Positions 1-64,000 of a stretch of DNA of 64,000 bases are shown here, piece after piece. How positions within the stretch are numbered: the first letter of the stretch is position 1; each line of letters opens with the position of its first letter. Both the position numbers and the translations under genes were made by a program. Below the pieces are notes generated by a model that saw nothing but the letters and a program-made list of their open reading frames with translations, searched no databases and had not been told where the DNA came from. The stretch comes from a virus (taxonomy: Duplodnaviria; Caudoviricetes), in IMG/VR virus record IMGVR_UViG_3300037484_000333, positions 1 through 64,000 of that record, one strand, 5' to 3'.

Positions 1-2
1 CT

Positions 3-1823
3 GGTGGTTTAGTACCGCAGCCACCGCGCGTTCCCACACCTGGTGACCTCGCACATCGTCAGGCGACTAGGGAAACTACTAGGCAGCGCAGAGAGAATGA
101 GGCTAACAGGCTTCACCCACCCCCACCTCCCGATAGGCTTAGTCAATCCAGGCACACCAGGATAAGGGGTAGTGGTTCATATAACCCTGAAACTGGCGGG
201 TACACAGATATAAGTCAAGGGGCTCCAGGGGCCAGATTTAGTGAAGAGGGTGGCCTTGGTGGTAAGCCTCCGACCTGGAACCCGGTTACTCCTAGGCCTA
301 TACCTGCTCCCAATCCTCCTCCGACGCCAACTCCAGCGCCCAGGCCTGAAGAGTCTGCTCCACCTATGGATCAGATAGCACAGTTTGTTAATCCTGAAAC
401 CCTACGGGATATAGAGAACCAGCTGCTGACCCTGCAAGCCTATGAGAACACACCCCAGTATATCTATGAACGCCTACAGGCCATGTTCCCGCAGGTCAAC
501 CCAGCCCACTTCGTCCAATTGCTTGATACTTGGTATGGTGTGGCTGGTCCACTGACTTCACAAGGCAACCTCGGTAGCTCTCAGGGGGTTAGGGACGAGA
601 TTTCCAGGCTTACTGATATGTTGGCTATGACGCTTAGCCCCGACCGCCAGAACGCTATCAATGCCCAAATATCCAACTTGCGGAACTCTCTTACCTCTGT
701 TGAGCGCCAGGAACAAGACGCCAGAGACGCAGCTGCACGTGAGGAAGAACGGGCCTGGTATGAGGAAACTTATGGTGGGGGTCTAGAAGGCGCGCAAGAA
801 GGTATGGTAGTACTACCTGGGACAGTACCTCCACCCACAACTCCTCAATCCCTCATTCCACCTGGTCAACGCAACCTACCCAGTGAACCAGGAAGCCTAT
901 CTAACAGCCTACCTCAACCGACTTGGGAACCGAGGACTAAGGATACAGAAACCGGAGAGACTGAAACCGACAAGGTCTACCAGTCTGACCTCATCCGTAA
1001 GCAGATGAATGCTCTACGGCAGGCACTGGCTTTGGCCCTAAGCCCCGCAAGGCAGCGTCAAATCCAGTCCCAAATAGACAACCTAGAGCTTGAACTGGTA
1101 GGTCAGCTACGTAAGGAGGACGAGGCAGCTTCTATTGAGTGGCGTGAAGAAGGTAGGAAGTATAATGAGGAACTGTACGAGAAGAGTAAGGCCGAAGCTG
1201 AGGCGGAAAATAACCGCATCGCTAAAGAAAATAAGAGACTCGCAGCCAAAGACGAAGCAGCGGTTGATGACATCACAGGCCTTCCGGCGAGCGAGGGTGG
1301 TCTTGGGGTCGAAACACCCACTGGACCGGGACTTGGTGCGGTTGCTGGACAGTCGGCTCAAGTTATAGGGTGGCCCGGTCTTGACGCCAACGAGCGCATG
1401 GTAGTTAACTGGGACACCGGCAAAGTTAGTATAGTTGACAAGACCACTAACAAGGTCCTTTATGATTGGGACTACGCTACAGGAACTGGCACCTGGAAAG
1501 AGGGAGTTTCCATAATGACCTGGGAGAACTTCCAATCAATGTGGAACGCTGAGCAGGTTACTGTGGGTACACCATATACCACTACGACCCCCACCCCTAC
1601 CACTCCACCCCAAACTACACAAACTGCTCAACCTCAGGGTAAAATGTATATTGACACAGCTACTGGTATGGCATACTTCGTGGCTGCCAATGGCCAACAG
1701 TATAGATATATTCCTGGCCGTCCAGACATAAGTACCTTTGACCCTGTGAACGACCCAGAGTGGCTGAATATGGTTGGTGGCGCACCCACCACCTTTGACA
1801 GCCGCGTTCAGCAGACCTTCTAA
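3..1823 (+). CDS. Putative internal virion protein, 5'-truncated by the window edge (Pro-rich and coiled-coil)
   Basis: The frame of ORF 366..1823 is open back to position 3 with no stop. It contains two copies of a helical LSPxRQxxI motif and lies next to two other large low-complexity virion-module genes. Confidence 0.6.
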   Translation, partial: GGLVPQPPRVPTPGDLAHRQATRETTRQRRENEANRLHPPPPPDRLSQSRHTRIRGSGSYNPETGGYTDISQGAPGARFSEEGGLGGKPPTWNPVTPRPIPAPNPPPTPTPAPRPEESAPPMDQIAQFVNPETLRDIENQLLTLQAYENTPQYIYERLQAMFPQVNPAHFVQLLDTWYGVAGPLTSQGNLGSSQGVRDEISRLTDMLAMTLSPDRQNAINAQISNLRNSLTSVERQEQDARDAAAREEERAWYEETYGGGLEGAQEGMVVLPGTVPPPTTPQSLIPPGQRNLPSEPGSLSNSLPQPTWEPRTKDTETGETETDKVYQSDLIRKQMNALRQALALALSPARQRQIQSQIDNLELELVGQLRKEDEAASIEWREEGRKYNEELYEKSKAEAEAENNRIAKENKRLAAKDEAAVDDITGLPASEGGLGVETPTGPGLGAVAGQSAQVIGWPGLDANERMVVNWDTGKVSIVDKTTNKVLYDWDYATGTGTWKEGVSIMTWENFQSMWNAEQVTVGTPYTTTTPTPTTPPQTTQTAQPQGKMYIDTATGMAYFVAANGQQYRYIPGRPDISTFDPVNDPEWLNMVGGAPTTFDSRVQQTF

Positions 1824-1824
1824 C

Positions 1825-4194
1825 ATGCCATTTGAAGGCCAGCGACGTAACATACCTGGTAAGGGTTGGCACTACTGGGATGGTAGTGGTTGGATACCTG
1901 AGGAAAACCAGACACCTGCTCCCAACATGACACCAGTACCGGCTCCGACTCCTACACCCCCACCTAGTCTGTCTGTGCTGCCACCAGCTACCCCAGTGAA
2001 CTATACTCCCGTACCGCCTATGACCCCTATGGTAGCTCCACAACCTACCACACCGGATGCTCTGTTGTCTTCAGTTCCTACCGCCATTACCGATATGCCG
2101 AAGCTACAGCTACCTACACCACAGCCAAAGCTGCAACCACAGTTTACACCGCCTGCAATGACTCCAGCTCCCACCCAACCGGTAGTTACATCTACAGCAG
2201 GAGCTATTAAGTTATTGGAGTCATTAGGTGTGAAAGCGAAGCCTAGTTTCTTGACAGTGTTGAGAGGTATCCCGTCAGGACCTGGGGCTGATTCCCACTA
2301 CGGTGGGCGTATGTCTTTGGGTAGGTATCCTGGGCTTACTAGGTCTGAAGACTCTGGCCCTATAGGGGAGATAACCTACGAGCAGCCTGAAGACTACCTA
2401 CATGAGGTTGCCCATGTACTGGATGAAAATATACCCGACTCCCAGTGGAAGAAGATCATAGACGAGTCTTTGGCCCATTATGACAGGTTTGACCCAGCTA
2501 CAGCGAAGAGGTTTAGGACCGCTATAAACAACGCCAATCCTGAATTACCCAGGCATGAGGTATTCTCTAGGGTGGTAACGGACTATTTGTTGAATAGTGA
2601 TCAGTGGTCGGATACTAAAATGGGGGCTTTACTAGGTGATTACTTTGAGACTCCTAAGTCTTCTGACGATCTGCACCTGGAACTTAACACCAAGGCCTTT
2701 AAGCTTATAGCCAACGAGATAGACAGGCTTATCAAAGCTCCTAAACCAACAATAGAAGAGATGGCCAGTCCTGAGTGGCGCAGGAAGAACCAAGGTGGAC
2801 CTGGTAACTTGCCTGAACCATATCAAGAAGCTATGGACCCCTATGAGAACTGGCAGTACACCGTCCAACAGGTAGTTGGTAAACTACGTGAGAGGTATCC
2901 AGACTGGTCTGATGAGAAGCTTCGTACTGCCGCAACTTTCGTGTCTACCGATCCCTCTCTGGGTATGATGTTGGTCTTTGGACCTACTGGTATGTTTGGT
3001 CCTGGAGCCAAGGTATTTGGGAAGGCTGCACTTCAAGAGACCGTGGAAAATATAGGTGAGAAGGTGTTTAAGTTTGCAGCCGGACTACCTTGGGCTGAGG
3101 AAGCAGGGATGTTTGGTAATAGACCTATCCGCCCGCCTGCTGAGGTGCCAGTTGAGGTATCTAATATACTGTCAAATAATAAGTTGATTACAGACCTTCC
3201 GGTGGTCTCTGATGTGGTTATTAAATTCAACGAATATATTAAACACTTAAAGAGCATGGGTAAGAAAGAGCCTTTAGCTGTAGGACACTACAACGAAGTC
3301 GTACTAAAACCCAATAGCGGTGGTTGGATAGCACCCGATGGTACCGCCTTCGTACTTAGAGAAGACGCGCTACCTGGCGCTATGGGTGGTACTAGATACA
3401 TGCACTCTTTCCTTCCGTCAAGTATGGATTTGCTGCGACAGGGAGTTAAGTGGTCAGACAACCTACTGGAGGACGACATGCTTAGGCTAGGTTGGATGAG
3501 GTTTACGTGGGGTGGGCGCAATGTTCAGACTTGGCAAATAACCCCCAACCAAGTCAAGATATTAAATGACCTTTGGAGTAAGCTGCCAAAGGACTGGAGG
3601 ACACAAGAGTGGATGGTTGACGTATACGGCACTGGGGAAAGTTTCTCCCGACTTCCAGGTCAATTCACTCGTGGGCTTAATCCCGAAAAACCCTCTGGTG
3701 GGTGGAGCGTCGAGAAGTTTCAGTCTGAGGGAAGAACCATACCTCCCGATGTGATGTCTAAAATAGAACAGCTTCAGAGTGAAAGTCTTACAGTGGCTGG
3801 TAAACTATCGTCTCCCCAAGACCTGTTAGATAAAATATCTCGTAACGAGCGGTTCACTCCAGAAGAAGTGCTTTTGATACGCCAACCAGAGTTCAGGGAT
3901 GTTAAGACCGCTTATCAGGAGTGGGAGACCAAGAACCCAGCTTTTACTCCCCAACGTACTACGAAGCCGCTGGTGGAAAAGACGTTCGACGAGAAGACCT
4001 ATTCATTCGTCAAGAATATGTTGAAGAGGGCTGACACCTTGAAAGAGGCTAAGGCGCGGCTGAAGTCTATGAGGGTTGGCAAGGATATTACGTGGGGTAA
4101 AGAGGAAGTAGCCGCATTTGATGAACTATCTAGCTGGCTAGACTCCTTTGAAGACCGAGAAAACCTATGGATAGTGTGGAAGGGAATGGAATAA
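1825..4194 (+). CDS. Putative internal virion/ejection protein with zincin metallopeptidase motif
   Basis: ATG 1825 follows the upstream TAA. Pro-rich N-terminus; LHEVAHVLDE (HExxH) plus downstream RHEVFSR glutamate. Confidence 0.6.
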   Translation: MPFEGQRRNIPGKGWHYWDGSGWIPEENQTPAPNMTPVPAPTPTPPPSLSVLPPATPVNYTPVPPMTPMVAPQPTTPDALLSSVPTAITDMPKLQLPTPQPKLQPQFTPPAMTPAPTQPVVTSTAGAIKLLESLGVKAKPSFLTVLRGIPSGPGADSHYGGRMSLGRYPGLTRSEDSGPIGEITYEQPEDYLHEVAHVLDENIPDSQWKKIIDESLAHYDRFDPATAKRFRTAINNANPELPRHEVFSRVVTDYLLNSDQWSDTKMGALLGDYFETPKSSDDLHLELNTKAFKLIANEIDRLIKAPKPTIEEMASPEWRRKNQGGPGNLPEPYQEAMDPYENWQYTVQQVVGKLRERYPDWSDEKLRTAATFVSTDPSLGMMLVFGPTGMFGPGAKVFGKAALQETVENIGEKVFKFAAGLPWAEEAGMFGNRPIRPPAEVPVEVSNILSNNKLITDLPVVSDVVIKFNEYIKHLKSMGKKEPLAVGHYNEVVLKPNSGGWIAPDGTAFVLREDALPGAMGGTRYMHSFLPSSMDLLRQGVKWSDNLLEDDMLRLGWMRFTWGGRNVQTWQITPNQVKILNDLWSKLPKDWRTQEWMVDVYGTGESFSRLPGQFTRGLNPEKPSGGWSVEKFQSEGRTIPPDVMSKIEQLQSESLTVAGKLSSPQDLLDKISRNERFTPEEVLLIRQPEFRDVKTAYQEWETKNPAFTPQRTTKPLVEKTFDEKTYSFVKNMLKRADTLKEAKARLKSMRVGKDITWGKEEVAAFDELSSWLDSFEDRENLWIVWKGME

Positions 4195-7100
4195 ATGCCA
4201 ATACCAGGCGAACGTAGACAATTTCCAGATGGCCGCTGGTACATCTTTGACGATGAGGCAGGTGGATGGGTCCCTGAACCTGTAGCTCCTACCTCCCAGC
4301 CGTCTGCTGATGTATTAACACCACACCTTCAGCCTGGTCCAGAGTATGCACCGACGGGCTTGCCAGCCGCTACACCTGTAGCTCCGCCTCCCACCTTGGG
4401 CGTGGCTCCACCTCTATCCCTGCCTCCATCGTTGGCCGATAATGTACCGGCGCTCCCGCCTGCTCTCCAACCAGTACAGGCTCAACCATACCAAACCGCC
4501 CCCATGACATTGGAGCAAGGTCCTAGCGTACCAGTGACCCCACAAGTAAGCGAAGAGGTACCTCTAACCCCACAATATGAAGCCCCTTCCAGGCCATTCA
4601 GCTTTGCCGGTGTACCAGAGCTAAGCCTTGAAACCCCTGAAGAAGTCATCCAGCTGGCCAAGGACGACAAGGAATTCAGCAACCTTCTCCAGTCTAACCT
4701 CGACCCGCTATTTGAAACATTTAACGAAGACGAGAAGATGCGACTGACTGCCAGCCCCGTAGCCTTTATGTCCAATATGACAGAAGACGACTTTACCAAG
4801 TTTGGGGACCAGGCTAACCAGGCTATCTGGAAGACAGTACAAGAATATGACAACCGACGTATGGAGCAAGCCTATGCTGTAGTCCAGTTTGGCAGAGAGT
4901 TTATGGGAAGTGGCCTGACCCCCGAAGAGAAGAAGGTCCAGGAGCTTACAGAGTTCATGGCTGAGGCTGCTAAGGAACCAACCGGTACTGCCGACTTTAT
5001 ATCTGCTACCACTCTCAGGCCGGATGTTGACCCGATATTGCTAGAGCAAATCAGGCTTATGGGTCAAGGCCTCAGAGAAGAGTTTGCTGGCTTGAACCTA
5101 CCAACAGAGTTGCAAGAAGCTGCCGCCACTGAGGTAGGGTATAAGATGATCCCCCAAATCCTTAACGAGAGTGAGGATTGGACAGGGTATGCCCTATCGG
5201 AATATGGGTTGAAGGGTCCAGATGGAACACCCATAGCTGTGGGTACCTTAGCCCACAGCATGGCAGTTTCCCAATTAACTGAAATGGAGAACAAGTCCAG
5301 GTCGGACTACTTTACCAATGTCGTTTCTGGTGGGATGCCAGTTCCTAAGGGCACCACTCCCGACCTGCTACTGGCGGTAGCCTACGCACCATATGAGTAC
5401 CAATCTGAAGTGGTTCCCTCAATGTATACGAAGTCTGTGAAGATAGCGTACCCAGAGCTTTCAGGCGTACCAGACGTGGTATTATGGGCTTTCCTGAACT
5501 CACCCACATTCCGTGATGCCAGCCTTGACCCCAGGAAAGTGGATCAGGAATTGCTAGCCAGCCGTGGTATGGACCTCATATTCGGTATGGAGAGCGAGGA
5601 AAGTCGTTATAAGGCCACACTCGATAAGTTCGGCCTTACTGAAAAGGCTGGTATAGATATTATTAAGCTCCTCCATGACCCATTGTTTAGTAGTCCGCCA
5701 TTTCCTGACGCTGATATAGACTTGGCTAAGGGTGGCGGAGGCCTATCAGACCTGATGCAAGTCGTCACTAAGACTGTTGGGACTGGAGCTGAATACCTCT
5801 CAGGTGGATTTCTAGGTATTCTAGGACTTACAGCTAAGGCAGCTGTGTGGTCTTCCACTGCTGTAACATCTGGAGACCCTGAGCAAGCTGCAAAAGACAT
5901 CAGGCACGCTATTACTAACCCAACCGATACCATACTACCGACCCTAGTTAGCGCATCCAATAGCGGGCACCTTATTACAGACCCGATGGCTGCTGCGTTC
6001 TCCGCACTGGGTGCACCTAGCCGTTATATTGAGGAGGGGTTTGCACCCCACCTGGTTGACAAGTTCTCTAACCAGCCACTGCTAGACGACATCAAGTCAG
6101 GGTTGGCTGATGAGTCCTGGAACAACCTGTCATATAGCTGGTTGGGCGACCAAGACGCACAAAGATACATTCATGAGCGTCTGGAAGAAGACCCATACCA
6201 GGACCAGCTAATACTCCAAATGGAAGTCATGAACCTCGATAAGGAGATACTGTTCGGTACTATTGGTGACCCCCTAAACTTCGGTGGCATATTTCTGGCC
6301 AAAGGGCTTGGTATAGTTGGTACTCGCGCCTCTATTTCCAGGATGTTGGCTAAGGTTACTGCTGAAGGTGGTACACCTATAGAAGTCCTTGAAGCAGTCT
6401 CCAAAATTCCAGGCATACCACGACCACTGAAGAGTGCAATGGTTCGCATGGCCAGTGGGGAAAGGGTTAGTCCTACCTGGCTGGCTATTATAGACGAGAT
6501 GGACCCGAGGAACCTATTCAGAGGTATTATAAGGCCTGCGGGTATTGTGACTGGTGAGTCTGGACTACTAGAACTAGGGGTCGGCAAATGGAAGATGCGG
6601 AACTGGTCTAACTGGTTCTTGGGTAATAAGTTCAAGCCTATGGAACATGCCAGTTATACTAGGGCAGGTGGCGAATTAGCTACCGGCTTGGCTGCAGTGT
6701 CGGAGAAGATCCCAGGTGCAAGGTTCTTCAAGAACCAGCTCAACGCTTGGAAGCGGGAGACCCAGGTTATGCAATCAGTGGCTGGCGGGCTTATAAACTT
6801 CAACGACCCAGCCTCAGCCAATAGGTTCATCAGGGCTTTGACTGCTGCCAAGACACCTGTAGAGGCTACTGATGTGATAGTCAACCAGTTTAGAATGTCT
6901 CCCTATATGACTGAAGACCTCTGGAGAGTATGGGATGTGGTGAGTGATCCACGGTTTGGTGAGATGCTCGAAATGAAGGGGCTGTTCAAGTCACTCAACC
7001 CCACCCTGAAGCTTAGTGACACCGCTGCTAGGAGTATGGGAGAACTGGGTAGGCGTAAGATAGTTAACAAGCTGGACTGGCAAGAGGCCTTCGCCCAGGA

Positions 7101-10100
7101 GCTTGGAAGGGCTTCTAGGCAAGTGTTGTCACCACGCTATAACATAGAGATTCTGGCTGACGGAACTTACAATGTTCCTATCAACCTTAGGGTTCAGCGT
7201 ATGGCTATAGGGGCTTTGGCCCCGCTAGTCCTAATGTCCCCCCGCTACCTAATAGTTAATGGAGCTAACAACCTGTTTATGCAAGGGATAGTTTCTGGAT
7301 ACCTGCCAGGTTTCAAAGCTGGCGATTACTTACGGTACATGGAGTTCGGTGCTGAACCCATCGGAGGGTTCGTCAGTCCTGAGATTGTGGCTGGGCTACA
7401 GGGACTTACTCCAGGTAAGAGGGGTGGTGTGGCTGGCGGCAGCTTTATAGGTCAAGCGGCAGCTGGTGTTGAGAGGACGTGCCGCGAAATGGGTATTGCC
7501 CGTGAGACTAAGATGATATACGACGCATACAGGACTGAGATAGCCCTAGACTTTGGACGTAGGATCACCTCCAGCGGGCTATCGCCAGATGACGCTGCTA
7601 GATGGGCTGCAAGATACCAAGAAGACCCAGTAGCCTTTCGGAATGAGTTTCCCAAGTATATGTCAGGTGAGGAGATCGGACCTATACCTGCTACACACCT
7701 TGGGCCTAAACCACCTGCAGGGTACCCTAACCCTATCGACCAACAGCTGGCCACTGCGTTCACAAGGACTCTACAGAACGTGCTTGCGGGAGAACCTGGT
7801 GCGTATGATAAGGCGTATATAGCTACTGGAACATCCGTTGACTGGCTCCTAAACAAGTCTGGGTTGGTCACAGAACCCGTCAAGACTTATACCACATCTC
7901 TAGGTGAAGTTGAAATCAGCGCCATGTTACGTAACTATGTGGATGACATCGAGAAGCTTGTAGACGCGGGAATCGACTTCAATACAGCCGCAGTCTCTAT
8001 TGGCAACATAGCTTCTAGCAGGGCTGCCGGTACCAGGTTTATTTCTGAGAACTTCGCAATACTGCGGAGAGCTGAGGAAATCCTGCATGAGAAGTTCCCA
8101 GGTGTGGAGATTCCAGACTTTAGTAAGAAGTTGGCTACCAACCTGAGGAAGGTTAACAGGGGTAAGAAGAATCTAAATGATATGGTTGTTGGGGCCATAG
8201 CTGACCCTGGTAAGTTTGATGACTACCTAACTACTATGGGTACTATAACTGATACCATGCGTACTGATGCCCTAACTCACATCAATAGAACCTACTTGGA
8301 GTTTACAAACTGGATAGATGAATTTGCTCCAGTAGGTTCAGCCAACAGGAAGGCCTTGAAGGGGATGTGGTCAGAGCTTAAATTGACTCCCTTTAAGGAC
8401 CTACAATCTACTGTGCCTGATGGTCTTAGGGCTTTGTTCCTCAACCCAGGTGACGAGATTGCCGCCACCTACGCAGTCCCCTCAGTACTGTATGACACTG
8501 CCTGGATGCGTCAGACCCTGAAGAACGCGCAGAAGATGGTCAGAGAGGGAACTGTACCTGCAGCCGTAGCTCCCGAAGCAGGGATCAAGATTAGGGCTGC
8601 ACTGCAATCCGACCTAGATGATTTGGTTAGAAAGGATAGTCTAGTACGTAGAGAGGCCTTCGAGGGTGGCCGCTCTATCACCAATATAGCCATGCACGAC
8701 TATATGGTCCAGGGCCAGTGGGACTACTGGCTGAGGTGGTTCGCACCCTTCCAGTTTTGGTGGACTAGGTCACTATCCAAGATGCCCCTATACATGGCCG
8801 ATAGGCCTGGGCTGTGGGCAACCTTCAATAGGATTATTCAGTCCACTGGTGAGAGGGGTGGTTTCTGGTGGGTCACGGACGAACAGCTTAAGGAGAACCC
8901 TGAGGTTGGAGAAGCCTTAATCAGATACCGTCACAAGATCGGCCTACCCTTCAGTGTCAACGTACCTGGTATGGGTGAGGCACAGCCTTACGTCAACCCT
9001 TGGAACTGGTTGCCACTATCCCCTATGATGCGGTGGCAGCAAGATGACCAAATGGGTACCAACGTTGGTAAGTTGGCAAACATGGTAGACGGATATGGGT
9101 TTGGAATGACTCCACTCCTAGAGGAAGCCATGATTGGTATGGGGTGGTATGGTGAAGAAGCCAAGAGAAACCAAGGTCTATTCCTCACTAACTTCATTCC
9201 AGCACAGGTAGCTGAGATAGCGTTCAAGGGTTTCTCAGGTGGAAAGCTCATACCTTGGAGTACTCCCCAAGACTTCTATGGTGCTAGGCTGGCCCTCCTA
9301 AACGACTACTCCAACGATACTGATATGACAGACCAGGACTTCATGGACGCCCTGGCAGAGATAGACAAGTATGAAGGGCAGTTCATGTTTGGCATACCCA
9401 GCTTCAATAGCAAGTTCGCACGAGAAGCCTGGGTAGAAGCTTCCAACTACCGAACTCTTAAGCAGGGGCTGTCTCTCGGAACCTCACTAAACGTCTCCCT
9501 TAAGTTTGAAGGGGAGACCAACAGTCGCGCAGCCTTTAAGCGTATGGAAAAGAAGATACAAGACTTGAGGTTGAGGTTGGGAAGCGGAGCTATTGGAAGA
9601 CGGGAATATGGTGACCTCTTAGAAGACGCCTTTGCCAGCGAACCAATGGGTAAGGTCTACTACTACTTTAGGGGAGACCCAGATGTCAATGCTGGTAGGG
9701 AAGACTATTACAGTACTGACGAGGAGATTAAGAAGAACTTCTTCAGTGAGGTCAGAGGCCTAGCGCCTGGAGACCCTAAGATTGATACCGCCTCTAGTAA
9801 GGCTTACGAAGACCGACAAGCTGCTCTACAGGAAACTCTAGAGCAGTATAACATCACTGAAGATCAGCTGTTCGGTACCAGTATGAGATGGTGGGAACAG
9901 ACCTACCCACGTATCTTAAAGGACATAGTTGGTGGACAGGCTACACCTGAAGACCTTGAGGAAGCTGCCAAAGTCATTACCTGGAGCCAAGACCTACTGG
10001 CGGTTCAGGCTGGGAACTTCCTACAGTATGGTACTCCCATAGAAACTCCAGAAGAAGTTGGCAAGGCAATGGCCCTAGCCTACTGGGGTATGGATGAGGA

Positions 10101-12690
10101 AACCTTTAGGGTGGCTGGTGATATAGAGTGGGGAGACTTCTTTGATACCCAGGAACAGCTGGTTACTAACATGCCTCCAGGTGTTCAAGACCAAATCCTC
10201 AAGTTCATTAGAGACCCTGATAAGGTACCACCTGAGAAGGCTATCCAGGATGTGTATAACAGGCGTGTCCTTAGCCCGTACTATGACGCTAGGAACGCTG
10301 CAGTTGAGGGTATAGAAGACCCCGCTGAAGTGCAGGCTGCTATTGATAAGTTTGATAAAGAGTATGCCATGCCCACTACTGAGGAGTTTGTCCAGTGGGT
10401 ATTGGATGATTACAACACCGCTTACTGGTTGAATGACATACTGCCACACGTGTATACCAAGGAACAGATTGAGAATGCTATGGTTGGACTTGACCACCCA
10501 GCTAAACACCAAGCGTTCAGTTGGGAGAACAAGATGGAAGTTCTTAAAGCCGATCCAACCAAGACTTTCAGGGCACCTAGTGGAGTTACGGTTGACCAGT
10601 TCAACGTTGGGCTCTTTCAGAAGGAACTCGACCAGCGTGATCAGTATATAGTTTTTAAGGAGATGGAACAACGTGGTGAAGCTGTCAATATGCGAGACCA
10701 TGCCTACCCCTATGACGGTCAGTTCTTCAGTAAGGGACAGAAGGCGACTGAAGACTATCAGATAGTTGCCAAGCTCATCAATGAGAGAGACTCCATACTT
10801 AGGATAGCACCCAGACTAGCCGATGGTAGCATTGACCCAGCTTGGTTAGGACTACGGAGAGAAGACGGTATGACGTGGGCTGGCAAGCTGACTAAGCTTG
10901 ACTCTGATATAGCCAAGTACACGGAGGTACTTGGGGCAGATACTGAAGCAGCCCTCGGTGTTGGTGGAGGTACTGGCACAGCATTCACAGGCCCCACACC
11001 TGGTATAGCCCAAGTATCCAAGGTAGCACCAGTAACTTATAAGACCCTTACAGACTTCTACGTTATGGGTGGAAGGGACTTCCTTGGTGACCTTAGCAAG
11101 CTGTGGCAAGGTCAGAAGACTATCAGTGAGAACGATATGGTGCCACTAATCAGCCTGTATAATAACTTCTCGTTTGGAGCCACATCGTTTGACCAGTGGA
11201 TCAACGTGACTCTACCTTCCATCTTCAACGCCCAATCACTGGAGATGTTGGTACTACAAGAAACAAGCGCGTTGGGCAACCTACAGAAATGGTGGGCTGG
11301 CAAGACCGCCCTAACACCCGACACACAGGCAAACCTATACGAGATATTCCAACTTACACACCCTGCAGGCGGTGACTTTGTAGCTTGGGTAACCAAGGAA
11401 CTAAAGGACCAATTCACTAGCCGAGGCAAAGAAGTGTTTGATTGGCTGGGAGGCACATCTTGGCTACCACACTATGAAGTAGCTTGGGGTGGTGGAGAAA
11501 TGTCCTCAGACGCTAGAGAGTTCGCCATCGACCTATACTCCAAGATGCCTATGGGTGCGGACACCTTCACCGAGTGGATGTATGAAACACTACCCAGGTC
11601 TCTTGGGCAGCAGGTGGTTAAAGCCACTACTGACCCTCAAACTGACACACTATACGGCATCCTCACTAGTGGGGGAGACGCCCTGTGGGACGACATCATC
11701 AACCATGTCAAGCTTGGTGAGCCCCTATCACCTACTGCTGAGAAGACCCTTTGGACCCTATACAGCCAGTTTAGTGGCAACGCCAACAGCTTCACAGATT
11801 GGCTCAGTACTACCATTCCCAACCTGGTTAAGACCAGTCCGGCAAGGGTTATAGGCCTGGTAGGTGTAGCAGACCTTGAGAACCTTGTAGACTTTTGGGC
11901 TGGATACAATACCCTCAAACCACAGGTCAACGAACGCCTGTATAAGATGTGGGCATTGATTGGGTCCACTGAAGACTATGAGAAGTGGGTCAAAGAGACC
12001 CTCTTGAAAGACTACCAGAAGAACCAAGTGCAGATATTCCTAGACTTGGGAGGGTCGGCTATGGTTGATGACTTGAGGGCTTACTGGGAGAAAGGTGCTC
12101 CACTGGCCAAACAGGTGATGGATAACCTCGATGAGCTGTGGCAGCGCACACCTATGGGTAGTGAAAGTACTGAGGACTGGATTGAGAATATCCTACCAGC
12201 AGAGTTCGGCAAGTTCTCAGGTGTCCAAATAGCTAAGCTGGACGCATGGTCTAGGTTTATGGCCTTAGGTGGTAAGGGTATTATGGGTTCTCTGGTCAAG
12301 TACTGGTACCAGGGTATCAAGCAACCTACCAATGACTATGACAAGCTGAAGAAGATATACGCACAGATGCCGCTTGGGGCTGAGACTGTTACCGAGTGGA
12401 GAAATGAAACACTGCTTTCCCTCTATGAAGGTCAGGGTAGTAGGGCTGGATCAGGTACCCGCGTTACCTGGACTAACTTCACCTTTATGGCTTCCAAGGT
12501 ACTGGGAAGAGACTACAAACCCATCATGTCAGAGCTTGTACGGTCCTTCCAGCGTGGTAAGAGACCTTCCGGTAATGTCATAAAGGCCGTTAACCGTGTT
12601 CTCAAACTTGGCATCTTCACTAAACAGTGGGGCAATACTAACGAATTCTTAGACATCCTATACGCTGCGTGGTCTAACACGCGTGGATAG
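4195..12690 (+). CDS. 2831-aa putative DNA-ejection/polyvalent virion protein
   Basis: Very large, acidic, helical ORF directly upstream of scaffold and capsid; about 7 C-terminal tandem repeats; no RNAP catalytic motif seen. Confidence 0.6.
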   Translation: MPIPGERRQFPDGRWYIFDDEAGGWVPEPVAPTSQPSADVLTPHLQPGPEYAPTGLPAATPVAPPPTLGVAPPLSLPPSLADNVPALPPALQPVQAQPYQTAPMTLEQGPSVPVTPQVSEEVPLTPQYEAPSRPFSFAGVPELSLETPEEVIQLAKDDKEFSNLLQSNLDPLFETFNEDEKMRLTASPVAFMSNMTEDDFTKFGDQANQAIWKTVQEYDNRRMEQAYAVVQFGREFMGSGLTPEEKKVQELTEFMAEAAKEPTGTADFISATTLRPDVDPILLEQIRLMGQGLREEFAGLNLPTELQEAAATEVGYKMIPQILNESEDWTGYALSEYGLKGPDGTPIAVGTLAHSMAVSQLTEMENKSRSDYFTNVVSGGMPVPKGTTPDLLLAVAYAPYEYQSEVVPSMYTKSVKIAYPELSGVPDVVLWAFLNSPTFRDASLDPRKVDQELLASRGMDLIFGMESEESRYKATLDKFGLTEKAGIDIIKLLHDPLFSSPPFPDADIDLAKGGGGLSDLMQVVTKTVGTGAEYLSGGFLGILGLTAKAAVWSSTAVTSGDPEQAAKDIRHAITNPTDTILPTLVSASNSGHLITDPMAAAFSALGAPSRYIEEGFAPHLVDKFSNQPLLDDIKSGLADESWNNLSYSWLGDQDAQRYIHERLEEDPYQDQLILQMEVMNLDKEILFGTIGDPLNFGGIFLAKGLGIVGTRASISRMLAKVTAEGGTPIEVLEAVSKIPGIPRPLKSAMVRMASGERVSPTWLAIIDEMDPRNLFRGIIRPAGIVTGESGLLELGVGKWKMRNWSNWFLGNKFKPMEHASYTRAGGELATGLAAVSEKIPGARFFKNQLNAWKRETQVMQSVAGGLINFNDPASANRFIRALTAAKTPVEATDVIVNQFRMSPYMTEDLWRVWDVVSDPRFGEMLEMKGLFKSLNPTLKLSDTAARSMGELGRRKIVNKLDWQEAFAQELGRASRQVLSPRYNIEILADGTYNVPINLRVQRMAIGALAPLVLMSPRYLIVNGANNLFMQGIVSGYLPGFKAGDYLRYMEFGAEPIGGFVSPEIVAGLQGLTPGKRGGVAGGSFIGQAAAGVERTCREMGIARETKMIYDAYRTEIALDFGRRITSSGLSPDDAARWAARYQEDPVAFRNEFPKYMSGEEIGPIPATHLGPKPPAGYPNPIDQQLATAFTRTLQNVLAGEPGAYDKAYIATGTSVDWLLNKSGLVTEPVKTYTTSLGEVEISAMLRNYVDDIEKLVDAGIDFNTAAVSIGNIASSRAAGTRFISENFAILRRAEEILHEKFPGVEIPDFSKKLATNLRKVNRGKKNLNDMVVGAIADPGKFDDYLTTMGTITDTMRTDALTHINRTYLEFTNWIDEFAPVGSANRKALKGMWSELKLTPFKDLQSTVPDGLRALFLNPGDEIAATYAVPSVLYDTAWMRQTLKNAQKMVREGTVPAAVAPEAGIKIRAALQSDLDDLVRKDSLVRREAFEGGRSITNIAMHDYMVQGQWDYWLRWFAPFQFWWTRSLSKMPLYMADRPGLWATFNRIIQSTGERGGFWWVTDEQLKENPEVGEALIRYRHKIGLPFSVNVPGMGEAQPYVNPWNWLPLSPMMRWQQDDQMGTNVGKLANMVDGYGFGMTPLLEEAMIGMGWYGEEAKRNQGLFLTNFIPAQVAEIAFKGFSGGKLIPWSTPQDFYGARLALLNDYSNDTDMTDQDFMDALAEIDKYEGQFMFGIPSFNSKFAREAWVEASNYRTLKQGLSLGTSLNVSLKFEGETNSRAAFKRMEKKIQDLRLRLGSGAIGRREYGDLLEDAFASEPMGKVYYYFRGDPDVNAGREDYYSTDEEIKKNFFSEVRGLAPGDPKIDTASSKAYEDRQAALQETLEQYNITEDQLFGTSMRWWEQTYPRILKDIVGGQATPEDLEEAAKVITWSQDLLAVQAGNFLQYGTPIETPEEVGKAMALAYWGMDEETFRVAGDIEWGDFFDTQEQLVTNMPPGVQDQILKFIRDPDKVPPEKAIQDVYNRRVLSPYYDARNAAVEGIEDPAEVQAAIDKFDKEYAMPTTEEFVQWVLDDYNTAYWLNDILPHVYTKEQIENAMVGLDHPAKHQAFSWENKMEVLKADPTKTFRAPSGVTVDQFNVGLFQKELDQRDQYIVFKEMEQRGEAVNMRDHAYPYDGQFFSKGQKATEDYQIVAKLINERDSILRIAPRLADGSIDPAWLGLRREDGMTWAGKLTKLDSDIAKYTEVLGADTEAALGVGGGTGTAFTGPTPGIAQVSKVAPVTYKTLTDFYVMGGRDFLGDLSKLWQGQKTISENDMVPLISLYNNFSFGATSFDQWINVTLPSIFNAQSLEMLVLQETSALGNLQKWWAGKTALTPDTQANLYEIFQLTHPAGGDFVAWVTKELKDQFTSRGKEVFDWLGGTSWLPHYEVAWGGGEMSSDAREFAIDLYSKMPMGADTFTEWMYETLPRSLGQQVVKATTDPQTDTLYGILTSGGDALWDDIINHVKLGEPLSPTAEKTLWTLYSQFSGNANSFTDWLSTTIPNLVKTSPARVIGLVGVADLENLVDFWAGYNTLKPQVNERLYKMWALIGSTEDYEKWVKETLLKDYQKNQVQIFLDLGGSAMVDDLRAYWEKGAPLAKQVMDNLDELWQRTPMGSESTEDWIENILPAEFGKFSGVQIAKLDAWSRFMALGGKGIMGSLVKYWYQGIKQPTNDYDKLKKIYAQMPLGAETVTEWRNETLLSLYEGQGSRAGSGTRVTWTNFTFMASKVLGRDYKPIMSELVRSFQRGKRPSGNVIKAVNRVLKLGIFTKQWGNTNEFLDILYAAWSNTRG

Positions 12691-12708
12691 TGATATAATT
12701 ATAGGTAG
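12691..12708 (+). promoter_or_regulatory. Putative late promoter (extended -10 TGaTATAAT)
   Basis: TGATATAATTATAGGTAG upstream of the scaffold SD (AAGGAGGT); near-identical motif at 63804-63821. Confidence 0.6.
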
Positions 12709-12734
12709 GACTTTAACAGTCAAGGAGGTGAATA

Positions 12735-13493
12735 ATGCCGGACCAAGAAGTTAATCCAGGCACTGATGAGGATACTGATGATACGGTCGTGGAGGTTGAC
12801 AAGTCAATCTTAAGCGATGACGGTACAGCAGTCATCCCTGAGGTCTCCGAGGAGGAGAGCGAGGTTGAGACGCTAGAAGTAGCCGAACCCTTACTTGCGC
12901 AGCTTAGAGATAAGCTCGCCAAGCAGAAGGATGGTTATGAAGGGCGTATCGGCAAGTTGCTTGAGGCCAACGACAGGCGGCTTAAGGAAGTAAAGGACGA
13001 GTACTCAGGGTACGCGTCCGACCTTCAGAACTGGGCCAAACAGCAGGTAACATCCGTCCAGGACTACTACGAGAATGTCTTGGAGAACGAGTTGTCTGCA
13101 GAACGCTTGGCTGAACACTATCGCACAATGCGCCGCAAGGAAAAGGAAGCACGCGATCAGGTTCAGCGGATAGCAGTTCAACCAGCAGCGAAGGAGCTAG
13201 AGCCGTCTAAGGAGCCAGAGAGCACAGAATCTCCTGAACTACTGGAGCGCTTATCCAAACTGGAGGCCGAACTGAATGCCACCAAGAAACTGCTGGTTGA
13301 ATCCGATAAGGAGACACACAGGGTTACTGGTGGTGGAACTGGTGGAGGCCCGAGAGGTGTTAAGCCAGTGACTGCCCGCGACGAACTGTTGCAAGACCTG
13401 CAGGCTCAAGCAGCCGAGGCCAAGCGTACAGGTAAAATGGGTGATGCGATTAGGCTGAAGGGTGAAATAGCGCTCCTTAAATCACAACGCTAA
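12735..13493 (+). CDS. Capsid scaffolding protein
   Basis: Acidic N-terminus, long coiled coil, strong SD, immediately upstream of the major capsid gene. Confidence 0.75.
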   Translation: MPDQEVNPGTDEDTDDTVVEVDKSILSDDGTAVIPEVSEEESEVETLEVAEPLLAQLRDKLAKQKDGYEGRIGKLLEANDRRLKEVKDEYSGYASDLQNWAKQQVTSVQDYYENVLENELSAERLAEHYRTMRRKEKEARDQVQRIAVQPAAKELEPSKEPESTESPELLERLSKLEAELNATKKLLVESDKETHRVTGGGTGGGPRGVKPVTARDELLQDLQAQAAEAKRTGKMGDAIRLKGEIALLKSQR

Positions 13494-13513
13494 TAAGAAA
13501 GGAGTGAAACAAC

Positions 13514-14758
13514 ATAGCACCTACAGTCCAAACATCTGCTAGAACTTCGTATGGCGCATCTCCCAGTGGAGTCGTCAAGAAGCTTAATCTGGTTGAGTTT
13601 ATCGACCTGCTTACGCCGACTGAGGTTCCTGTTCTGAGCTACCTTGGGTGGGCTAAGGAAGCTGGTCCTGCAGCTGGAGCTGACTCGCTCAGTATCCCGT
13701 GCACCCAGCAAATCCACCAGTGGCAGAACGACGAACTGGTTCCGAGTGAGAGCACTATCGCGGCTGGAGAGACTGACAACCATGCTACCACTGGTAGCAT
13801 TACCCTGTCGGTAGCTACCGGTACTGGTGTCTACTTCCGGACTGGTGATGTCGTTATCGTTGATAGCGTCACCACCACTGAGAAGCCGAACACCTACCTG
13901 GTTACTGGGGTCTCTACTGATGCCCTGACCCTCCTGTTTGTTGCAGGAACTGCTACAGGCGAAACCGCCAGTCAGGTCATCAGGAAGATCGGACAGGCTT
14001 TCCCCGAAGGGACTGACATCGCCGACACAGGTGTTGCCCTTTACCGTAGCACGTCTATCAGCCAGACTGAGAATTATCCTCAGATTTGGTATGAAGTCGC
14101 TAAGGTTACAGGCAGCCTTCTGTCTACCGAGGTCTACGGTATCTCTGACCAGCTGGGCTACCAGGTCGAGAAGAAATTCAAGGAACTGGTAATTCAGATG
14201 GAGGGAGCCTTCATCTACGGACAGCGGCACGCCACCCTTAACTCTGATCGCTACACTGCTGGAGGTCTTGCCTACTTTGTGCGGGACAACGCTACCAACG
14301 CCACTAACGGCCTTTACCTGACAGCGGCTGGTGCGGCCCTCACTGAGAGCATGTTCAATACCCTACTGGAGAACGTTTGGAAGCAGGGCGGCAAGCCCGA
14401 CACTTGTTTCGTTAACAGCACCCAGAAGCGGTACATGAACAGCTGGCTAACCCCCTACGTTCGGACAGAACGAGATAACCGCGTAGCTGGCATCTTGACT
14501 TCCCAGTACGAATCGGACTTCGGGACTATCAACATTGTGCTTGACCGCAATGTTCGACAGTCCGACCTGATCATATGCTCGAAGGACAAGCTGGGTATCG
14601 GGCCTCTCAAGGGCAACGGTAAGGACAGGAGTTTCTTCTTGGAGACTCTGCCCAAGACCGGAGACCACGAACGGGCTCAGATCATCGGTGAGTACACCTT
14701 TGAAGTTCGTAACAACACCCAGGCTCACGGCTGGTACGCATTCTTGGCTACATCTTAA
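13514..14758 (+). CDS. Major capsid protein (DUF5309/SU10-like), 414 aa, apparent ATA start
   Basis: The ORF-track call 14198..14758 is only the C-terminus. The frame is open from 13514 (in-frame TGA at 13505) with SD AAGGAG 9 nt upstream; C-terminal IIGEYTFEVRN motif; no ATG/GTG/TTG in frame before 14198. Confidence 0.85.
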   Translation: MAPTVQTSARTSYGASPSGVVKKLNLVEFIDLLTPTEVPVLSYLGWAKEAGPAAGADSLSIPCTQQIHQWQNDELVPSESTIAAGETDNHATTGSITLSVATGTGVYFRTGDVVIVDSVTTTEKPNTYLVTGVSTDALTLLFVAGTATGETASQVIRKIGQAFPEGTDIADTGVALYRSTSISQTENYPQIWYEVAKVTGSLLSTEVYGISDQLGYQVEKKFKELVIQMEGAFIYGQRHATLNSDRYTAGGLAYFVRDNATNATNGLYLTAAGAALTESMFNTLLENVWKQGGKPDTCFVNSTQKRYMNSWLTPYVRTERDNRVAGILTSQYESDFGTINIVLDRNVRQSDLIICSKDKLGIGPLKGNGKDRSFFLETLPKTGDHERAQIIGEYTFEVRNNTQAHGWYAFLATS

Positions 14759-14768
14759 TAGAGCATTC

Positions 14769-14797
14769 TGAGGGGTGGAAGTAGCCTCCACCCCTCA
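14769..14797 (+). promoter_or_regulatory. 11-bp hairpin after the capsid gene (attenuator or mRNA-stabilising stem)
   Basis: TGAGGGGTGGA / TCCACCCCTCA inverted repeat; no U-tract. Confidence 0.5.
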
Positions 14798-14811
14798 CAG
14801 TGAGGTAAAAC

Positions 14812-14898
14812 ATGGGTAAAGACGTAAGGATTATGGCCCCACCTGCTAAGGCAGATGTCGCTATCGGGCCATCCAAAGAAGAGAAGAAAGGGGGTTAG
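14812..14898 (+). CDS. 28-aa small ORF
   Basis: SD GAGGT, ATG, MGKDVRIMAPPAKADVAIGPSKEEKKGG; fills the gap after the capsid gene. Confidence 0.5.
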   Translation: MGKDVRIMAPPAKADVAIGPSKEEKKGG

Positions 14899-14901
14899 AA
14901 T

Positions 14902-15333
14902 TTGACCGTTTCAGCTAAGTGGTACACTAACGCCTTTAAGGGTGCCTTCAACAAGGAGGCTGACTTCAACGACGGCACAGCTACTGTGATGTTGCTGACC
15001 AACGCTGCGGTTATCAACCAGATTACCAACGACTTCATCAGTGACCTTGATGGTAATGAGGTGACTGGTACTGGTTATACTGCAGATGGGCAGGCTCTAG
15101 TCAATGCTGCCGTCACCAATGCCACAAACGTTGCCACGTTCGATGCAGATGACGTGACTTGGGCCAACTCCACCATTTCCGCCCAGTTCGCCATCCTGTA
15201 TATGAACACAGGTACTAATACAACCAGCCGAGTCCTCAGTTACGTGGACTTTGGAGCAACTGAAGTCAGCTCTGCTGGATCATTTACGATCACCTGGAAC
15301 GCTTCCGGTATCGCAACCATCACAGCAGCTTAG
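14902..15333 (+). CDS. Virion structural protein (beta-rich)
   Basis: FDADDVTW...AILY...YVDFG...FTITWNASGI pattern, which I recognise from phage minor structural proteins. Confidence 0.7.
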   Translation: MTVSAKWYTNAFKGAFNKEADFNDGTATVMLLTNAAVINQITNDFISDLDGNEVTGTGYTADGQALVNAAVTNATNVATFDADDVTWANSTISAQFAILYMNTGTNTTSRVLSYVDFGATEVSSAGSFTITWNASGIATITAA

Positions 15334-15342
15334 TAGTAAGGA

Positions 15343-16692
15343 GTGACAATGGACGCACAAAAGGCGGTAATAGCCGTCTGTGCATGGCGTCAAGTAGAGG
15401 TGGCTACTGCTACCTGTCTACATAAAGCTGACGAAGCGGGCTATAATGTCCACTACCATTGGAACGACGCCCTGATCTCTAGGGCGAGGTCTACTGTGGC
15501 TTCTAACTTCCTAAGGGAGTGGTCACAGTATGACCTCCTAGTATTTATCGACACAGACATTGTGTTCGACTTGGATACTTTGGAAAAGGTCTGTGACCTT
15601 GCCCTAGAGAAACAGGCAGTGGCAGTCAGCCCCTACGCCGTCAGGAAGGGAAAGCACCCCTGGCTGGCCTTCCGCCAGCTGGATGATGGTACCCCCATCA
15701 AGGTGGGACGAGGGACTAATCCTGTGCCTATAAAGTATGGAGCCACTGGATTTATGGCTATACCAAGGAGTATCTTGGAGAAGATGGCTGACACCCTTCC
15801 ATACTGTAACGATCAGACTAGTGGTGGGTTGTATCCATTCTTCCTCCCTATGACGCAAGAACAGCCTCAAGGGTACATTGAGTATCTGAGTGAGGATTGG
15901 GCTTTCTGTCAACGAGTGCAAGACTGTGGTATGGAAGTATGGTTACGCTCTGACACATCCGTAGGGCATATGGGAGTTTATGAGTTCACGTTGGCCGACG
16001 TGCTCAAGGACTCCGCTTTCCAGACTGAGAAGGATTTGGCGGCTGAGGACCTGGCAGAGTACTGGACGTTCTTAGGTAGAGACCTCCCAAACAGTTGGGA
16101 TGAAGGTGCAATACTCAAGGAGCTGTCAAACAAATGGAAAGAAGCCGACCCACAAACTCCAGAAGAGGTGGATGAGTTCTATAAGGGCCAAGATGCTTAC
16201 CTAATAGACTTGGTTAATCTCAACTCTATGGACTGGTACTGGAGAAAGGTTGGTAACATCTTAGCGCTAACCGGTGAAGTGGCAGACTTTGGAGGTGGCA
16301 ACGGGTCAGTATCTATTGCCCTAGCTAGACGAGGTTGTAAGGTTCACTATGTTGAGCTTAACAGCCCTCAGAAGGATTTCGCAGTGTGGAGGTTCATAAA
16401 GCATAAGGTACCAATTGCTGTCCATTCTGAGATCAACGGACTTAAGAACCTGGACGCTATTGCGGCAGTAGAGACTATGGAACATATACACCCTGACGCC
16501 CTACCACAATATGCCCAACAGTTCTATGATGCATTAAAACCTGGTGGGCAAGTGCGTACTGCCAGCAGCTTTGGCAAGAGTGAGGTCTCTCCAATGCACT
16601 ATGATACAGCCCAACAGTTTAAGGAAGCTATGTATACAGCAGGATTTACGGGAGGCCCATCTATTTGGGTTAAGAGACCGGAGGTGAGTTAG
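15343..16692 (+). CDS. GT-A glycosyltransferase-like domain fused to class I SAM methyltransferase
   Basis: FIDTDI (DxD) and YLSEDWAFC...VGHMG in the N-half; DFGGGNG SAM-binding motif in the C-half. Confidence 0.75.
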   Translation: MTMDAQKAVIAVCAWRQVEVATATCLHKADEAGYNVHYHWNDALISRARSTVASNFLREWSQYDLLVFIDTDIVFDLDTLEKVCDLALEKQAVAVSPYAVRKGKHPWLAFRQLDDGTPIKVGRGTNPVPIKYGATGFMAIPRSILEKMADTLPYCNDQTSGGLYPFFLPMTQEQPQGYIEYLSEDWAFCQRVQDCGMEVWLRSDTSVGHMGVYEFTLADVLKDSAFQTEKDLAAEDLAEYWTFLGRDLPNSWDEGAILKELSNKWKEADPQTPEEVDEFYKGQDAYLIDLVNLNSMDWYWRKVGNILALTGEVADFGGGNGSVSIALARRGCKVHYVELNSPQKDFAVWRFIKHKVPIAVHSEINGLKNLDAIAAVETMEHIHPDALPQYAQQFYDALKPGGQVRTASSFGKSEVSPMHYDTAQQFKEAMYTAGFTGGPSIWVKRPEVS

Positions 16693-18110
16693 TGGCTGAT
16701 GCCAATGTAATAGCAGTAGTCGGTACTGCTGACTCAGCGGCGGGTGTACCTACCGTTGGGTCTGGAACTTTATACTATGTCAGTGTGACTGAAGGGAACG
16801 ACAGTTATGACGGTACTTCACCGGTCTTTATTGATGGTACCATCGGTCCAAAACTGACTATTGCCGGTGCCGAAGCGATTGTCAAAGGAGCTGGTGATAT
16901 AGTTTATGTGGGACCTGGTACCTACTACGAAAAGGTGACACTAACCGATAGTGGGGTACTAGGTAGCCCTATTCAGTGGATTGCCGACCCGGAATGTTTA
17001 CATTGTACGGGGGACTTTCCTGGTGTTGTGAGGTGGTCTGCTGCAGATTCTGACGACACGCAGGGTACCACGCCTGCTCTCGACTTCGGTAGCGTCACCT
17101 ACGCTGAGGCGTGGGGGTTCATCTTCGACGGTACCTACAGCACAACCAAGGGCACGGTCCACCGGACGGGTGGGGCGGATTTGACCTGCAAGGTGTACGA
17201 CTGCATCGCGTCGGGCTTCAGTGGGATAAGGAACGTCTGGACGGCCCGCTGCTTAGCAATGGGAGCGACTTGTTTCGGCAGTTGCTACAGCGAAAACTGC
17301 ATCGCCCTTGGCGGGGCCTCCTATGGTTTCGGAGGGTGGGTGGACGGGTCGAGGAACAATCTGGCGATTGGGTGCTACATCGGGTTCAATCAGTCAGCCG
17401 CTTGGGCCATTACGATCTACAACTGCGTGGCCGTGGCCTGCAACATTGGCTTCTACGGCGGCGCTGCCGCTGACCAGCTGGCTGCACTCAAGTGCCACGT
17501 CTGCTATTGCCCGATAGGCTTCCAGGGCATGGTCATAACCGACTGCACCCGCGCTTTGTGCCAGGTTCCCTACACCGCGTGCACCGGCGTCACCACTGAA
17601 AGCGATGTGGTTGTCTTCCCGAACTTCGATCTCCTGAAGCGGGCGCTGGAGCCGCTGCCTACAGACAGCCTATATGAAGCTGGCAACGCTACCTACGTTC
17701 CTACCACCACCGACTTGCTCAATCGTACTAGGGTGGCTAATACTATAGACATTGGTCCCTATGAGCTGGCTTCAGTCTCCCTAGCTTGGTCAGTTGCTAG
17801 CTATTACGCAACACCGCCTAGTATCACCATGGTTGGTGTTGGGGAAAAGGTTATCCAGATTTCGGCTGAGAAGGACGTAGAGAAGACCATCAAGGTCTGG
17901 ACAAAATGTTCGACTGGAACCACCACAATGCCACAAATAATCCTTAGGGGTAAAAGTATATCTGCCCAAACCGATACTGTAGGTACCGCCAACGCGTGGG
18001 AACAGTTGACTGTTACTGCCACACCCACGATAAACGAGGTATTAGAGCTTATATTAAAAGGTCGGGAGGCGGCAAAGATTGTCTACTGGTCCGACTTCGA
18101 GGTTGTATAG
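16692..18110 (+). CDS. Beta-helix (pectin-lyase-like) tailspike/adhesin
   Basis: YYVS..GND..DG...P..TI..A...GDIVYVGPGTYYE N-terminal motif followed by Cys/Gly-rich helical rungs. Confidence 0.65.
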   Translation: MADANVIAVVGTADSAAGVPTVGSGTLYYVSVTEGNDSYDGTSPVFIDGTIGPKLTIAGAEAIVKGAGDIVYVGPGTYYEKVTLTDSGVLGSPIQWIADPECLHCTGDFPGVVRWSAADSDDTQGTTPALDFGSVTYAEAWGFIFDGTYSTTKGTVHRTGGADLTCKVYDCIASGFSGIRNVWTARCLAMGATCFGSCYSENCIALGGASYGFGGWVDGSRNNLAIGCYIGFNQSAAWAITIYNCVAVACNIGFYGGAAADQLAALKCHVCYCPIGFQGMVITDCTRALCQVPYTACTGVTTESDVVVFPNFDLLKRALEPLPTDSLYEAGNATYVPTTTDLLNRTRVANTIDIGPYELASVSLAWSVASYYATPPSITMVGVGEKVIQISAEKDVEKTIKVWTKCSTGTTTMPQIILRGKSISAQTDTVGTANAWEQLTVTATPTINEVLELILKGREAAKIVYWSDFEVV

Positions 18111-21100
18111 TTGCATATAAGGTTAACCACAGCCGGTGGACGCCTTCTAGCAAAGCTAGGCTGCACTGACCAATTAGTCTCGGCCGGTGGTGTTCTATAT
18201 GATTCACTACCTCTTAGCACTGTCATAGCTCCATCAGCTAGCACATTTTGGCGGGCTTGGTTCGGGCCTGCAGGTGAAGAAGGTAAGATACAGGTTGATG
18301 GTATTACCAACCTTCTAACTGGTACTTACCCTGACAAGACTACCAAGACCATGCCTGCAGGGTTCCGTAACATCCACGGTTGCGAGTACGCATCAGATGT
18401 CGATAGAGTTTTCTTGTGCACCCGTCTTGGAGCTACTGGCAGCACTGGCCCGTACCGCCTAATACGGATAAACCCCGATGACCTCGATGACTACGTTTAC
18501 TATGAGGCGTCTTCTGCAAACTACTGGCGTGCTGACTATCTAATGATAGTGGGTACCAGGGTCTTTGTGTTTTACCAAGACGCAGCCAACCCCACTAAAC
18601 TATTGATTGACGAGTTCGATACTGAGGATGATGCACAACCCCTAACCAAGGTCGCCACTCACGACCTTGGTACAACTTACGGTAGTGCTTGGCAGGCCGA
18701 TACCGACAACACTTATATGTATATCGGAACTGATGCTACCGAACTTTCCGGAACCGGTCACTACATTGTAAAGGTGCAGATCAGTGATATGACGGTGGTA
18801 GATAATGCCCAACTGACTGGTACTTGGGATGCCCACCGAGGAACCGGTAGTGTGCTCTATGACTCGGAAACCGGCTCTGTGTTTATGGGGTGTCAAGGTG
18901 GCGCATTTATCCATAAGGTTAGTGCATCAGACCTGTCTAGTGAAGTAGTCCAGGGATACCCGTTAAAACACCTTAATGGGGAAACGAAGTCCAGTGAACT
19001 TATATCAACTACTGGGTATATATACCTAACTCTAGAGGGTGGGGCAAGTGTCCCCAACTACGTCGAGGGGCACGTTCTCAAAATTAGCAAGACTGACTTG
19101 GCTGACTATGAGGTAATACAGGCCGGGTCTGCGTCTAACAAGTCGGGATGGGTAGGTTTGCCAGAGCCTGACGGTGACTATATCTGGGTCGGATGGGCTG
19201 AAGGGGAGTTTGTACGAATTAAGGTGTCCGATGGTAGCCAGCAACACTTCTGGTTTCCTGAAACCCAGGTAGCAGAAAGTTGTTTTGCAGGCAGCAGAAA
19301 CAAGTGGATACTGGGTACTTGGGACGACCCATGCAAGATAGTTAGAGTAGTCAACCATGTATCGGCAGATAATAGCCAACTCACCAGCTTAGCTCCACGA
19401 TCCTCATGGGTTCCTGTTAGGCTATTCACTCAAAAGGACGGAACTATTACCGCCCTAGAGGCCTATACCGATGGTAGCAATAGTCTCGGCACTGGAGTGA
19501 ACCTTAAAGGGAATACTGCTACCGACTATACAGAGCCCACCACTACCGAGCTTAACACCACTAATTATCCGACTTTAGCTGGAGCCACCGTTGACGCATT
19601 TGGTTGGACCTCCGGCTCACCTAAGTCCATTACAGGGTCGGCAACTGAAGCCGGTGATATCGGTGACTTCTTAGTCTTGCAAGTTAGCCTGGACTCTAAT
19701 GCAGCTGGATGTACTACACCAACTGATACTCTAACCCCCGTTTATACTACCGGCGGAAGCGATATAACCAAGACCGTAACTCTATATACAGAGTCAGAGA
19801 AGATCATATCAGCTGTCACGTCCACTGCTTCAGCTGCTGCCTTGTTGACCTCTGTCGCTGATAATATAGAAGTGCTTGCGGAAGTAGCTACTGTTAATGC
19901 AGCTGCCCTATCTCTAATAGTCGGTATTAGTAAAGCTATAGTTGTACCTGTTTCTGAGGCCGGTGCCACTGCCATTGCTCCTTCGACCTCAGCTGGAGTT
20001 ATCATACTACCAGATGTTGAAGAAGCCGACGCCGTAGTATTCTCGCCTCTGATCTCAATAGGCTTGGCTAGGGCTCCTCCGGCAATTGAGGCTGCAGCCG
20101 TTGCTAATATACCATCTATCTCCACAGAAGCTATCATTAGTGTACCTACTTCTACTGCGTCGTCAGAAGCGCCACCTCCAGAAATTCTGACTTCCGTAAC
20201 CTTTGCTATAGCGTTTGCAGAGGCCCCAATCCCCATCGTTACAACAGGAGCTACAATCACGTCTCCAGTGGCAGAAGCATCTGTAGAGACTTTAGCACCT
20301 GCTATCTCTACTGGAGCCGATGTCATACTTGAGCAACCAGCTATTTCGACAGCTGAGGCCCCTATTCCCACAATTTCGGCTAGTACTACCATATCCTCTC
20401 CAACCGCCACGGCCAGCTCCTCCATTGGTACTACCATCATCGGCATTGGTAAAGCTATTGCACCACCAGTTGCCACATCTAACGGTTCTGCAATTCCGCC
20501 CCTGAGGACTTATGGGGTCTACGTTCAAATCGACGGCGAGTCCAACGACGCCTATGAGTACGAGTTTAACGGCGGAGTCAACGTTGATAACTTCGAGATA
20601 TTAGTCGTATCAGACGCAAGTGCTGAAGACAGGTACTGGGGCGGCCTCCGATTTACTGGTGGAACTTGGCCTTCCTATGGCTCCACCATCACAGCAGCCC
20701 GTATCTCCATTCACATACCGTCTATAGTTGGAGACGACCCTAACTGTGACATCTATGCAGAGGCTTCGGCCAACCCGTCGGCATTCACCACCGCCACTAA
20801 TAACATCAGTGGCCGGACAAAGACCTCAGCCTCAGCTGAGTGGATAGCCAACGGTCTAGGAACAGGTTGGAAAAACTCTCCATCGCTAGTAACAATCATA
20901 CAGGAGCTTGTGGACTCTTACAACATTGAGTCTATAGCCCTAATAATACAACCTAATACTGACGTTAGTAAGTCCCTGATCATAGACGCTTGGGATGAAT
21001 CCTCTCACACCCTTGGGGCCATCCTACACCTGGAGTGGGAGGAGCCCAGCCTCGGTGTAACCTACGCAACCATAGCTACGTCTAGTGCGGCAGCCATAGC

Positions 21101-23828
21101 CCCAAGTATCTCTACGGGAACTACTATAGAGATACCGACAGCTGAGGCTAGCGCCGCTGCAGCCACAGTTGGAATTGGTGGTAGCACACAAATAGATGCG
21201 CCTGCAGCTAGTGCATCATCGGCTCTTATTGCACCGACAGCCTATGGTCGGTATGGGTGCACTATCAGTGTAAGTGCCAATACTGATGACGCTATGGAGC
21301 GAGAGTCGTCTGGAGTTGTTTGGACCGACGACTTCTATATATATGTGCAGTCCGATACTGATCAATCTACTAGGTATTGGGTAGGTCTAAGATTTACTGG
21401 TGGGCCGTTCCCCAATAGAGGGGATACCATTGATACTGCCTACCTGCGAATCAACGTCACTGACGAGATCGATGGTGATAACGCCAACCTAGACATATAT
21501 GCTCAAGACCGTGCTAACCCAACTACCTTCACCACCGATGCATACAACATTACTCGTAGTAGGCCCAGGACTTCTAGCTACACAGAATGGGTATCTGACA
21601 GCCTTGGCACTGGATGGGTTCAGTCACCGTCCATAGTTGACGTCATTCAAGAGCTTGTCAATTCCTATGACATAACATCAGTCGTCCTTACTCTCAGTCC
21701 GAATACCGACGCTACCAAACTCCTAACCCTGTGGGCTCACGATTGGTCTGGTGGTACTTTTGCTGCACAGCTGCATTTGGAATGGACTCCTCTATCGGGA
21801 GGTGTTTCCCCGACTGCAGCAGCAGATGCGGCGGCTCTAATCCCTTCGGTCCACGCTAGTTGCACAATAACTTCTCCAATTGCTACCGCGACTAGTGCTA
21901 CACCCACACCGACAGCCTCAACTGGCGCAGAAATACTATCACCAATTGCCACGGCTTCTGCCAACGCACTAATAATCTCCACTATCGGTGGAGTAAGCAT
22001 ATCCGCCGAGACATCTGAGGCCAGCGCAACCACACCAAACCCGTCTGTAAAGACTGGAGCCACCATATCATCGCCAGTTGCTACGGCCTCTGCTCAGGCT
22101 ATTGGGCCTTCCACATCTTATGGTACAACCATAGAAGCCGAAGTCGCCACCGCCACTGCTAGTGTGTTCAGCAGCGGAGGATCGTCTGTCATCTATCAAG
22201 TAGACCAAAGCTCAGATGACGCCGACGAGTACGCGCAGGCAGACGGGCTTGTAGTACCAGGCGGGACTTCCGTACGGGTAATAGTGGGAATTGCTACGTA
22301 TTGGGGGGGAGTGCGGTTTAGGACTGGGAGTTTCCCAACTCTTGGATCGACGATCACCAGTGCCTACCTAACGATTCAGTGCAGGGACGAGTCTGTTGAT
22401 GATGCAAACTTTGAAATCTATGGGGACGATAGGGAGGACCCGTCGACCTTCACTGACACCAATTACGACATATCGAGCCGGACACTGACGTCGGCCTTTG
22501 TGTCGTGGGTTGAAGATAGTATAGGCGCTGGGTGGGCACAGTCTCCCTCAATCGTCGATGTGATCCAGGAGCTGGTAGACGCCTACAACGTAGCATCCAT
22601 CGCCTTGGTACTGAAGCCTCTGAGCGGGAGCAGGCTAGCTAGGTTCCATTCTTGGGATGAGGCCAGCCACGTCCTCGGAGCAAAGCTATACCTAACGTGG
22701 GAAGGACCTCTCGTATCCACTGGGGTTACGGTTGTTCCGGACGAAGCGGCAGCCAGTGCCGAAGCCCTTGGACCAAATATTGGTGGAAGTCTAACTGTAT
22801 ACGCTACCGTATCTGCATCCAACGCAGATGCCCCAATACCGGTAATCTCAGTTGGTTGCACAATCTCAGTACCAGTTGCTGAGGCGAACGGGGAAGCGTA
22901 TCCCGCATCGACTGCCCTTGGATGGGCTCAAATATTTGCAGAGGTATCCGTTGCAACAGCAGAAACCCCAGCTCCAGAGTTTGGTGGAAGTGCTACAATA
23001 CTGGCAACTGTTGCCCAAGCCTCTGCCGAAATACAACTACCCACAATAGACCTGGCAGTACCAGTCCCAACATCTACGGCCAGTGCGGCCACACCGGCTC
23101 CAACGCTATCGGCTGGAAGTTTAATAACCTCACCAGTAGCCCAATCCTCTGCATCAATACCGACAGTGGCAGTCGCAGCTGGAACGACTATTCCAGTACC
23201 TGTGGCCACTGCAGGTTGTGTAGCCAAGACTTCGACAATCCATACTGGGGTAACCATATCTCCGCCAAGAGCTGTTGCCAATGCTACAGCCCGTACTGCT
23301 ACAGTCGGGGTAGTTGCCCACGTTGGTGTTACAGCCACAGTTGCTACGGCTTCTGCCGAAACTCCTACCCCTATGATCCAGTGGGAAGTATGGACCTTAG
23401 AGTTGGGTACGAGCCTACCGTCTGTTCTAGCCAAACAAGGACTGTGGGGTAAATATCTACCATCGGCTGCTAGGATAGACAACATCGTTGGTCCTACGAT
23501 GGTCAACAACGGGCTACACAGCGGGCTGGTTGTAAGAGTCAGGATTACGAGTACCACTGGCGCACCCACCGTGACTCCAGAAATGCACTACTGGGACTCT
23601 GGTTCGGGCAAGTGGGTAAGCTACATTAACGGCCCACAATATAGTGCCACTGGCGAGTTCGAGTGGATTTTCTCACCGATAGGTATTGCTACCACCAATT
23701 GGTCTCCTATGGGATCAGGTAACATAACCAGAATGATAGCTCCAGTACCTGCTGTATGGAGGGTAGGGTTCTATCACGGCAATACCGATAGTATAACTTA
23801 TAGCGCAATGTATCAGTACATGGCATAA
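18111..23828 (+). CDS. 1905-aa tail fibre/adhesin with propeller-like N-terminus, A/S/T/P spacer repeats and three copies of a globular domain
   Basis: Repeats visible in the translation (DDAxE...YWxGLRF...QELV..Y...AxLxLEW, three times). Confidence 0.65.
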   Translation: MHIRLTTAGGRLLAKLGCTDQLVSAGGVLYDSLPLSTVIAPSASTFWRAWFGPAGEEGKIQVDGITNLLTGTYPDKTTKTMPAGFRNIHGCEYASDVDRVFLCTRLGATGSTGPYRLIRINPDDLDDYVYYEASSANYWRADYLMIVGTRVFVFYQDAANPTKLLIDEFDTEDDAQPLTKVATHDLGTTYGSAWQADTDNTYMYIGTDATELSGTGHYIVKVQISDMTVVDNAQLTGTWDAHRGTGSVLYDSETGSVFMGCQGGAFIHKVSASDLSSEVVQGYPLKHLNGETKSSELISTTGYIYLTLEGGASVPNYVEGHVLKISKTDLADYEVIQAGSASNKSGWVGLPEPDGDYIWVGWAEGEFVRIKVSDGSQQHFWFPETQVAESCFAGSRNKWILGTWDDPCKIVRVVNHVSADNSQLTSLAPRSSWVPVRLFTQKDGTITALEAYTDGSNSLGTGVNLKGNTATDYTEPTTTELNTTNYPTLAGATVDAFGWTSGSPKSITGSATEAGDIGDFLVLQVSLDSNAAGCTTPTDTLTPVYTTGGSDITKTVTLYTESEKIISAVTSTASAAALLTSVADNIEVLAEVATVNAAALSLIVGISKAIVVPVSEAGATAIAPSTSAGVIILPDVEEADAVVFSPLISIGLARAPPAIEAAAVANIPSISTEAIISVPTSTASSEAPPPEILTSVTFAIAFAEAPIPIVTTGATITSPVAEASVETLAPAISTGADVILEQPAISTAEAPIPTISASTTISSPTATASSSIGTTIIGIGKAIAPPVATSNGSAIPPLRTYGVYVQIDGESNDAYEYEFNGGVNVDNFEILVVSDASAEDRYWGGLRFTGGTWPSYGSTITAARISIHIPSIVGDDPNCDIYAEASANPSAFTTATNNISGRTKTSASAEWIANGLGTGWKNSPSLVTIIQELVDSYNIESIALIIQPNTDVSKSLIIDAWDESSHTLGAILHLEWEEPSLGVTYATIATSSAAAIAPSISTGTTIEIPTAEASAAAATVGIGGSTQIDAPAASASSALIAPTAYGRYGCTISVSANTDDAMERESSGVVWTDDFYIYVQSDTDQSTRYWVGLRFTGGPFPNRGDTIDTAYLRINVTDEIDGDNANLDIYAQDRANPTTFTTDAYNITRSRPRTSSYTEWVSDSLGTGWVQSPSIVDVIQELVNSYDITSVVLTLSPNTDATKLLTLWAHDWSGGTFAAQLHLEWTPLSGGVSPTAAADAAALIPSVHASCTITSPIATATSATPTPTASTGAEILSPIATASANALIISTIGGVSISAETSEASATTPNPSVKTGATISSPVATASAQAIGPSTSYGTTIEAEVATATASVFSSGGSSVIYQVDQSSDDADEYAQADGLVVPGGTSVRVIVGIATYWGGVRFRTGSFPTLGSTITSAYLTIQCRDESVDDANFEIYGDDREDPSTFTDTNYDISSRTLTSAFVSWVEDSIGAGWAQSPSIVDVIQELVDAYNVASIALVLKPLSGSRLARFHSWDEASHVLGAKLYLTWEGPLVSTGVTVVPDEAAASAEALGPNIGGSLTVYATVSASNADAPIPVISVGCTISVPVAEANGEAYPASTALGWAQIFAEVSVATAETPAPEFGGSATILATVAQASAEIQLPTIDLAVPVPTSTASAATPAPTLSAGSLITSPVAQSSASIPTVAVAAGTTIPVPVATAGCVAKTSTIHTGVTISPPRAVANATARTATVGVVAHVGVTATVATASAETPTPMIQWEVWTLELGTSLPSVLAKQGLWGKYLPSAARIDNIVGPTMVNNGLHSGLVVRVRITSTTGAPTVTPEMHYWDSGSGKWVSYINGPQYSATGEFEWIFSPIGIATTNWSPMGSGNITRMIAPVPAVWRVGFYHGNTDSITYSAMYQYMA

Positions 23829-23863
23829 TAGTAGTTTATAATAGAAGAAGGAGGTTATATATA

Positions 23864-24265
23864 ATGGCGAGATCAAGTCAAGCTAAATGGGGAGTTCTCC
23901 TGGAGTCGGCAGCTCGAACAGTTGACACCTACAGCGAGGTCATGATCAATGACTATGGGTGTCGTGGGCTTCTTATCAGGATTCGCGTCTCTGCCGGTAC
24001 TCCCAACACGGTCACTCCAAGGTTGGAGTACCTGGACGTGGCTGCAGGCACATGGGAGAACTACCTATCGGCAACAGCTTTAGCCGCTAGCACAGAGCAG
24101 GATTGGGTAATATACCCACTAGGGTATGCTGCAGCCAGCTGGAGTATAGCCACCAGCAACAGAGACATCCAAATAGCACCACTCCCAACCCACTGGCGTC
24201 TATTTATGGATGTCACCAGTACGGCTTCGGTCACCTACAGTGTAGGTTACCAGTACTTAGCATAA
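23864..24265 (+). CDS. Virion protein paralogous to the C-terminal domain of the 1905-aa protein
   Basis: GL++R+R+...TVTP...W..Y+...W+..P+G...W...I...P..WR+...S+TYS..YQY(L/M)A shared by both. Confidence 0.65.
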   Translation: MARSSQAKWGVLLESAARTVDTYSEVMINDYGCRGLLIRIRVSAGTPNTVTPRLEYLDVAAGTWENYLSATALAASTEQDWVIYPLGYAAASWSIATSNRDIQIAPLPTHWRLFMDVTSTASVTYSVGYQYLA

Positions 24266-24288
24266 TGATTTGGGGAGGAAGTCCTAAG

Positions 24289-24558
24289 ATGCACCCACGG
24301 TTGGGCAAGTTGCAAGAGAGGATTGATAGGGGTGGTGGGAAGGTTGGTATGCCAGCGCTCATAGAACTTGCTAATGCTCTTGACGAGGTGCTGACAAGGC
24401 TGGAGAGGATAGAAGGTTTGCTACCACCCATAGAGGCTTATATGGTACAGGAGACAAGGACCAACGAGATAGCATCAGTGGAGAGTGTATTGAACTTAGC
24501 GAGGAGACTACAGAAGGTAGAAGCGGAGGTAAGTAGAAATCGACGTACAGTGGGTTAG
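24289..24558 (+). CDS. Small coiled-coil protein
   Basis: SD GGAGG then ATG 24289; heptad-like sequence. Confidence 0.55.
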   Translation: MHPRLGKLQERIDRGGGKVGMPALIELANALDEVLTRLERIEGLLPPIEAYMVQETRTNEIASVESVLNLARRLQKVEAEVSRNRRTVG

Positions 24559-25390
24559 CCTAGAAGAACTTAAAGACGAAATACGGACTTACCTGAGGGA
24601 CTCTAGTACCACTGACCCACGGTGGACAGATGCCGAGATATTCCAGTCCGTCAGGGATGGTATCAGGCTGATGTCTCCGTTTGTCTTTACCACTGATGAC
24701 TATGAACAAGTAGTTACTTCCGGTACTTACCGATATACCCTGCCTGATTACGTCTACAAGGTTAGGAGTGTTAAGGGTAGAGATACCAGTAGTACTGGTG
24801 ATTGGACAGACCTTAGTTACTGGGAACAGGTCAGAGGAGTAACCAATAACTACTTCTATATTAGACGGTCGTATGGTGATTGGACTCTTATCCTTAAGTA
24901 TGATAGGAATATGCCAGAGGTTATCGGCAACCTGATATTGGGAGGTGATATGACCAACTCCGCTGCCGAGATGACGTTGGCGGCAGCCTCAGATAGCACG
25001 GCGGTAAGGTTGGAATCATTTGGGTACTTGAAGGTTGGCAATGAGATCGTGTCTCATACTGGGGTTTATGATACTAGTACCCACAAGCTGACAGTCTTGA
25101 CTAGAGGGCAAAGAGGCACTACTGCTGTGGTGCATACTAGTGGGGATGAGGTCAGCCCCATGATAGAAGTACCTAGCTCCAGGATTTATCCCTGGCTTAT
25201 AGACTACTCTATGGGGAAACTGCACAGGATGCGACTGACGGGAGTGGCCAGTGCAGACCTGGCAGGGGATGTTACCGCTATGAGGGAATATGACGCTGCG
25301 GCTGAGAGGAACTTGAGAAGGATTATACCACCTAAAAGTAGCAGGATCATATTCGAGAGGCCGAGGCGCTATTGGAAGAAGAGTACATAG
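24539..25390 (+). CDS. Head-tail adaptor/tail tubular-like protein, probable near-cognate (ATC) start
   Basis: Frame open 44 codons upstream of ATG 24671, encoding SLEELKDEIRTYLRD...RWTDAEI (typical adaptor N-terminus); in-frame TAA at 24530; SD GGAGGT 8 nt before ATC. Confidence 0.65.
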   Translation: MDVQWVSLEELKDEIRTYLRDSSTTDPRWTDAEIFQSVRDGIRLMSPFVFTTDDYEQVVTSGTYRYTLPDYVYKVRSVKGRDTSSTGDWTDLSYWEQVRGVTNNYFYIRRSYGDWTLILKYDRNMPEVIGNLILGGDMTNSAAEMTLAAASDSTAVRLESFGYLKVGNEIVSHTGVYDTSTHKLTVLTRGQRGTTAVVHTSGDEVSPMIEVPSSRIYPWLIDYSMGKLHRMRLTGVASADLAGDVTAMREYDAAAERNLRRIIPPKSSRIIFERPRRYWKKST

Positions 25391-28300
25391 TTGGCTGACC
25401 TATCTGACGCTGGGACTAAGTATGACCTGGTCCTCGACGACCTAGGTCTTATGCTAGCTGGCCTTATGACAAGGGTTGAGGTTACCAACCTCATGCCCAG
25501 GGTCTCTATGGCCACAGACCAAAAGCAATACCACGACTTCTCAGAGCTGGAGGTATTCGGCCAGCAGAACTTCCATCATGGCAGAGGACAGCTTAACATG
25601 GAAGAGACTGACCGCTTCTATGACAGCTGGAACATGGACTTGCGGTTTCCTGGTAAAGCCTTTCCAGCCCTCGCTCCTACAGAGTCAGGAGACCTAGCCG
25701 GTGCTATTAACGATATGGTTTATTACGAGCACCACGCTGGTACTGGTAGAGATAGGACCTTGTTTGCAGTGGCAGAGACTGGTGCTGCTACCACCACCAA
25801 TACTATTACCGCCAGTGCTGATGACGTTGAGGAGGGAAGTGACACCACCTACGACGCCACATCTACCACTGCTAAGGTGGGGGCATACCCAGCTGCTGTT
25901 ACAGTTAACATCCCTATCGACTCTGGAGCCTACGATGCGTATCAGATATATTACCAGCTAGCTTACACCGAGTATCCAACAGGTAGTAACCTAAGAGTAG
26001 GCACCGACTACTCTCCATATGGATCGGCTAAACAAAGATCATACCTCAGCTTCCCAACTGGTGATAGTTTGCCTGATGGTGTGACGATTACTTCTGCCTC
26101 ACTGTTCTTCTACCTAGAAAACAATTATACTAACACGAACTTCAACCTTAGGGTTCGTAAGCACCCTGGATGGACACCAACACTAGCAGACGATGACTGG
26201 AGGACTGATGGGCACCAACTAAACGCCGATTGGAGTACTGTTCAACTAACCAGCGGGTGGCACGAGATATCTCTAAATGCCAGCCCATCCTATCTGACTG
26301 ACATCAGTTCTACAGCCAGGACTGAGCTTTGTTTAAGTAGCGATAGGGAGGAGACAGGGGCTACCGTAACCCACGATGAGTACTTCTCCATGTACTCTTA
26401 CGAGTATGGCGATCACTCCAGGGCTCCATACTTGAGGGTTACCTATACTTCAGGACTTGGTAGCTTCGACATGGGATTGAGGTTCCAAAGCGTGGCAATA
26501 CCTAATGCTGCCAACCCTACCTCCGCTAAGATAACGGTGAAGGTTAGTGAGGTAATAGCCTCCACCGCCGTAAGGATTTATGGGTTGATGGAATCAGCCG
26601 GACAAGCTTCGTTGGATGCATTTAGCTCGTCTACTGATAGGCCGTCACAAAAGCTTAAAACCGCCAGCTACGTGGCGTGGACTGTATCTACTAGTGGAGT
26701 TCAAGATACACCAGACTTATCCACTGTGGTCAATGAGATAGTAGATAAGGCTACTTGGGCTTCTAACAGCCATATGGGATTTGTGTTCTTAGACCAGGGT
26801 AATGCCGAAAACCATTACTGTAAGATAGTTACCTATGATGGAGACCCAACTAACGATGCCGTTCTCACCGTAGACTATACCGGTAGTGGGGCCAATAAGA
26901 TTTACTACCTCCACTCCAGTACTTCCGTGTGGACTGACGAAGATGCGACACCTGGAACTACGGGTCTAGCTACTAGTGGTGGAGGTGGATCAGACGTTGA
27001 GGTCTTTAATCATATGCTGGTAGTGGCCCAACATAACACAGCTAATGCCAGGAAGTATAGGCCAGGGGACACTCCTGCGTGGGACGACCTGGGAGTTAAG
27101 GCCAAGTTCTTCAAGACCCATGACGGCTGCCTATGGCGGGCTACCTACAACCCTACCGAAACGCTGGGAGTGCAGTCACCAAGGTGGGAAGTCCACTATT
27201 CTGCCAATGCCGATGCCGACACACCCACATGGTCTGAGATAACCTTGCTACGATCTCCAACACCCATAACAGGTCTAGACTCATATTCCAACCTCCTTAC
27301 CGTCCACTATGAAGATGGTATGTGGCAGGTTGAGAAGGACCCGCAAGGGAGCTATAGAGCCTTCAGGCCTATCAACCAAACGCCGGTAAGAGATGTGTAT
27401 AATGGTAGAGCCCATGTTGTATTCAAAGAACGTTACTACTATTCAGAGCGGCATGGCATGGTTGAATACGATGGTAATGGTATTCAGTATATGGGGCCTG
27501 ATAGAGCAGACATAGACCCTGAGTTGGACCCTAATAGCATGAGCCTTGTGGCTTCAAATAGGGGGCCAATCATAGGCCTGACTCAAGATGGGGAGTTCAT
27601 GTGGGCATTGACCTACTCTCCATATACCTATACCCCCAACCAGAATGTGTTGGTGTTTAACAGCCAGGGGTGGAGTCACTATGCTTCAGGTCCTTCTGGT
27701 ACAGCCTCTAACAATGGTGTCATACACTACCAAGCTAGGATAATTGCTTCATCTAATCCTAAGCTTAATAGCTATGATACCCTATGGTTTACTGCAGGGT
27801 CCAAGATATACTATATAGCGTTTGACCCATACTTCAGGGACCCGTCAGCCTACGACGCAGTCAATGGTAGTGCCTTCCAAACCTCCTGTAAACTGAAGAC
27901 CAGTTGGCACGGCCCACTACCTATAGTACCTAAAAACTGGATGCGGCTACTGGTTGACTGGACAAGGGTAGAGGGCATAGTATCCTCCCTGTCCGCTACG
28001 TTCATAAACGATGGTGGTAATGGGCTGGCCCTCCCCACCATATACTCATCTGGGTTGTTAGAAACTAACATACCATTTGGAAACCTGAGTTTGGAGGGGG
28101 TAGTTGGTAGGCGTGCTAGGTGCATATTCACACTTACTACCGCTGCTTCTACCTACAGCCGTCCACCTATGTTTAACGGTTACAACTACCGGTATGCTTA
28201 TAGACCGTCTCCTAGGTTGGGGTGGACTATACCAGCAGCTGTGTACGCTGAGCAAGACCTGTTGGATAGGACTAAGGAGTCAGTGGCTACACTAACCACC

Positions 28301-29023
28301 AGAAGGAAGCTACAGCAGCTGGCTGGGCAATCGCCCCTTAAGTTTAATGATGGCAGCCCGCCAATATCTGCCTTCAATGAGCTGTATAACCCCAGCTTTG
28401 AAGGGCCGTTTACTGGTACCACCCCTCAGTACTGGTCAGAGTTTAACGGACCAATAGGTGGGGAGATGTCATACCTGAAAGCTCCTGTATCTAACCCTGG
28501 TGGATACTCCTGGAGTTTGACCTTCGGGAATTCCTGTGGACTAAGAACCACCCAGACATTCTCTCTTAGCCCAGGTGTCGGATGTAGAGCCTCAGTTTGG
28601 GGAATGTCCTCTAGCTCGACCGACCAAGTAGGTGTGGAGATAAGAATATCATCTACTAACGTCTTAGTGGCTAGTAACTACACCAGTGGTGTTGGGTGGG
28701 TCAGGGCGTCTGTATCCTATAACCCTTCGGCAGCTGAGACCGTCTACATGGCGGTTGTTAAGACTACCGCATCAATGACCCGTACTTACTTTGATTGTGC
28801 GGAACTTATACTGGATAAGGATTACCCGCTAACGGAGTACTTGGATGGCGAGCAGCCAAGGTGTGCGTGGACGGGAGTTCCACATGCCTCAAGGTCTGAG
28901 AGACGAGGGTACTGGTTGGTATATATAACAGGTCTGACCGAGGCTAACAGATTTGGTTCAGAGACGGCTGCTGGTACTGAGACCTGGGGTTCGCAAGTCA
29001 CCCTAGCCTTGAGGGAAGTCTAG
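25391..29023 (+). CDS. Tail protein (nozzle/stabilisation-like) with inserted DNRLRE-like domains
   Basis: Follows the adaptor; N-terminal QQNFHHGRGQ segment, propeller-like middle, inserted RSYLSF...ITSASL...APYLRVTY domain. Confidence 0.6.
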   Translation: MADLSDAGTKYDLVLDDLGLMLAGLMTRVEVTNLMPRVSMATDQKQYHDFSELEVFGQQNFHHGRGQLNMEETDRFYDSWNMDLRFPGKAFPALAPTESGDLAGAINDMVYYEHHAGTGRDRTLFAVAETGAATTTNTITASADDVEEGSDTTYDATSTTAKVGAYPAAVTVNIPIDSGAYDAYQIYYQLAYTEYPTGSNLRVGTDYSPYGSAKQRSYLSFPTGDSLPDGVTITSASLFFYLENNYTNTNFNLRVRKHPGWTPTLADDDWRTDGHQLNADWSTVQLTSGWHEISLNASPSYLTDISSTARTELCLSSDREETGATVTHDEYFSMYSYEYGDHSRAPYLRVTYTSGLGSFDMGLRFQSVAIPNAANPTSAKITVKVSEVIASTAVRIYGLMESAGQASLDAFSSSTDRPSQKLKTASYVAWTVSTSGVQDTPDLSTVVNEIVDKATWASNSHMGFVFLDQGNAENHYCKIVTYDGDPTNDAVLTVDYTGSGANKIYYLHSSTSVWTDEDATPGTTGLATSGGGGSDVEVFNHMLVVAQHNTANARKYRPGDTPAWDDLGVKAKFFKTHDGCLWRATYNPTETLGVQSPRWEVHYSANADADTPTWSEITLLRSPTPITGLDSYSNLLTVHYEDGMWQVEKDPQGSYRAFRPINQTPVRDVYNGRAHVVFKERYYYSERHGMVEYDGNGIQYMGPDRADIDPELDPNSMSLVASNRGPIIGLTQDGEFMWALTYSPYTYTPNQNVLVFNSQGWSHYASGPSGTASNNGVIHYQARIIASSNPKLNSYDTLWFTAGSKIYYIAFDPYFRDPSAYDAVNGSAFQTSCKLKTSWHGPLPIVPKNWMRLLVDWTRVEGIVSSLSATFINDGGNGLALPTIYSSGLLETNIPFGNLSLEGVVGRRARCIFTLTTAASTYSRPPMFNGYNYRYAYRPSPRLGWTIPAAVYAEQDLLDRTKESVATLTTRRKLQQLAGQSPLKFNDGSPPISAFNELYNPSFEGPFTGTTPQYWSEFNGPIGGEMSYLKAPVSNPGGYSWSLTFGNSCGLRTTQTFSLSPGVGCRASVWGMSSSSTDQVGVEIRISSTNVLVASNYTSGVGWVRASVSYNPSAAETVYMAVVKTTASMTRTYFDCAELILDKDYPLTEYLDGEQPRCAWTGVPHASRSERRGYWLVYITGLTEANRFGSETAAGTETWGSQVTLALREV

Positions 29024-29538
29024 TGCCTACAAAGTACCGTAAGTCTGACCTGACCTTGTTGGGTGTTAGGCCTACACCTATGGTACCAGCTATATCCACA
29101 AGGCCGAGGACCAGACGGATCGTGTCAATGCCAGCCAGGGAGCGCAGGCCACGTGGTAAAGAGTTTGGTATGGGTGCCCTTGAGATGCGAGCTATGCAGG
29201 GGTACGCAGGAATGACCATACTGGAGAGGATAGTAATTAAGAAGTTGTTTCAACTCTACGGTGAGGGCGGCTTCATCGTTCAAGAACCATTCTTTGGAGG
29301 CCGCATCATATATGGAGGGTTGGTCACAGACTTTGTAGTCATAGCGGTCTATCCACCCTGTGCCCTAGAAATCCAAGGTGAGTATTGGCACTCCAACCCA
29401 CTAGGTGAAGAGAGAGACCTCATGCGAAGACTGATGATAGAGAGTTTGGGGTACCGGTACGTGGAGCTTGAGGAGTGGGAGATAATGCTAGGGGATGACT
29501 ACTTGGAAAGCAGGATAGAGGAACTGGTAGGAGTATAG
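29023..29538 (+). CDS. DUF559/Vsr-like PD-(D/E)XK endonuclease
   Basis: DFVV...LEIQGEYWH...RDL.RR..IESLGY.YVE pattern. Confidence 0.65.
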   Translation: MPTKYRKSDLTLLGVRPTPMVPAISTRPRTRRIVSMPARERRPRGKEFGMGALEMRAMQGYAGMTILERIVIKKLFQLYGEGGFIVQEPFFGGRIIYGGLVTDFVVIAVYPPCALEIQGEYWHSNPLGEERDLMRRLMIESLGYRYVELEEWEIMLGDDYLESRIEELVGV

Positions 29539-29753
29539 TGGCAAAAAACCTACCAGAGTACCCAGAAAAACATGCAGCTTCCCACGGTAGTACCGACCTA
29601 CTAGCTATTCCAGACACCGTTGCATTACCAACTGCTAGTGCAAGTTATGCTGGAGTGTTTATGATCAACTCAGGAGGTGCTTTACAAGCTTTGTATGTAT
29701 GCCTGAGGTCGGCTGGCGGCACATGGAGTTGGAAGTTGGTTACGACAGGTTAA
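29538..29753 (+). CDS. Small hypothetical (probably virion) protein
   Basis: GTG start overlapping the upstream stop; LYVCLRSAGGTWSWK C-terminus. Confidence 0.5.
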   Translation: MAKNLPEYPEKHAASHGSTDLLAIPDTVALPTASASYAGVFMINSGGALQALYVCLRSAGGTWSWKLVTTG

Positions 29754-29786
29754 GTTGTATAATATAAGTAGAGAGGAGGGTAAGCA

Positions 29787-30026
29787 GTGTTCAGTCTGTT
29801 AAAGAAACTAAGGACTGACTTTGCGATCCCCATAGCTTTAGTGGCAGCTGTAGCCTTTGGTGGACCGCTAGTTGTCATCAGTATCAGAGGAGATGAGTAT
29901 CATGCACCACCACCTAATTCCGCAGAACAGCTTATCATATCAGACGGGTTTGGAGTGGGGACAATGGTTGACGTAGACGGTGATACCATGATGATCGCTC
30001 CTATTGATATAATGGTGGCCCCATAA
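29787..30026 (+). CDS. Small membrane protein
   Basis: SD GAGGAGG; one hydrophobic helix. Confidence 0.55.
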   Translation: MFSLLKKLRTDFAIPIALVAAVAFGGPLVVISIRGDEYHAPPPNSAEQLIISDGFGVGTMVDVDGDTMMIAPIDIMVAP

Positions 30027-30790
30027 TGGGGTGGATGAATTGGGCTAAGTACGGGACGTTACCATTATTACTGGGGGTTCTCTTCGGGGCAGCAGTACTT
30101 GATTGGAGTCATAACGAGTACTGGGGGAAGATTGAACCACAGCCTTCCTACCCGGTAGCAGCCATATACAATGGTGTTGGCACCGACACACAGATTCCCT
30201 ATTGGTCGGGGTTCCTGTCCAGGCCACTAGAGGAAAGATACCCATTGTACTACTGCTTGGATGGGGCTGGTTGGTCACAAGACGATCACTATGCCGCCTG
30301 GGATGGGTTGGACTCTGACTGGGGTTGGGGCAAGATCAACCGTACCATTGCAGTACAAATCCAGGAGCGGTGCGACGAGAAGGCACGAGTGACTGTTATA
30401 TTCAAGATGGACAGTGCGTTCGTGCAGAACTACTGCCAGCCCAATGCAGGGTTTACGGTAGTGGCTTGCGTATCGTTCGACGGTTGGAAGTACGTGAAGG
30501 ATGCAGACTTGTGGGAATATAGTACCGCCATAGTCCATGTGGAGCCGTACTACTGGGCGAGGTTGGACCACAACTGGAGGGAGCACGTCCTGATCCATGA
30601 GTTCGGACACGCGGGTCTGGCTCTATGGGACACACCTGCACAGGCTTGCGGTACCACCGTAATGGACTATACCTATGCGCCAAGTTGTGGGCTGTTGCCC
30701 TACCCTAGAGCTGCAGACATCGCCGTAACAGACGCGTTGTATGGACCTTATAGAGACCCAGCGTGGTACAAGTGGTTAAGAGATCAGTAA
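30026..30790 (+). CDS. Secreted/membrane-anchored metzincin-like Zn protease
   Basis: N-terminal hydrophobic segment; HEFGHAGLALWD and Met-turn TVMDY. Confidence 0.7.
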   Translation: MGWMNWAKYGTLPLLLGVLFGAAVLDWSHNEYWGKIEPQPSYPVAAIYNGVGTDTQIPYWSGFLSRPLEERYPLYYCLDGAGWSQDDHYAAWDGLDSDWGWGKINRTIAVQIQERCDEKARVTVIFKMDSAFVQNYCQPNAGFTVVACVSFDGWKYVKDADLWEYSTAIVHVEPYYWARLDHNWREHVLIHEFGHAGLALWDTPAQACGTTVMDYTYAPSCGLLPYPRAADIAVTDALYGPYRDPAWYKWLRDQ

Positions 30791-30801
30791 GGGGGTGAAG
30801 T

Positions 30802-31005
30802 ATGGAACCCAAACTGTGGTACCTAAGCAAGACTACCCTAGTCTCTATTGCTGCGATAGTGGTAGGAGCTGTGTCTGGCATCATTAACCTCATCACAGGC
30901 ACGGAGGTGTTTGGAGTTGAGGAGCAGACGTCTATCGTCTTCGTAGTAGGTGGACTAATTGGACTGGTATTGCGCTTTGTCACTAAGGAACCCATAACCC
31001 TGTAG
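30802..31005 (+). CDS. Putative holin
   Basis: 67 aa, two TM helices, WYLSKT N-terminus and LRFVTKEPI C-terminus, at the end of the late operon. Confidence 0.65.
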   Translation: MEPKLWYLSKTTLVSIAAIVVGAVSGIINLITGTEVFGVEEQTSIVFVVGGLIGLVLRFVTKEPITL

Positions 31006-31021
31006 GTGATGGTGATGGAGA

Positions 31022-31219
31022 GTGATAAAGCTTTGTCGCCACCTGCTGCTAAACCACTTTAGCTTTACAGACTTGAATGGGGTTAAGGTCCCTAAGATGC
31101 GGGAGTGTCTGAAGTGTGGCAACTGGTGGACATTGGAAGATACTGACAAAGGACCCCGTTGGAAGAAGTCCACTGCTGACATCTGTAACAGTATACGCCA
31201 GCACGACCTCCCCAACTGA
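31022..31219 (+). CDS. Small Zn-ribbon protein
   Basis: CxH and CLKC motifs. Confidence 0.45.
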   Translation: MIKLCRHLLLNHFSFTDLNGVKVPKMRECLKCGNWWTLEDTDKGPRWKKSTADICNSIRQHDLPN

Positions 31220-31226
31220 AGATAAC

Positions 31227-31283
31227 AAATAACACGGCACCGCAATTATGCTTTATGTTAGTTGCAGTAGCCGTGTTATTTTT
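31227..31283. terminator. Bidirectional terminator between the convergent late and early units
   Basis: 12-bp perfect IR AAATAACACGGC/GCCGTGTTATTT plus an imperfect inner stem; T-rich tails on both strands. Confidence 0.75.
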
Positions 31284-31296
31284 GGGCTCAGGTCCC

Positions 31297-31665
31297 TTAA
31301 ACCTGAGGGACTCCACGTATTGCCCTCAGTGCCTGCACCTGTCGTTTGGGAGATACCAAACCGTAGATGCTCATGAGAAAACCGCGAGCACGTGCGCCAT
31401 GTATTCTCCACTCGAGGATGTGCTGGGTATTGGAAAACGACGTTGGTGATGCGGGCTTCTGACGAACGCTGCCTCCAAACAGAGCCCTCATACGCTCAAG
31501 AGGCCAACGGTTCACTTGGCTGATGCATACCGATGCTGTTACCCTACCAGAAAGGTAGGCACAGCCTTCGCCCTCAAAGAACCCAGCAGCCCACCGAAAG
31601 TCGCCAGGTGTGGCTATCTCAGTGGGCGCTAGGTCAGGTCGTAATCTTCCTAGGTTAACTCCCAG
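31297..31665 (-). CDS. Free-standing single-motif LAGLIDADG homing endonuclease, probable CTG start
   Basis: The frame upstream of track ORF 31297..31515 encodes WAAGFFEGEG; in-frame TAA just upstream of 31665; no ATG/GTG/TTG before the motif. Confidence 0.75.
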   Translation of the reverse strand: MGVNLGRLRPDLAPTEIATPGDFRWAAGFFEGEGCAYLSGRVTASVCISQVNRWPLERMRALFGGSVRQKPASPTSFSNTQHILEWRIHGARARGFLMSIYGLVSPKRQVQALRAIRGVPQV

Positions 31666-31671
31666 AACTTA

Positions 31672-32058
31672 TCACACCTTATCCCCCTTGATCGGGAGCT
31701 TATCGCCTCCGCCGACTGCGAACGTCATGACACAAAGAGGGTTAGCAATCGACCCGCCAGTGGTAAAGACCACATCAACCTGGTTCCCCGCAGACAACTG
31801 TGTTCCCTTAGTCACAAAGTCGCTGGCAGGTGTGCTGGAGGTTAGAGTGAACGCAGCATCCAGAATGGTAGTCCCACCGTATTGAACGTCAATGCTTCCG
31901 GAGGTGCCAACTGTACCGCAGTCTACCGAGCAATGGACTAGTCGAGCCTTGGGAAACGGGATTGTGAAGCTGTAGGTGGCGGAACTAGACAAGGATAGTT
32001 CACCCCCTACACTGACCGTCCAGTATGATAGACCGTTAGATGGTGCTAGTGCAGCTAT
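31672..32058 (-). CDS. Beta-rich, decoration-like structural protein, apparent ATA start
   Basis: SD GAGGAGGT then ATA; in-frame TGA 9 nt upstream; 22 extra codons before TTG 31992. Confidence 0.55.
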   Translation of the reverse strand: MAALAPSNGLSYWTVSVGGELSLSSSATYSFTIPFPKARLVHCSVDCGTVGTSGSIDVQYGGTTILDAAFTLTSSTPASDFVTKGTQLSAGNQVDVVFTTGGSIANPLCVMTFAVGGGDKLPIKGDKV

Positions 32059-32059
32059 G

Positions 32060-32230
32060 TTATTTCACCTCCTCGCCTTCGTCGTTTGGATAAAGGAGGC
32101 TAAAGATGTCATGTAGCGGTACCTCTATCCTGTATGAACGACCATCTCTGTCCTCGGCTGTGACTATCAACAAGTCTTCACCTTCACGTAGCTTGACAGG
32201 ACACAAGATGATCGGTCTCACACTTACCAT
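32060..32230 (-). CDS. 56-aa hypothetical protein
   Basis: TAATG overlap with the upstream stop; MVSVRPIILCPVKLREG... Confidence 0.5.
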   Translation of the reverse strand: MVSVRPIILCPVKLREGEDLLIVTAEDRDGRSYRIEVPLHDIFSLLYPNDEGEEVK

Positions 32231-32988
32231 TATATCATAATCTTGAGTTTGCTCATGGCTATCTGCAGCTCGAAGGGGTTAGGACGCCGCTTCCTTTTGG
32301 CGATTAACTCGTCAACCTTCCGACCCTTAATTTGCTCATACATCTCCACAATAGACGAGACCCTCTTAATCCTATATGGTGCAGTCTCTCCTTGGTTGTA
32401 AGGCCTGTCTATTAGGAAGATGTTGTAGGCACCAGCGTAGCTCAGCTTTACGGTGTCGTCCAGGTTGTCGTTGAGGCAAGACCTAACCCAGAACAGGTGG
32501 GGGAGTACAGTTACATTTCTAACTCTCAGTACTGGTTTGTTGAAGCCTTGGCCTCTCAGCCACTCCTCAGTCTGTTCTGTGACGTTCTTATCGCCTGTGA
32601 CGAAGAACCTGGTAGTGGTGAATAGGGAGTCGCTGCCGTGAAGGATTGCTTGGAGGGCGACTCTGTCGGTTACCGACAGTTTGATAGGGGGGACTCTGAG
32701 GTAGAAATTGGGGGAGCTTGATATACTTCTAATGAGGTCTATGTTGGTGTAGTTTTTCCACCAATCATACTTTGTAGGTGGTAGGGGAATGTCAACCTTG
32801 AAGTGGCTCCAGGCATACTCTACTAAGGCAGTGGCGAAGTCAGCTACCACACCGTCAACATCTATACAGTTTACTCTGTAGGGAAATATAGGGTAGGCCC
32901 GACGAGCATAGTGGACCTTCAGTCCCAGCTTCTTCTCAGGGTAGGGGTGGTATCCTGATTTGTACCCTCTAGGCTCTGTAGAACTCAC
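32230..32988 (-). CDS. HAD-family 5'(3')-deoxyribonucleotidase-like phosphatase
   Basis: DVDGVVADF motif I; ...NDNLDD...IDRPYNQ motifs. Confidence 0.75.
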   Translation of the reverse strand: MSSTEPRGYKSGYHPYPEKKLGLKVHYARRAYPIFPYRVNCIDVDGVVADFATALVEYAWSHFKVDIPLPPTKYDWWKNYTNIDLIRSISSSPNFYLRVPPIKLSVTDRVALQAILHGSDSLFTTTRFFVTGDKNVTEQTEEWLRGQGFNKPVLRVRNVTVLPHLFWVRSCLNDNLDDTVKLSYAGAYNIFLIDRPYNQGETAPYRIKRVSSIVEMYEQIKGRKVDELIAKRKRRPNPFELQIAMSKLKIMI

Positions 32989-33871
32989 CGTTCACTACAA
33001 ATCCCTTCGCGTAGATCAATATTTGAGTGAGATAGAGTTTGTTGTCGTAGACCGTACCGATTACAAAGCCATGTTGCCAGTTTGTGGGCCTCTGCTTTAC
33101 CCAGTCAGGGTCTAGCCTGCAAAGGCAACCTTGTTCGAGCCAAGCGTGTTGTCCCCTAAGGTCTGTGAAAGAATAGCATCCAACTCTGTGGGAGTGGCCC
33201 ACAACGCCCGAACCTCCAACGGCAATTGCGTGGGCTCTTGCGGTTCCGGATGGAAGTGAGGATACCCTGGAGCCATGCGTGATAGCGAAACCAAGGTAGT
33301 CAAGAACGCCGCCATAGGGGAGGGAATGAATACCGAGGTCATCCAGGCCAATTGCTCGGTTAAAATTAATGAGACCTGCCAACTCTGGAGTACGCCTCGA
33401 AATATGTTGATCCCACCTGTCCTCATGGTTTCCATACAGGTAGTAGTGTTGGGCATTATTCCACCGCTCTCTGTGGTCAGTCATAAACTGCTTAAAGTAG
33501 TTAGTCTCTTGGGCAAAGTTGAACTCTCTTAGGGGGTTCTTGTTGAATACCGATAGACTGTAGACGTCAGCTATGTCGCCATTCCACACCATTACGTTGG
33601 GGTCGAAGTCATCAATGAATCTAGAAACTGCTGCCCAAATACGCTGGTCGTGGAACGGGTATTGGAGGTCTGATACTATTACTAGTCTGGTGTCGTCAGC
33701 AGAGCGCTTGACTTCCTTACGTACAAAGGTAGGTGGGTCCATAGGTGGCAGGGCAAACTTGCGTTCACGTCGTCGCTTGGCCTCACCACGGCAAGAGTCA
33801 CCACAGTACTTATCTTGATCCCTATAGGCGTCGAATTCTGCGCCGCATAGGGAGCATAATTTGATAGTCAA
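32969..33871 (-). CDS. Calcineurin-like metallophosphoesterase with N-terminal Zn ribbon
   Basis: SDLQ, GDIAD, GNHE, THG, GHSH motifs; CxxC...CxxxC. Confidence 0.85.
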   Translation of the reverse strand: MTIKLCSLCGAEFDAYRDQDKYCGDSCRGEAKRRRERKFALPPMDPPTFVRKEVKRSADDTRLVIVSDLQYPFHDQRIWAAVSRFIDDFDPNVMVWNGDIADVYSLSVFNKNPLREFNFAQETNYFKQFMTDHRERWNNAQHYYLYGNHEDRWDQHISRRTPELAGLINFNRAIGLDDLGIHSLPYGGVLDYLGFAITHGSRVSSLPSGTARAHAIAVGGSGVVGHSHRVGCYSFTDLRGQHAWLEQGCLCRLDPDWVKQRPTNWQHGFVIGTVYDNKLYLTQILIYAKGFVVNGEFYRA

Positions 33872-34071
33872 TCAATATTCAGCTCCTTAACTAACCTTAG
33901 TTCACGCCTTATGAAGCAAAAGGTACACAAGTCCACGTCTGTTCCAGTAGTGCACCCACCGGTTTGCGCCTCTATCCACTCCGTTACCCACTTGTCCAAC
34001 CACTGGTCAAGTTCAAAGGTCGAGAGGGTGTCATTTCCTATTCTACTTCGCACGTAATCACTGAACTTCAT
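33868..34071 (-). CDS. Hypothetical protein
   Basis: Abutting ORF in the operon. Confidence 0.45.
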   Translation of the reverse strand: MKFSDYVRSRIGNDTLSTFELDQWLDKWVTEWIEAQTGGCTTGTDVDLCTFCFIRRELRLVKELNID

Positions 34072-34618
34072 TCAGATACCCCTTTATGTCTTCCTCAATT
34101 ACTTCTTCAAGTTCCGGCATCCTGAACACACTGGCTGGATGGTAAGTAGCCCCGACCAACAGCCTGCCGTCATACCTTAGCATACCTCTGCACTGACCGA
34201 TGGCTATGTTGCCCATAAAGACTTTGGCCGCAGTCTCACCCAGGCATATAACAACCTTAGGATTGAGGAACTTCAACTCATTAAGGAGGTAGGGGGTACA
34301 GGCAGCAACCTCCAGGGGTGTAGGTGTTCTATTTCTACCCTCTTCATCGGTTGGTCTACAACAGACTACGTTAGTTACCCTAACATCTTCTCGTCGCAGG
34401 CCAACCGACCTGAGGATACGGTTGAGGATACCACCTGCTCGCCCCTGGAACGGTCGGCCAGTGTCTTCCTCGGTGGCTCCAGGAGCCTCACCTATTAGGA
34501 CAACCTCTGCATCCATAGGACCGTCGCCAGGTACGGGAATACACTGTAAAAGGCCACGATCTACTGCTTCCCGTTGAAGTGGGCAGGCTAAGTTGGAGCA
34601 GGAGGTTCCACGTAACAC
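34058..34618 (-). CDS. Uracil-DNA glycosylase family 4 (Fe-S)
   Basis: GEAPG, NVVCCRP...NRTPT..E...C, TYHPA motifs. Confidence 0.9.
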   Translation of the reverse strand: MLRGTSCSNLACPLQREAVDRGLLQCIPVPGDGPMDAEVVLIGEAPGATEEDTGRPFQGRAGGILNRILRSVGLRREDVRVTNVVCCRPTDEEGRNRTPTPLEVAACTPYLLNELKFLNPKVVICLGETAAKVFMGNIAIGQCRGMLRYDGRLLVGATYHPASVFRMPELEEVIEEDIKGYLNEVQ

Positions 34619-34944
34619 TATGCCGTCTTCTCCTTCAACGCTGTCCAGTACTTCTTGGTAATCAAGTCTGGACAGACCATCTTGTTGGCTGTAAACACTT
34701 GGTTCAGCCCATAAGCCAAACGCCTAATAGTATCCTCCCGCATCCCAAGTGATAGGTACCCATCCACCACATGAAGCAGTTCATGCAGCAGTAGGTGTAG
34801 CATCTCTTCTGGTGAAGAGTCTATCAGTACAATCTCTTTAAGCATGTGGTCTGCACAACCGCCATGCAACGCTCCAATCTCGGCTGGAGGCTGGGGAGCC
34901 CTGAAAATTTCCCAGGGTATTCCCAGTACTGTTATCGTTGTCAA
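34618..34944 (-). CDS. Small HExxH phage protein
   Basis: LLHELLHVV motif. Confidence 0.55.
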   Translation of the reverse strand: MTTITVLGIPWEIFRAPQPPAEIGALHGGCADHMLKEIVLIDSSPEEMLHLLLHELLHVVDGYLSLGMREDTIRRLAYGLNQVFTANKMVCPDLITKKYWTALKEKTA

Positions 34945-34966
34945 TGCAACCTCCTGGTTATATGTA

Positions 34967-35368
34967 CTAGTTAACGTTAAAACCTGATTCCATCTGAGGA
35001 GGTATGGCTTGTACCACTTTCACATCCCTGTTCCTCGGTCGAAATGCCATAAACTCCTCACCATCTGAATACCATGAGAAGGACAAACCGGATAGTACCT
35101 GGTCAAGTGCGGTATTGTAGGCCTCCTCACACAGCTCCAGGTACTCTGACTTGAACATCGGTACGAAGATGTGGGAGGTCGGGCTACCATGAACACAGCA
35201 AACTAGGGAATAACGCTCAGTCAGTTGGGCTGGAACTTCTGTCATCAGCTCGTTGTCCATAAGGACTAGGTCTGCTGAGTTATCCCCTAGTAGGATATTG
35301 GTCCGCCTTAAGCAGCTATCATCCCTGATTGGTGTTACTACTACCCAGATTTCCTTCGCCAAGATCAC
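34967..35368 (-). CDS. Hypothetical protein
   Basis: Contiguous ORF in the operon. Confidence 0.5.
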   Translation of the reverse strand: MILAKEIWVVVTPIRDDSCLRRTNILLGDNSADLVLMDNELMTEVPAQLTERYSLVCCVHGSPTSHIFVPMFKSEYLELCEEAYNTALDQVLSGLSFSWYSDGEEFMAFRPRNRDVKVVQAIPPQMESGFNVN

Positions 35369-35597
35369 GTCGGACTAGGTCCGATAACCTCTCCTTTAAC
35401 TCCTCCAAGCTAAGGTCTTCGGGAATATCTACTGGGAGTGGAGGATTTCCTAGTAAGACCTCTCTAGGTATTCCCACCTTTTCTAAAGTATATCCCATAT
35501 GCTTTAATTTGTCAAGTGATAAATAGCCAGGGTCATCTGGCAGGACTACCCAGCCACGCCCTGTGTCGTCAGTTACTATCAGGCGTCTCTTGGCCAA
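35319..35597 (-). CDS. Hypothetical protein
   Basis: TTG 35597 after AAGGA; fills the gap after the vWA gene. Confidence 0.45.
   Translation of the reverse strand: MAKRRLIVTDDTGRGWVVLPDDPGYLSLDKLKHMGYTLEKVGIPREVLLGNPPLPVDIPEDLSLEELKERLSDLVRRDLGEGNLGSSNTNQG
35487..35515 (-). promoter_or_regulatory. Sigma70-type promoter
   Basis: TTGACA-17 nt-TATACT. Confidence 0.7.
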
Positions 35598-36195
35598 GGT
35601 CGTCGTCCTTAGCGAAGAAGTCAGGAGTGGCACTTGGGTTCGCTGCCATAGCTGCAGCATAACAAACTGTGGCTCCTGCCAATCCTTGGTACATAGGACT
35701 TAGGCGATGTATCTTGTACCCTCTGGTGCTATGTTGGTGGACTCCAAGCTGAGACCCAACAGCCCAAGCATCTTGGTTAGCTCCCAAGTAGACGAACTCC
35801 CACTTGTGGTCTTCTTGTAGGTGGCCTATAAGTTCAGAGATTCTCTCTCTGGTAAACTTCTTGGAGTCATTCTCCAACCCATCGGTGATGACTACACAGA
35901 TTGAGGGGTCCCCAAAGTCGGCAGGTGATCTACCTTCTAGGATTCCACCAAGAGCGTCGTATAGAGGAGTCATCCCATCGGGGGCGTACTCCTTATCGGT
36001 CAGAGCAGTGGCCTGACTGATAGGACAACTCCTTCTAGGTAGGCAGTGGTAAGAGTTGAAGGTGAAGATGGTCAACCGCATATCCTGACCACCCTTTTGC
36101 AGGCCTTCGATGTACTCATTAAGGCCCTTGATAGTGTCGTCCCTACGTGGGGCCATCGACCCTGATTCATCTAATACTACCGTTACGTTAATCAA
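35569..36195 (-). CDS. von Willebrand factor A domain protein
   Basis: DESGSM MIDAS, GMTPLYDA, ITDGLENDS. Confidence 0.85.
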   Translation of the reverse strand: MINVTVVLDESGSMAPRRDDTIKGLNEYIEGLQKGGQDMRLTIFTFNSYHCLPRRSCPISQATALTDKEYAPDGMTPLYDALGGILEGRSPADFGDPSICVVITDGLENDSKKFTRERISELIGHLQEDHKWEFVYLGANQDAWAVGSQLGVHQHSTRGYKIHRLSPMYQGLAGATVCYAAAMAANPSATPDFFAKDDDLGQETPDSN

Positions 36196-36435
36196 CTATA
36201 TTTTCTCCTCTTCCTTAGCGTCAGCCTTATCACAAAGCTCTATCAGACGGTGGAGGCAAGGTAGGCATAGGTCGCCGCTACCCAGAAACGGTTGACTGCA
36301 ATATCCACACTCGGAGCAATCGTCGGGGAGGTACCCACCCCCACCATAACCACTACTGCCCGCCCTCTCTAACCAGTAGAGTTCTGAGCGTTCAGCCTTT
36401 GTTAGTCTTTCCCACCATTCCTTTGTGCGTTTCAT
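36196..36435 (-). CDS. Small Zn-finger protein
   Basis: CxxC and CxxC motifs. Confidence 0.55.
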   Translation of the reverse strand: MKRTKEWWERLTKAERSELYWLERAGSSGYGGGGYLPDDCSECGYCSQPFLGSGDLCLPCLHRLIELCDKADAKEEEKI

Positions 36436-36923
36436 GCTTCTACCATAAACTTGTGCTGTTTCTTACTATAATACCGGAACATTTCGAGTAGCTGAATTCC
36501 CAGCCTAGCGGGACAAGGACAGTAGTCGATGATGACCCCTTCATGCTGAATTGATTTCGCCATTCCTGACCAAGTTGCCCACCTAAGTCTAGGCTTGTCA
36601 CCATAAGAAGTCTTGACCCAACCATCTGGAGTCTCGCCAAGAATGCCGGTGACCAGTAGTATTGGTACAGGGTATGCCTCCTTAAGTCTAGATAGTTGGT
36701 CAGCCAACCTACTTACCGGTATGCCCTTACGACCCTTACCTAGAGCTGAGGATATGAGGTCTTCTCCAGTCTTCCTCTCTATACCTACAGTGGTTACTGG
36801 TGTTATCATCAGTATGTCGGCTGACGGCAAGGCTTCCTCTACTACCTCCAGTCCGGCTTTCTCAAGGTACTTACGGACGGAGGCCCTTAGGGCTTTAGGG
36901 TCGCGGGTGTCGAGGATAACTAT
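36432..36923 (-). CDS. ERCC4/XPF-family nuclease, apparent ATA start
   Basis: VILDTRD...LPSADI...GIERKT; ATA overlaps the upstream TAG (ATAG); in-frame TGA upstream. Confidence 0.75.
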   Translation of the reverse strand: MVILDTRDPKALRASVRKYLEKAGLEVVEEALPSADILMITPVTTVGIERKTGEDLISSALGKGRKGIPVSRLADQLSRLKEAYPVPILLVTGILGETPDGWVKTSYGDKPRLRWATWSGMAKSIQHEGVIIDYCPCPARLGIQLLEMFRYYSKKQHKFMVEA

Positions 36924-37162
36924 ACCCTTCGTAGCAAGTCAACATCCTCTACAGGAACAGCGACGAGGCGGTACTTACGATTGCGCCGGAACTTGCCCTT
37001 TATCGGATAAAGGGTGCACGCATTATCCCCATAGTCATCTCCAAGAACTATACAGTAACTCCCCCTTCGGGCAAGAAGCCCACCCGTCCTGCTAAACGGG
37101 TCAAGCAAGTCTCCTTCAAGCTTAGTGGTCTCATACGTTCCTAGATAGACTTCTTCAATCAT
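36920..37162 (-). CDS. Hypothetical protein
   Basis: Coupled ORF. Confidence 0.5.
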   Translation of the reverse strand: MIEEVYLGTYETTKLEGDLLDPFSRTGGLLARRGSYCIVLGDDYGDNACTLYPIKGKFRRNRKYRLVAVPVEDVDLLRRV

Positions 37163-37371
37163 CGGTACTCAGCCGCCTGACACCAAGGGCAACGACCACC
37201 ATAAAACTTATCGTCATAGCAGTCGTCGCATACCCACATACCACAGACTATGCACTCCCATTTGACTATCCTGATCCTGCAGAAGTAGCACTCAACCAGT
37301 GCAGTCTTAGGCTTGTCCATCGTTAGGGTTACCACGATCTTCCTCCAGTGGGAACCTGCCCCATAGACCAT
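37159..37371 (-). CDS. Cys-rich Zn-finger protein (true start probably later)
   Basis: Four CxxC pairs. Confidence 0.5.
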   Translation of the reverse strand: MVYGAGSHWRKIVVTLTMDKPKTALVECYFCRIRIVKWECIVCGMWVCDDCYDDKFYGGRCPWCQAAEYR

Positions 37372-37645
37372 TCAGCCACATGACCCATATGATGCCGTAG
37401 CCTGCTATGTCGATGGCGGTATCTTCTACTGACTCATCCTCTCCACTGACCTTGAGCAGGTTCCCCATCCTAGCCAGCTTGTCATTTAGCCTGACTAATA
37501 GGCCAAGCTCCCCACTCCTATTGATATTCTCATGACCATATTTGCGCTGGCGATCAATGAGGATCGGACGTACCCTTAGCCAAGCCCAGTCTATGGCGTC
37601 TTCATATGTCTTAACTGGTTTCTGCTCTACTGATACTACCGACAT
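37307..37645 (-). CDS. DUF1599-like nucleotide-modification-associated protein
   Basis: KYG..NI...GL.VRLNDKLAR...ESVEDT..DIAGY. Confidence 0.7.
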   Translation of the reverse strand: MSVVSVEQKPVKTYEDAIDWAWLRVRPILIDRQRKYGHENINRSGELGLLVRLNDKLARMGNLLKVSGEDESVEDTAIDIAGYGIIWVMWLNGLWGRFPLEEDRGNPNDGQA

Positions 37646-37896
37646 CTAAACCCCATCTTCCTCATAACCACTGGGCGAAAGACCCCGTCCCTAGACGGCA
37701 AGAACAGTATGGGAGCATTAGTCTCTTGTTGGACTTCTGGAGCGTCCTTATCTAAGAACTTGAAGAACTCTATATCATGGCCCCAAGCGGGGTCTAATTC
37801 TACTCCTCCGTAGTCGTTGTAAACTCTTTGTACTCTTCCCACCATGGTTTGACGGAAGCGTCGTAGGGACGCCTCCACGCCCTCCTTTTCGAGCAC
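37636..37896 (-). CDS. Hypothetical protein (start uncertain)
   Basis: ORF overlapping the end of the AAA gene. Confidence 0.4.
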   Translation of the reverse strand: MLEKEGVEASLRRFRQTMVGRVQRVYNDYGGVELDPAWGHDIEFFKFLDKDAPEVQQETNAPILFLPSRDGVFRPVVMRKMGFRCR

Positions 37897-38594
37897 TTAT
37901 CCTTAACGGTAGTCCAGGTCCTCGAAGGCTTACCACCCTCGATGTCTATACCAAAGTAAATACAGGTGTCCACCCTATAGAAGTTGCGCTTCTCACCCTC
38001 AGGCTTAAACTTGATAGCCTCGAACAGGTCGATGGTTTCCTTAGTGTCAATGCCGATCATGACTGGGTGAGCGGGTGCTGTCATGACCACGTTGGCGTCA
38101 AGGAAGGATGTGGCGTTGTCAACTAACCCAAAGTTATGTTCCTTCTTGACTACCTGCCACATGCTCAGGGAGTCGGTGTCGCCGCCCCTCTTACCTATAG
38201 ACCCTTCGGCTTTAAGCTTGGTCAAGTACTCATCTAGGGTCAAACCATACTTCTTGATGATGTAGGCGTTCTGAGCCTGGTCCCAAAACTTATCTACCAT
38301 CTCCATGAACAACCAGTCACCGGCTTTGAGCTGTTTCTTAACCTGGTCGTAGCACTCTTTAATGTCATCCCAGGTCTTAAGAACGTACCACTCTATGTTC
38401 TCTACGAATGGCCACTCGTTCTTCCACAGCTTGCCAAAGCGGCCTTCCCCGTCCATCACAATGCATCTAGACTCAGGGTGGAGGAAGGCTACCTCTAGGA
38501 TTCTGGTTGACTTGCCACTGTCAGGTGGGCCATACCATAAGTGTACTTCACGGTCTGTGGTGGCTAGAACGTCGGCTAGTTTGAAGGGCTTCAA
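37800..38594 (-). CDS. AAA/RecA-fold ATPase (Sak4/AAA_24-like)
   Basis: Walker A YGPPDSGKST. Confidence 0.75.
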   Translation of the reverse strand: MKPFKLADVLATTDREVHLWYGPPDSGKSTRILEVAFLHPESRCIVMDGEGRFGKLWKNEWPFVENIEWYVLKTWDDIKECYDQVKKQLKAGDWLFMEMVDKFWDQAQNAYIIKKYGLTLDEYLTKLKAEGSIGKRGGDTDSLSMWQVVKKEHNFGLVDNATSFLDANVVMTAPAHPVMIGIDTKETIDLFEAIKFKPEGEKRNFYRVDTCIYFGIDIEGGKPSRTWTTVKDKCSKRRAWRRPYDASVKPWWEEYKEFTTTTEE

Positions 38595-38770
38595 GAATCA
38601 TCACAGTCCTTACACAGAAGGGTTTTCCAATTGAAGCAATCGCTCTCCCCACAAGTGATTTCCCCACACTGCTCGCAATAGGTAAAACATTCAGAACACA
38701 GTACCGCCCCACAGGTTTGGCAAGTGTATAACTGGCGGATGCACTTAGAACAAGTTAGTTTCTGCTCCAC
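38591..38770 (-). CDS. 59-aa Cys-rich Zn-finger protein
   Basis: Hand-translated: MEQKLTCSKC...CQTC...CSEC...CEQC...; TTGA overlap with the AAA start. Confidence 0.6.
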   Translation of the reverse strand: MEQKLTCSKCIRQLYTCQTCGAVLCSECFTYCEQCGEITCGESDCFNWKTLLCKDCDDS

Positions 38771-38776
38771 GTCATA

Positions 38777-38947
38777 TCACGTCTCCAGGTCCAGAGTCAC
38801 TACCGTAATCTCTACCTTGACTACAGTGGCCTCAGGTATATCCCTGATATCTGCTTCAGCCTCTTTCCTTGAGTTGTAAATGAAGTCGATACCTTCTTCG
38901 CCGTCCAGGTCTTCCTTAATCATGTACTTAATGTAGTGCTTTTCCAT
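38777..38947 (-). CDS. 56-aa protein, paralog 3 of a tandem triplet
   Basis: Hand-translated MEKHYIKYMIKEDLDG...YNSRKEAEAD...VKVEIT. Confidence 0.6.
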   Translation of the reverse strand: MEKHYIKYMIKEDLDGEEGIDFIYNSRKEAEADIRDIPEATVVKVEITVVTLDLET

Positions 38948-38948
38948 G

Positions 38949-39113
38949 CTAATGTGCTACCTCCCCGTCCACCTTAATGGTTACCGTAGCTTTGAATAGT
39001 TTCTCTTTTGGGTCAACCCTGGCCCGTTCGGCATCCTCTATACTTGAATAGAGGACCAGTTCCGTGCTGTCTATGTCGTCCTCAAACAAGTAGAACGTGT
39101 CGGTCCGATCCAC
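38949..39113 (-). CDS. 54-aa protein, paralog 2 of a tandem triplet
   Basis: Hand-translated MDRTDTFYLFEDD...YSSIEDAE...FKATVT. Confidence 0.6.
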   Translation of the reverse strand: MDRTDTFYLFEDDIDSTELVLYSSIEDAERARVDPKEKLFKATVTIKVDGEVAH

Positions 39114-39114
39114 G

Positions 39115-39324
39115 TTAAGTTACCTCCTCTGTGGCGTCGTATGTTATGGTGAGCTGGACTAAGTTCTCTTCCTCACCCTCAAGACGACACTCTTCGGCTT
39201 CCTTCTTGGAGAAGAAGACGTTGAAGTCAGCACCCTTCTGACTTTCAGAGACGGCCTCAAACGCCATCATAATGTCTTCTTCAAAGGCCCAAACCATATA
39301 AGTCTTGGGAGTAGTCTTCTTCAT
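39115..39324 (-). CDS. 69-aa protein, paralog 1 of a tandem triplet
   Basis: FEED...FFSKKEAE...VQLTIT. Confidence 0.6.
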   Translation of the reverse strand: MKKTTPKTYMVWAFEEDIMMAFEAVSESQKGADFNVFFSKKEAEECRLEGEEENLVQLTITYDATEEVT

Positions 39325-40091
39325 GTCAATACCTCCTCTGGCGCTTCTATCTTACCCATCCAAGAACTTCTATACCCACAAAAGTCACACCTCACATGAC
39401 AGGTTGAACAGTGCCAACCTGGGCGAGGTGGGAACCTCTTGTTCAGTATACCGTCAGCAATCTGTGGGATGAGTAAGTCCCTAAGCCAAGCTACGTCATT
39501 AGACGTTCGCTCAGTAGTATGTAGCTCAACCCTCGGACCCTTAGCTAGAAATACTATATACCCGAAGGCTGCTCTGACCTGCTCTAGCTCCAACCCCAGT
39601 GCATAGACTGTTGGTTGTAGACTTAGCGGGACATCCCAAGGAGTGGGGGAACGGCGGCTGGTCTTATGGTCTACAATAGTAGCGTTGGTGGTGATGGCAT
39701 CTACTTTACCAACCAACAGTATATCTTCGGCCAGCCGCCGTTCAAACTTAACCTCAATGGCTCCATTAGCAGGGGTGAGCTGGTTAAGCACTTCTCGGTA
39801 TAGGACTATCCCTTTCTCAGCTTCCCCCAACATCTTGACTGGTGACTTTCCCTGCCAATCTACGTCCGCAGACCCAGTATTGAAGTGGTGACGTAAGGAT
39901 TCGATTAGCTGTTGGTCTGTCATACTGGGAGTATGCAAACATTCCTCGACGGCACTATGAACTGATATACCTAAATGCTGTTGGCCACTAGTGGTACTCC
40001 ACATCTTGTGGATGTAAGTGGCCTCATACCTACGAGGACAGGCTATGTAGGCAGTAATGGAACCGTAGCTGAGGCGAAGTTCTCCTCCCAC
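39321..40091 (-). CDS. PD-(D/E)XK Cas4/RecB-like exonuclease
   Basis: LSYGSI..Y..CPRRY, GKVDAI, IVDHKTS, C-terminal CxxC...C. Confidence 0.85.
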   Translation of the reverse strand: MGGELRLSYGSITAYIACPRRYEATYIHKMWSTTSGQQHLGISVHSAVEECLHTPSMTDQQLIESLRHHFNTGSADVDWQGKSPVKMLGEAEKGIVLYREVLNQLTPANGAIEVKFERRLAEDILLVGKVDAITTNATIVDHKTSRRSPTPWDVPLSLQPTVYALGLELEQVRAAFGYIVFLAKGPRVELHTTERTSNDVAWLRDLLIPQIADGILNKRFPPRPGWHCSTCHVRCDFCGYRSSWMGKIEAPEEVLT

Positions 40092-40094
40092 AAC

Positions 40095-40865
40095 TTAGGC
40101 CGCCTGGATTTTACCGGCTTCGTCAGTGGTGATGTACCCAGCGTCTTCCATCAGCTTGAGGACCTTACCATTGGCAATGGTGACCCGCACGTTAGTAGGG
40201 ATACCAGCCTTATTGGCAAAGTTGCTCATAGCTAGGATGGAAGCCTGCTTGGTCTTACCAACTGCTACATCCACTAGGTCTGTGGCATAGTCTTCCCAGG
40301 AGCCAGACATCTTAGCTCCGGCTTCCTCAACAACTGGCTCAATCTCTTCAGCCTCACCATCGGCAGTAGTGGAGTTGATACTATTGAGCACGGCCTCTAC
40401 TTCCTTGGTGTCGTACTCCATCCCGTGGCCTACAAGCTTAACCGGGTAGGTGTAGACCCTAGACCTAGAGGCTCCAGGAGACATCTCACTACGGCCTAGC
40501 ACCAAGTAGATGTTATCCACTAGTGCCTTCTTGAGGTTCTCAGCGTTCTCTGCTGGAGAGTTGCCACCCTTGATGGTTGTGCCAGCATCCCTACAGGCTA
40601 GGGCGAACTGTCCTAGAGGGCTGTTAGGGTTGACCTTACCCATTGCTGGATAGTTGAAGAAGACAGTCATCTCACGCTGATTACCGGCTTCATCGGTCTC
40701 ACCTAGTCTGGCCCACCGGACTACGACTGATCTGCTGGTGAAGGAACCACTACCATCCTTCCGCTCGATTTGCTCAGAGCGGTAAATGGCCTCCTCACAC
40801 CTGCCTACGAAATAGAACTCGGTACCCAGATCATCTGGGGCCAAGCTCGGAATGGTCTCGGTCAA
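40095..40865 (-). CDS. Putative ssDNA-binding/replication protein
   Basis: Position between helicase and exonuclease, strong SD; inferred from context only. Confidence 0.4.
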   Translation of the reverse strand: MTETIPSLAPDDLGTEFYFVGRCEEAIYRSEQIERKDGSGSFTSRSVVVRWARLGETDEAGNQREMTVFFNYPAMGKVNPNSPLGQFALACRDAGTTIKGGNSPAENAENLKKALVDNIYLVLGRSEMSPGASRSRVYTYPVKLVGHGMEYDTKEVEAVLNSINSTTADGEAEEIEPVVEEAGAKMSGSWEDYATDLVDVAVGKTKQASILAMSNFANKAGIPTNVRVTIANGKVLKLMEDAGYITTDEAGKIQAA

Positions 40866-40912
40866 TCAAATCACTCCTTATCTTTGACCGTACTAAACTG
40901 TCCTATACCTCT

Positions 40913-40949
40913 ATGTTATACCTCATAATGAGGTCTGTCAAGTGTAATT
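40913..40949 (-). promoter_or_regulatory. Sigma70-type promoter with a palindromic spacer
   Basis: AATTACAC-TTGACA-17 nt-TAACAT; spacer contains CCTCAT-T-ATGAGG. Confidence 0.6.
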
Positions 40950-41116
40950 CTTTTTCCCATATCCACCCCCTCCCAAAAGCAGCCACATTCTTGTCCGCAC
41001 CAGGAGGTTGGGTGGAGGAGGGCTTGACGCAGGACGGCCTCTTCCCGTCGGACGTTCTCAGGGCTGATGTTCGTTTTGATCAACAAGTCCAGAGCTTCCT
41101 CCGGTGTCATGCTCAT
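40916..41116 (-). CDS. Hypothetical protein
   Basis: Overlaps the end of the helicase gene. Confidence 0.4.
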   Translation of the reverse strand: MSMTPEEALDLLIKTNISPENVRREEAVLRQALLHPTSWCGQECGCFWEGVDMGKRITLDRPHYEV

Positions 41117-42572
41117 GGCTCACCTCCCATACTACTGTATCTCTCAACCATGTTGGCAACCTCCTAAGCAGTCTACCTGCACTACCATCCAGTATGTACC
41201 CATCACAATGGTCGTCCATACTCCTCATTCCACGCCCCAACCCTTGCGCCAAGGTTATGACAGTTTGTTCCTCATACCAGTTCCTGTTATCCTTAAACCT
41301 GGCGGCTACTACGGCGTCGCCAAGGTCAGGATAAGGTGCCTTAACCCATATGATGAAACGGCACTCATCACCTGGTAGGTCTACACCACTGGTAGCTGAT
41401 GGGCTAACCATAATGCGACGGTCACCACGCTTGAAGGAGCGTAGGGCAGCCAGCCTGTTCTTACCACCAGGCCTGTGAGTCACCATCTCGTGGGCGTAGC
41501 GACTGGAGTTGACCAACTGCCTGCTCAGTTCAAATTTATGTGTGTGTATAAGTCCTCTCTCTAATGGGTGTTGAGATATGATAGCGTCTACAGCCGATAC
41601 AACCTTAGGAAACTCTTCCTTGATGTTCTTGTAGTTCAGCTTAGCCGCTGGCCGGTAGTATATGGGAGCTTGCTCTTTCCTATCAAAGTCCATAGGTATG
41701 TCGATATAGTCTATGTCTTCTAGGTCGCCCAGTACTGAGGCCGGTGGCGGTGTAGCCGACATTATGACTATCTTAGTAGTGCCCTGGATCATAGCGTCAA
41801 ACTGTTCGTGCGCCCATATGGGTCGTACCAGATTGTTCTGCCTTATCCAACCCTTAGACCATGCTACCCTAACACAGTCATCCCGCAGTCTCCTCAACAG
41901 TTTGGGAGCTGTATCGTCTAGGAAGGCGTCGGGGTCATCGGCAGAGAACGAGCTTATCTGGTGCTCTAGGTGTAGTGCCACCTGCCTAAGCCATGTCCTC
42001 AGTTCTTCATCAGTATTGGGAGGTTCTCCAAATGTAGATAGTTTGGACAGGTCTAAAGTGGCACTTCCTACTAAGAAGCTCTCCAAGACGTGCGCTTCGT
42101 CGCATATCAACAGAGTGGGAGGTGGTGCAAACCCTCCAGCCCGCTTCTCGTAGATATAGTAGGCGTAGTTTGTGAGAGTCAGAGGCTGATGCCTTAGGGC
42201 TTCTCTCTGGATAAAGTAATCGCAACCACTTATTTGTTTGCACTCGTAACCTCCCGCACAGGGGGCTTGGCTAACTCGTAGGTGGTCGTACCCGTCTAGT
42301 TTGCACTTGAAGGCTGGGCGACCGTATGCTACAAACCCATCACTGGCTGCAGAGTACTGGCGTTGGAGCCCATAGTCAGCAGTCAGGATGACAGTCGGTA
42401 CCTCCAGTAGCCCATAAGTTGCGAGGGCGACGACTGATTTGCCAACCCCCGTTTGACCGTCAACCCATACAAACTTTGATGGGCTATCTGCTATGGCTTG
42501 GGCAACTTCCAGTTGGGAGGGTCTCCATTCGTCGTCGGACCCAACCTTTATCCCCAGGTCGCTAGGCTTCAC
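41058..42572 (-). CDS. DinG/Rad3-like SF2 helicase
   Basis: QTGVGKS, DEAH, MSAT, GVDLPGD, QGLGRGMR motifs. Confidence 0.85.
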   Translation of the reverse strand: MKPSDLGIKVGSDDEWRPSQLEVAQAIADSPSKFVWVDGQTGVGKSVVALATYGLLEVPTVILTADYGLQRQYSAASDGFVAYGRPAFKCKLDGYDHLRVSQAPCAGGYECKQISGCDYFIQREALRHQPLTLTNYAYYIYEKRAGGFAPPPTLLICDEAHVLESFLVGSATLDLSKLSTFGEPPNTDEELRTWLRQVALHLEHQISSFSADDPDAFLDDTAPKLLRRLRDDCVRVAWSKGWIRQNNLVRPIWAHEQFDAMIQGTTKIVIMSATPPPASVLGDLEDIDYIDIPMDFDRKEQAPIYYRPAAKLNYKNIKEEFPKVVSAVDAIISQHPLERGLIHTHKFELSRQLVNSSRYAHEMVTHRPGGKNRLAALRSFKRGDRRIMVSPSATSGVDLPGDECRFIIWVKAPYPDLGDAVVAARFKDNRNWYEEQTVITLAQGLGRGMRSMDDHCDGYILDGSAGRLLRRLPTWLRDTVVWEVSHEHDTGGSSGLVDQNEHQP

Positions 42573-43050
42573 TCAATATCACTACGCCTCTCATGGCGTG
42601 GGACCACTCAGCCACTTTCTTCTTCAGCTTCAAGGTACTACAAAACACGGTACCAGCAGGGGGGACGCTAGGATTGAAGTAGGTATTGGGGTTTGTCCAA
42701 AATGTTAGTGCTGACTCCTTGCTCAGGTTGCAAGTTCCAAAGCATATTCGGGTTGCAGCCTCGACCCCCCCAGACTCACACTCCCAAATCTCACTGCCCC
42801 AGTCGAGGCCATAACTAGCTACGTTTGGGATAAACCTCACGGCGTCACCGAGGCTCTCAAAGGCCAAGAACTTCCCAATCCTCGGAACGTTCTCCCTATT
42901 CGTGGAGTAGTTGTACCTCATTTCGGAGTCTATCCACGCCGAAACCAACGCCTCTTTCCCTCCCAACCCCTCGACTCTCCTCAAGACCTTCCACACTTTC
43001 CTAGTGGATGATCTGCCGCTTGGCTGCGATTCCACACAATTCTCTTTCAC
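42562..43050 (-). CDS. Hypothetical protein
   Basis: Contiguous ORF. Confidence 0.5.
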   Translation of the reverse strand: MKENCVESQPSGRSSTRKVWKVLRRVEGLGGKEALVSAWIDSEMRYNYSTNRENVPRIGKFLAFESLGDAVRFIPNVASYGLDWGSEIWECESGGVEAATRICFGTCNLSKESALTFWTNPNTYFNPSVPPAGTVFCSTLKLKKKVAEWSHAMRGVVILSEA

Positions 43051-43264
43051 GTTCCCAACCCTCCTTAACCTTTATCAAGTATGCGATAGTTGGTAGGTCG
43101 CGTAGTACCAACATCTTAATCCTGAAGGTACCATTGTAGGTGGACATAAGGCGTATTCCCCTACCCCAGTCGACCCATACCTGTGGCCCCTTAGTGTAGA
43201 GGGAGGTAACTACCAGCCCAGTCTTGTGTGATAGGTAGGCGAGCTGTTCTTTACTTAGCTCCAA
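43001..43264 (-). CDS. Hypothetical protein
   Basis: Contiguous ORF. Confidence 0.45.
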   Translation of the reverse strand: MELSKEQLAYLSHKTGLVVTSLYTKGPQVWVDWGRGIRLMSTYNGTFRIKMLVLRDLPTIAYLIKVKEGWERERELCGIAAKRQIIH

Positions 43265-43510
43265 TCATACCACTACCTCGTACTTGTAACTGAAGGTGAA
43301 GCTGCAAGCGGAACAACGGGCTCTATAATCTACTATAAACTTTCCCTTCCAAATTCCTACCTCCCAGTCCTCTCGGAGGTCGTCGCACTCAGGACTGGCT
43401 TCCAGTAGGTCCTCGTACTCTTGGGGTGTGACCTTCCCATAGGCTTCGGATAAAGTCTTCTCCCTACTCGCCTTACACTTAGGGCAGATGGTGTAGTTGT
43501 TGGCGCTCAT
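43265..43510 (-). CDS. Zn-ribbon protein
   Basis: CPKC...CSAC. Confidence 0.55.
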   Translation of the reverse strand: MSANNYTICPKCKASREKTLSEAYGKVTPQEYEDLLEASPECDDLREDWEVGIWKGKFIVDYRARCSACSFTFSYKYEVVV

Positions 43511-43522
43511 ATTCCACTCCCC

Positions 43523-43846
43523 TTATTTGCAGCCTTCTACTCTTATGTAACCATTTGGCCCTGTAACCCACTGTATATACGGCACGACGTAATCACGAGA
43601 GTAATCACCTTCGTCCACTCGGACATCCTTACCTAAGACTTCCCAACCCCCCTCACTGACTGTTAATACGGGATAGTTTTCAGTGTGGCCAAGGACTCTA
43701 TTACCATCGCCTCTCGGGTCGAACTCGATGTGGTAGCAATAATCTTTAGCAGGTTTCCACGACTCGTCATATTTGGGATCGCCGCACGCCCCCATAATCC
43801 CAACTATACCAACTACCACTACTACCAGTAGGACTACCCTTGCCAC
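43523..43846 (-). CDS. Putative lipoprotein
   Basis: Hydrophobic signal peptide ending MGAC (lipobox-like). Confidence 0.6.
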   Translation of the reverse strand: MARVVLLVVVVVGIVGIMGACGDPKYDESWKPAKDYCYHIEFDPRGDGNRVLGHTENYPVLTVSEGGWEVLGKDVRVDEGDYSRDYVVPYIQWVTGPNGYIRVEGCK

Positions 43847-44289
43847 TTCCCCAACTCCTTCCGATACCTATCTCGCCAATATTCATCGGGCAAGGCTTCT
43901 ACCACTTCCTTGAACTTCTCTATTATCTCAGCCGCCCTGTCGTCCTGACCATCAGCTAGTAGTTTAGAGTGTAAGGCCTTCATAGACTCCATGTTATCCT
44001 TAAGCTGTTGGTATGTACTCTCCTCGTCTATGAAGTCCCTAATCATCCTCTCACTGGCAAAGGCAGCTGCTAACTTACTGGACTGTAGCTCGTCTTCCCA
44101 CATATCCATGATGGTTGAGAAGCCATGCCTTACAATGTCGGTGATAGTCTCATAGGGGTTGTCAGGAGAGGCTATCAACTTCATGAAGATGGCTTCCCAC
44201 TCCTCCGGTAGACGTAGCGTTACAGTCCAAACTTTGGTGCTGGCCCTACCTCGGCGGCCTCCTATGGACTCTTCAGCTAAGTCAATCAT
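43834..44289 (-). CDS. Putative ribbon-helix-helix/coiled-coil regulator
   Basis: VWTVTLRLPEEW beta-strand followed by helices. Confidence 0.45.
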   Translation of the reverse strand: MIDLAEESIGGRRGRASTKVWTVTLRLPEEWEAIFMKLIASPDNPYETITDIVRHGFSTIMDMWEDELQSSKLAAAFASERMIRDFIDEESTYQQLKDNMESMKALHSKLLADGQDDRAAEIIEKFKEVVEALPDEYWRDRYRKELGKWQG

Positions 44290-44528
44290 TAACTCGGGTC
44301 TTCGTCATACCAGCCTAATTGGTTATCAAATAGGTCGTCAATATCATCGCCGGAACACCCAAGGTCATCGAGGAATTCCCTTACCTGATACTTATAAAGC
44401 CCGTGGTCTAGCAGAGTCCTACAAGTCATGATGTACGGTGTTGGCATGGTATCAGACAACCAGTTGACGAGTTCTACTAGTGCTACCCTCCATGGGTTGG
44501 GTCTGTCATCAATTCCACCAACACTCAT
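44289..44528 (-). CDS. Hypothetical protein
   Basis: TAATG-coupled ORF. Confidence 0.45.
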   Translation of the reverse strand: MSVGGIDDRPNPWRVALVELVNWLSDTMPTPYIMTCRTLLDHGLYKYQVREFLDDLGCSGDDIDDLFDNQLGWYDEDPS

Positions 44529-44538
44529 TATCGTCCTC

Positions 44539-45102
44539 CTAGCAACGCGAGTTGCCGCAACCCCAGCATTTTAGGCAACCTTCTTCGTGGACCATAATAG
44601 ACCCACACTCTGGACAACACACACCGGAGCTATTACGTATCGGCACGATCAGTGTCTCTATAGTGGTTTCACCTGGTGGAGGTGGGGGAGAATCGAACTC
44701 CCCGTCCTGAAGAGGGTTAGCCCCGTACTCCGAGACATCTTCTTCAGTCTTCCTTTCACCCCCAAGAAACCTTCGCTCAAGCCACTGAGCAATGTAGTCT
44801 AGTATACTAGTCGCCTTCGGAATATCAGGGTTACTAGTCAATCCAGCAGGGTCATACCGAGTCTGTTTGAACTTCCGCGTTATGTCTTCCAGTGGGACGT
44901 GGTACTGTAAGGCTATCGAAACCATGATAGCGAAGGCGTCCACCAACCCGCTGACTGTTGACCCCTGCTTACTTACAAATACAAAGAGTTCTCCTGGTGT
45001 GCCATCCTCGAACAACCCTACTATAAGGTAGCCTGACTGGTCTGCTATTTTGAACTTATGTGTAACACTGTTTCTGTCAGCCGGTAGCCTCTTCCTCTTC
45101 GT
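44539..45102 (-). CDS. Stand-alone class II RNR (NrdJ) C-terminal TSCPD-like domain plus Zn ribbon, apparent ACG start
   Basis: RLPADRNSVTHKF...GLFEDGTPGELF...SKQGST...SIALQY...SILDYI; C-terminal CPECG...CLKC..C; in-frame TGA at 45109-45111 and SD GAGGAG. Confidence 0.8.
   Translation of the reverse strand, partial: TKRKRLPADRNSVTHKFKIADQSGYLIVGLFEDGTPGELFVFVSKQGSTVSGLVDAFAIMVSIALQYHVPLEDITRKFKQTRYDPAGLTSNPDIPKATSILDYIAQWLERRFLGGERKTEEDVSEYGANPLQDGEFDSPPPPPGETTIETLIVPIRNSSGVCCPECGSIMVHEEGCLKCWGCGNSRC
44674..44763 (-). ncRNA. tmRNA tRNA-like-domain mimic embedded in a CDS
   Basis: GGGGGTG/CACCTCC acceptor stem with G3:U70, ACCA end, GGAC, GGGGAG-TTCGATT-CTCCCC T-arm, TGAAGA/TCTTCA helix. Confidence 0.65.
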
Positions 45103-45301
45103 CTGTAGTCAACTCCTCATCAACTGATATAAAGACGGTACCAGTTTCCAACCCTATCTCTATGTCTTCAGGCCAGGCCCACACCACTGCCAAGTCGCCT
45201 TGGTCCATGTAGGTTCTAACTAGGGTACCTCTAGCCCCATAGTAGAAGAATATCTTGGCCCAAGATGATATAAGTATTAGCAAATACTCTATACCCATCA
45301 T
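45077..45301 (-). CDS. Small protein with YYGARG motif
   Basis: Motif shared with the adjacent ORF. Confidence 0.5.
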   Translation of the reverse strand: MMGIEYLLILISSWAKIFFYYGARGTLVRTYMDQGDLAVVWAWPEDIEIGLETGTVFISVDEELTTDEEEEATG

Positions 45302-45495
45302 ACTAACAACCTATCGCCGGAATAATAAAGGGTTGGGTGCGTAGAGTACAATGGTACGCAATACCAGACTGTAACCCGCCCACCATCGGACTGGATGGTA
45401 GTATAACCTCCAGCATGGGACATATTCCTGATACGTCCTCTGGCCCCATAGTACTTGAACATGGCTGTCATACCTGATACAGTTTTCAACCCCAT
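45298..45495 (-). CDS. Small protein with YYGARG motif
   Basis: Motif shared with the adjacent ORF. Confidence 0.5.
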   Translation of the reverse strand: MGLKTVSGMTAMFKYYGARGRIRNMSHAGGYTTIQSDGGRVTVWYCVPLYSTHPTLYYSGDRLLV

Positions 45496-47483
45496 GTTTG
45501 ACCTACCTTCACCTTGAATCGTATGGGCAGCATGAACTCAACAGTCTTGGCTACCTCGTGTACCGCTTCTTCTAATTCACGCACCAACTTCATAGGACAG
45601 TAGTAGTCTAGCGAATCGTGAATCTGGTCGAAAAAATGCGCCCCTAGCTGTTGGGCATACTTGTCCATACGCACCATGCAGACCTTTATTATATCACCAG
45701 ACGCAGTGCTCTGCACTACTCCATTAGCTAGTTCCTTGCGGGCATGGCTCCTGGTACGCGGGTCGTTAGACTGTATGGCCTCAAAGTACATACGGTGGCC
45801 TAACCAGGACTCTGCATACCCACGTTCCATGCCCTCAGCTATGATACCTTCTTGCCACACCCTCAGTACGTGGAGCTTACCTCTTACTATCTGTAGCCTT
45901 CTTCTAGCCTCTTGCAGCTCCACATTGTCACGTTTAGCGCACTCCCTCTCACTCAACCCATATATACCTGCAAAGTTATACACCTTGCCGGTCTTACGTT
46001 GTGTAGGTGAGGGATAATCAGTATTAAAGATAAGTCCACCCGTCATACTGTGGAAGTCTTCACCAGCTAGCCAAGCCTCGACCATTATAGGGTCCCAGCT
46101 AAGGCCAGCCATGACTACCATCTCTAGCTGGACGGCGTCAGCACTTACTATGGCATACCCTTCTGGTGGGACGACCGCGAGCTTTTGCTCCGCCGTGAAG
46201 TTTTGGGTGTTTGGACCTTCACTAGCGACTCTATTGGTGATAGCCCAAGTTGTCTTGAAGCTAGGATGTAAGCGAGAGTCTGGATAAAGATGGTCGAGGA
46301 TGACTCTCCACAGAGTCTTCGACGATCCGGCTTCTTTAATAGACAGTACCCTGTCAACCAGATCGCTAGTTCCTTTAAGGTGGGCAAGGGCTTTGGACCC
46401 TGTAGAGCGCGCACCTGCTGGCGTAAAGACTCTAGCTCTGAGTCCAAGATCATCAAACAGTAGTTTCTCAAGTTGCTTGGGGGATCGGTGATGGACGGGG
46501 AAGGTGGCTGCAAGGTGTCGTTCAAGTCTATCCAACCCTTCTATTTGGGCCTCAACAAACTGTCGGTCTATCAGTATACCGTGCTTCTCAGCCTTTGTCA
46601 ATATAGATTGGACTGGGAGATCAATATTGAGGTACCTATCAGCTGACCCAGTCTCTAGCATCTTGGGCCATGTGTACTCCAGGTGTAGCCGACGTGTGGC
46701 GTCTGCATCCATACAGGCGTATGGGTACAAGCTGTCAAGGTCGTCCGCTATTACCTCTGTCCACTCCCGCATCTCCAAGCCAAGGTGTTCCCTGGCCAGT
46801 CGCTTCAGACCACTGCTTCCACGATAGTGACCGAGCAAGAAGGCTTGGAGCTTGGTATCATGGTAAGTGAGACTGTCGGGGTCCCATCCAAGGAATAGCT
46901 GATCGAAAGGTGCGTTGTGAAATACAAGAGTCCGGTGTCGGAGCGCGGACCATAACTCCTCAGTCTTGAAGCAGTCGACTGGAATGTAACAGCCAGTCCC
47001 TGGAGCCACAGAGAGAGAGACTCCAAGGAGTCCGTCACTGACGGGCTTAAGTCCAGTAGTTTCTGTGTCGATTCCGACAAGTTCTTCACTCCCTAAATAC
47101 TCCACAACCTCAGCAAGGGTAGTGACGAGGCGGTAGTCGCCTGTGGTGATTGGTCCTGGAGGATTTATTGGTACACCTATAGGACCACTAACTACCGCCT
47201 CGTCAGGCTGGACCTTACACCCTGCCTTCTTAACTATTACCTCTCCTGGGTGGGGTGAGGGCTTAATCCAAATAGTCTTCTTATCAGCGATGGCCAAGAC
47301 CGAAAGTACCGCCGAGCCCTTAGTGTCTTGTTGGGCATACTCGTAGATACCCTCAACCCCACCCAGTTCACGAAGAGAGGCCGAAATTAATACGTTGACA
47401 TACTGGGAGGCTAGGTCCTCAGACAGGTTGAAGTGTGTAGAGGCCCAGTCTTTAACCGACAGTACGTCAACGAAAAGAAACAG
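45486..47483 (-). CDS. polA: Family A DNA polymerase with 3'-5' exonuclease, probable CTG start
   Basis: IDTETTG exo I, ADAVQLE motif A, KVYNFAGIYG motif B, QIHDSL motif C; frame open 62 codons above TTG 47297 to a CTG 7 nt after AGGAG. Confidence 0.9.
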   Translation of the reverse strand: MFLFVDVLSVKDWASTHFNLSEDLASQYVNVLISASLRELGGVEGIYEYAQQDTKGSAVLSVLAIADKKTIWIKPSPHPGEVIVKKAGCKVQPDEAVVSGPIGVPINPPGPITTGDYRLVTTLAEVVEYLGSEELVGIDTETTGLKPVSDGLLGVSLSVAPGTGCYIPVDCFKTEELWSALRHRTLVFHNAPFDQLFLGWDPDSLTYHDTKLQAFLLGHYRGSSGLKRLAREHLGLEMREWTEVIADDLDSLYPYACMDADATRRLHLEYTWPKMLETGSADRYLNIDLPVQSILTKAEKHGILIDRQFVEAQIEGLDRLERHLAATFPVHHRSPKQLEKLLFDDLGLRARVFTPAGARSTGSKALAHLKGTSDLVDRVLSIKEAGSSKTLWRVILDHLYPDSRLHPSFKTTWAITNRVASEGPNTQNFTAEQKLAVVPPEGYAIVSADAVQLEMVVMAGLSWDPIMVEAWLAGEDFHSMTGGLIFNTDYPSPTQRKTGKVYNFAGIYGLSERECAKRDNVELQEARRRLQIVRGKLHVLRVWQEGIIAEGMERGYAESWLGHRMYFEAIQSNDPRTRSHARKELANGVVQSTASGDIIKVCMVRMDKYAQQLGAHFFDQIHDSLDYYCPMKLVRELEEAVHEVAKTVEFMLPIRFKVKVGQTWG

Positions 47484-47498
47484 TTGGTAACTCCTAGT

Positions 47499-47744
47499 TT
47501 ACTTTTGGCCTATTGTCAGGAGCCGACCTACGCCATAGGCCACTACTATCAATAAGCTTGCAGCAATGAGCAGAGGCCACATAACGGCAATAACCCCAGC
47601 CATACACAGGTCTGCTGTCTGGTCGCTAAGTTCCCCTCTTAGGTTTCTTGACGCCTCGTTCCTGATATAATGCCTTGCAAGAAGGCTTCCAAGGATGAGG
47701 TAAAGGACTGACAACCCCACAATGGATGTTATGGTTACTAACAA
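47499..47744 (-). CDS. Two-TM membrane protein
   Basis: Two hydrophobic helices. Confidence 0.6.
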   Translation of the reverse strand: MLVTITSIVGLSVLYLILGSLLARHYIRNEASRNLRGELSDQTADLCMAGVIAVMWPLLIAASLLIVVAYGVGRLLTIGQK

Positions 47745-47753
47745 GTTGTGCTC

Positions 47754-48377
47754 CTATCTAGGCCAGCAGGACCACTCCCATTGCCGACCTACACTAACAA
47801 ACCACGCTGCCGCTTCCCAAGCCACTGTCCTGTTACATGGGTCGGCAGCGGCAAAGGGTGTGGTAGCCCAGGTGCTCGGCATAAATTGAAATGGACCTAA
47901 CTCACCTGAGCTACCTACCTTACATTCCTCATATTGGTGGCGGCTCTCGCACCACTCGACATACCATAGGGTGTCAAGAAACTGTTCTACATTATACTTA
48001 GAAACCGCAACTTGCGCTAATCTTGGGGGAGTCTCCCCGTTGTTCGGGATTGGATGTTGTCCTCCCACCCCTGAAGGTACCCCGCCTTGTACCACTCCTT
48101 CAGGACTTCCTCCAACTTCTCCCTGTCCTTGTACCACGGTAGCGGGTTCAGCCGACGCCACCATAATGCTATCACTTGCGGCAATGAGATCAACTGTCGT
48201 AAGAGGCACATGGTTTATACTCCGAACAAGATCAAAAGGTTGAGCCATAAGAACACTGCGATCAACTTCGTTAAGAAGTCTATCATAGTCCTCCCTACTA
48301 TCTACCTGCAGGCTAACCGCCGAACACCCTATAGCTATGGCTATGAGTATTGTGGCTATCAGCGGTAGGAGCCTCAG
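47754..48377 (-). CDS. Secreted/lipoprotein lysozyme-like (SLT/Rpf-type) transglycosylase, apparent CTG start
   Basis: WCES catalytic Glu and GPFQFMPSTW; the upstream extension gives signal peptide MRLLPLIATILIAIAIGC; GGAGG 7 nt before a CTG that overlaps the upstream TGA. Confidence 0.75.
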   Translation of the reverse strand: MRLLPLIATILIAIAIGCSAVSLQVDSREDYDRLLNEVDRSVLMAQPFDLVRSINHVPLTTVDLIAASDSIMVASAEPATVVQGQGEVGGSPEGVVQGGVPSGVGGQHPIPNNGETPPRLAQVAVSKYNVEQFLDTLWYVEWCESRHQYEECKVGSSGELGPFQFMPSTWATTPFAAADPCNRTVAWEAAAWFVSVGRQWEWSCWPR

Positions 48378-48556
48378 GCTCGTTCCTCCACTGTTAGGTT
48401 CTTCTTCACTGCTTGGAAACCTATCTGAATGAGGTTAGCTTTGCCACACTTGATACACTCGAAGTCTTCGACACCACTAGACTCAGCGTACCAGACTTCT
48501 CTATTCAGTTCCCCGCAGTAAGCGCACTCCAAGGCTAGTACAAACCTATCTCCCAT
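48374..48556 (-). CDS. Zn-ribbon protein
   Basis: CAYC...CIKC. Confidence 0.6.
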   Translation of the reverse strand: MGDRFVLALECAYCGELNREVWYAESSGVEDFECIKCGKANLIQIGFQAVKKNLTVEERA

Positions 48557-48827
48557 TAATTACCTCCTGTAACTCTTTCAACCTTCCCTCTATATCCACC
48601 CACCCACCGCCATACAACCCTTCAAACTTGGCTACCTCTCCACACTTAACACATACTCCCTGGTTTGAACCCTCAGGGAGTACCCAATGGTGGGCAGGTA
48701 AACTATTACAGGGACAACTATCCCTATGACACTTAATGGTATCACACATCGCAGAAGTTCGCATAGTATTCCTATTATAAGGTAATAAGTCCAGTGGTGT
48801 CAAGCCATTTCTGACCTGACACCACAA
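48546..48827 (-). CDS. Cys/His-rich small protein (start uncertain)
   Basis: HHWVLP...CVKCG. Confidence 0.45.
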   Translation of the reverse strand: MWCQVRNGLTPLDLLPYNRNTMRTSAMCDTIKCHRDSCPCNSLPAHHWVLPEGSNQGVCVKCGEVAKFEGLYGGGWVDIEGRLKELQEVINGR

Positions 48828-48864
48828 ACGTCGTCAGCGCTGACGGAGGACCCGCGTAATAGGG

Positions 48865-49305
48865 TTAATCGCCTCCGATAATGCGCCTAGTGACGATGAC
48901 GGTGGCTCCATCAGGTGCCTGGTCGTCGAGGTAGGCCTGGCGACTGTTCAGGCGGAGGTCACCATCGGCGTCGAGACCAGCGGCTTCCAAGGCGTCGCCG
49001 ACAGTACCGTTATCCGGAATGGCGAACTCCCTGACTTCTCCACCGACCTCTCCAACCTTCACGACCTTCTGCCCACCACGGGGCTGGGTCATGATCAGCA
49101 CAGAGTCGCCGTTGCTCAGGGGGTGCCGGTCGCTACTGATGCGCTCTTGCTGCCCCGCGTGGGTGACCCGTACCTCATCGTTGCCCCAAGATTCGCTGGC
49201 AGCCGAGAACAGGTCAGCCACCACAGAACCGGGCAATAGGGTATAGTTCTTCCGCTCACCACCGATGCGAGCGATAGCCACGTCGATCGTCGTCTCGTTG
49301 ACCAC
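48865..49305 (-). CDS. Tandem di-ubiquitin-like (beta-grasp) modifier precursor
   Basis: Two ~70-aa ThiS/MoaD-like units ending TQPRGG and TRRIIGG-D; SD AAAGGAG before GTG 49305. Confidence 0.85.
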   Translation of the reverse strand: MVNETTIDVAIARIGGERKNYTLLPGSVVADLFSAASESWGNDEVRVTHAGQQERISSDRHPLSNGDSVLIMTQPRGGQKVVKVGEVGGEVREFAIPDNGTVGDALEAAGLDADGDLRLNSRQAYLDDQAPDGATVIVTRRIIGGD

Positions 49306-49353
49306 GATCCACTCCTTTCTGGTACTTTGCAGTACCAACTAAACTAACAACTA

Positions 49354-49851
49354 CTATTGATGGCAGTTACAACTGCAATTGAAGCCATCTACACAATGGC
49401 AGGGGCAGTCGCAGGTATCGTCGTCGTAGCACCCACACCTCTCACAGGTGGGCTCCTCTTCCTCCTCCTCTTCATCCTCGTCGTCAGTTGGGTTGGGAAG
49501 TTCTCCACGAGGTTCCAGACCATCCGACCGACCACCACCTACTGGGAAGCTGGCTGAGTCTGCGTCAGTTCGATTCCACACCCTCAGCACGTCAAGATGA
49601 CGCAGTAGGGTACCAGTACAGACGTACCGCCCACCCACACTGAGACGGTCACCACTGTATAGGATGCCCAGCCTCTCCAGTATAGTGCTAATCCAGGCGT
49701 CCCGCCAAGGCATGACCAACTCTATAGTGGGCTGGTTCAGGCGCGCCACGTAGACTGTGATCATCCTATCGTCGTTGGGCCTATCGTTAGGCCTGTACTG
49801 CATGGCTGGACGGGCTGCAGTATAAGGTGCAGGATCATTCGTCATTACCAA
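49354..49851 (-). CDS. Ubl-like domain fused to an acidic tract and a Cys10/His2 tail
   Basis: ITVYVARL...ISTILERLG...DRLSV...DVLRVW resembles the Ubl units; then PVGGG, poly-E and CERCGC...CSCNCHQ. Confidence 0.6.
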   Translation of the reverse strand: MVMTNDPAPYTAARPAMQYRPNDRPNDDRMITVYVARLNQPTIELVMPWRDAWISTILERLGILYSGDRLSVGGRYVCTGTLLRHLDVLRVWNRTDADSASFPVGGGRSDGLEPRGELPNPTDDEDEEEEEEEPTCERCGCYDDDTCDCPCHCVDGFNCSCNCHQ

Positions 49852-50515
49852 CTCCCCATGAGTTGACTATGCTGCGAAGGGTCTTGAGATTCTGTATGTA
49901 CTCTCCCCAACACTCCTCCTTCCTAGCGAACGCGGCTATCCTGCTGGTGATAACACCTCCAATCACAAAGGGACAGTAGATCACAGACGAGTTGGTACAT
50001 GGCCTACCGTCCTTACCCTGGTCACCATATAGTGAGCCTTCATACTTGTCTACGTGGTCTGGGTCACAGGGATTGACTGCGTAGACCCTTAAGTCTTCCC
50101 CATCCATACGCCCATCGACGTACAGGGGGTAGTTAGGGTCATACTTCACAGCCTGCCAGATTTCACTCCTGACAGCCATTGAGTCAACCCCAGAGATGAT
50201 GACCCCAGGTCGCAGTTTGGTATCAGGGAACCTCCCATCAACTGCCAGTATGTTGACTGATGATAGATGAGCCAGCTCACGCGCCAACAGAACTACCTTG
50301 AGTTCGCCGACTCCATCTGGTGGGTACAAGACCTGGTTAGGTACGTTGTGGGCCTCTACCCTGTCGAAGTCGATGACCATTAGGTCCTTTACACCCATCT
50401 TGGCGACTGCTAAGGCGGTAGGCGAACCTATGCCACCTGCCCCGACTATGGTGACTGGAAAGTCGAGTAGGTCAACCTGGACTACGTCTTGTTGCCTCGA
50501 ATAGTCTATTGCCAA
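49835..50515 (-). CDS. E1/ThiF-MoeB family adenylating enzyme
   Basis: VGAGGIG, DFDRVEAHNVPNQ, SGVDS, DGRM, candidate catalytic Cys in RPCT. Confidence 0.9.
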   Translation of the reverse strand: MAIDYSRQQDVVQVDLLDFPVTIVGAGGIGSPTALAVAKMGVKDLMVIDFDRVEAHNVPNQVLYPPDGVGELKVVLLARELAHLSSVNILAVDGRFPDTKLRPGVIISGVDSMAVRSEIWQAVKYDPNYPLYVDGRMDGEDLRVYAVNPCDPDHVDKYEGSLYGDQGKDGRPCTNSSVIYCPFVIGGVITSRIAAFARKEECWGEYIQNLKTLRSIVNSWGVGNDE

Positions 50516-50525
50516 GTACTACCTC

Positions 50526-51344
50526 CTAATGTTTGTCAAGGAAGGTCTGAAACGGGTCGTCACTGTCACGTCGCTTACCCTTCTTGCCTTTGTTACGTGG
50601 GTTACCCCGCTTGTAGGCATCGGCCTTGCTAGTTGACCTATCTATGCGGATGACCTCTCCATCCACACAGTTAGCGGCCACTTTGGCTAGCGCAGCCTCC
50701 ACGTCTCTGGCCTTACGGGTATTAGGGTGGAGGCCAGAGCTGTAGTCGTCCTTAGATACGTTAGCCGAAATACTCTTCCCAATCGGGCCAAAAGGGGTTT
50801 GAGGTATTACCACCTTCCGCTCCCTGACCTTCTGCTTGACCTCCTCGGCACACTCCTCGTCCACATCCATTGCGGGGTATAGAACAGTCAGGTCAAACTC
50901 TTCCTCGACGGCAGACGTACCGCCCAGGCATTTGGGTAGCGTGGCTATGCCGTATACCGATCCCTTCCAGTCGTTAGCCTTATTCCCTACCAGGTAGGCG
51001 AACCAAGGAACAGTCTGCCCTACCATTTGTTCCATAGTGGTACGGTCTGTCTGGCTCCAGAAGCAGGCAGTGTGGGCGTGGCTATGCCACCAAAGGCGCA
51101 GCTCAGTAGGGTCACCGCCTTCCTCCATCCACTGCTGGATGTACTCGGCTATTGGAGTGGTATCTAGCTCAGTACCACCTGCACTACACTCCTGGTCAAA
51201 TAGGACGACCTTGGTTATTACTAACCTTCCGTCTATCTCCTTTACGTGGCCGAGGCCAGATACTTCCCCAGTGGCGTGCTTGATGTAGGATCGGAGCCTA
51301 GAGTATGGCTCCAACTCTATGTATACGTTGGCTTTGGTTGCCAA
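50526..51344 (-). CDS. JAB/MPN metalloprotease (deubiquitinase-like)
   Basis: GEVSG Glu; WWHSH...FWSQTD JAMM motif. Confidence 0.85.
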   Translation of the reverse strand: MATKANVYIELEPYSRLRSYIKHATGEVSGLGHVKEIDGRLVITKVVLFDQECSAGGTELDTTPIAEYIQQWMEEGGDPTELRLWWHSHAHTACFWSQTDRTTMEQMVGQTVPWFAYLVGNKANDWKGSVYGIATLPKCLGGTSAVEEEFDLTVLYPAMDVDEECAEEVKQKVRERKVVIPQTPFGPIGKSISANVSKDDYSSGLHPNTRKARDVEAALAKVAANCVDGEVIRIDRSTSKADAYKRGNPRNKGKKGKRRDSDDPFQTFLDKH

Positions 51345-51355
51345 AACTTCGCCTC

Positions 51356-52804
51356 CTATCGAGTGACAGTAGTTACTGTAGTTCCCGCGTCTCCATTATG
51401 ATATACAAACCCTGCTACTCGTTCAATGTCATCCCAACGCAGTGTCGTCCCAGTGTTGGGATCAACCGCCTCCGCAGGTTCGAGAGCAACTAACTCTTCC
51501 AACGCCTCGTCGTAGTCCATGACTGTTGGGGCTTTCCCTTCCTTCTTAGGTTCCACTCCCACAGGATTCCAGTGTGCGCGCAACCTAGTTATGTATATAC
51601 CGTCATGTTCCTTCTCGTTGATGTGGTTGAGGAACTTGACCAGGACTGCCAAGGCGGTAGGAAAGTCCCCCGCGCCTATCAGCTTGGTTACTGGAGTCTG
51701 TAGGTTGCCGAGACAGACGTATGCCCCACCATCATAGACGTGAGGGTGTTGAATGTCGTTGTAGAAGCCTTCACTCGTACCCTTCATCACTTCCTTGGCC
51801 CGCTGGTTTATTATCCTGATGCGGCCATTGGTGCCAATAGTAATACGGAAGGCTCCAAGGTCCCACGTATCGCCGTCAGCCTCAACTATGATAGTGTGCG
51901 TTTCAGCCACCACTGCTGAACCAGCAATGACTACGTTCTTTATACCCTCAACAGCCTTGAGACGGACAAACTCGTCCTTGAGTTCTTCTTCCTTCTTGTC
52001 TGGCTCCTCGTAAGCCCTGAGCTGGCGGATATACTTGGCCTCGTCTTGCATCCTTCCAACTAGGGCTTCTTGGTAGGAAACTATGTCATTACGGGTAGAC
52101 TGCAACTGGCCAACCAAATTCTGTTTCTGAGCCTCATACCCCTTAGTACGAAGTTCGATGTAGAGATTCTCATAGTCAGGAGGTGGAGGTGGAACAGCCA
52201 CTGCCCTGTTTGACGGTAGCTGCCTGAGTAGTTCATGCCACCACCAACCACTAATGCCAACCGCAAATAGGTACAGTACTCTACTATCAATGTAGGCAGC
52301 TACCACCTCACCATCTACCTTGATTAGGTGATAGTCATCGCCCCAGTTCTCAGGGTGGGTATAGGTAGGAGTTGTAGGCCTTCTAACGTTGTCCCGAAGC
52401 CTGTTAACACCCAATCCGGAGTCGACCATCACAGTCCAGCCCCTATGGGTGGACATGACCCCTCTAAAGTCGCTCCTATAGACGTTGAACGGACGTCCAA
52501 AGTATGGAGCCCACAAACCCAGCCAACGACGTATTGTTGGTAGGCTATACCCAACCCACCCTCGACCATGAGCCTGTACTGCATCTGGTATTGTTAAGGC
52601 TACTATACTACGGTTAGTGTTGTATTCAGGCCAATACTCAAGGAGACGCAGACCTAACGACCTCCGAACTGCTGCCAAGTGCCTGTAACTAACGGCAATC
52701 CCTGTGTTGGCCCCTGCCGTCGCAGTCGGTCTATCAGACGGATCACAAGGTATGTCAGGAAGGTCTGCAAGAGTGAAGCCCTCAAGGTAGTAGTAATCAG
52801 CCAT
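51356..52804 (-). CDS. Prokaryotic E2-like conjugating domain with N-terminal domain and coiled coil
   Basis: C-terminal HPHVYDGGAYVCLGN with candidate catalytic Cys (51713-51715); SD GAGGAGG before ATG 52804. Confidence 0.75.
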   Translation of the reverse strand: MADYYYLEGFTLADLPDIPCDPSDRPTATAGANTGIAVSYRHLAAVRRSLGLRLLEYWPEYNTNRSIVALTIPDAVQAHGRGWVGYSLPTIRRWLGLWAPYFGRPFNVYRSDFRGVMSTHRGWTVMVDSGLGVNRLRDNVRRPTTPTYTHPENWGDDYHLIKVDGEVVAAYIDSRVLYLFAVGISGWWWHELLRQLPSNRAVAVPPPPPDYENLYIELRTKGYEAQKQNLVGQLQSTRNDIVSYQEALVGRMQDEAKYIRQLRAYEEPDKKEEELKDEFVRLKAVEGIKNVVIAGSAVVAETHTIIVEADGDTWDLGAFRITIGTNGRIRIINQRAKEVMKGTSEGFYNDIQHPHVYDGGAYVCLGNLQTPVTKLIGAGDFPTALAVLVKFLNHINEKEHDGIYITRLRAHWNPVGVEPKKEGKAPTVMDYDEALEELVALEPAEAVDPNTGTTLRWDDIERVAGFVYHNGDAGTTVTTVTR

Positions 52805-53096
52805 CAGTTTCCTCCTCGGAGTCCCAAACCATGAGGATTTCACCATTACTGGAGTGGCTATCCCACAGTTCGTCGGCAGACTTAACGAACTCGTCGGCTT
52901 CGGACGGGTCCTCCAAGCTGATAGCCATGTAGCAGTCTGAGACCCACTGGACGTAGTCTTCCTCGTTCATTAAGATTACCATCTTGGGAGATAGTGGTTC
53001 TAGGAATAACTCTTGCAGGGCTACCCTCAGCTCGTCACAGATCAACATGGAGTCTGAAACCTGCCGCCATATGATTGAGGCTGATGCTACGTTCAC
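52797..53096 (-). CDS. Acidic hypothetical protein
   Basis: Contiguous ORF. Confidence 0.45.
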   Translation of the reverse strand: MNVASASIIWRQVSDSMLICDELRVALQELFLEPLSPKMVILMNEEDYVQWVSDCYMAISLEDPSEADEFVKSADELWDSHSSNGEILMVWDSEEETDG

Positions 53097-53356
53097 TTAC
53101 CACCTGCCAATCTGCTGAACGATTGCTTCAGAGCCCTCCAACGTACAAAGGTAAGGCGTTGGCGCTCCTCTTCAGTCAATTCCTCCGACCTTTCACAGAA
53201 TATACTGGCGAGGTCCCAGGCATGTCTAGCCCAAGCGGTACACTCTTCACAAAGCCAGAATTTGTAGCCATTATCGGCCTCAAACTCAGCACACTCCCCT
53301 GGAGCCGTACAATACTGGCAAACACCATATATTCTGCCTAACTCCACTACTATCAA
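53093..53356 (-). CDS. Zn-finger protein
   Basis: CQYC...CEEC. Confidence 0.5.
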   Translation of the reverse strand: MIVVELGRIYGVCQYCTAPGECAEFEADNGYKFWLCEECTAWARHAWDLASIFCERSEELTEEERQRLTFVRWRALKQSFSRLAGGK

Positions 53357-53530
53357 GTCATTTTCACTACCTTTTACTTGTAATTACCACCAGTTAGGGT
53401 ATTTACTGCCATTAGGATGGTATCTGCAGCCACTGCCCATCTGTCGTCCTCTAGTATACGCAGGTTCTTCATACATACGTCGTACCTACGCCATAGTTCG
53501 GCAAGTGTGGCTGGAGAGTTGTCCTTCATC

Positions 53531-53902
53531 CTAATACTTCATCATTACGTCGCCAACCACCACTCCATGAGTACTGGGGTCGAGGGCTATATGTTGTACC
53601 CCACTGAAGTTCGGGTTGGACCTAACACCGATAAGGGGGTGGAACTTCAGCACATTCCCATCTTGGCCAGTTACCAGGCAGTGGACCATAGTGCACTCCA
53701 CAGTCTCTTCCCTCTGCCAGACCTTAAAGGACTGTGCTTGTTTGAAGGTCAAGTATATGACTTCGTCGTCATAAGCCTCTTCCGGCTCCACTCCCCGACC
53801 TCTAAGCCACTCGCATAGTCTCATCATTCGTACTTCACCACCCTCTATTTCACCTGCAAATATTACCTTTGGACCACTGGCAGTCCTATTGGGAACCTTC
53901 AT
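53531..53902 (-). CDS. Hypothetical protein
   Basis: ATG 53902 after AGAGGG. Confidence 0.5.
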   Translation of the reverse strand: MKVPNRTASGPKVIFAGEIEGGEVRMMRLCEWLRGRGVEPEEAYDDEVIYLTFKQAQSFKVWQREETVECTMVHCLVTGQDGNVLKFHPLIGVRSNPNFSGVQHIALDPSTHGVVVGDVMMKY

Positions 53903-54074
53903 CGGCACCCTCTTCTTTTTCAGCCATGTAAAGATCGATCCAAACATCAAGACCTTCATCCAGTATGGCAGCAACCATGTCTTCGGGGCTGGAGTACTGG
54001 TCGGCGTAGTAGGTGTAGCACTCCATTAGGTCGTTGTAGGCATGGTCAGCTATTGTGACCACCAGGCTTTTCAC
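53886..54074 (-). CDS. Small hypothetical protein
   Basis: SD GGAGG; contiguous. Confidence 0.45.
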   Translation of the reverse strand: MKSLVVTIADHAYNDLMECYTYYADQYSSPEDMVAAILDEGLDVWIDLYMAEKEEGADEGSQ

Positions 54075-54093
54075 TCATGTTCACCTCCATCTA

Positions 54094-54297
54094 TCAAGTA
54101 TTGGTCTGGATTCTAATCTCGTGCCAACAAGGTCGGGTGATAAACTTACCCACCCTTTCCTTAAGGTGAGCCTCGCAAAGATTGAGGGGGGCTGTCATTA
54201 TGTCAAACTGTAGCTCGTACACCCCGTAGCAATGGCAAGTTGGACCGTCCGGTGGGTAGTGCTGGCACATTGGCATAGTTAGCTTCCTTATTATCAC
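54094..54297 (-). CDS. Small Cys-containing protein
   Basis: SD AAGGAGGT. Confidence 0.45.
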   Translation of the reverse strand: MIIRKLTMPMCQHYPPDGPTCHCYGVYELQFDIMTAPLNLCEAHLKERVGKFITRPCWHEIRIQTNT

Positions 54298-54316
54298 CTC
54301 GTACCTCCTTAGAACG

Positions 54317-54325
54317 TGCTATACT
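54317..54325 (+). promoter_or_regulatory. Extended -10 for a leaderless HNH transcript
   Basis: TGcTATACT 6 nt before ATG 54332. Confidence 0.55.
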
Positions 54326-54331
54326 TTAACT

Positions 54332-54655
54332 ATGGATACAAACCCAGAGAAGAACAGGCAATACCAACGTGACTGGTACTACCGTAACCAAGGTAAGAAG
54401 AAGGCGGCGGTTAAGGCACGTCGAGAGCAGATAAGGGTAGACCTCCTTGGACTGCGAGGCAATAGGTGTGTAGTATGTGGTGAGACTGCCATAATGTGTC
54501 TCCAGTTCCATCACCGTGACCCCTCAACAAAGCTATTCGACATCAGTGCTGGCATCAGACGTGGGCTAGGGTGGAACCTAATCCTGGCAGAGGCTGAAAA
54601 GTGCGACATCTACTGTAGCAACTGCCATTTGAAGGAAACGTCTGAAAGTTACTAA
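54332..54655 (+). CDS. HNH endonuclease (opposite strand)
   Basis: CVVCG...QFHHRDP...KC..YCSNCH. Confidence 0.85.
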   Translation: MDTNPEKNRQYQRDWYYRNQGKKKAAVKARREQIRVDLLGLRGNRCVVCGETAIMCLQFHHRDPSTKLFDISAGIRRGLGWNLILAEAEKCDIYCSNCHLKETSESY

Positions 54656-54781
54656 TTTCTGGAACTCCTTGTGACTCCGGTAGGCAATAACTGAACTCAA
54701 GGCAATCTTAGAACGCGGTTTCGGTTGCAAGATGGGGGCACCGTTCTAGGAAAGGGGGTCGATCAGTGGGTAGCTCCACAC

Positions 54782-55159
54782 CTATTTATCATACCCTAAC
54801 CTCCTCAACTCTTCGTCAAGGAGAGACCGCCGTCTGAGTAGCTCGTCTCTTCTATACTCTCTCCACGCATCGTGAAGGGTGTCAAGGTTGGTATCATCTT
54901 CCAACCACTTCTTCAGTCGCTTGACCTCTGACATATCAGTGGAAAACCAGATACGCTTAAGGTACGCATCTACTGCGTCTACGACTATAGTATCCCAAGG
55001 CCGTTGTTCGTAGGCGAGGTACTCGTAATCTACTGGAACACTAAGGTTGAGTATCTCCCAACCTGGTATCTCTATATGAACGCTGATACTTTCCTCACTG
55101 GAGTTGGCCCAATTGAAGTGGCCCTTGCGTACCGAGACACGATACTGTTCAGCCTTCAT
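54782..55159 (-). CDS. Hypothetical protein
   Basis: ORF with C-terminal coiled coil. Confidence 0.5.
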   Translation of the reverse strand: MKAEQYRVSVRKGHFNWANSSEESISVHIEIPGWEILNLSVPVDYEYLAYEQRPWDTIVVDAVDAYLKRIWFSTDMSEVKRLKKWLEDDTNLDTLHDAWREYRRDELLRRRSLLDEELRRLGYDK

Positions 55160-55315
55160 GTTCTTCCCCCAACTGTGGACGTACCCATCCCCTCTTGAAC
55201 GTTCTCACTTCCCACTTTCCCCACAACCACGAGATATATATATCATGCTTGTACGGCTGGAATGGGTCGTCAAACCTCCATACCCGCCAACGTGGGAGAC
55301 AAGTAGGCACGATTG

Positions 55316-56977
55316 CTACTCCTTACTGAAGTCTGAGATCAACTGTGGTGTGGCTGTATCAAACCCTACCACATCCAACATACCAGCGTCATTGGGGTCT
55401 GCCAGTGTGAAGCCGTTGGATGTCATAGCCACAACCACCAGCTTAGCCGGTATCCCAGTCTTCTTGCGGTACAGTTGGAGTGCCTGGAATGGGTGGAGGT
55501 CGCCAGCCCAGGTCTCGTCATCAGTGTAGATCACGAAGGTGTCAACCTCAATACCTTCCTTAGCTGCCCACACCATGGGCAACGCACAGTCAGTTCCACC
55601 AAAGTTCTGGTCACTGGTCTTCTTCATGGCTGATACCAAGGTATCTTTGGCTGTGATGCCGAGGTTCTTGAAGGTTGTAGAGAACCCCATAGTGTAGTAG
55701 TTGGGTTCCGTCCTAGCGGTTACTAATGCCATAGCGGTCGCACCACGTGCTGGTGTCAGACTTGGTATGCCTGCTATTTCACCCCAAGCCATAGAGCCTG
55801 ACACGTCCAGGGCCAGCAATGTACGCTTACCCGTAGGCTCCACATTCCCAAAGGCTAGGTAGAACGCATGGTCTAGGGCGTCTACTATCTGAGGTATAGG
55901 CTTCCACTCCAGCTTCCCGCGCTCACCATGACCTTGGCTGTAAGTACCTAGCGCGGCTAACACAGCTACCGGGTGGATGCGTGCGGCCTTAATAGCCTCT
56001 TGGTTGGTGAGTCGGTCAACCACTATCTTCGCGTCTTCAGACATTGGCTTGAGACAACCATTGGCTGTCATGCGGCCAAGGTTACGAAGAGTGGCCGTCA
56101 TTGGCAGGTTGGGTAGAAGGGCTGACCATACTGCTGGGTGCTTGAGTTCCTCAGTTGGGATCATCTCCCAGGTTACTACCTTGGAGTGGGCGTTGATGAG
56201 CATCTTGGTCGCCGCTTCACCCTTGACCTGTTGCAAGGCCTCAAAGGCTATGATAACCTCAGGCCACTCACTGCCCCACACTTCCTTGTATGTGCTGACC
56301 ACCCCCTTACGGTCAACCGTCCGCAGGCCATACGCTATGCTATCATCCAGGTGTCTGCACGTGACCCAACGATACAATGCGTTGTAGTTGGCCATAGGGG
56401 TAGAAGGGTGAGCAAGACGCAGCAAGTCTCTGTGAGACCACCCACCACGCTGCTGATACTTGCATAGCTGGTAGGCTAGGTCATTGGGGTTATGCATACC
56501 ATACCAGTGTTGGATAGCCTTACGCAGTACGCTACCCCAACCCCTGAGGTTCTTGCAACACTCAGCGAACTGGAAGAGGTGAGTACCTATACGGCAAACG
56601 TGAGGGAGAGCTTCAGAGGCGGCACGCTTGGTTGGAAGGTCACCGAAGCTGATGCACATGGCGAGTGCGAAGATAGCCGGGTCGTTCTTAGGTGCTCGAC
56701 CTGACTGGCTGATCTCAACTATACGGTTGACAGTACGGGGTCCATCAGCCTTGATACAACGCAGTACGGCCTCGGCATTCTCAATTGTGAGCTTTTGGGC
56801 TGATGCGTAGTAGGTTCCACCTTCGGAACCCAGAATGAGGAAGCGGTCTAGCCTGATCCAGTCATCAACGGGGAAGACGTAGCCTCCAGCATCGTTGACG
56901 ACCTGGTCAGTGCGACCTGGTACGGGGGTTGATTGAGGGGTTTGCTTGATGGAGTAGTGCTCGGAGTATAGAGACAA
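55316..56977 (-). CDS. rsr: Ro60/TROVE RNA-binding protein (Rsr-like) with C-terminal vWA
   Basis: N.AGGYVF..DDW.RL.RFLILGSEGGTYY; KYQQRGGWSHRDLLRLAHP; DVSGSM MIDAS; GGTDC; DDETW; VVGFD. Confidence 0.95.
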   Translation of the reverse strand: MSLYSEHYSIKQTPQSTPVPGRTDQVVNDAGGYVFPVDDWIRLDRFLILGSEGGTYYASAQKLTIENAEAVLRCIKADGPRTVNRIVEISQSGRAPKNDPAIFALAMCISFGDLPTKRAASEALPHVCRIGTHLFQFAECCKNLRGWGSVLRKAIQHWYGMHNPNDLAYQLCKYQQRGGWSHRDLLRLAHPSTPMANYNALYRWVTCRHLDDSIAYGLRTVDRKGVVSTYKEVWGSEWPEVIIAFEALQQVKGEAATKMLINAHSKVVTWEMIPTEELKHPAVWSALLPNLPMTATLRNLGRMTANGCLKPMSEDAKIVVDRLTNQEAIKAARIHPVAVLAALGTYSQGHGERGKLEWKPIPQIVDALDHAFYLAFGNVEPTGKRTLLALDVSGSMAWGEIAGIPSLTPARGATAMALVTARTEPNYYTMGFSTTFKNLGITAKDTLVSAMKKTSDQNFGGTDCALPMVWAAKEGIEVDTFVIYTDDETWAGDLHPFQALQLYRKKTGIPAKLVVVAMTSNGFTLADPNDAGMLDVVGFDTATPQLISDFSKE

Positions 56978-57020
56978 AGGCCGTACCTCCCTTAAGACGC
57001 TATGGTAGTACGGTCCTTTG
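56975..57020 (-). promoter_or_regulatory. Leader hairpin pairing the Ro60 TTG start codon
   Basis: CAAAGG-A-CCGTAC / GTACGG-CCTTTG, 12 bp with one bulge. Confidence 0.5.
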
Positions 57021-57106
57021 CTTAGACGCTATGATACTAAGTCATCGGCCGCACCACCCATCCATCATTTCGTCCTGTCAGTAGTCCGCCGACCACTAAT
57101 AGGAAA

Positions 57107-57180
57107 AGGCGCGAGGGGTAAGTAGTTGCTATACGGAATATACACCAGATAACCGTGTAGCTTCGACCCCTCGCGCGCCT
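57107..57180 (-). ncRNA. Y RNA-like 1
   Basis: GCGCGAGGGGT-CG-AAG...CTT-ACCCCTCGCGC bulged stem; internal GTTATCT; 3' U-run. Confidence 0.7.
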
Positions 57181-57182
57181 TA

Positions 57183-57253
57183 ATACGGGCAAGTAATGTT
57201 AGAGGGCGTTTATCCTAAAGAAGTATAGATAACCCTCTAACTTCGGCCCGTAT
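57183..57253 (-). ncRNA. Y RNA-like 2
   Basis: ATACGGGC-CG-AAG-TTAGAGGG-TTATCT...CCCTCTAA-CATTA-CTT-GCCCGTAT. Confidence 0.75.
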
Positions 57254-57265
57254 GTTGTTTGCTAA

Positions 57266-57392
57266 GGGTGAGCAAGTAATTGAAGCAGGGTTGCACCTGT
57301 TTGATGGCAGGTGTTGTGGGTTTCGACCCCACTGCTAACGCGCTTGCACACGTAAGCTTTTTGCCAAATAACCCTACGACTTCGGCCCACCC
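57266..57392 (-). ncRNA. Y RNA-like 3 (long, with T-arm-like hairpin)
   Basis: GGGTGGGC-CG-AAG...CAATTA-CTT-GCTCACCC; internal GTGGG-GTCGAAA-CCCAC. Confidence 0.7.
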
Positions 57393-57406
57393 CATTATTT
57401 ACTGGA

Positions 57407-57547
57407 GGCTGCACAAGCGGCAGAGACCCAATTCTGCCAAGGCTGTGGCTCATGGTACGGCGCGCGCATTACGGAAGTTACTGTAGCCATGTTTGTTAGG
57501 GAGGGGGCAACCTCTCTCAAACTCTACCGTCCACCACCTGTGCAGCC
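57407..57547 (-). ncRNA. Unclassified structured RNA
   Basis: 11-bp closing stem GGCTGCACAGG/CTTGTGCAGCC with nested helices. Confidence 0.5.
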
Positions 57548-57556
57548 ACAATATGG

Positions 57557-57617
57557 GGCGTAGGCAAGTAGTGACGGACGGGTTAATGCAGTTAACCATC
57601 CGTCTTCGGCCTACGCC
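57557..57617 (-). ncRNA. Y RNA-like 4
   Basis: GGCGTAGGC-CG-AAG-ACGGA...TCCGT-CACTA-CTT-GCCTACGCC. Confidence 0.75.
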
Positions 57618-57657
57618 ATGTAAAGTTAGGTATTGACTAGTATTAACTACCCATATC

Positions 57658-57780
57658 TTGGTAGAAGGTAAGCCCATATACACCAGGGCAGGAGTTGCAC
57701 CTGCCAAGCACAGCGAAACACTGCGGGTATACTTTTCCCCCACTGGTCTTTTGGGCGTGCACCCCTTTCCCTTCTACCAA
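57658..57780 (-). ncRNA. Y-like RNA variant carrying a tRNA-like cloverleaf
   Basis: 11-bp terminal stem TTGGTAGAAGG/CCTTCTACCAA, AAG/CTT, inner ACCAG/CTGGT closing a D-like arm and a GCAGG-TGCAACT-CCTGC T-arm. Confidence 0.55.
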
Positions 57781-57791
57781 AGTATGGAGAG

Positions 57792-57977
57792 TTAATCCCT
57801 GTTAAGACTTGGCCACTCGGCGAAGGCGAACCACAAGAAGGCTAGGATATTGACTAGTGGAATGGGGAATAGTACCCCTAACCATGGATTGTATCCAGCC
57901 TTCTGAAGTATCATGCCCCATATTGCGGCCATACCAACTGCTATTAGGATGAACAGTACTACCATCAGAACGACCAA
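57792..57977 (-). CDS. Small two-TM membrane protein
   Basis: KAGYNPWLG..FPIPLVNI...FAFAEWP. Confidence 0.65.
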   Translation of the reverse strand: MVVLMVVLFILIAVGMAAIWGMILQKAGYNPWLGVLFPIPLVNILAFLWFAFAEWPSLNRD

Positions 57978-58258
57978 CCTTCCAGACAGTGTAGCCCTAC
58001 CACATGCTTACACGCACCCTGCACAGTACAACCACCATTCCTGAACCCAGAGTCTTGACAGTTACACCTCAAGCCATAATCAGTCTCCTGGATAGTGTAT
58101 GGCTTGTTGTCAGGACTGGTGCAGACCCAGGTATTGTCAGACACTTTGGAGTAGTCGTAGTGTTGGACTACCTTGAGGACGCGCGCCTTAGCCCTATCAT
58201 CTAGGGCAGAGGACTCAACTCTCCTAAGTGCTGCATTGCGCTGTTTTACACTGTACAT
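57965..58258 (-). CDS. SWIM Zn-finger protein
   Basis: CNC...CKH motif. Confidence 0.75.
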   Translation of the reverse strand: MYSVKQRNAALRRVESSALDDRAKARVLKVVQHYDYSKVSDNTWVCTSPDNKPYTIQETDYGLRCNCQDSGFRNGGCTVQGACKHVVGLHCLEGWSF

Positions 58259-58263
58259 TTTAC

Positions 58264-58485
58264 CTATCCAGAGATGTACTTAGAACGCGGGGGTGTTTCC
58301 TTCCTCCACCCGTGGTTCAAGATAGCATGAGCCAGGTCGATACCCCACTGACCCTTAAGGTCGGCAATGAGAGCGTCTTGTAGGAGTCGGGCTCCTTTGA
58401 CATCACCATTATAGGAGCGTGCGCTAATGACCTCACAGGCGTTACGGATAGCGCCCAACATTGACTCCAGTGTACGTTCCGTCAT
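58264..58485 (-). CDS. Hypothetical protein
   Basis: Coupled ORF. Confidence 0.45.
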   Translation of the reverse strand: MTERTLESMLGAIRNACEVISARSYNGDVKGARLLQDALIADLKGQWGIDLAHAILNHGWRKETPPRSKYISG

Positions 58486-58751
58486 TGTGGACTATCCCCC
58501 TCGTACAACTTCTCACGCGCCTCGTCGTACTTGCGATCAGGGTCAGGCTCGATGGGGTCTAGCCCAAACTCATGCCCTTCAGGACAATACTTCCACCTCT
58601 CACCCCTGTAACCCTGTACCATCATGGGGCCACGGTGACACGTAGGACAGACCTCGTCGTCCAGCTCTTCCTCGTAGTCTGGGCCAGAGATTTCATATTC
58701 CATGCCCGTCACCCCTGGCGGGTAGTCCCATCCAAAGTCAGGCGTCCTCAT
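58482..58751 (-). CDS. Hypothetical Zn-ribbon protein
   Basis: DYPPGVTG N-terminus; CPTC...CPEGH. Confidence 0.55.
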   Translation of the reverse strand: MRTPDFGWDYPPGVTGMEYEISGPDYEEELDDEVCPTCHRGPMMVQGYRGERWKYCPEGHEFGLDPIEPDPDRKYDEAREKLYEGDSPQ

Positions 58752-58919
58752 CTCAGTGACTTCCCAAACTCACAAGCTGGTGTGATATGAGAGCCAGCAT
58801 TGCCGACCATCCGCCGATTGCGAAACCGAGCGCTATAGTCAGGTTGCCAGGCAAGTCAGCTATCAACAACGCAGATGTGGATGGTATCGCCATTACCAGG
58901 ACACAAAACCAGTACCAGA

Positions 58920-59213
58920 TCATTTGTACGCCTCCACTATATCAATGCAGTAATCATCAGCGTTGACGCACACTCTGTTAGGGTGGCTGCCTGGAACGTA
59001 GGCTATGACTTCATCTTCCATACATGGATCGTTCATGTGGTTGATGGTCATACCCTCAGCCCACACATCAGTGACAACGTAGTTGGGTACGCATGATATG
59101 TCAGTCGGTGGTGGGACTGGGATAACGTACTCGTCCTTGCCTACTACTGTTCCCAGCCACAGTCCCAAGCACAGCAGCAGTGACCCAGCGGCTAACAGCC
59201 ATAGACTCTTCAT
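58920..59213 (-). CDS. Secreted/membrane-anchored small protein
   Basis: N-terminal TM segment, Cys-containing ectodomain. Confidence 0.55.
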   Translation of the reverse strand: MKSLWLLAAGSLLLCLGLWLGTVVGKDEYVIPVPPPTDISCVPNYVVTDVWAEGMTINHMNDPCMEDEVIAYVPGSHPNRVCVNADDYCIDIVEAYK

Positions 59214-59381
59214 CCGTTATCTCCTCACTCCGCAATAGGTGGGGCAGCTCAAGGAATGTACGGTATAGCTGGTGATCGGGTCTCTCTATTAGGTAGACTA
59301 CATCAGCCAGTGGGCTGTCATGTGGCGCGAGTTCCCATATGACTGGTTGGGGGTTGATTGAGTTGTAGATGTACCACATAG

Positions 59382-59606
59382 CTACCTACCTAATAGGCTA
59401 CGCTCGTGCTCGAAGACGGCTATGAGTCGTAGGATGAACTCTCTTGACCTACCACCCAGCCCACGTTGAGCAGCCAACCACACCTCACTCGTCTGCTCCG
59501 AGTTCTTTGGGTAGTTGTCCATGACGTAGGATGCACAACCCAGTGCTGCTATGATAGTACGTAACTCAGGTGCCCCCAGTTCCACGCGCCTTGTCTTAGT
59601 CTTCAC
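59382..59606 (-). CDS. Hypothetical protein
   Basis: Contiguous ORF. Confidence 0.45.
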   Translation of the reverse strand: MKTKTRRVELGAPELRTIIAALGCASYVMDNYPKNSEQTSEVWLAAQRGLGGRSREFILRLIAVFEHERSLLGR

Positions 59607-59934
59607 AGGCTACCTTGGTGCCAAGGTTGAACAACTCCCTGGCCAGTGCACCACCCTTGAGGTTGCCGTCGTTGACCTGGATTGTCAGGTTGAGCAGCTC
59701 CTTAGCGAACTTGGGCTGCCCTATGGGAATGGAGTCGGTCAACCAGAGTGCTTGCCACAAGTGTTCGGCGTATATTTCCTGCCGTTCACGCAACCTGCAC
59801 ATAGGGCAGGTGGGTGTTGGATTGTAATACCAGTCGTACCTGCCATACCAGTCGTCGTATGAGTCCTTACTCATTGTTCTCACCTCCAGGCATAGCCTCA
59901 CAACCCAGAGGATTAGCTCCTTACTCAGAAACAT
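59596..59934 (-). CDS. Hypothetical protein (true start probably MSKDSY)
   Basis: SD GGAGGT before the internal ATG; CPMC. Confidence 0.45.
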   Translation of the reverse strand: MFLSKELILWVVRLCLEVRTMSKDSYDDWYGRYDWYYNPTPTCPMCRLRERQEIYAEHLWQALWLTDSIPIGQPKFAKELLNLTIQVNDGNLKGGALARELFNLGTKVACED

Positions 59935-60178
59935 CCCTCTAGTTGTGAGGCTGTGCCCGATGGCGAGTCGGGCTATTACCTCAAGCCAGCCGGTACGTCG
60001 ATCCTGATCCGGATGTTCGAGTCCCAGACCTGGAGTATGACAGCCCGGTCATTGAGCATGGTCGCTGAATGGACGACGGCATGGTCTATGTGTGCGTCAT
60101 CCAGCTTCTTGTCGATGTACTTTAGGAGCGGTGGTTTGACCTGCATTTGTTACCCCCTCTACTACTAAAGGCAGGCTG

Positions 60179-60219
60179 GGTAGCAGGAGCCAGATGTATC
60201 GTATAGTACTCCTGCTACC
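60179..60219 (-). promoter_or_regulatory. 11-bp inverted repeat downstream of the 60241..60810 gene
   Basis: GGTAGCAGGAG / CTCCTGCTACC. Confidence 0.5.
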
Positions 60220-60240
60220 TCTGTCCGCCGACCAGCGTCT

Positions 60241-60810
60241 CTACTTGGAGACGTTGATCTTCAGGTGCTTGGTCTTAGCGAACTTGTAGTGGGAGACAGA
60301 GCCGACGGTGTGGCCCGTCTTGCCCACGCTGCCCAGCTTCGACATCACTGTGCCCAAGCGTTGTGGGGTCTCAGGCTTGGCATCGGGGTGCTCAGCCAGG
60401 AAGGCCGCACCCTCTGCGTCTATCGGCTCCACTGTGACGAGAGCCCCCGTCACGTAATCACCGATGGTCACAGGGTTGCGCTCTCCCGTGCCATTGCCAC
60501 CTCTGCTTGGCCCAGCCTTGAGCACTCGGTCGTAGGCGTCCTGCCCCACGACGATGCGTCCCAACGTCCCGTCGCCATTGACGGCGAGGGTGTAGGGCAC
60601 ATCAGCCTTGGGCAGTGTCATCTTTTGTGCCAATATGGGCTCGCACAACTTCACCTGTTCCGCAGCCCATGCCTCAGCCTTAGCAGTCCTGGTAGGAATT
60701 GCTTCCTTCACCTGGGCTACAAGGCTGGTAGCACGTTCGATGTCGCCCGCGCTGAGAGCCTTTTCCAGCTCGGCCAAGCGAGCCAGCTGTTCGTTTGTTA
60801 CCTTGCTCAT
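60241..60810 (-). CDS. Early hypothetical protein (probably highly expressed)
   Basis: SD AGGAGGT, ATG 60810, strongly C-biased third positions. Confidence 0.65.
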   Translation of the reverse strand: MSKVTNEQLARLAELEKALSAGDIERATSLVAQVKEAIPTRTAKAEAWAAEQVKLCEPILAQKMTLPKADVPYTLAVNGDGTLGRIVVGQDAYDRVLKAGPSRGGNGTGERNPVTIGDYVTGALVTVEPIDAEGAAFLAEHPDAKPETPQRLGTVMSKLGSVGKTGHTVGSVSHYKFAKTKHLKINVSK

Positions 60811-60999
60811 TACATACCTCCTTGAACTAAGAGCGAGGCAAATCAAGCGGCTTCGCTTGCCTTATTCTATTGTCCTTCACATACCCTTGATCCCCAGGAA
60901 TGGGGCGATCAAGAGGATGGAAGCTTTACAAGGCATCATGCTTGTTATCTCTTATGCGATGTGTTTACTCCTTATCAATTGATAGTCCTTGCGATCCTA

Positions 61000-61028
61000 T
61001 TGACAATCGCGATCTGATCTGTTATGCT
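61000..61028 (+). promoter_or_regulatory. Sigma70-type promoter
   Basis: TTGACA-17 nt-TATGCT. Confidence 0.65.
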
Positions 61029-61139
61029 TGACGCATGCACAGCAAGCAGCAAGCAGGGATCGCCGGGGGGATCGCTGTCCTTACACATACCCCAGCTCCC
61101 CAGGAATGGGGCGATCACGATACATTCGGGAAGGAGAGA

Positions 61140-62162
61140 ATGACATATGATCTAAATGTATATGCGCCCGCGCACAAGGCAGCGAGATGTTCATATGCGA
61201 AGAAGGAGCATAAGACAATGGCGCGCAAGACACTTCGGGGCACGAGAAATCCTAGCAGGGAGCTTCAGCACGCGGATGATCCGCAGCTGGACATAGCATC
61301 CGTGCTCAACACGGGAACGAATCCTGCGATCAAGATTACTTCCTGTGGGAATCCAAAGCAGGATGTGAAAATCTTGCGTACGCTCCTTCCCTGGAAGAGC
61401 TTTCCCCGTGTGAGACAGATGCTAAGGGAAGAGGCGGCAAGGGACATAGCGGATGCGAAAGAGCGATATGCGCGATGGACGCATCCTGACAAATCGGCTG
61501 AACAAATAGCGGACATGATTAAGGCGGATGAGGAAAGAATAGAAGCGGGAGATCAGATTTCGGGATGCTGGTTTCCGTACAATCCGCCAGCGGAAATCAC
61601 GTGGACGCTTGAAGCGGTGGCGCGCATAGCACGAGCGAGAGATGTCAAGAGAACGCACACGAATCATCCGCTGCCATACAATCCGCCAAAGGAAATATCT
61701 TGGGGAGATGTATTCGGCAAGGATAATCCATTCCCGATACTCCCCAAGATAGAATTCCCCAAGGCAGAATACAAGATGAAGAGCTTCTCGGAAGCGATGG
61801 GCTTCGTGTGTACGCTCTTGATGGGATCGAGATTCATGGCCCCGCGATCAGCGCCCATGTTTGAAGCGCACAGGAAGCAAGCGAGCGACAGCGCATTCTG
61901 GAATCGGGAGATTCACATAAGCGAGAAGCCAAAGGGCGCATGCGAGAATCACGAATGGACGTGGAGCGGACACGGGAGCTACGGCACAGAACAATACGAT
62001 CAGGAATGGGACACAGACAATCCATTCTGGTGGGAGAAGCTCGATCACGACACATCGCCCAGCTTGATCGGACAAGGGGAACACGGACACGCCATTGTCT
62101 CTTGGGATAGAATCGTAGAGGCAGTGGTCGCAAGCGCACGAATCGAGGACGAATGGGACTAA
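61140..62162 (+). CDS. Hypothetical protein in a compositionally distinct island
   Basis: SD AAGGAG, ATG 61140; internal repeat PYNPPAEITW/PYNPPKEISW. Confidence 0.6.
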   Translation: MTYDLNVYAPAHKAARCSYAKKEHKTMARKTLRGTRNPSRELQHADDPQLDIASVLNTGTNPAIKITSCGNPKQDVKILRTLLPWKSFPRVRQMLREEAARDIADAKERYARWTHPDKSAEQIADMIKADEERIEAGDQISGCWFPYNPPAEITWTLEAVARIARARDVKRTHTNHPLPYNPPKEISWGDVFGKDNPFPILPKIEFPKAEYKMKSFSEAMGFVCTLLMGSRFMAPRSAPMFEAHRKQASDSAFWNREIHISEKPKGACENHEWTWSGHGSYGTEQYDQEWDTDNPFWWEKLDHDTSPSLIGQGEHGHAIVSWDRIVEAVVASARIEDEWD

Positions 62163-63006
62163 CGCGCTAATATCGGAAGCGATAGAAGGAGATGCTTACT
62201 AAAAGTAAGCGCCTTACTATTAATTAGCTCTTTTACGCCCTATCTTTACACACTTTACACGATAAAAACATTATCTACTGTGTTTAGTTCCTTTATTGTC
62301 TATTCGTGTGCGATTGACAGCATATGCGAGCATATCATAGCAGGGTAATTCACATACGATGAGGTTGTTCGAGGATGTCTCGTATGCGATGTAAGCGCGC
62401 ACACGCATGTATCATATAAGGATAGCACGCTAGCGTGCGCGCCGAAGGCGGATATAGCGTATGCGGGAGATGGCGCACATGAACGTATCATATACACACA
62501 TGTCATGTATGATTAGCACACATAGGGATTGTTCGTATACGCAGGACAGTAGGGTGAGGGTAGGACAGTGCGGTGTGTGGCTGTGCGGTTAGGGTGCGTT
62601 CGGATGGTTGACGGTACTGGGGGATATTCGGTTCTGATGCTGGGCGGGTGGTATGTGGGCTTAGTCCCTACAGAAAATTTTACAGTTTTTCCGCTTTCCT
62701 GAAAGAGCACGTGGTACAAGTCCTATGAAAGTGCTCGACTCTCTGATAGGCACCATCGTAATGCTCCCAAACTGCGGTGGTGCACGCTTGCCAGTGATTA
62801 CAGTACTGGAGTTGAGGGGGCCAGTCAGACCCACATTTGGGACAGAACTCCCACCCACCTCGTTGGTATCTAGGTACCTTCTTTAGGTCGTCTTCGCACA
62901 ACCTTCTTCACACCTTCCCAAATCAATACCGCCGGTACCGCTATCGGTAGGAACAGTATGAAGGCCAGCCCCGCGACCGGTCCCCATACTAGTGACTTAA
63001 TAGTCT

Positions 63007-63246
63007 TCACGAATGGTGGCTACAGCTTGCACTGGTGGTTGTGGTGTAGCTAATGTCGTTGTTACTGGCTACGTAGGAGTTCCCAGCTCCATAGTATGTG
63101 GGGTAGTAAGTTGGGTATGTGGGGTAGCTACTAATATACCACTTGGCTCCCCATTCCTTACCACAGAGTCGGCAATACGCCACATCACAAATAGAGCAGT
63201 GTCCAATACTATAGTGGCTGCAATGTTGATGACCATGACTATGCAT
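63007..63246 (-). CDS. His/Cys-rich small protein
   Basis: HxHxHxHC...CSIC...C..CG. Confidence 0.5.
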   Translation of the reverse strand: MHSHGHQHCSHYSIGHCSICDVAYCRLCGKEWGAKWYISSYPTYPTYYPTYYGAGNSYVASNNDISYTTTTSASCSHHS

Positions 63247-63693
63247 TTAGTTCACCCCCTCTACAGTAAATGGGAACCACCCGCCGTCAATGGCGAATGG
63301 CCCCTTACCGTTCTTCCCTTGGGCCTCAGCGAACAGGATAAAGCTGCAACTGCCCACCAGGTCGGGCCGCCATGTTCCCTCCAGGTCAACCGAGTCCACG
63401 TTCGGCGACACGAATGGCCCGTAGTCTACCGTCACGTCCATCCCGTTGCGATATGTCGAGTAGTGGTGCTCCCAATAGCCGTGGTACACCCGGGTGCCTG
63501 CTTCGTACTGGCTGCACCAGACAACGCCGGCGGGGTACTTCACATGTCCATCTATGACCACATGGATGGTGGCGTATCCTCCGTACTGGGGATCGTTCAG
63601 CAACGTCGCCGTGGCCGTGGGCGAAGGATCTGCCCAGGCTGTGAATGGTACCATGCTAAGGGCCACCAGTAGGACCATAAATATGTATCTCAT
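63247..63693 (-). CDS. Secreted protein, leaderless first early gene
   Basis: Signal peptide MRYIFMVLLVALSMVPFTAWA; ATG 6 nt after the -10. Confidence 0.65.
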   Translation of the reverse strand: MRYIFMVLLVALSMVPFTAWADPSPTATATLLNDPQYGGYATIHVVIDGHVKYPAGVVWCSQYEAGTRVYHGYWEHHYSTYRNGMDVTVDYGPFVSPNVDSVDLEGTWRPDLVGSCSFILFAEAQGKNGKGPFAIDGGWFPFTVEGVN

Positions 63694-63699
63694 AGTTCT

Positions 63700-63736
63700 A
63701 TGATACCTTATCTCCGCGCCAATGTCAAGTGTAATT
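63700..63736 (-). promoter_or_regulatory. Early sigma70 promoter
   Basis: AATTACAC-TTGACA-17 nt-TATCAT. Confidence 0.75.
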
Positions 63737-63803
63737 TACAGGTTGCCTAATACGAGAATTGGGGTTCTGGGATCAGATGTCTATTAACATGGCCTGTCGG
63801 ACA

Positions 63804-63821
63804 TGATACAATTATAGGTGG
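63804..63821 (+). promoter_or_regulatory. Putative late promoter (divergent from the early promoter)
   Basis: TGATACAATTATAGGTGG, matches 12691-12708. Confidence 0.55.
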
Positions 63822-64000
63822 AAGGGAGACAGGCCTGTGAGAGGGCCGGAGTACCTTCATTACCCCCCCGTTCCGCTTAGGTGGGCGGGAAAGTGGGAGC
63901 GGTCAGGGTACCGTCGTCATGGAGACCGCTAGGGATGCGCCGTGGGTGGGGGCTCTCCCATCAAACTGCCAATGTTACACAAAGACAGACCCAAGTCGTC

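What the first reader, a model, noticed from the sequence alone, without database searches (positions are those of the whole stretch)
55316..57780. Ro60 gene preceded by a tandem array of vertebrate-like Y RNAs
Seen: the 0.8 kb upstream of Ro60 is not coding. It holds four elements with the same architecture but different stem sequences (57107-57180, 57183-57253, 57266-57392, 57557-57617): terminal stem, CG bulge, AAG/CTT helix, 3' bulge CA(N1-2)TA, upper stem, GTTA(T/A)(C/T)T. The stem differences are compensatory, which indicates selection on RNA structure. A fifth variant lies at 57658-57780. Established: Ro60 binds a bulged helix in Y RNA stems, and bacterial rsr loci carry yrn/yrl RNAs. 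From memory (to verify), human Y1 begins GGCUGGUCCGAAGGUAGUGAGUUAUCU; element 2 reads GGGCCGAAGTTAGAGGGTTATCT. Inference: a phage Ro60 RNP family with several interchangeable RNA adaptors, with no RtcB seen in the window.
Basis: partly seen in the sequence, partly recalled or inferred. Interest (0 to 1): 0.9.

Follow-up and report, generated by a model that had tools for sequence, protein, structure and literature searches.

The report
Phage Ro60 gene with four Y RNAs
An uncultured phage carries a gene for the RNA-binding ring protein Ro60 directly preceded by four small "Y RNA" genes, its presumed RNA partners. The arrangement is real, but the same layout sits beside most phage and bacterial Ro60 genes and has been described in print, so it is a clean new example and not a new kind of system.

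Summary
Ro60 (55316-56977, minus strand; TROVE + vWA_Ro60) follows an 812-nt non-coding stretch. This stretch holds four co-oriented Y-RNA-like genes. E1, E2 and E4 are 61-76 nt hairpins. E3 is 129 nt and has a three-hairpin insert that includes a T-arm-like hairpin.

A covariance model scores E1-E4 at 41-68 bits and nothing else in the 72.6-kb phage above 11 bits. The "fifth variant" (57658-57780) and a 142-nt structured element (57407-57548) do not fit the family.

The same model finds 220 hits in 74 of 84 phage Ro60 loci and 204 hits in 70 of 80 bacterial Ro60 loci. All are on the Ro60 strand, with strong covariation, and arrays reach 13 members. An array of four is therefore ordinary.

The resemblance to metazoan Y RNAs is real: 18 of 22 bases match mammalian Y1, and E2 reaches the Rfam nematode sbRNA threshold. 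Rfam Y_RNA and YrlA do not match.

Phage Ro60 with upstream Y RNAs is published (mycobacteriophages 2014; Thermus phage phiLo 2025), and this scan has noted similar arrays on other DNA. Verdict: new member of a known kind. Function (gating Ro60 or tethering it to host PNPase) is inferred, not shown.

The parts
55316..56977 (-). Ro60 (TROVE + vWA) gene, 553 aa. TTG start preceded by AAGGGAGG. MIDAS motif DVSGSM is present.
   Evidence: Pfam TROVE 2.7e-52 and vWA_Ro60 2.6e-64. PDB Ro60/Rsr matches at 1e-127 to 1e-133. Alignment with phage homologues keeps the N-terminus from residue 13.
56978..57105 (-). 5' leader of Ro60. Two stable hairpins, a 16-nt direct repeat (56995-57010 and 57024-57039), the Shine-Dalgarno sequence and the start codon.
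   Evidence: Fold -49.8 kcal/mol, z = -4.3, 0 of 200 shuffles as good. Repeat family D3. No match to the Y RNA models.
57106..57181 (-). Y RNA E1. Short hairpin type with a 15-bp GC-rich terminal stem, GUCGAAG, 8-bp upper stem, a UUAUC loop, then ACUACUUAC. It is followed by UUUU.
   Evidence: R1 58.4 bits, R2 51.6 bits. Fold z = -3.6. Pattern hit.
57183..57253 (-). Y RNA E2. Short hairpin type: GGGCCGAAG, UUAGAGGG/CCCUCUAA upper stem, a UUAUC loop, then CAUUACUUGCCC.
   Evidence: R1 67.6 bits, R2 65.3 bits. Rfam RF01656 (nematode sbRNA) 38.1 bits against a gathering score of 38. Fold z = -6.4. 18 of 22 bases identical to the mammalian Y1 5' module.
57265..57393 (-). Y RNA E3. Long type with the same Ro60-site stem. 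Its loop is replaced by three hairpins: a GNRA-capped 9-bp hairpin, a T-arm-like GUGGG-GUCGAAA-CCCAC, and a 6-bp hairpin. No D arm.
   Evidence: R1 31.3 bits, R2 41.3 bits. RF01656 18.8 bits. Fold z = -4.2. The same three-hairpin layout occurs in L064:5427-5539 and L025:4850-4949.
57407..57548 (-). Element X. An unassigned structured stretch with a 14-bp terminal stem, packed between E4 and E3. Not a Y RNA by the models.
   Evidence: Fold z = -1.6, 14 of 200 shuffles as good. No R1, R2 or Rfam hit. No homologue in 84 phage loci.
57557..57617 (-). Y RNA E4. Short hairpin type: GGCCGAAG, ACGGAUGG/CCGUCCGU upper stem, a UUAAC loop, then CACUACUUGCC.
   Evidence: R1 67.4 bits, R2 53.6 bits. Fold z = -6.6. 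Pattern hit.
57658..57780 (-). It has an 11-bp perfect terminal stem and, inside, a T-arm-like hairpin GGCAGG-UGCAACU-CCUGCC. It has no CGAAG or UUAYC site. It begins 11 nt after the stop codon of the upstream ORF.
   Evidence: Fold z = -2.6. No R1, R2 or Rfam hit. Short match to the T arm of a YrlA in L075. Shares exact 11-mer and 10-mer words with E1 and E3.

Best explanation
The 812-nt non-coding stretch upstream of the phage Ro60 gene encodes four Y RNAs, the small RNAs that Ro60 proteins bind.

Shown by sequence analysis:
- Each RNA pairs its 5' and 3' ends into a variable terminal stem.
- It then presents the conserved Ro60 site: 5' GGNCGAAG opposite 3' ACUUGNC, which can form the bulged-C helix.
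- An 8-bp covarying upper stem follows, and the loop begins with UUAYC.
- E1, E2 and E4 are minimal hairpins of the YrlB / Yrn2 / phiLo-Yrl2 type.
- E3 carries a three-hairpin module with a T-arm-like hairpin in place of the loop. It is a YrlA-like form that lacks the D arm.

Inferred:
- Spacers between elements are only 1-13 nt and the first structured element starts 11 nt after the upstream ORF. The RNAs are therefore probably made as one polycistronic precursor with Ro60 and trimmed by host RNases back to the Ro60-protected stems. This is what happens with Yrn1/Yrn2 in Deinococcus and YrlA/YrlB in M. smegmatis.
- Each RNA then binds the outer face of the phage Ro60 ring through the CGAA-containing strand.
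- The different loops or modules either gate the Ro60 cavity or tether Ro60 to host factors. The host PNPase is the best-precedented partner (a RYPER-like complex). This would let the phage redirect or damp host RNA decay and quality control during infection.
For: - Ro60 identity.
- Four elements share the motif and architecture, with 0 expected by chance and independent repeat detection. All four are stable folds.
- Covariance models score only these four in the window and in the whole record.
- Model R2, at E<=0.01, gives 220 hits in 74 of 84 phage Ro60 loci and 204 hits in 70 of 80 bacterial Ro60 loci. Every hit is on the Ro60 strand, and every hit lies within the 3 kb fetched on each side of the gene.
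- Positions were tallied for the 144 model-R1 hits outside the window: 106 lie upstream and 38 downstream of Ro60, none inside the gene.
- Covariation over 131 distinct sequences: 92.7% of cells are paired against 59.6% in shuffles and 28-56% when partners are slid. 837 double-change cells are seen against 255 in shuffles, and 17 of 17 pairs change on both sides.
- Invariant motifs: G17 in 131/131, UU in 131/131, and the C of UUAYC in 129/131.
- The same models recover published-type YrlA RNAs with canonical T and D arms, in Gordonia phage Cashline L004:2820-2947 and Mycobacterium phage ET08 L003:2696-2842.
- Rfam's sbRNA family (Y RNA homologues) hits E2 and several phage relatives at or above its gathering score.
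- Literature: the GNCGAAN0-1G motif, YrlB/Yrn2 hairpins, polycistronic precursors and Ro60-dependent stability are described in PMC4201824. Thermus phage phiLo Ro60 binds two upstream Y-like RNAs through CGAA and forms ternary complexes with host PNPase (PMC12135203).
- The phage record encodes no RtcB and no RNase PH/PNPase domain, so any exonuclease partner must come from the host.
Against: - No expression, processing or binding data exist for this phage, and its host is unknown.
- No promoter or terminator was recognised in the region by the consensus scan.
- Rfam's own Y_RNA (RF00019) and YrlA (RF02553) models do not match.
- The pairing register of the Ro60 site cannot be settled, because the motif is conserved rather than covarying.
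- The alignments used for covariation were fitted to the model's structure, which favours it.
- In phiLo the RYPER-like complex slowed PNPase, whereas in Deinococcus it aids decay of structured RNA. The direction of the effect here is therefore open.
- The roles of elements X and E5 within the same array are unexplained.
Confidence: 0.8

Rival explanations
1. The hairpins are cis-acting parts of the Ro60 mRNA leader (attenuators, terminators, stabilisers or autoregulatory Ro60 binding sites) and not stand-alone small RNAs.
For: They lie in the 5' untranslated region on the coding strand with almost no spacers. E1 ends in a GC-rich stem followed by UUUU. The leader next to the start codon has its own hairpins and a 16-nt repeat.
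Against: In other loci the same RNA family lies downstream of Ro60 (38 of 144 R1 hits) or among tRNA genes, where it cannot act as a leader. Characterised homologues are processed, free, Ro60-bound RNAs (PMC4201824; PMC12135203). Only E1 has a U tract.
Confidence: 0.07
2. The RNAs are real small RNAs but act mainly without the phage Ro60. They might, for example, be decoys for a host Rsr/Ro60, for host exonucleases, or for tRNA-directed defence enzymes.
For: phiLo Yrl1 and Yrl2 bind host PNPase on their own. E3 and E5 carry T-arm-like hairpins. Nematode sbRNAs, which E2 resembles, are mostly not found in Ro60 immunoprecipitates (PMC4726728).
Against: The family shows strict co-occurrence and co-orientation with Ro60 genes across 164 loci. 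The invariant positions are exactly those of the Ro60 contact strand. Mutating CGAA weakens binding to the phage Ro60 in phiLo.
Confidence: 0.08
3. The four elements are chance or selfish repeats (REP-like palindromes) with no RNA function.
For: They are short, repeated, hairpin-forming and intergenic.
Against: Zero occurrences of the motif are expected by chance. The elements are restricted to Ro60 flanks on one strand in 164 independent loci. Stems change completely while keeping their pairing.
Confidence: 0.01

Closest known systems
Thermus phage phiLo Ro60 with Yrl1 and Yrl2 (PMC12135203, 2025)
   Same: A phage-encoded Ro60 with Y-RNA-like genes directly upstream on the same strand. One of them (Yrl2) is a single hairpin of about 60 nt with the CGAA motif in a stem-bulge-stem. 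The phage has no PNPase of its own (here; for phiLo).
   Different: There are four RNAs here instead of two, one of them with a three-hairpin insert. The Ro60 here is a close match to canonical Ro60 (E about 1e-130 to Xenopus, the 9nen Ro60 chain and Deinococcus), whereas phiLo Ro60 is described as having limited identity and did not appear in my PDB sequence search. Nothing has been tested experimentally here.
Bacterial and mycobacteriophage YrlA / YrlB and Deinococcus Yrn1 / Yrn2 (Chen et al. 2014, PMC4201824; Rfam RF02553)
   Same: The GNCGAAN0-1G motif on the 5' strand and YUAY at the start of the loop. At least two Y RNAs per locus, one with a tRNA-like module and one a long hairpin. They are encoded next to Ro60 on the same strand and made from a polycistronic precursor.
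   Different: E3 has only a T-arm-like hairpin and no D arm, so it fails the YrlA definition, and RF02553 gives no hit. Both strands of the Ro60 helix are recognisable here, which the paper reports for Deinococcus and metazoa but not for Salmonella or M. smegmatis. There are three hairpin-type RNAs here, not one.
Metazoan Y RNAs and nematode stem-bulge RNAs (Rfam RF00019, RF01656; PMC4726728)
   Same: A terminal stem, a bulged-C Ro60 site (GGNCCGA / UUGNCC), an upper stem of the same length, and UUAUC opening the loop. E2 matches the Y1 5' module at 18 of 22 bases and reaches the RF01656 gathering score.
   Different: RF00019 gives no hit. The A/GUG-CAC upper-stem motif needed for the DNA replication activity is absent. 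There is no Pol III context, and only E1 has a 3' U tract. The loops are much shorter. This is a resemblance, and possibly deep homology, but not membership.

Membership tests
Y RNA in the functional sense (small RNA partner of Ro60) | Encoded next to a Ro60/Rsr gene on the same strand (prokaryotic and phage members) | tested here: met
   E1-E4 lie 129-640 nt upstream of Ro60 on the minus strand.
Y RNA in the functional sense (small RNA partner of Ro60) | [quoted passage not shown] | tested here: met
   Folds. Compensatory changes among E1-E4 and relatives. Across the family, 92.7% of cells are paired against 59.6% in shuffles.
Y RNA in the functional sense (small RNA partner of Ro60) | Conserved Ro60-contact motif GNCGAAN0-1G (metazoan GGUCCGA) on the 5' strand | tested here: met
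   Present in all four elements (GUCGAAG once, GCCGAAG three times). G17 is invariant and C16 is 127/131 in the family.
Y RNA in the functional sense (small RNA partner of Ro60) | Physically bound by Ro60 and dependent on it for stability | not testable with these tools
   Needs RIP, EMSA or northern blots. Shown only for homologues (PMC4201824, PMC12135203).
YrlA (Rfam RF02553; Chen et al. 2014) | tRNA-like domain with near-invariant T arm, acceptor-like stem and D arm; score at or above the Rfam gathering score of 69 bits | tested here: not met
   No RF02553 hit at E<=10 in 56900-57900. E3 has a T-arm-like hairpin (loop GUCGAAA) but no D arm. E1, E2 and E4 have no tRNA-like part.
Vertebrate Y_RNA (Rfam RF00019) | Match to the Rfam covariance model | tested here: not met
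   No hit at E<=10 in the window region, nor in nine related loci at E<=1, despite 18/22 identity of E2 to the Y1 5' module.
Nematode stem-bulge RNA (Rfam RF01656) | Match at or above the gathering score of 38 bits | tested here: inconclusive
   E2 scores 38.1 bits (met). E3 scores 18.8 bits. E1 and E4 are not reported. Relatives L075 (40.2) and L007 (38.5) also pass. The family is defined on nematodes, so this shows resemblance and not membership.
Hairpin-type bacterial and phage Y RNAs (YrlB, Yrn2, phiLo Yrl2); no formal model exists | A single long hairpin carrying the CGAA motif, with a small loop and no tRNA-like domain | tested here: met
   E1, E2 and E4 fold as single bulged hairpins of 61-76 nt with 14-26 nt loops. 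Descriptions in PMC4201824 and PMC12135203.

The most novel reading that the evidence does not exclude
The short phage and bacterial Y RNAs are direct homologues of metazoan Y and sbRNAs, not mere analogues. They keep both strands of the bulged-C Ro60 site, the same 8-bp upper-stem spacing, and an essentially invariant UUAYC at the start of the loop. [quoted passage not shown]

That would mean the Ro60 protein and its RNA moved between domains of life as one module. It would also mean UUAUC serves a Ro60-RNP function older than its reported role in DNA replication.

In addition, elements X and E5 could be further, non-canonical partner RNAs that are co-processed from the same array.
Probability: 0.25. 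Interest if true: 0.55.

Novelty: new member of a known kind. Interest (0 to 1): 0.35.

Why it matters
As an annotation, this adds four unannotated RNA genes and a correct full-length Ro60 to an otherwise almost uncharacterised 72.6-kb phage. The public gene call for Ro60 is a 359-aa truncation.

More broadly, the family model built here shows that tandem Y RNA arrays of up to 13 copies flank most phage and bacterial Ro60 genes. It also shows that their loop opens with a UUAYC as conserved as the Ro60 site itself. This is useful for anyone studying how Ro60 particles are specialised by different RNAs, and for the question of whether prokaryotic and animal Y RNAs share ancestry.

It does not open a new kind of system. 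Phage Ro60-Y RNA particles are already under experimental study.

Tried and rejected
1. Fifth Y RNA at 57658-57780: rejected. Two models with filters off give no score, and both motifs are missing.
2. Element X (57407-57548) as a Y RNA, tRNA-like RNA or coding region. There is no Rfam, R1 or R2 hit, the fold is weak (z = -1.6), and only a 31-codon ORF without a Shine-Dalgarno sequence is present. Left unassigned.
3. Homologues of X, E5 and the Ro60 leader in 84 phage loci, by blastn-short and nhmmer. Nothing was found beyond a T-arm-like 18-mer.
4. Close relatives of this phage, to test element-by-element conservation. There is no DNA match in GenBank phages. The metagenome scan was not spent, because no near relative exists at protein level.
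5. Choosing between two pairing registers of the Ro60 site (CG bulge with RAG/CUU, or C bulge with G.U and R-U). Both are compatible and neither covaries.
6. Promoters and terminators: the consensus scan found none in the array.
7. Linkage of Ro60 to the nearby ubiquitin-like operon. tblastn of eleven neighbouring window proteins against 164 Ro60 loci gave no hit. ThiF is absent from the five closest Ro60 phage records. No general linkage was seen.
8. A regular expression for the E3-type three-hairpin subclass was too strict and was dropped.
9. Two reviews (PMC10870794, PMC6047535) and the supplements of PMC4201824 are not held.
Full report
WHAT IS THERE

The window is part of a 72,634-bp IMG/VR virus record with direct terminal repeats. 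ORF 55316-56977 on the minus strand (553 aa) is a canonical Ro60. It matches Pfam TROVE (2.7e-52) and vWA_Ro60 (2.6e-64). It is about as similar to the 9nen Ro60 chain and to Xenopus Ro60 (7e-133 and 1e-132) as to Deinococcus Rsr (4e-127). The start is a TTG preceded by AAGGGAGG. Between this start and the stop codon of the upstream ORF at 57792 lie 812 nt with no credible ORF.

THE FOUR ELEMENTS

Read on the minus strand, which is the Ro60 strand, the stretch holds these parts in 5' to 3' order:
- E5: 57780-57658
- a 40-nt AT-rich spacer
- E4: 57617-57557
- X: 57548-57407
- E3: 57393-57265
- E2: 57253-57183
- E1: 57181-57106
- a 127-nt leader that runs up to the Ro60 start

E1-E4 share one architecture. 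There is a variable terminal stem made by the 5' and 3' ends, then G(U/C)CGAAG, then an 8-bp variable helix ending in GG. The loop opens with UUA(U/A)(C/U)U. The 3' strand of the helix follows, then CA(N1-2)UACUU(G/A)C, then the 3' strand of the terminal stem.

The evidence that this is not chance:
- The combined motif occurs four times in 64 kb, only at these four places, with 0.00 expected.
- A repeat finder that knows nothing of the motif returns the same four 23-nt modules.
- All four fold as predicted and far better than shuffled sequence, with z from -3.6 to -6.6.
- The stems differ between copies by compensatory changes.

FAMILY EVIDENCE

I built a covariance model, R1, from E1, E2, E4 and three look-alike hairpins found upstream of the two closest IMG/VR Ro60 genes, L006 and L007. 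Over the window plus 84 phage Ro60 loci (655 kb, both strands) R1 gave 148 hits at E<=1. Every one was on the Ro60 strand. Of the 144 outside the window, 106 were upstream and 38 downstream of the gene.

On the 131 distinct sequences, 92.7% of cells form pairs. This compares with 59.6% in column shuffles and 28-56% when the partners are slid by 1-3 columns. All 17 pairs show changes on both sides. The alignment was fitted to the model, which favours the structure, but the slid controls share that bias.

A second model, R2, was built from those 148 sequences. It still scores E1-E4 at 51.6, 65.3, 41.3 and 53.6 bits respectively. Nothing else in the window scores above 11 bits, and the whole phage record gives exactly four hits.

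With R2 at E<=0.01:
- 84 phage loci give 220 hits in 74 loci. The median is 2, 22 loci have four or more, and the maximum is 13.
- 80 bacterial Ro60 loci give 204 hits in 70 loci, with a maximum of 10. These loci are mostly Chloroflexota, Myxococcota, Verrucomicrobiota and Armatimonadota.
- Every hit in both sets is on the Ro60 strand.
- Short forms (85 nt or less) make up 55% of phage hits and 38% of bacterial hits.

An array of four is therefore in the upper quartile but ordinary.

WHAT KIND OF Y RNA

The family consensus is GGG(C/U)CG(A/G)AG, helix, GG-UUA(U/C)C ... C-A-N-N-A-C-U-U-(G/A)-(C/U)-C-C. G17 is present in 131/131 sequences, UU in 131/131 and the C of UUAYC in 129/131.

This matches the GNCGAAN0-1G and YUAY features that Chen et al. 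defined for bacterial Y RNAs. Many long hits in other loci are textbook YrlA RNAs with a GGGUUCGAGUCCC T arm and a UAGCUCA..GGUAGAGC D arm. One example is in Gordonia phage Cashline. Mycobacterium phage ET08, a phage named in that paper, has three tandem Y RNAs upstream of its Ro60: a hairpin, a YrlA and another hairpin.

In the window, E1, E2 and E4 are the hairpin type. Chen et al. describe this type as YrlB and Yrn2, and the phiLo study describes it as Yrl2.

E3 keeps the Ro60 stem but replaces the loop with three hairpins:
- a GNRA-capped 9-bp hairpin
- GUGGG-GUCGAAA-CCCAC, which is T-arm-like with U55, C56, G57 and A58 in place
- a 6-bp hairpin with an 8-nt loop

E3 has no D arm. The same three-hairpin layout recurs in L064 and L025. 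Rfam's YrlA model (RF02553, gathering score 69) does not match anything in the window. E3 is therefore YrlA-like in position and T arm, but it is not a member.

THE 'VERTEBRATE-LIKE' CLAIM

From GG.CCGAAG to UUAUC, E2 is identical at 18 of 22 positions with the same spacing. The 3' strand keeps ACUUG(A/C)C after a 3-4 nt bulge.

Rfam's nematode stem-bulge RNA family, which the literature regards as Y RNA homologues and which carries the UUAUC motif (PMC4726728), hits E2 at 38.1 bits against a gathering score of 38. It also hits several phage relatives at 37-40 bits.

Rfam's vertebrate Y_RNA model never matches, and the A/GUG-CAC upper-stem motif is absent. So the resemblance is real at the Ro60 site and at UUAUC, but membership in the vertebrate family is not met.

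Chen et al. already noted that Deinococcus Y RNAs keep both strands of the metazoan helix. These phage RNAs do too.

THE ELEMENTS THAT DO NOT FIT

E5 has an 11-bp perfect terminal stem. At the Ro60 site it reads GUAGAAG, with A where C is 127/131 conserved, and it has no UUAYC. It scores nothing with R1, R2 or Rfam.
- It contains a T-arm-like hairpin, GGCAGG-UGCAACU-CCUGCC, that resembles the T arm of a YrlA in L075.
- It shares an exact 11-mer with the E1 loop and an exact 10-mer with E3.
- Its fold is moderately better than shuffles (z = -2.6).

X has a 14-bp terminal stem but a weak overall fold (z = -1.6) and no match to anything.

Both may be non-canonical partner RNAs, like Deinococcus RNAs a, b and d, or processing spacers.

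HOW IT MOST LIKELY WORKS

Shown: the genes, motifs, folds, covariation and genomic linkage.

Inferred from precedent:
- Co-transcription as one precursor. Spacers are 1-13 nt, there is no room for separate promoters, and E5 starts 11 nt after the upstream stop codon.
- Trimming of that precursor to the stems.
- Use of the variable loops or modules to gate the cavity or to tether Ro60 to host proteins.

Host PNPase is the best-supported partner. RYPER complexes are known in Deinococcus and Salmonella, and ternary complexes have been shown with phiLo Ro60. The phage encodes no RNase PH/PNPase domain and no RtcB.

Whether the particle accelerates decay of structured RNA or restrains PNPase cannot be told from sequence.

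NOVELTY AND SCORE

Phage Ro60 genes are annotated in 363 GenBank phage records. Phage YrlA RNAs were reported in 22 phages in 2014. A phage Ro60 bound to two upstream Y-like RNAs was characterised structurally in 2025. This scan has also noted Ro60-linked RNA arrays on much other DNA.

The window is therefore a new member of a known kind. The modestly new points come from the survey, not from this locus: arrays of up to 13 members, the predominance of minimal hairpins in phages, and a UUAYC as invariant as the Ro60 site. This last point argues for deeper kinship with animal Y RNAs than the reviews allow.

Noticed in passing
window 48865-52846 (-): A ubiquitin-like conjugation module lies 2.5-6.5 kb downstream of Ro60 on the same strand. 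I confirmed ThiF/E1 (49835-50515, 6e-20) and a JAB domain (50526-51344, 4.8e-5, just under Pfam's cut-off). An earlier scan note reports a Ro60 array plus a Ubl cascade in another phage. I found no such linkage in 164 Ro60 loci (3-kb flanks), nor in the five closest Ro60 phage records.
   Followed up: partly
window 56978-57105 (-): The Ro60 leader folds very stably (z = -4.3). It carries a 16-nt direct repeat (56995-57010 and 57024-57039), one copy of which abuts the Shine-Dalgarno sequence. It may be a site for translational control of Ro60.
   Followed up: partly
window 57138-57148 / 57676-57686 and 57290-57299 / 57694-57703: E5 shares an exact 11-mer (CUGGUGUAUAU in RNA sense) with the loop of E1 and an exact 10-mer (CAGGUGCAAC) with E3. 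About 0.1 and 0.35 such repeats are expected in 851 nt. This hints at exchange between array members or at shared binding sites.
   Followed up: no
window 44674-44763 (-): Rfam tmRNA (RF00023) hits at 48.3 bits against a gathering score of 47. The match spans only 90 nt of a 374-position model and lies inside an ORF with a TSCPD domain (44539-45015). ARAGORN finds no tmRNA or tRNA in the window. It is probably a spurious or tRNA-like fragment hit.
   Followed up: partly
L007:2224-2336, L050:4909-5043, L032:2572-2697, L015:2656-2778: Inside the Y RNA arrays of other phages, Rfam's tRNA model matches full-length 113-135 nt 'tRNAs' that ARAGORN does not call. In L007 the extra ~40 nt sits where the anticodon arm should be and contains a GGGUUAC-type sequence. 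These may be tRNAs with a Y-like stem grafted in, that is, a non-permuted counterpart of YrlA.
   Followed up: no
L062 (13 hits), L029 (7), L103 (10), L118 and L098 (8 each): Some phage and bacterial Ro60 loci carry very large tandem Y RNA arrays. This is far more than the roughly 1.3 YrlA per genome reported in 2014.
   Followed up: partly
window 55316-56977 (-): The public protein collection holds this Ro60 only as a 359-aa product covering 65% of the ORF, so the gene was called from an internal start. Homologue alignment supports the 553-aa form.
   Followed up: yes
window 4195-12690, 18111-23828, 25391-29023 (+): Three giant ORFs (2831, 1905 and 1210 aa), and most of the other proteins tested, have no PHROG match. 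The phage is very poorly related to described phages.
   Followed up: no
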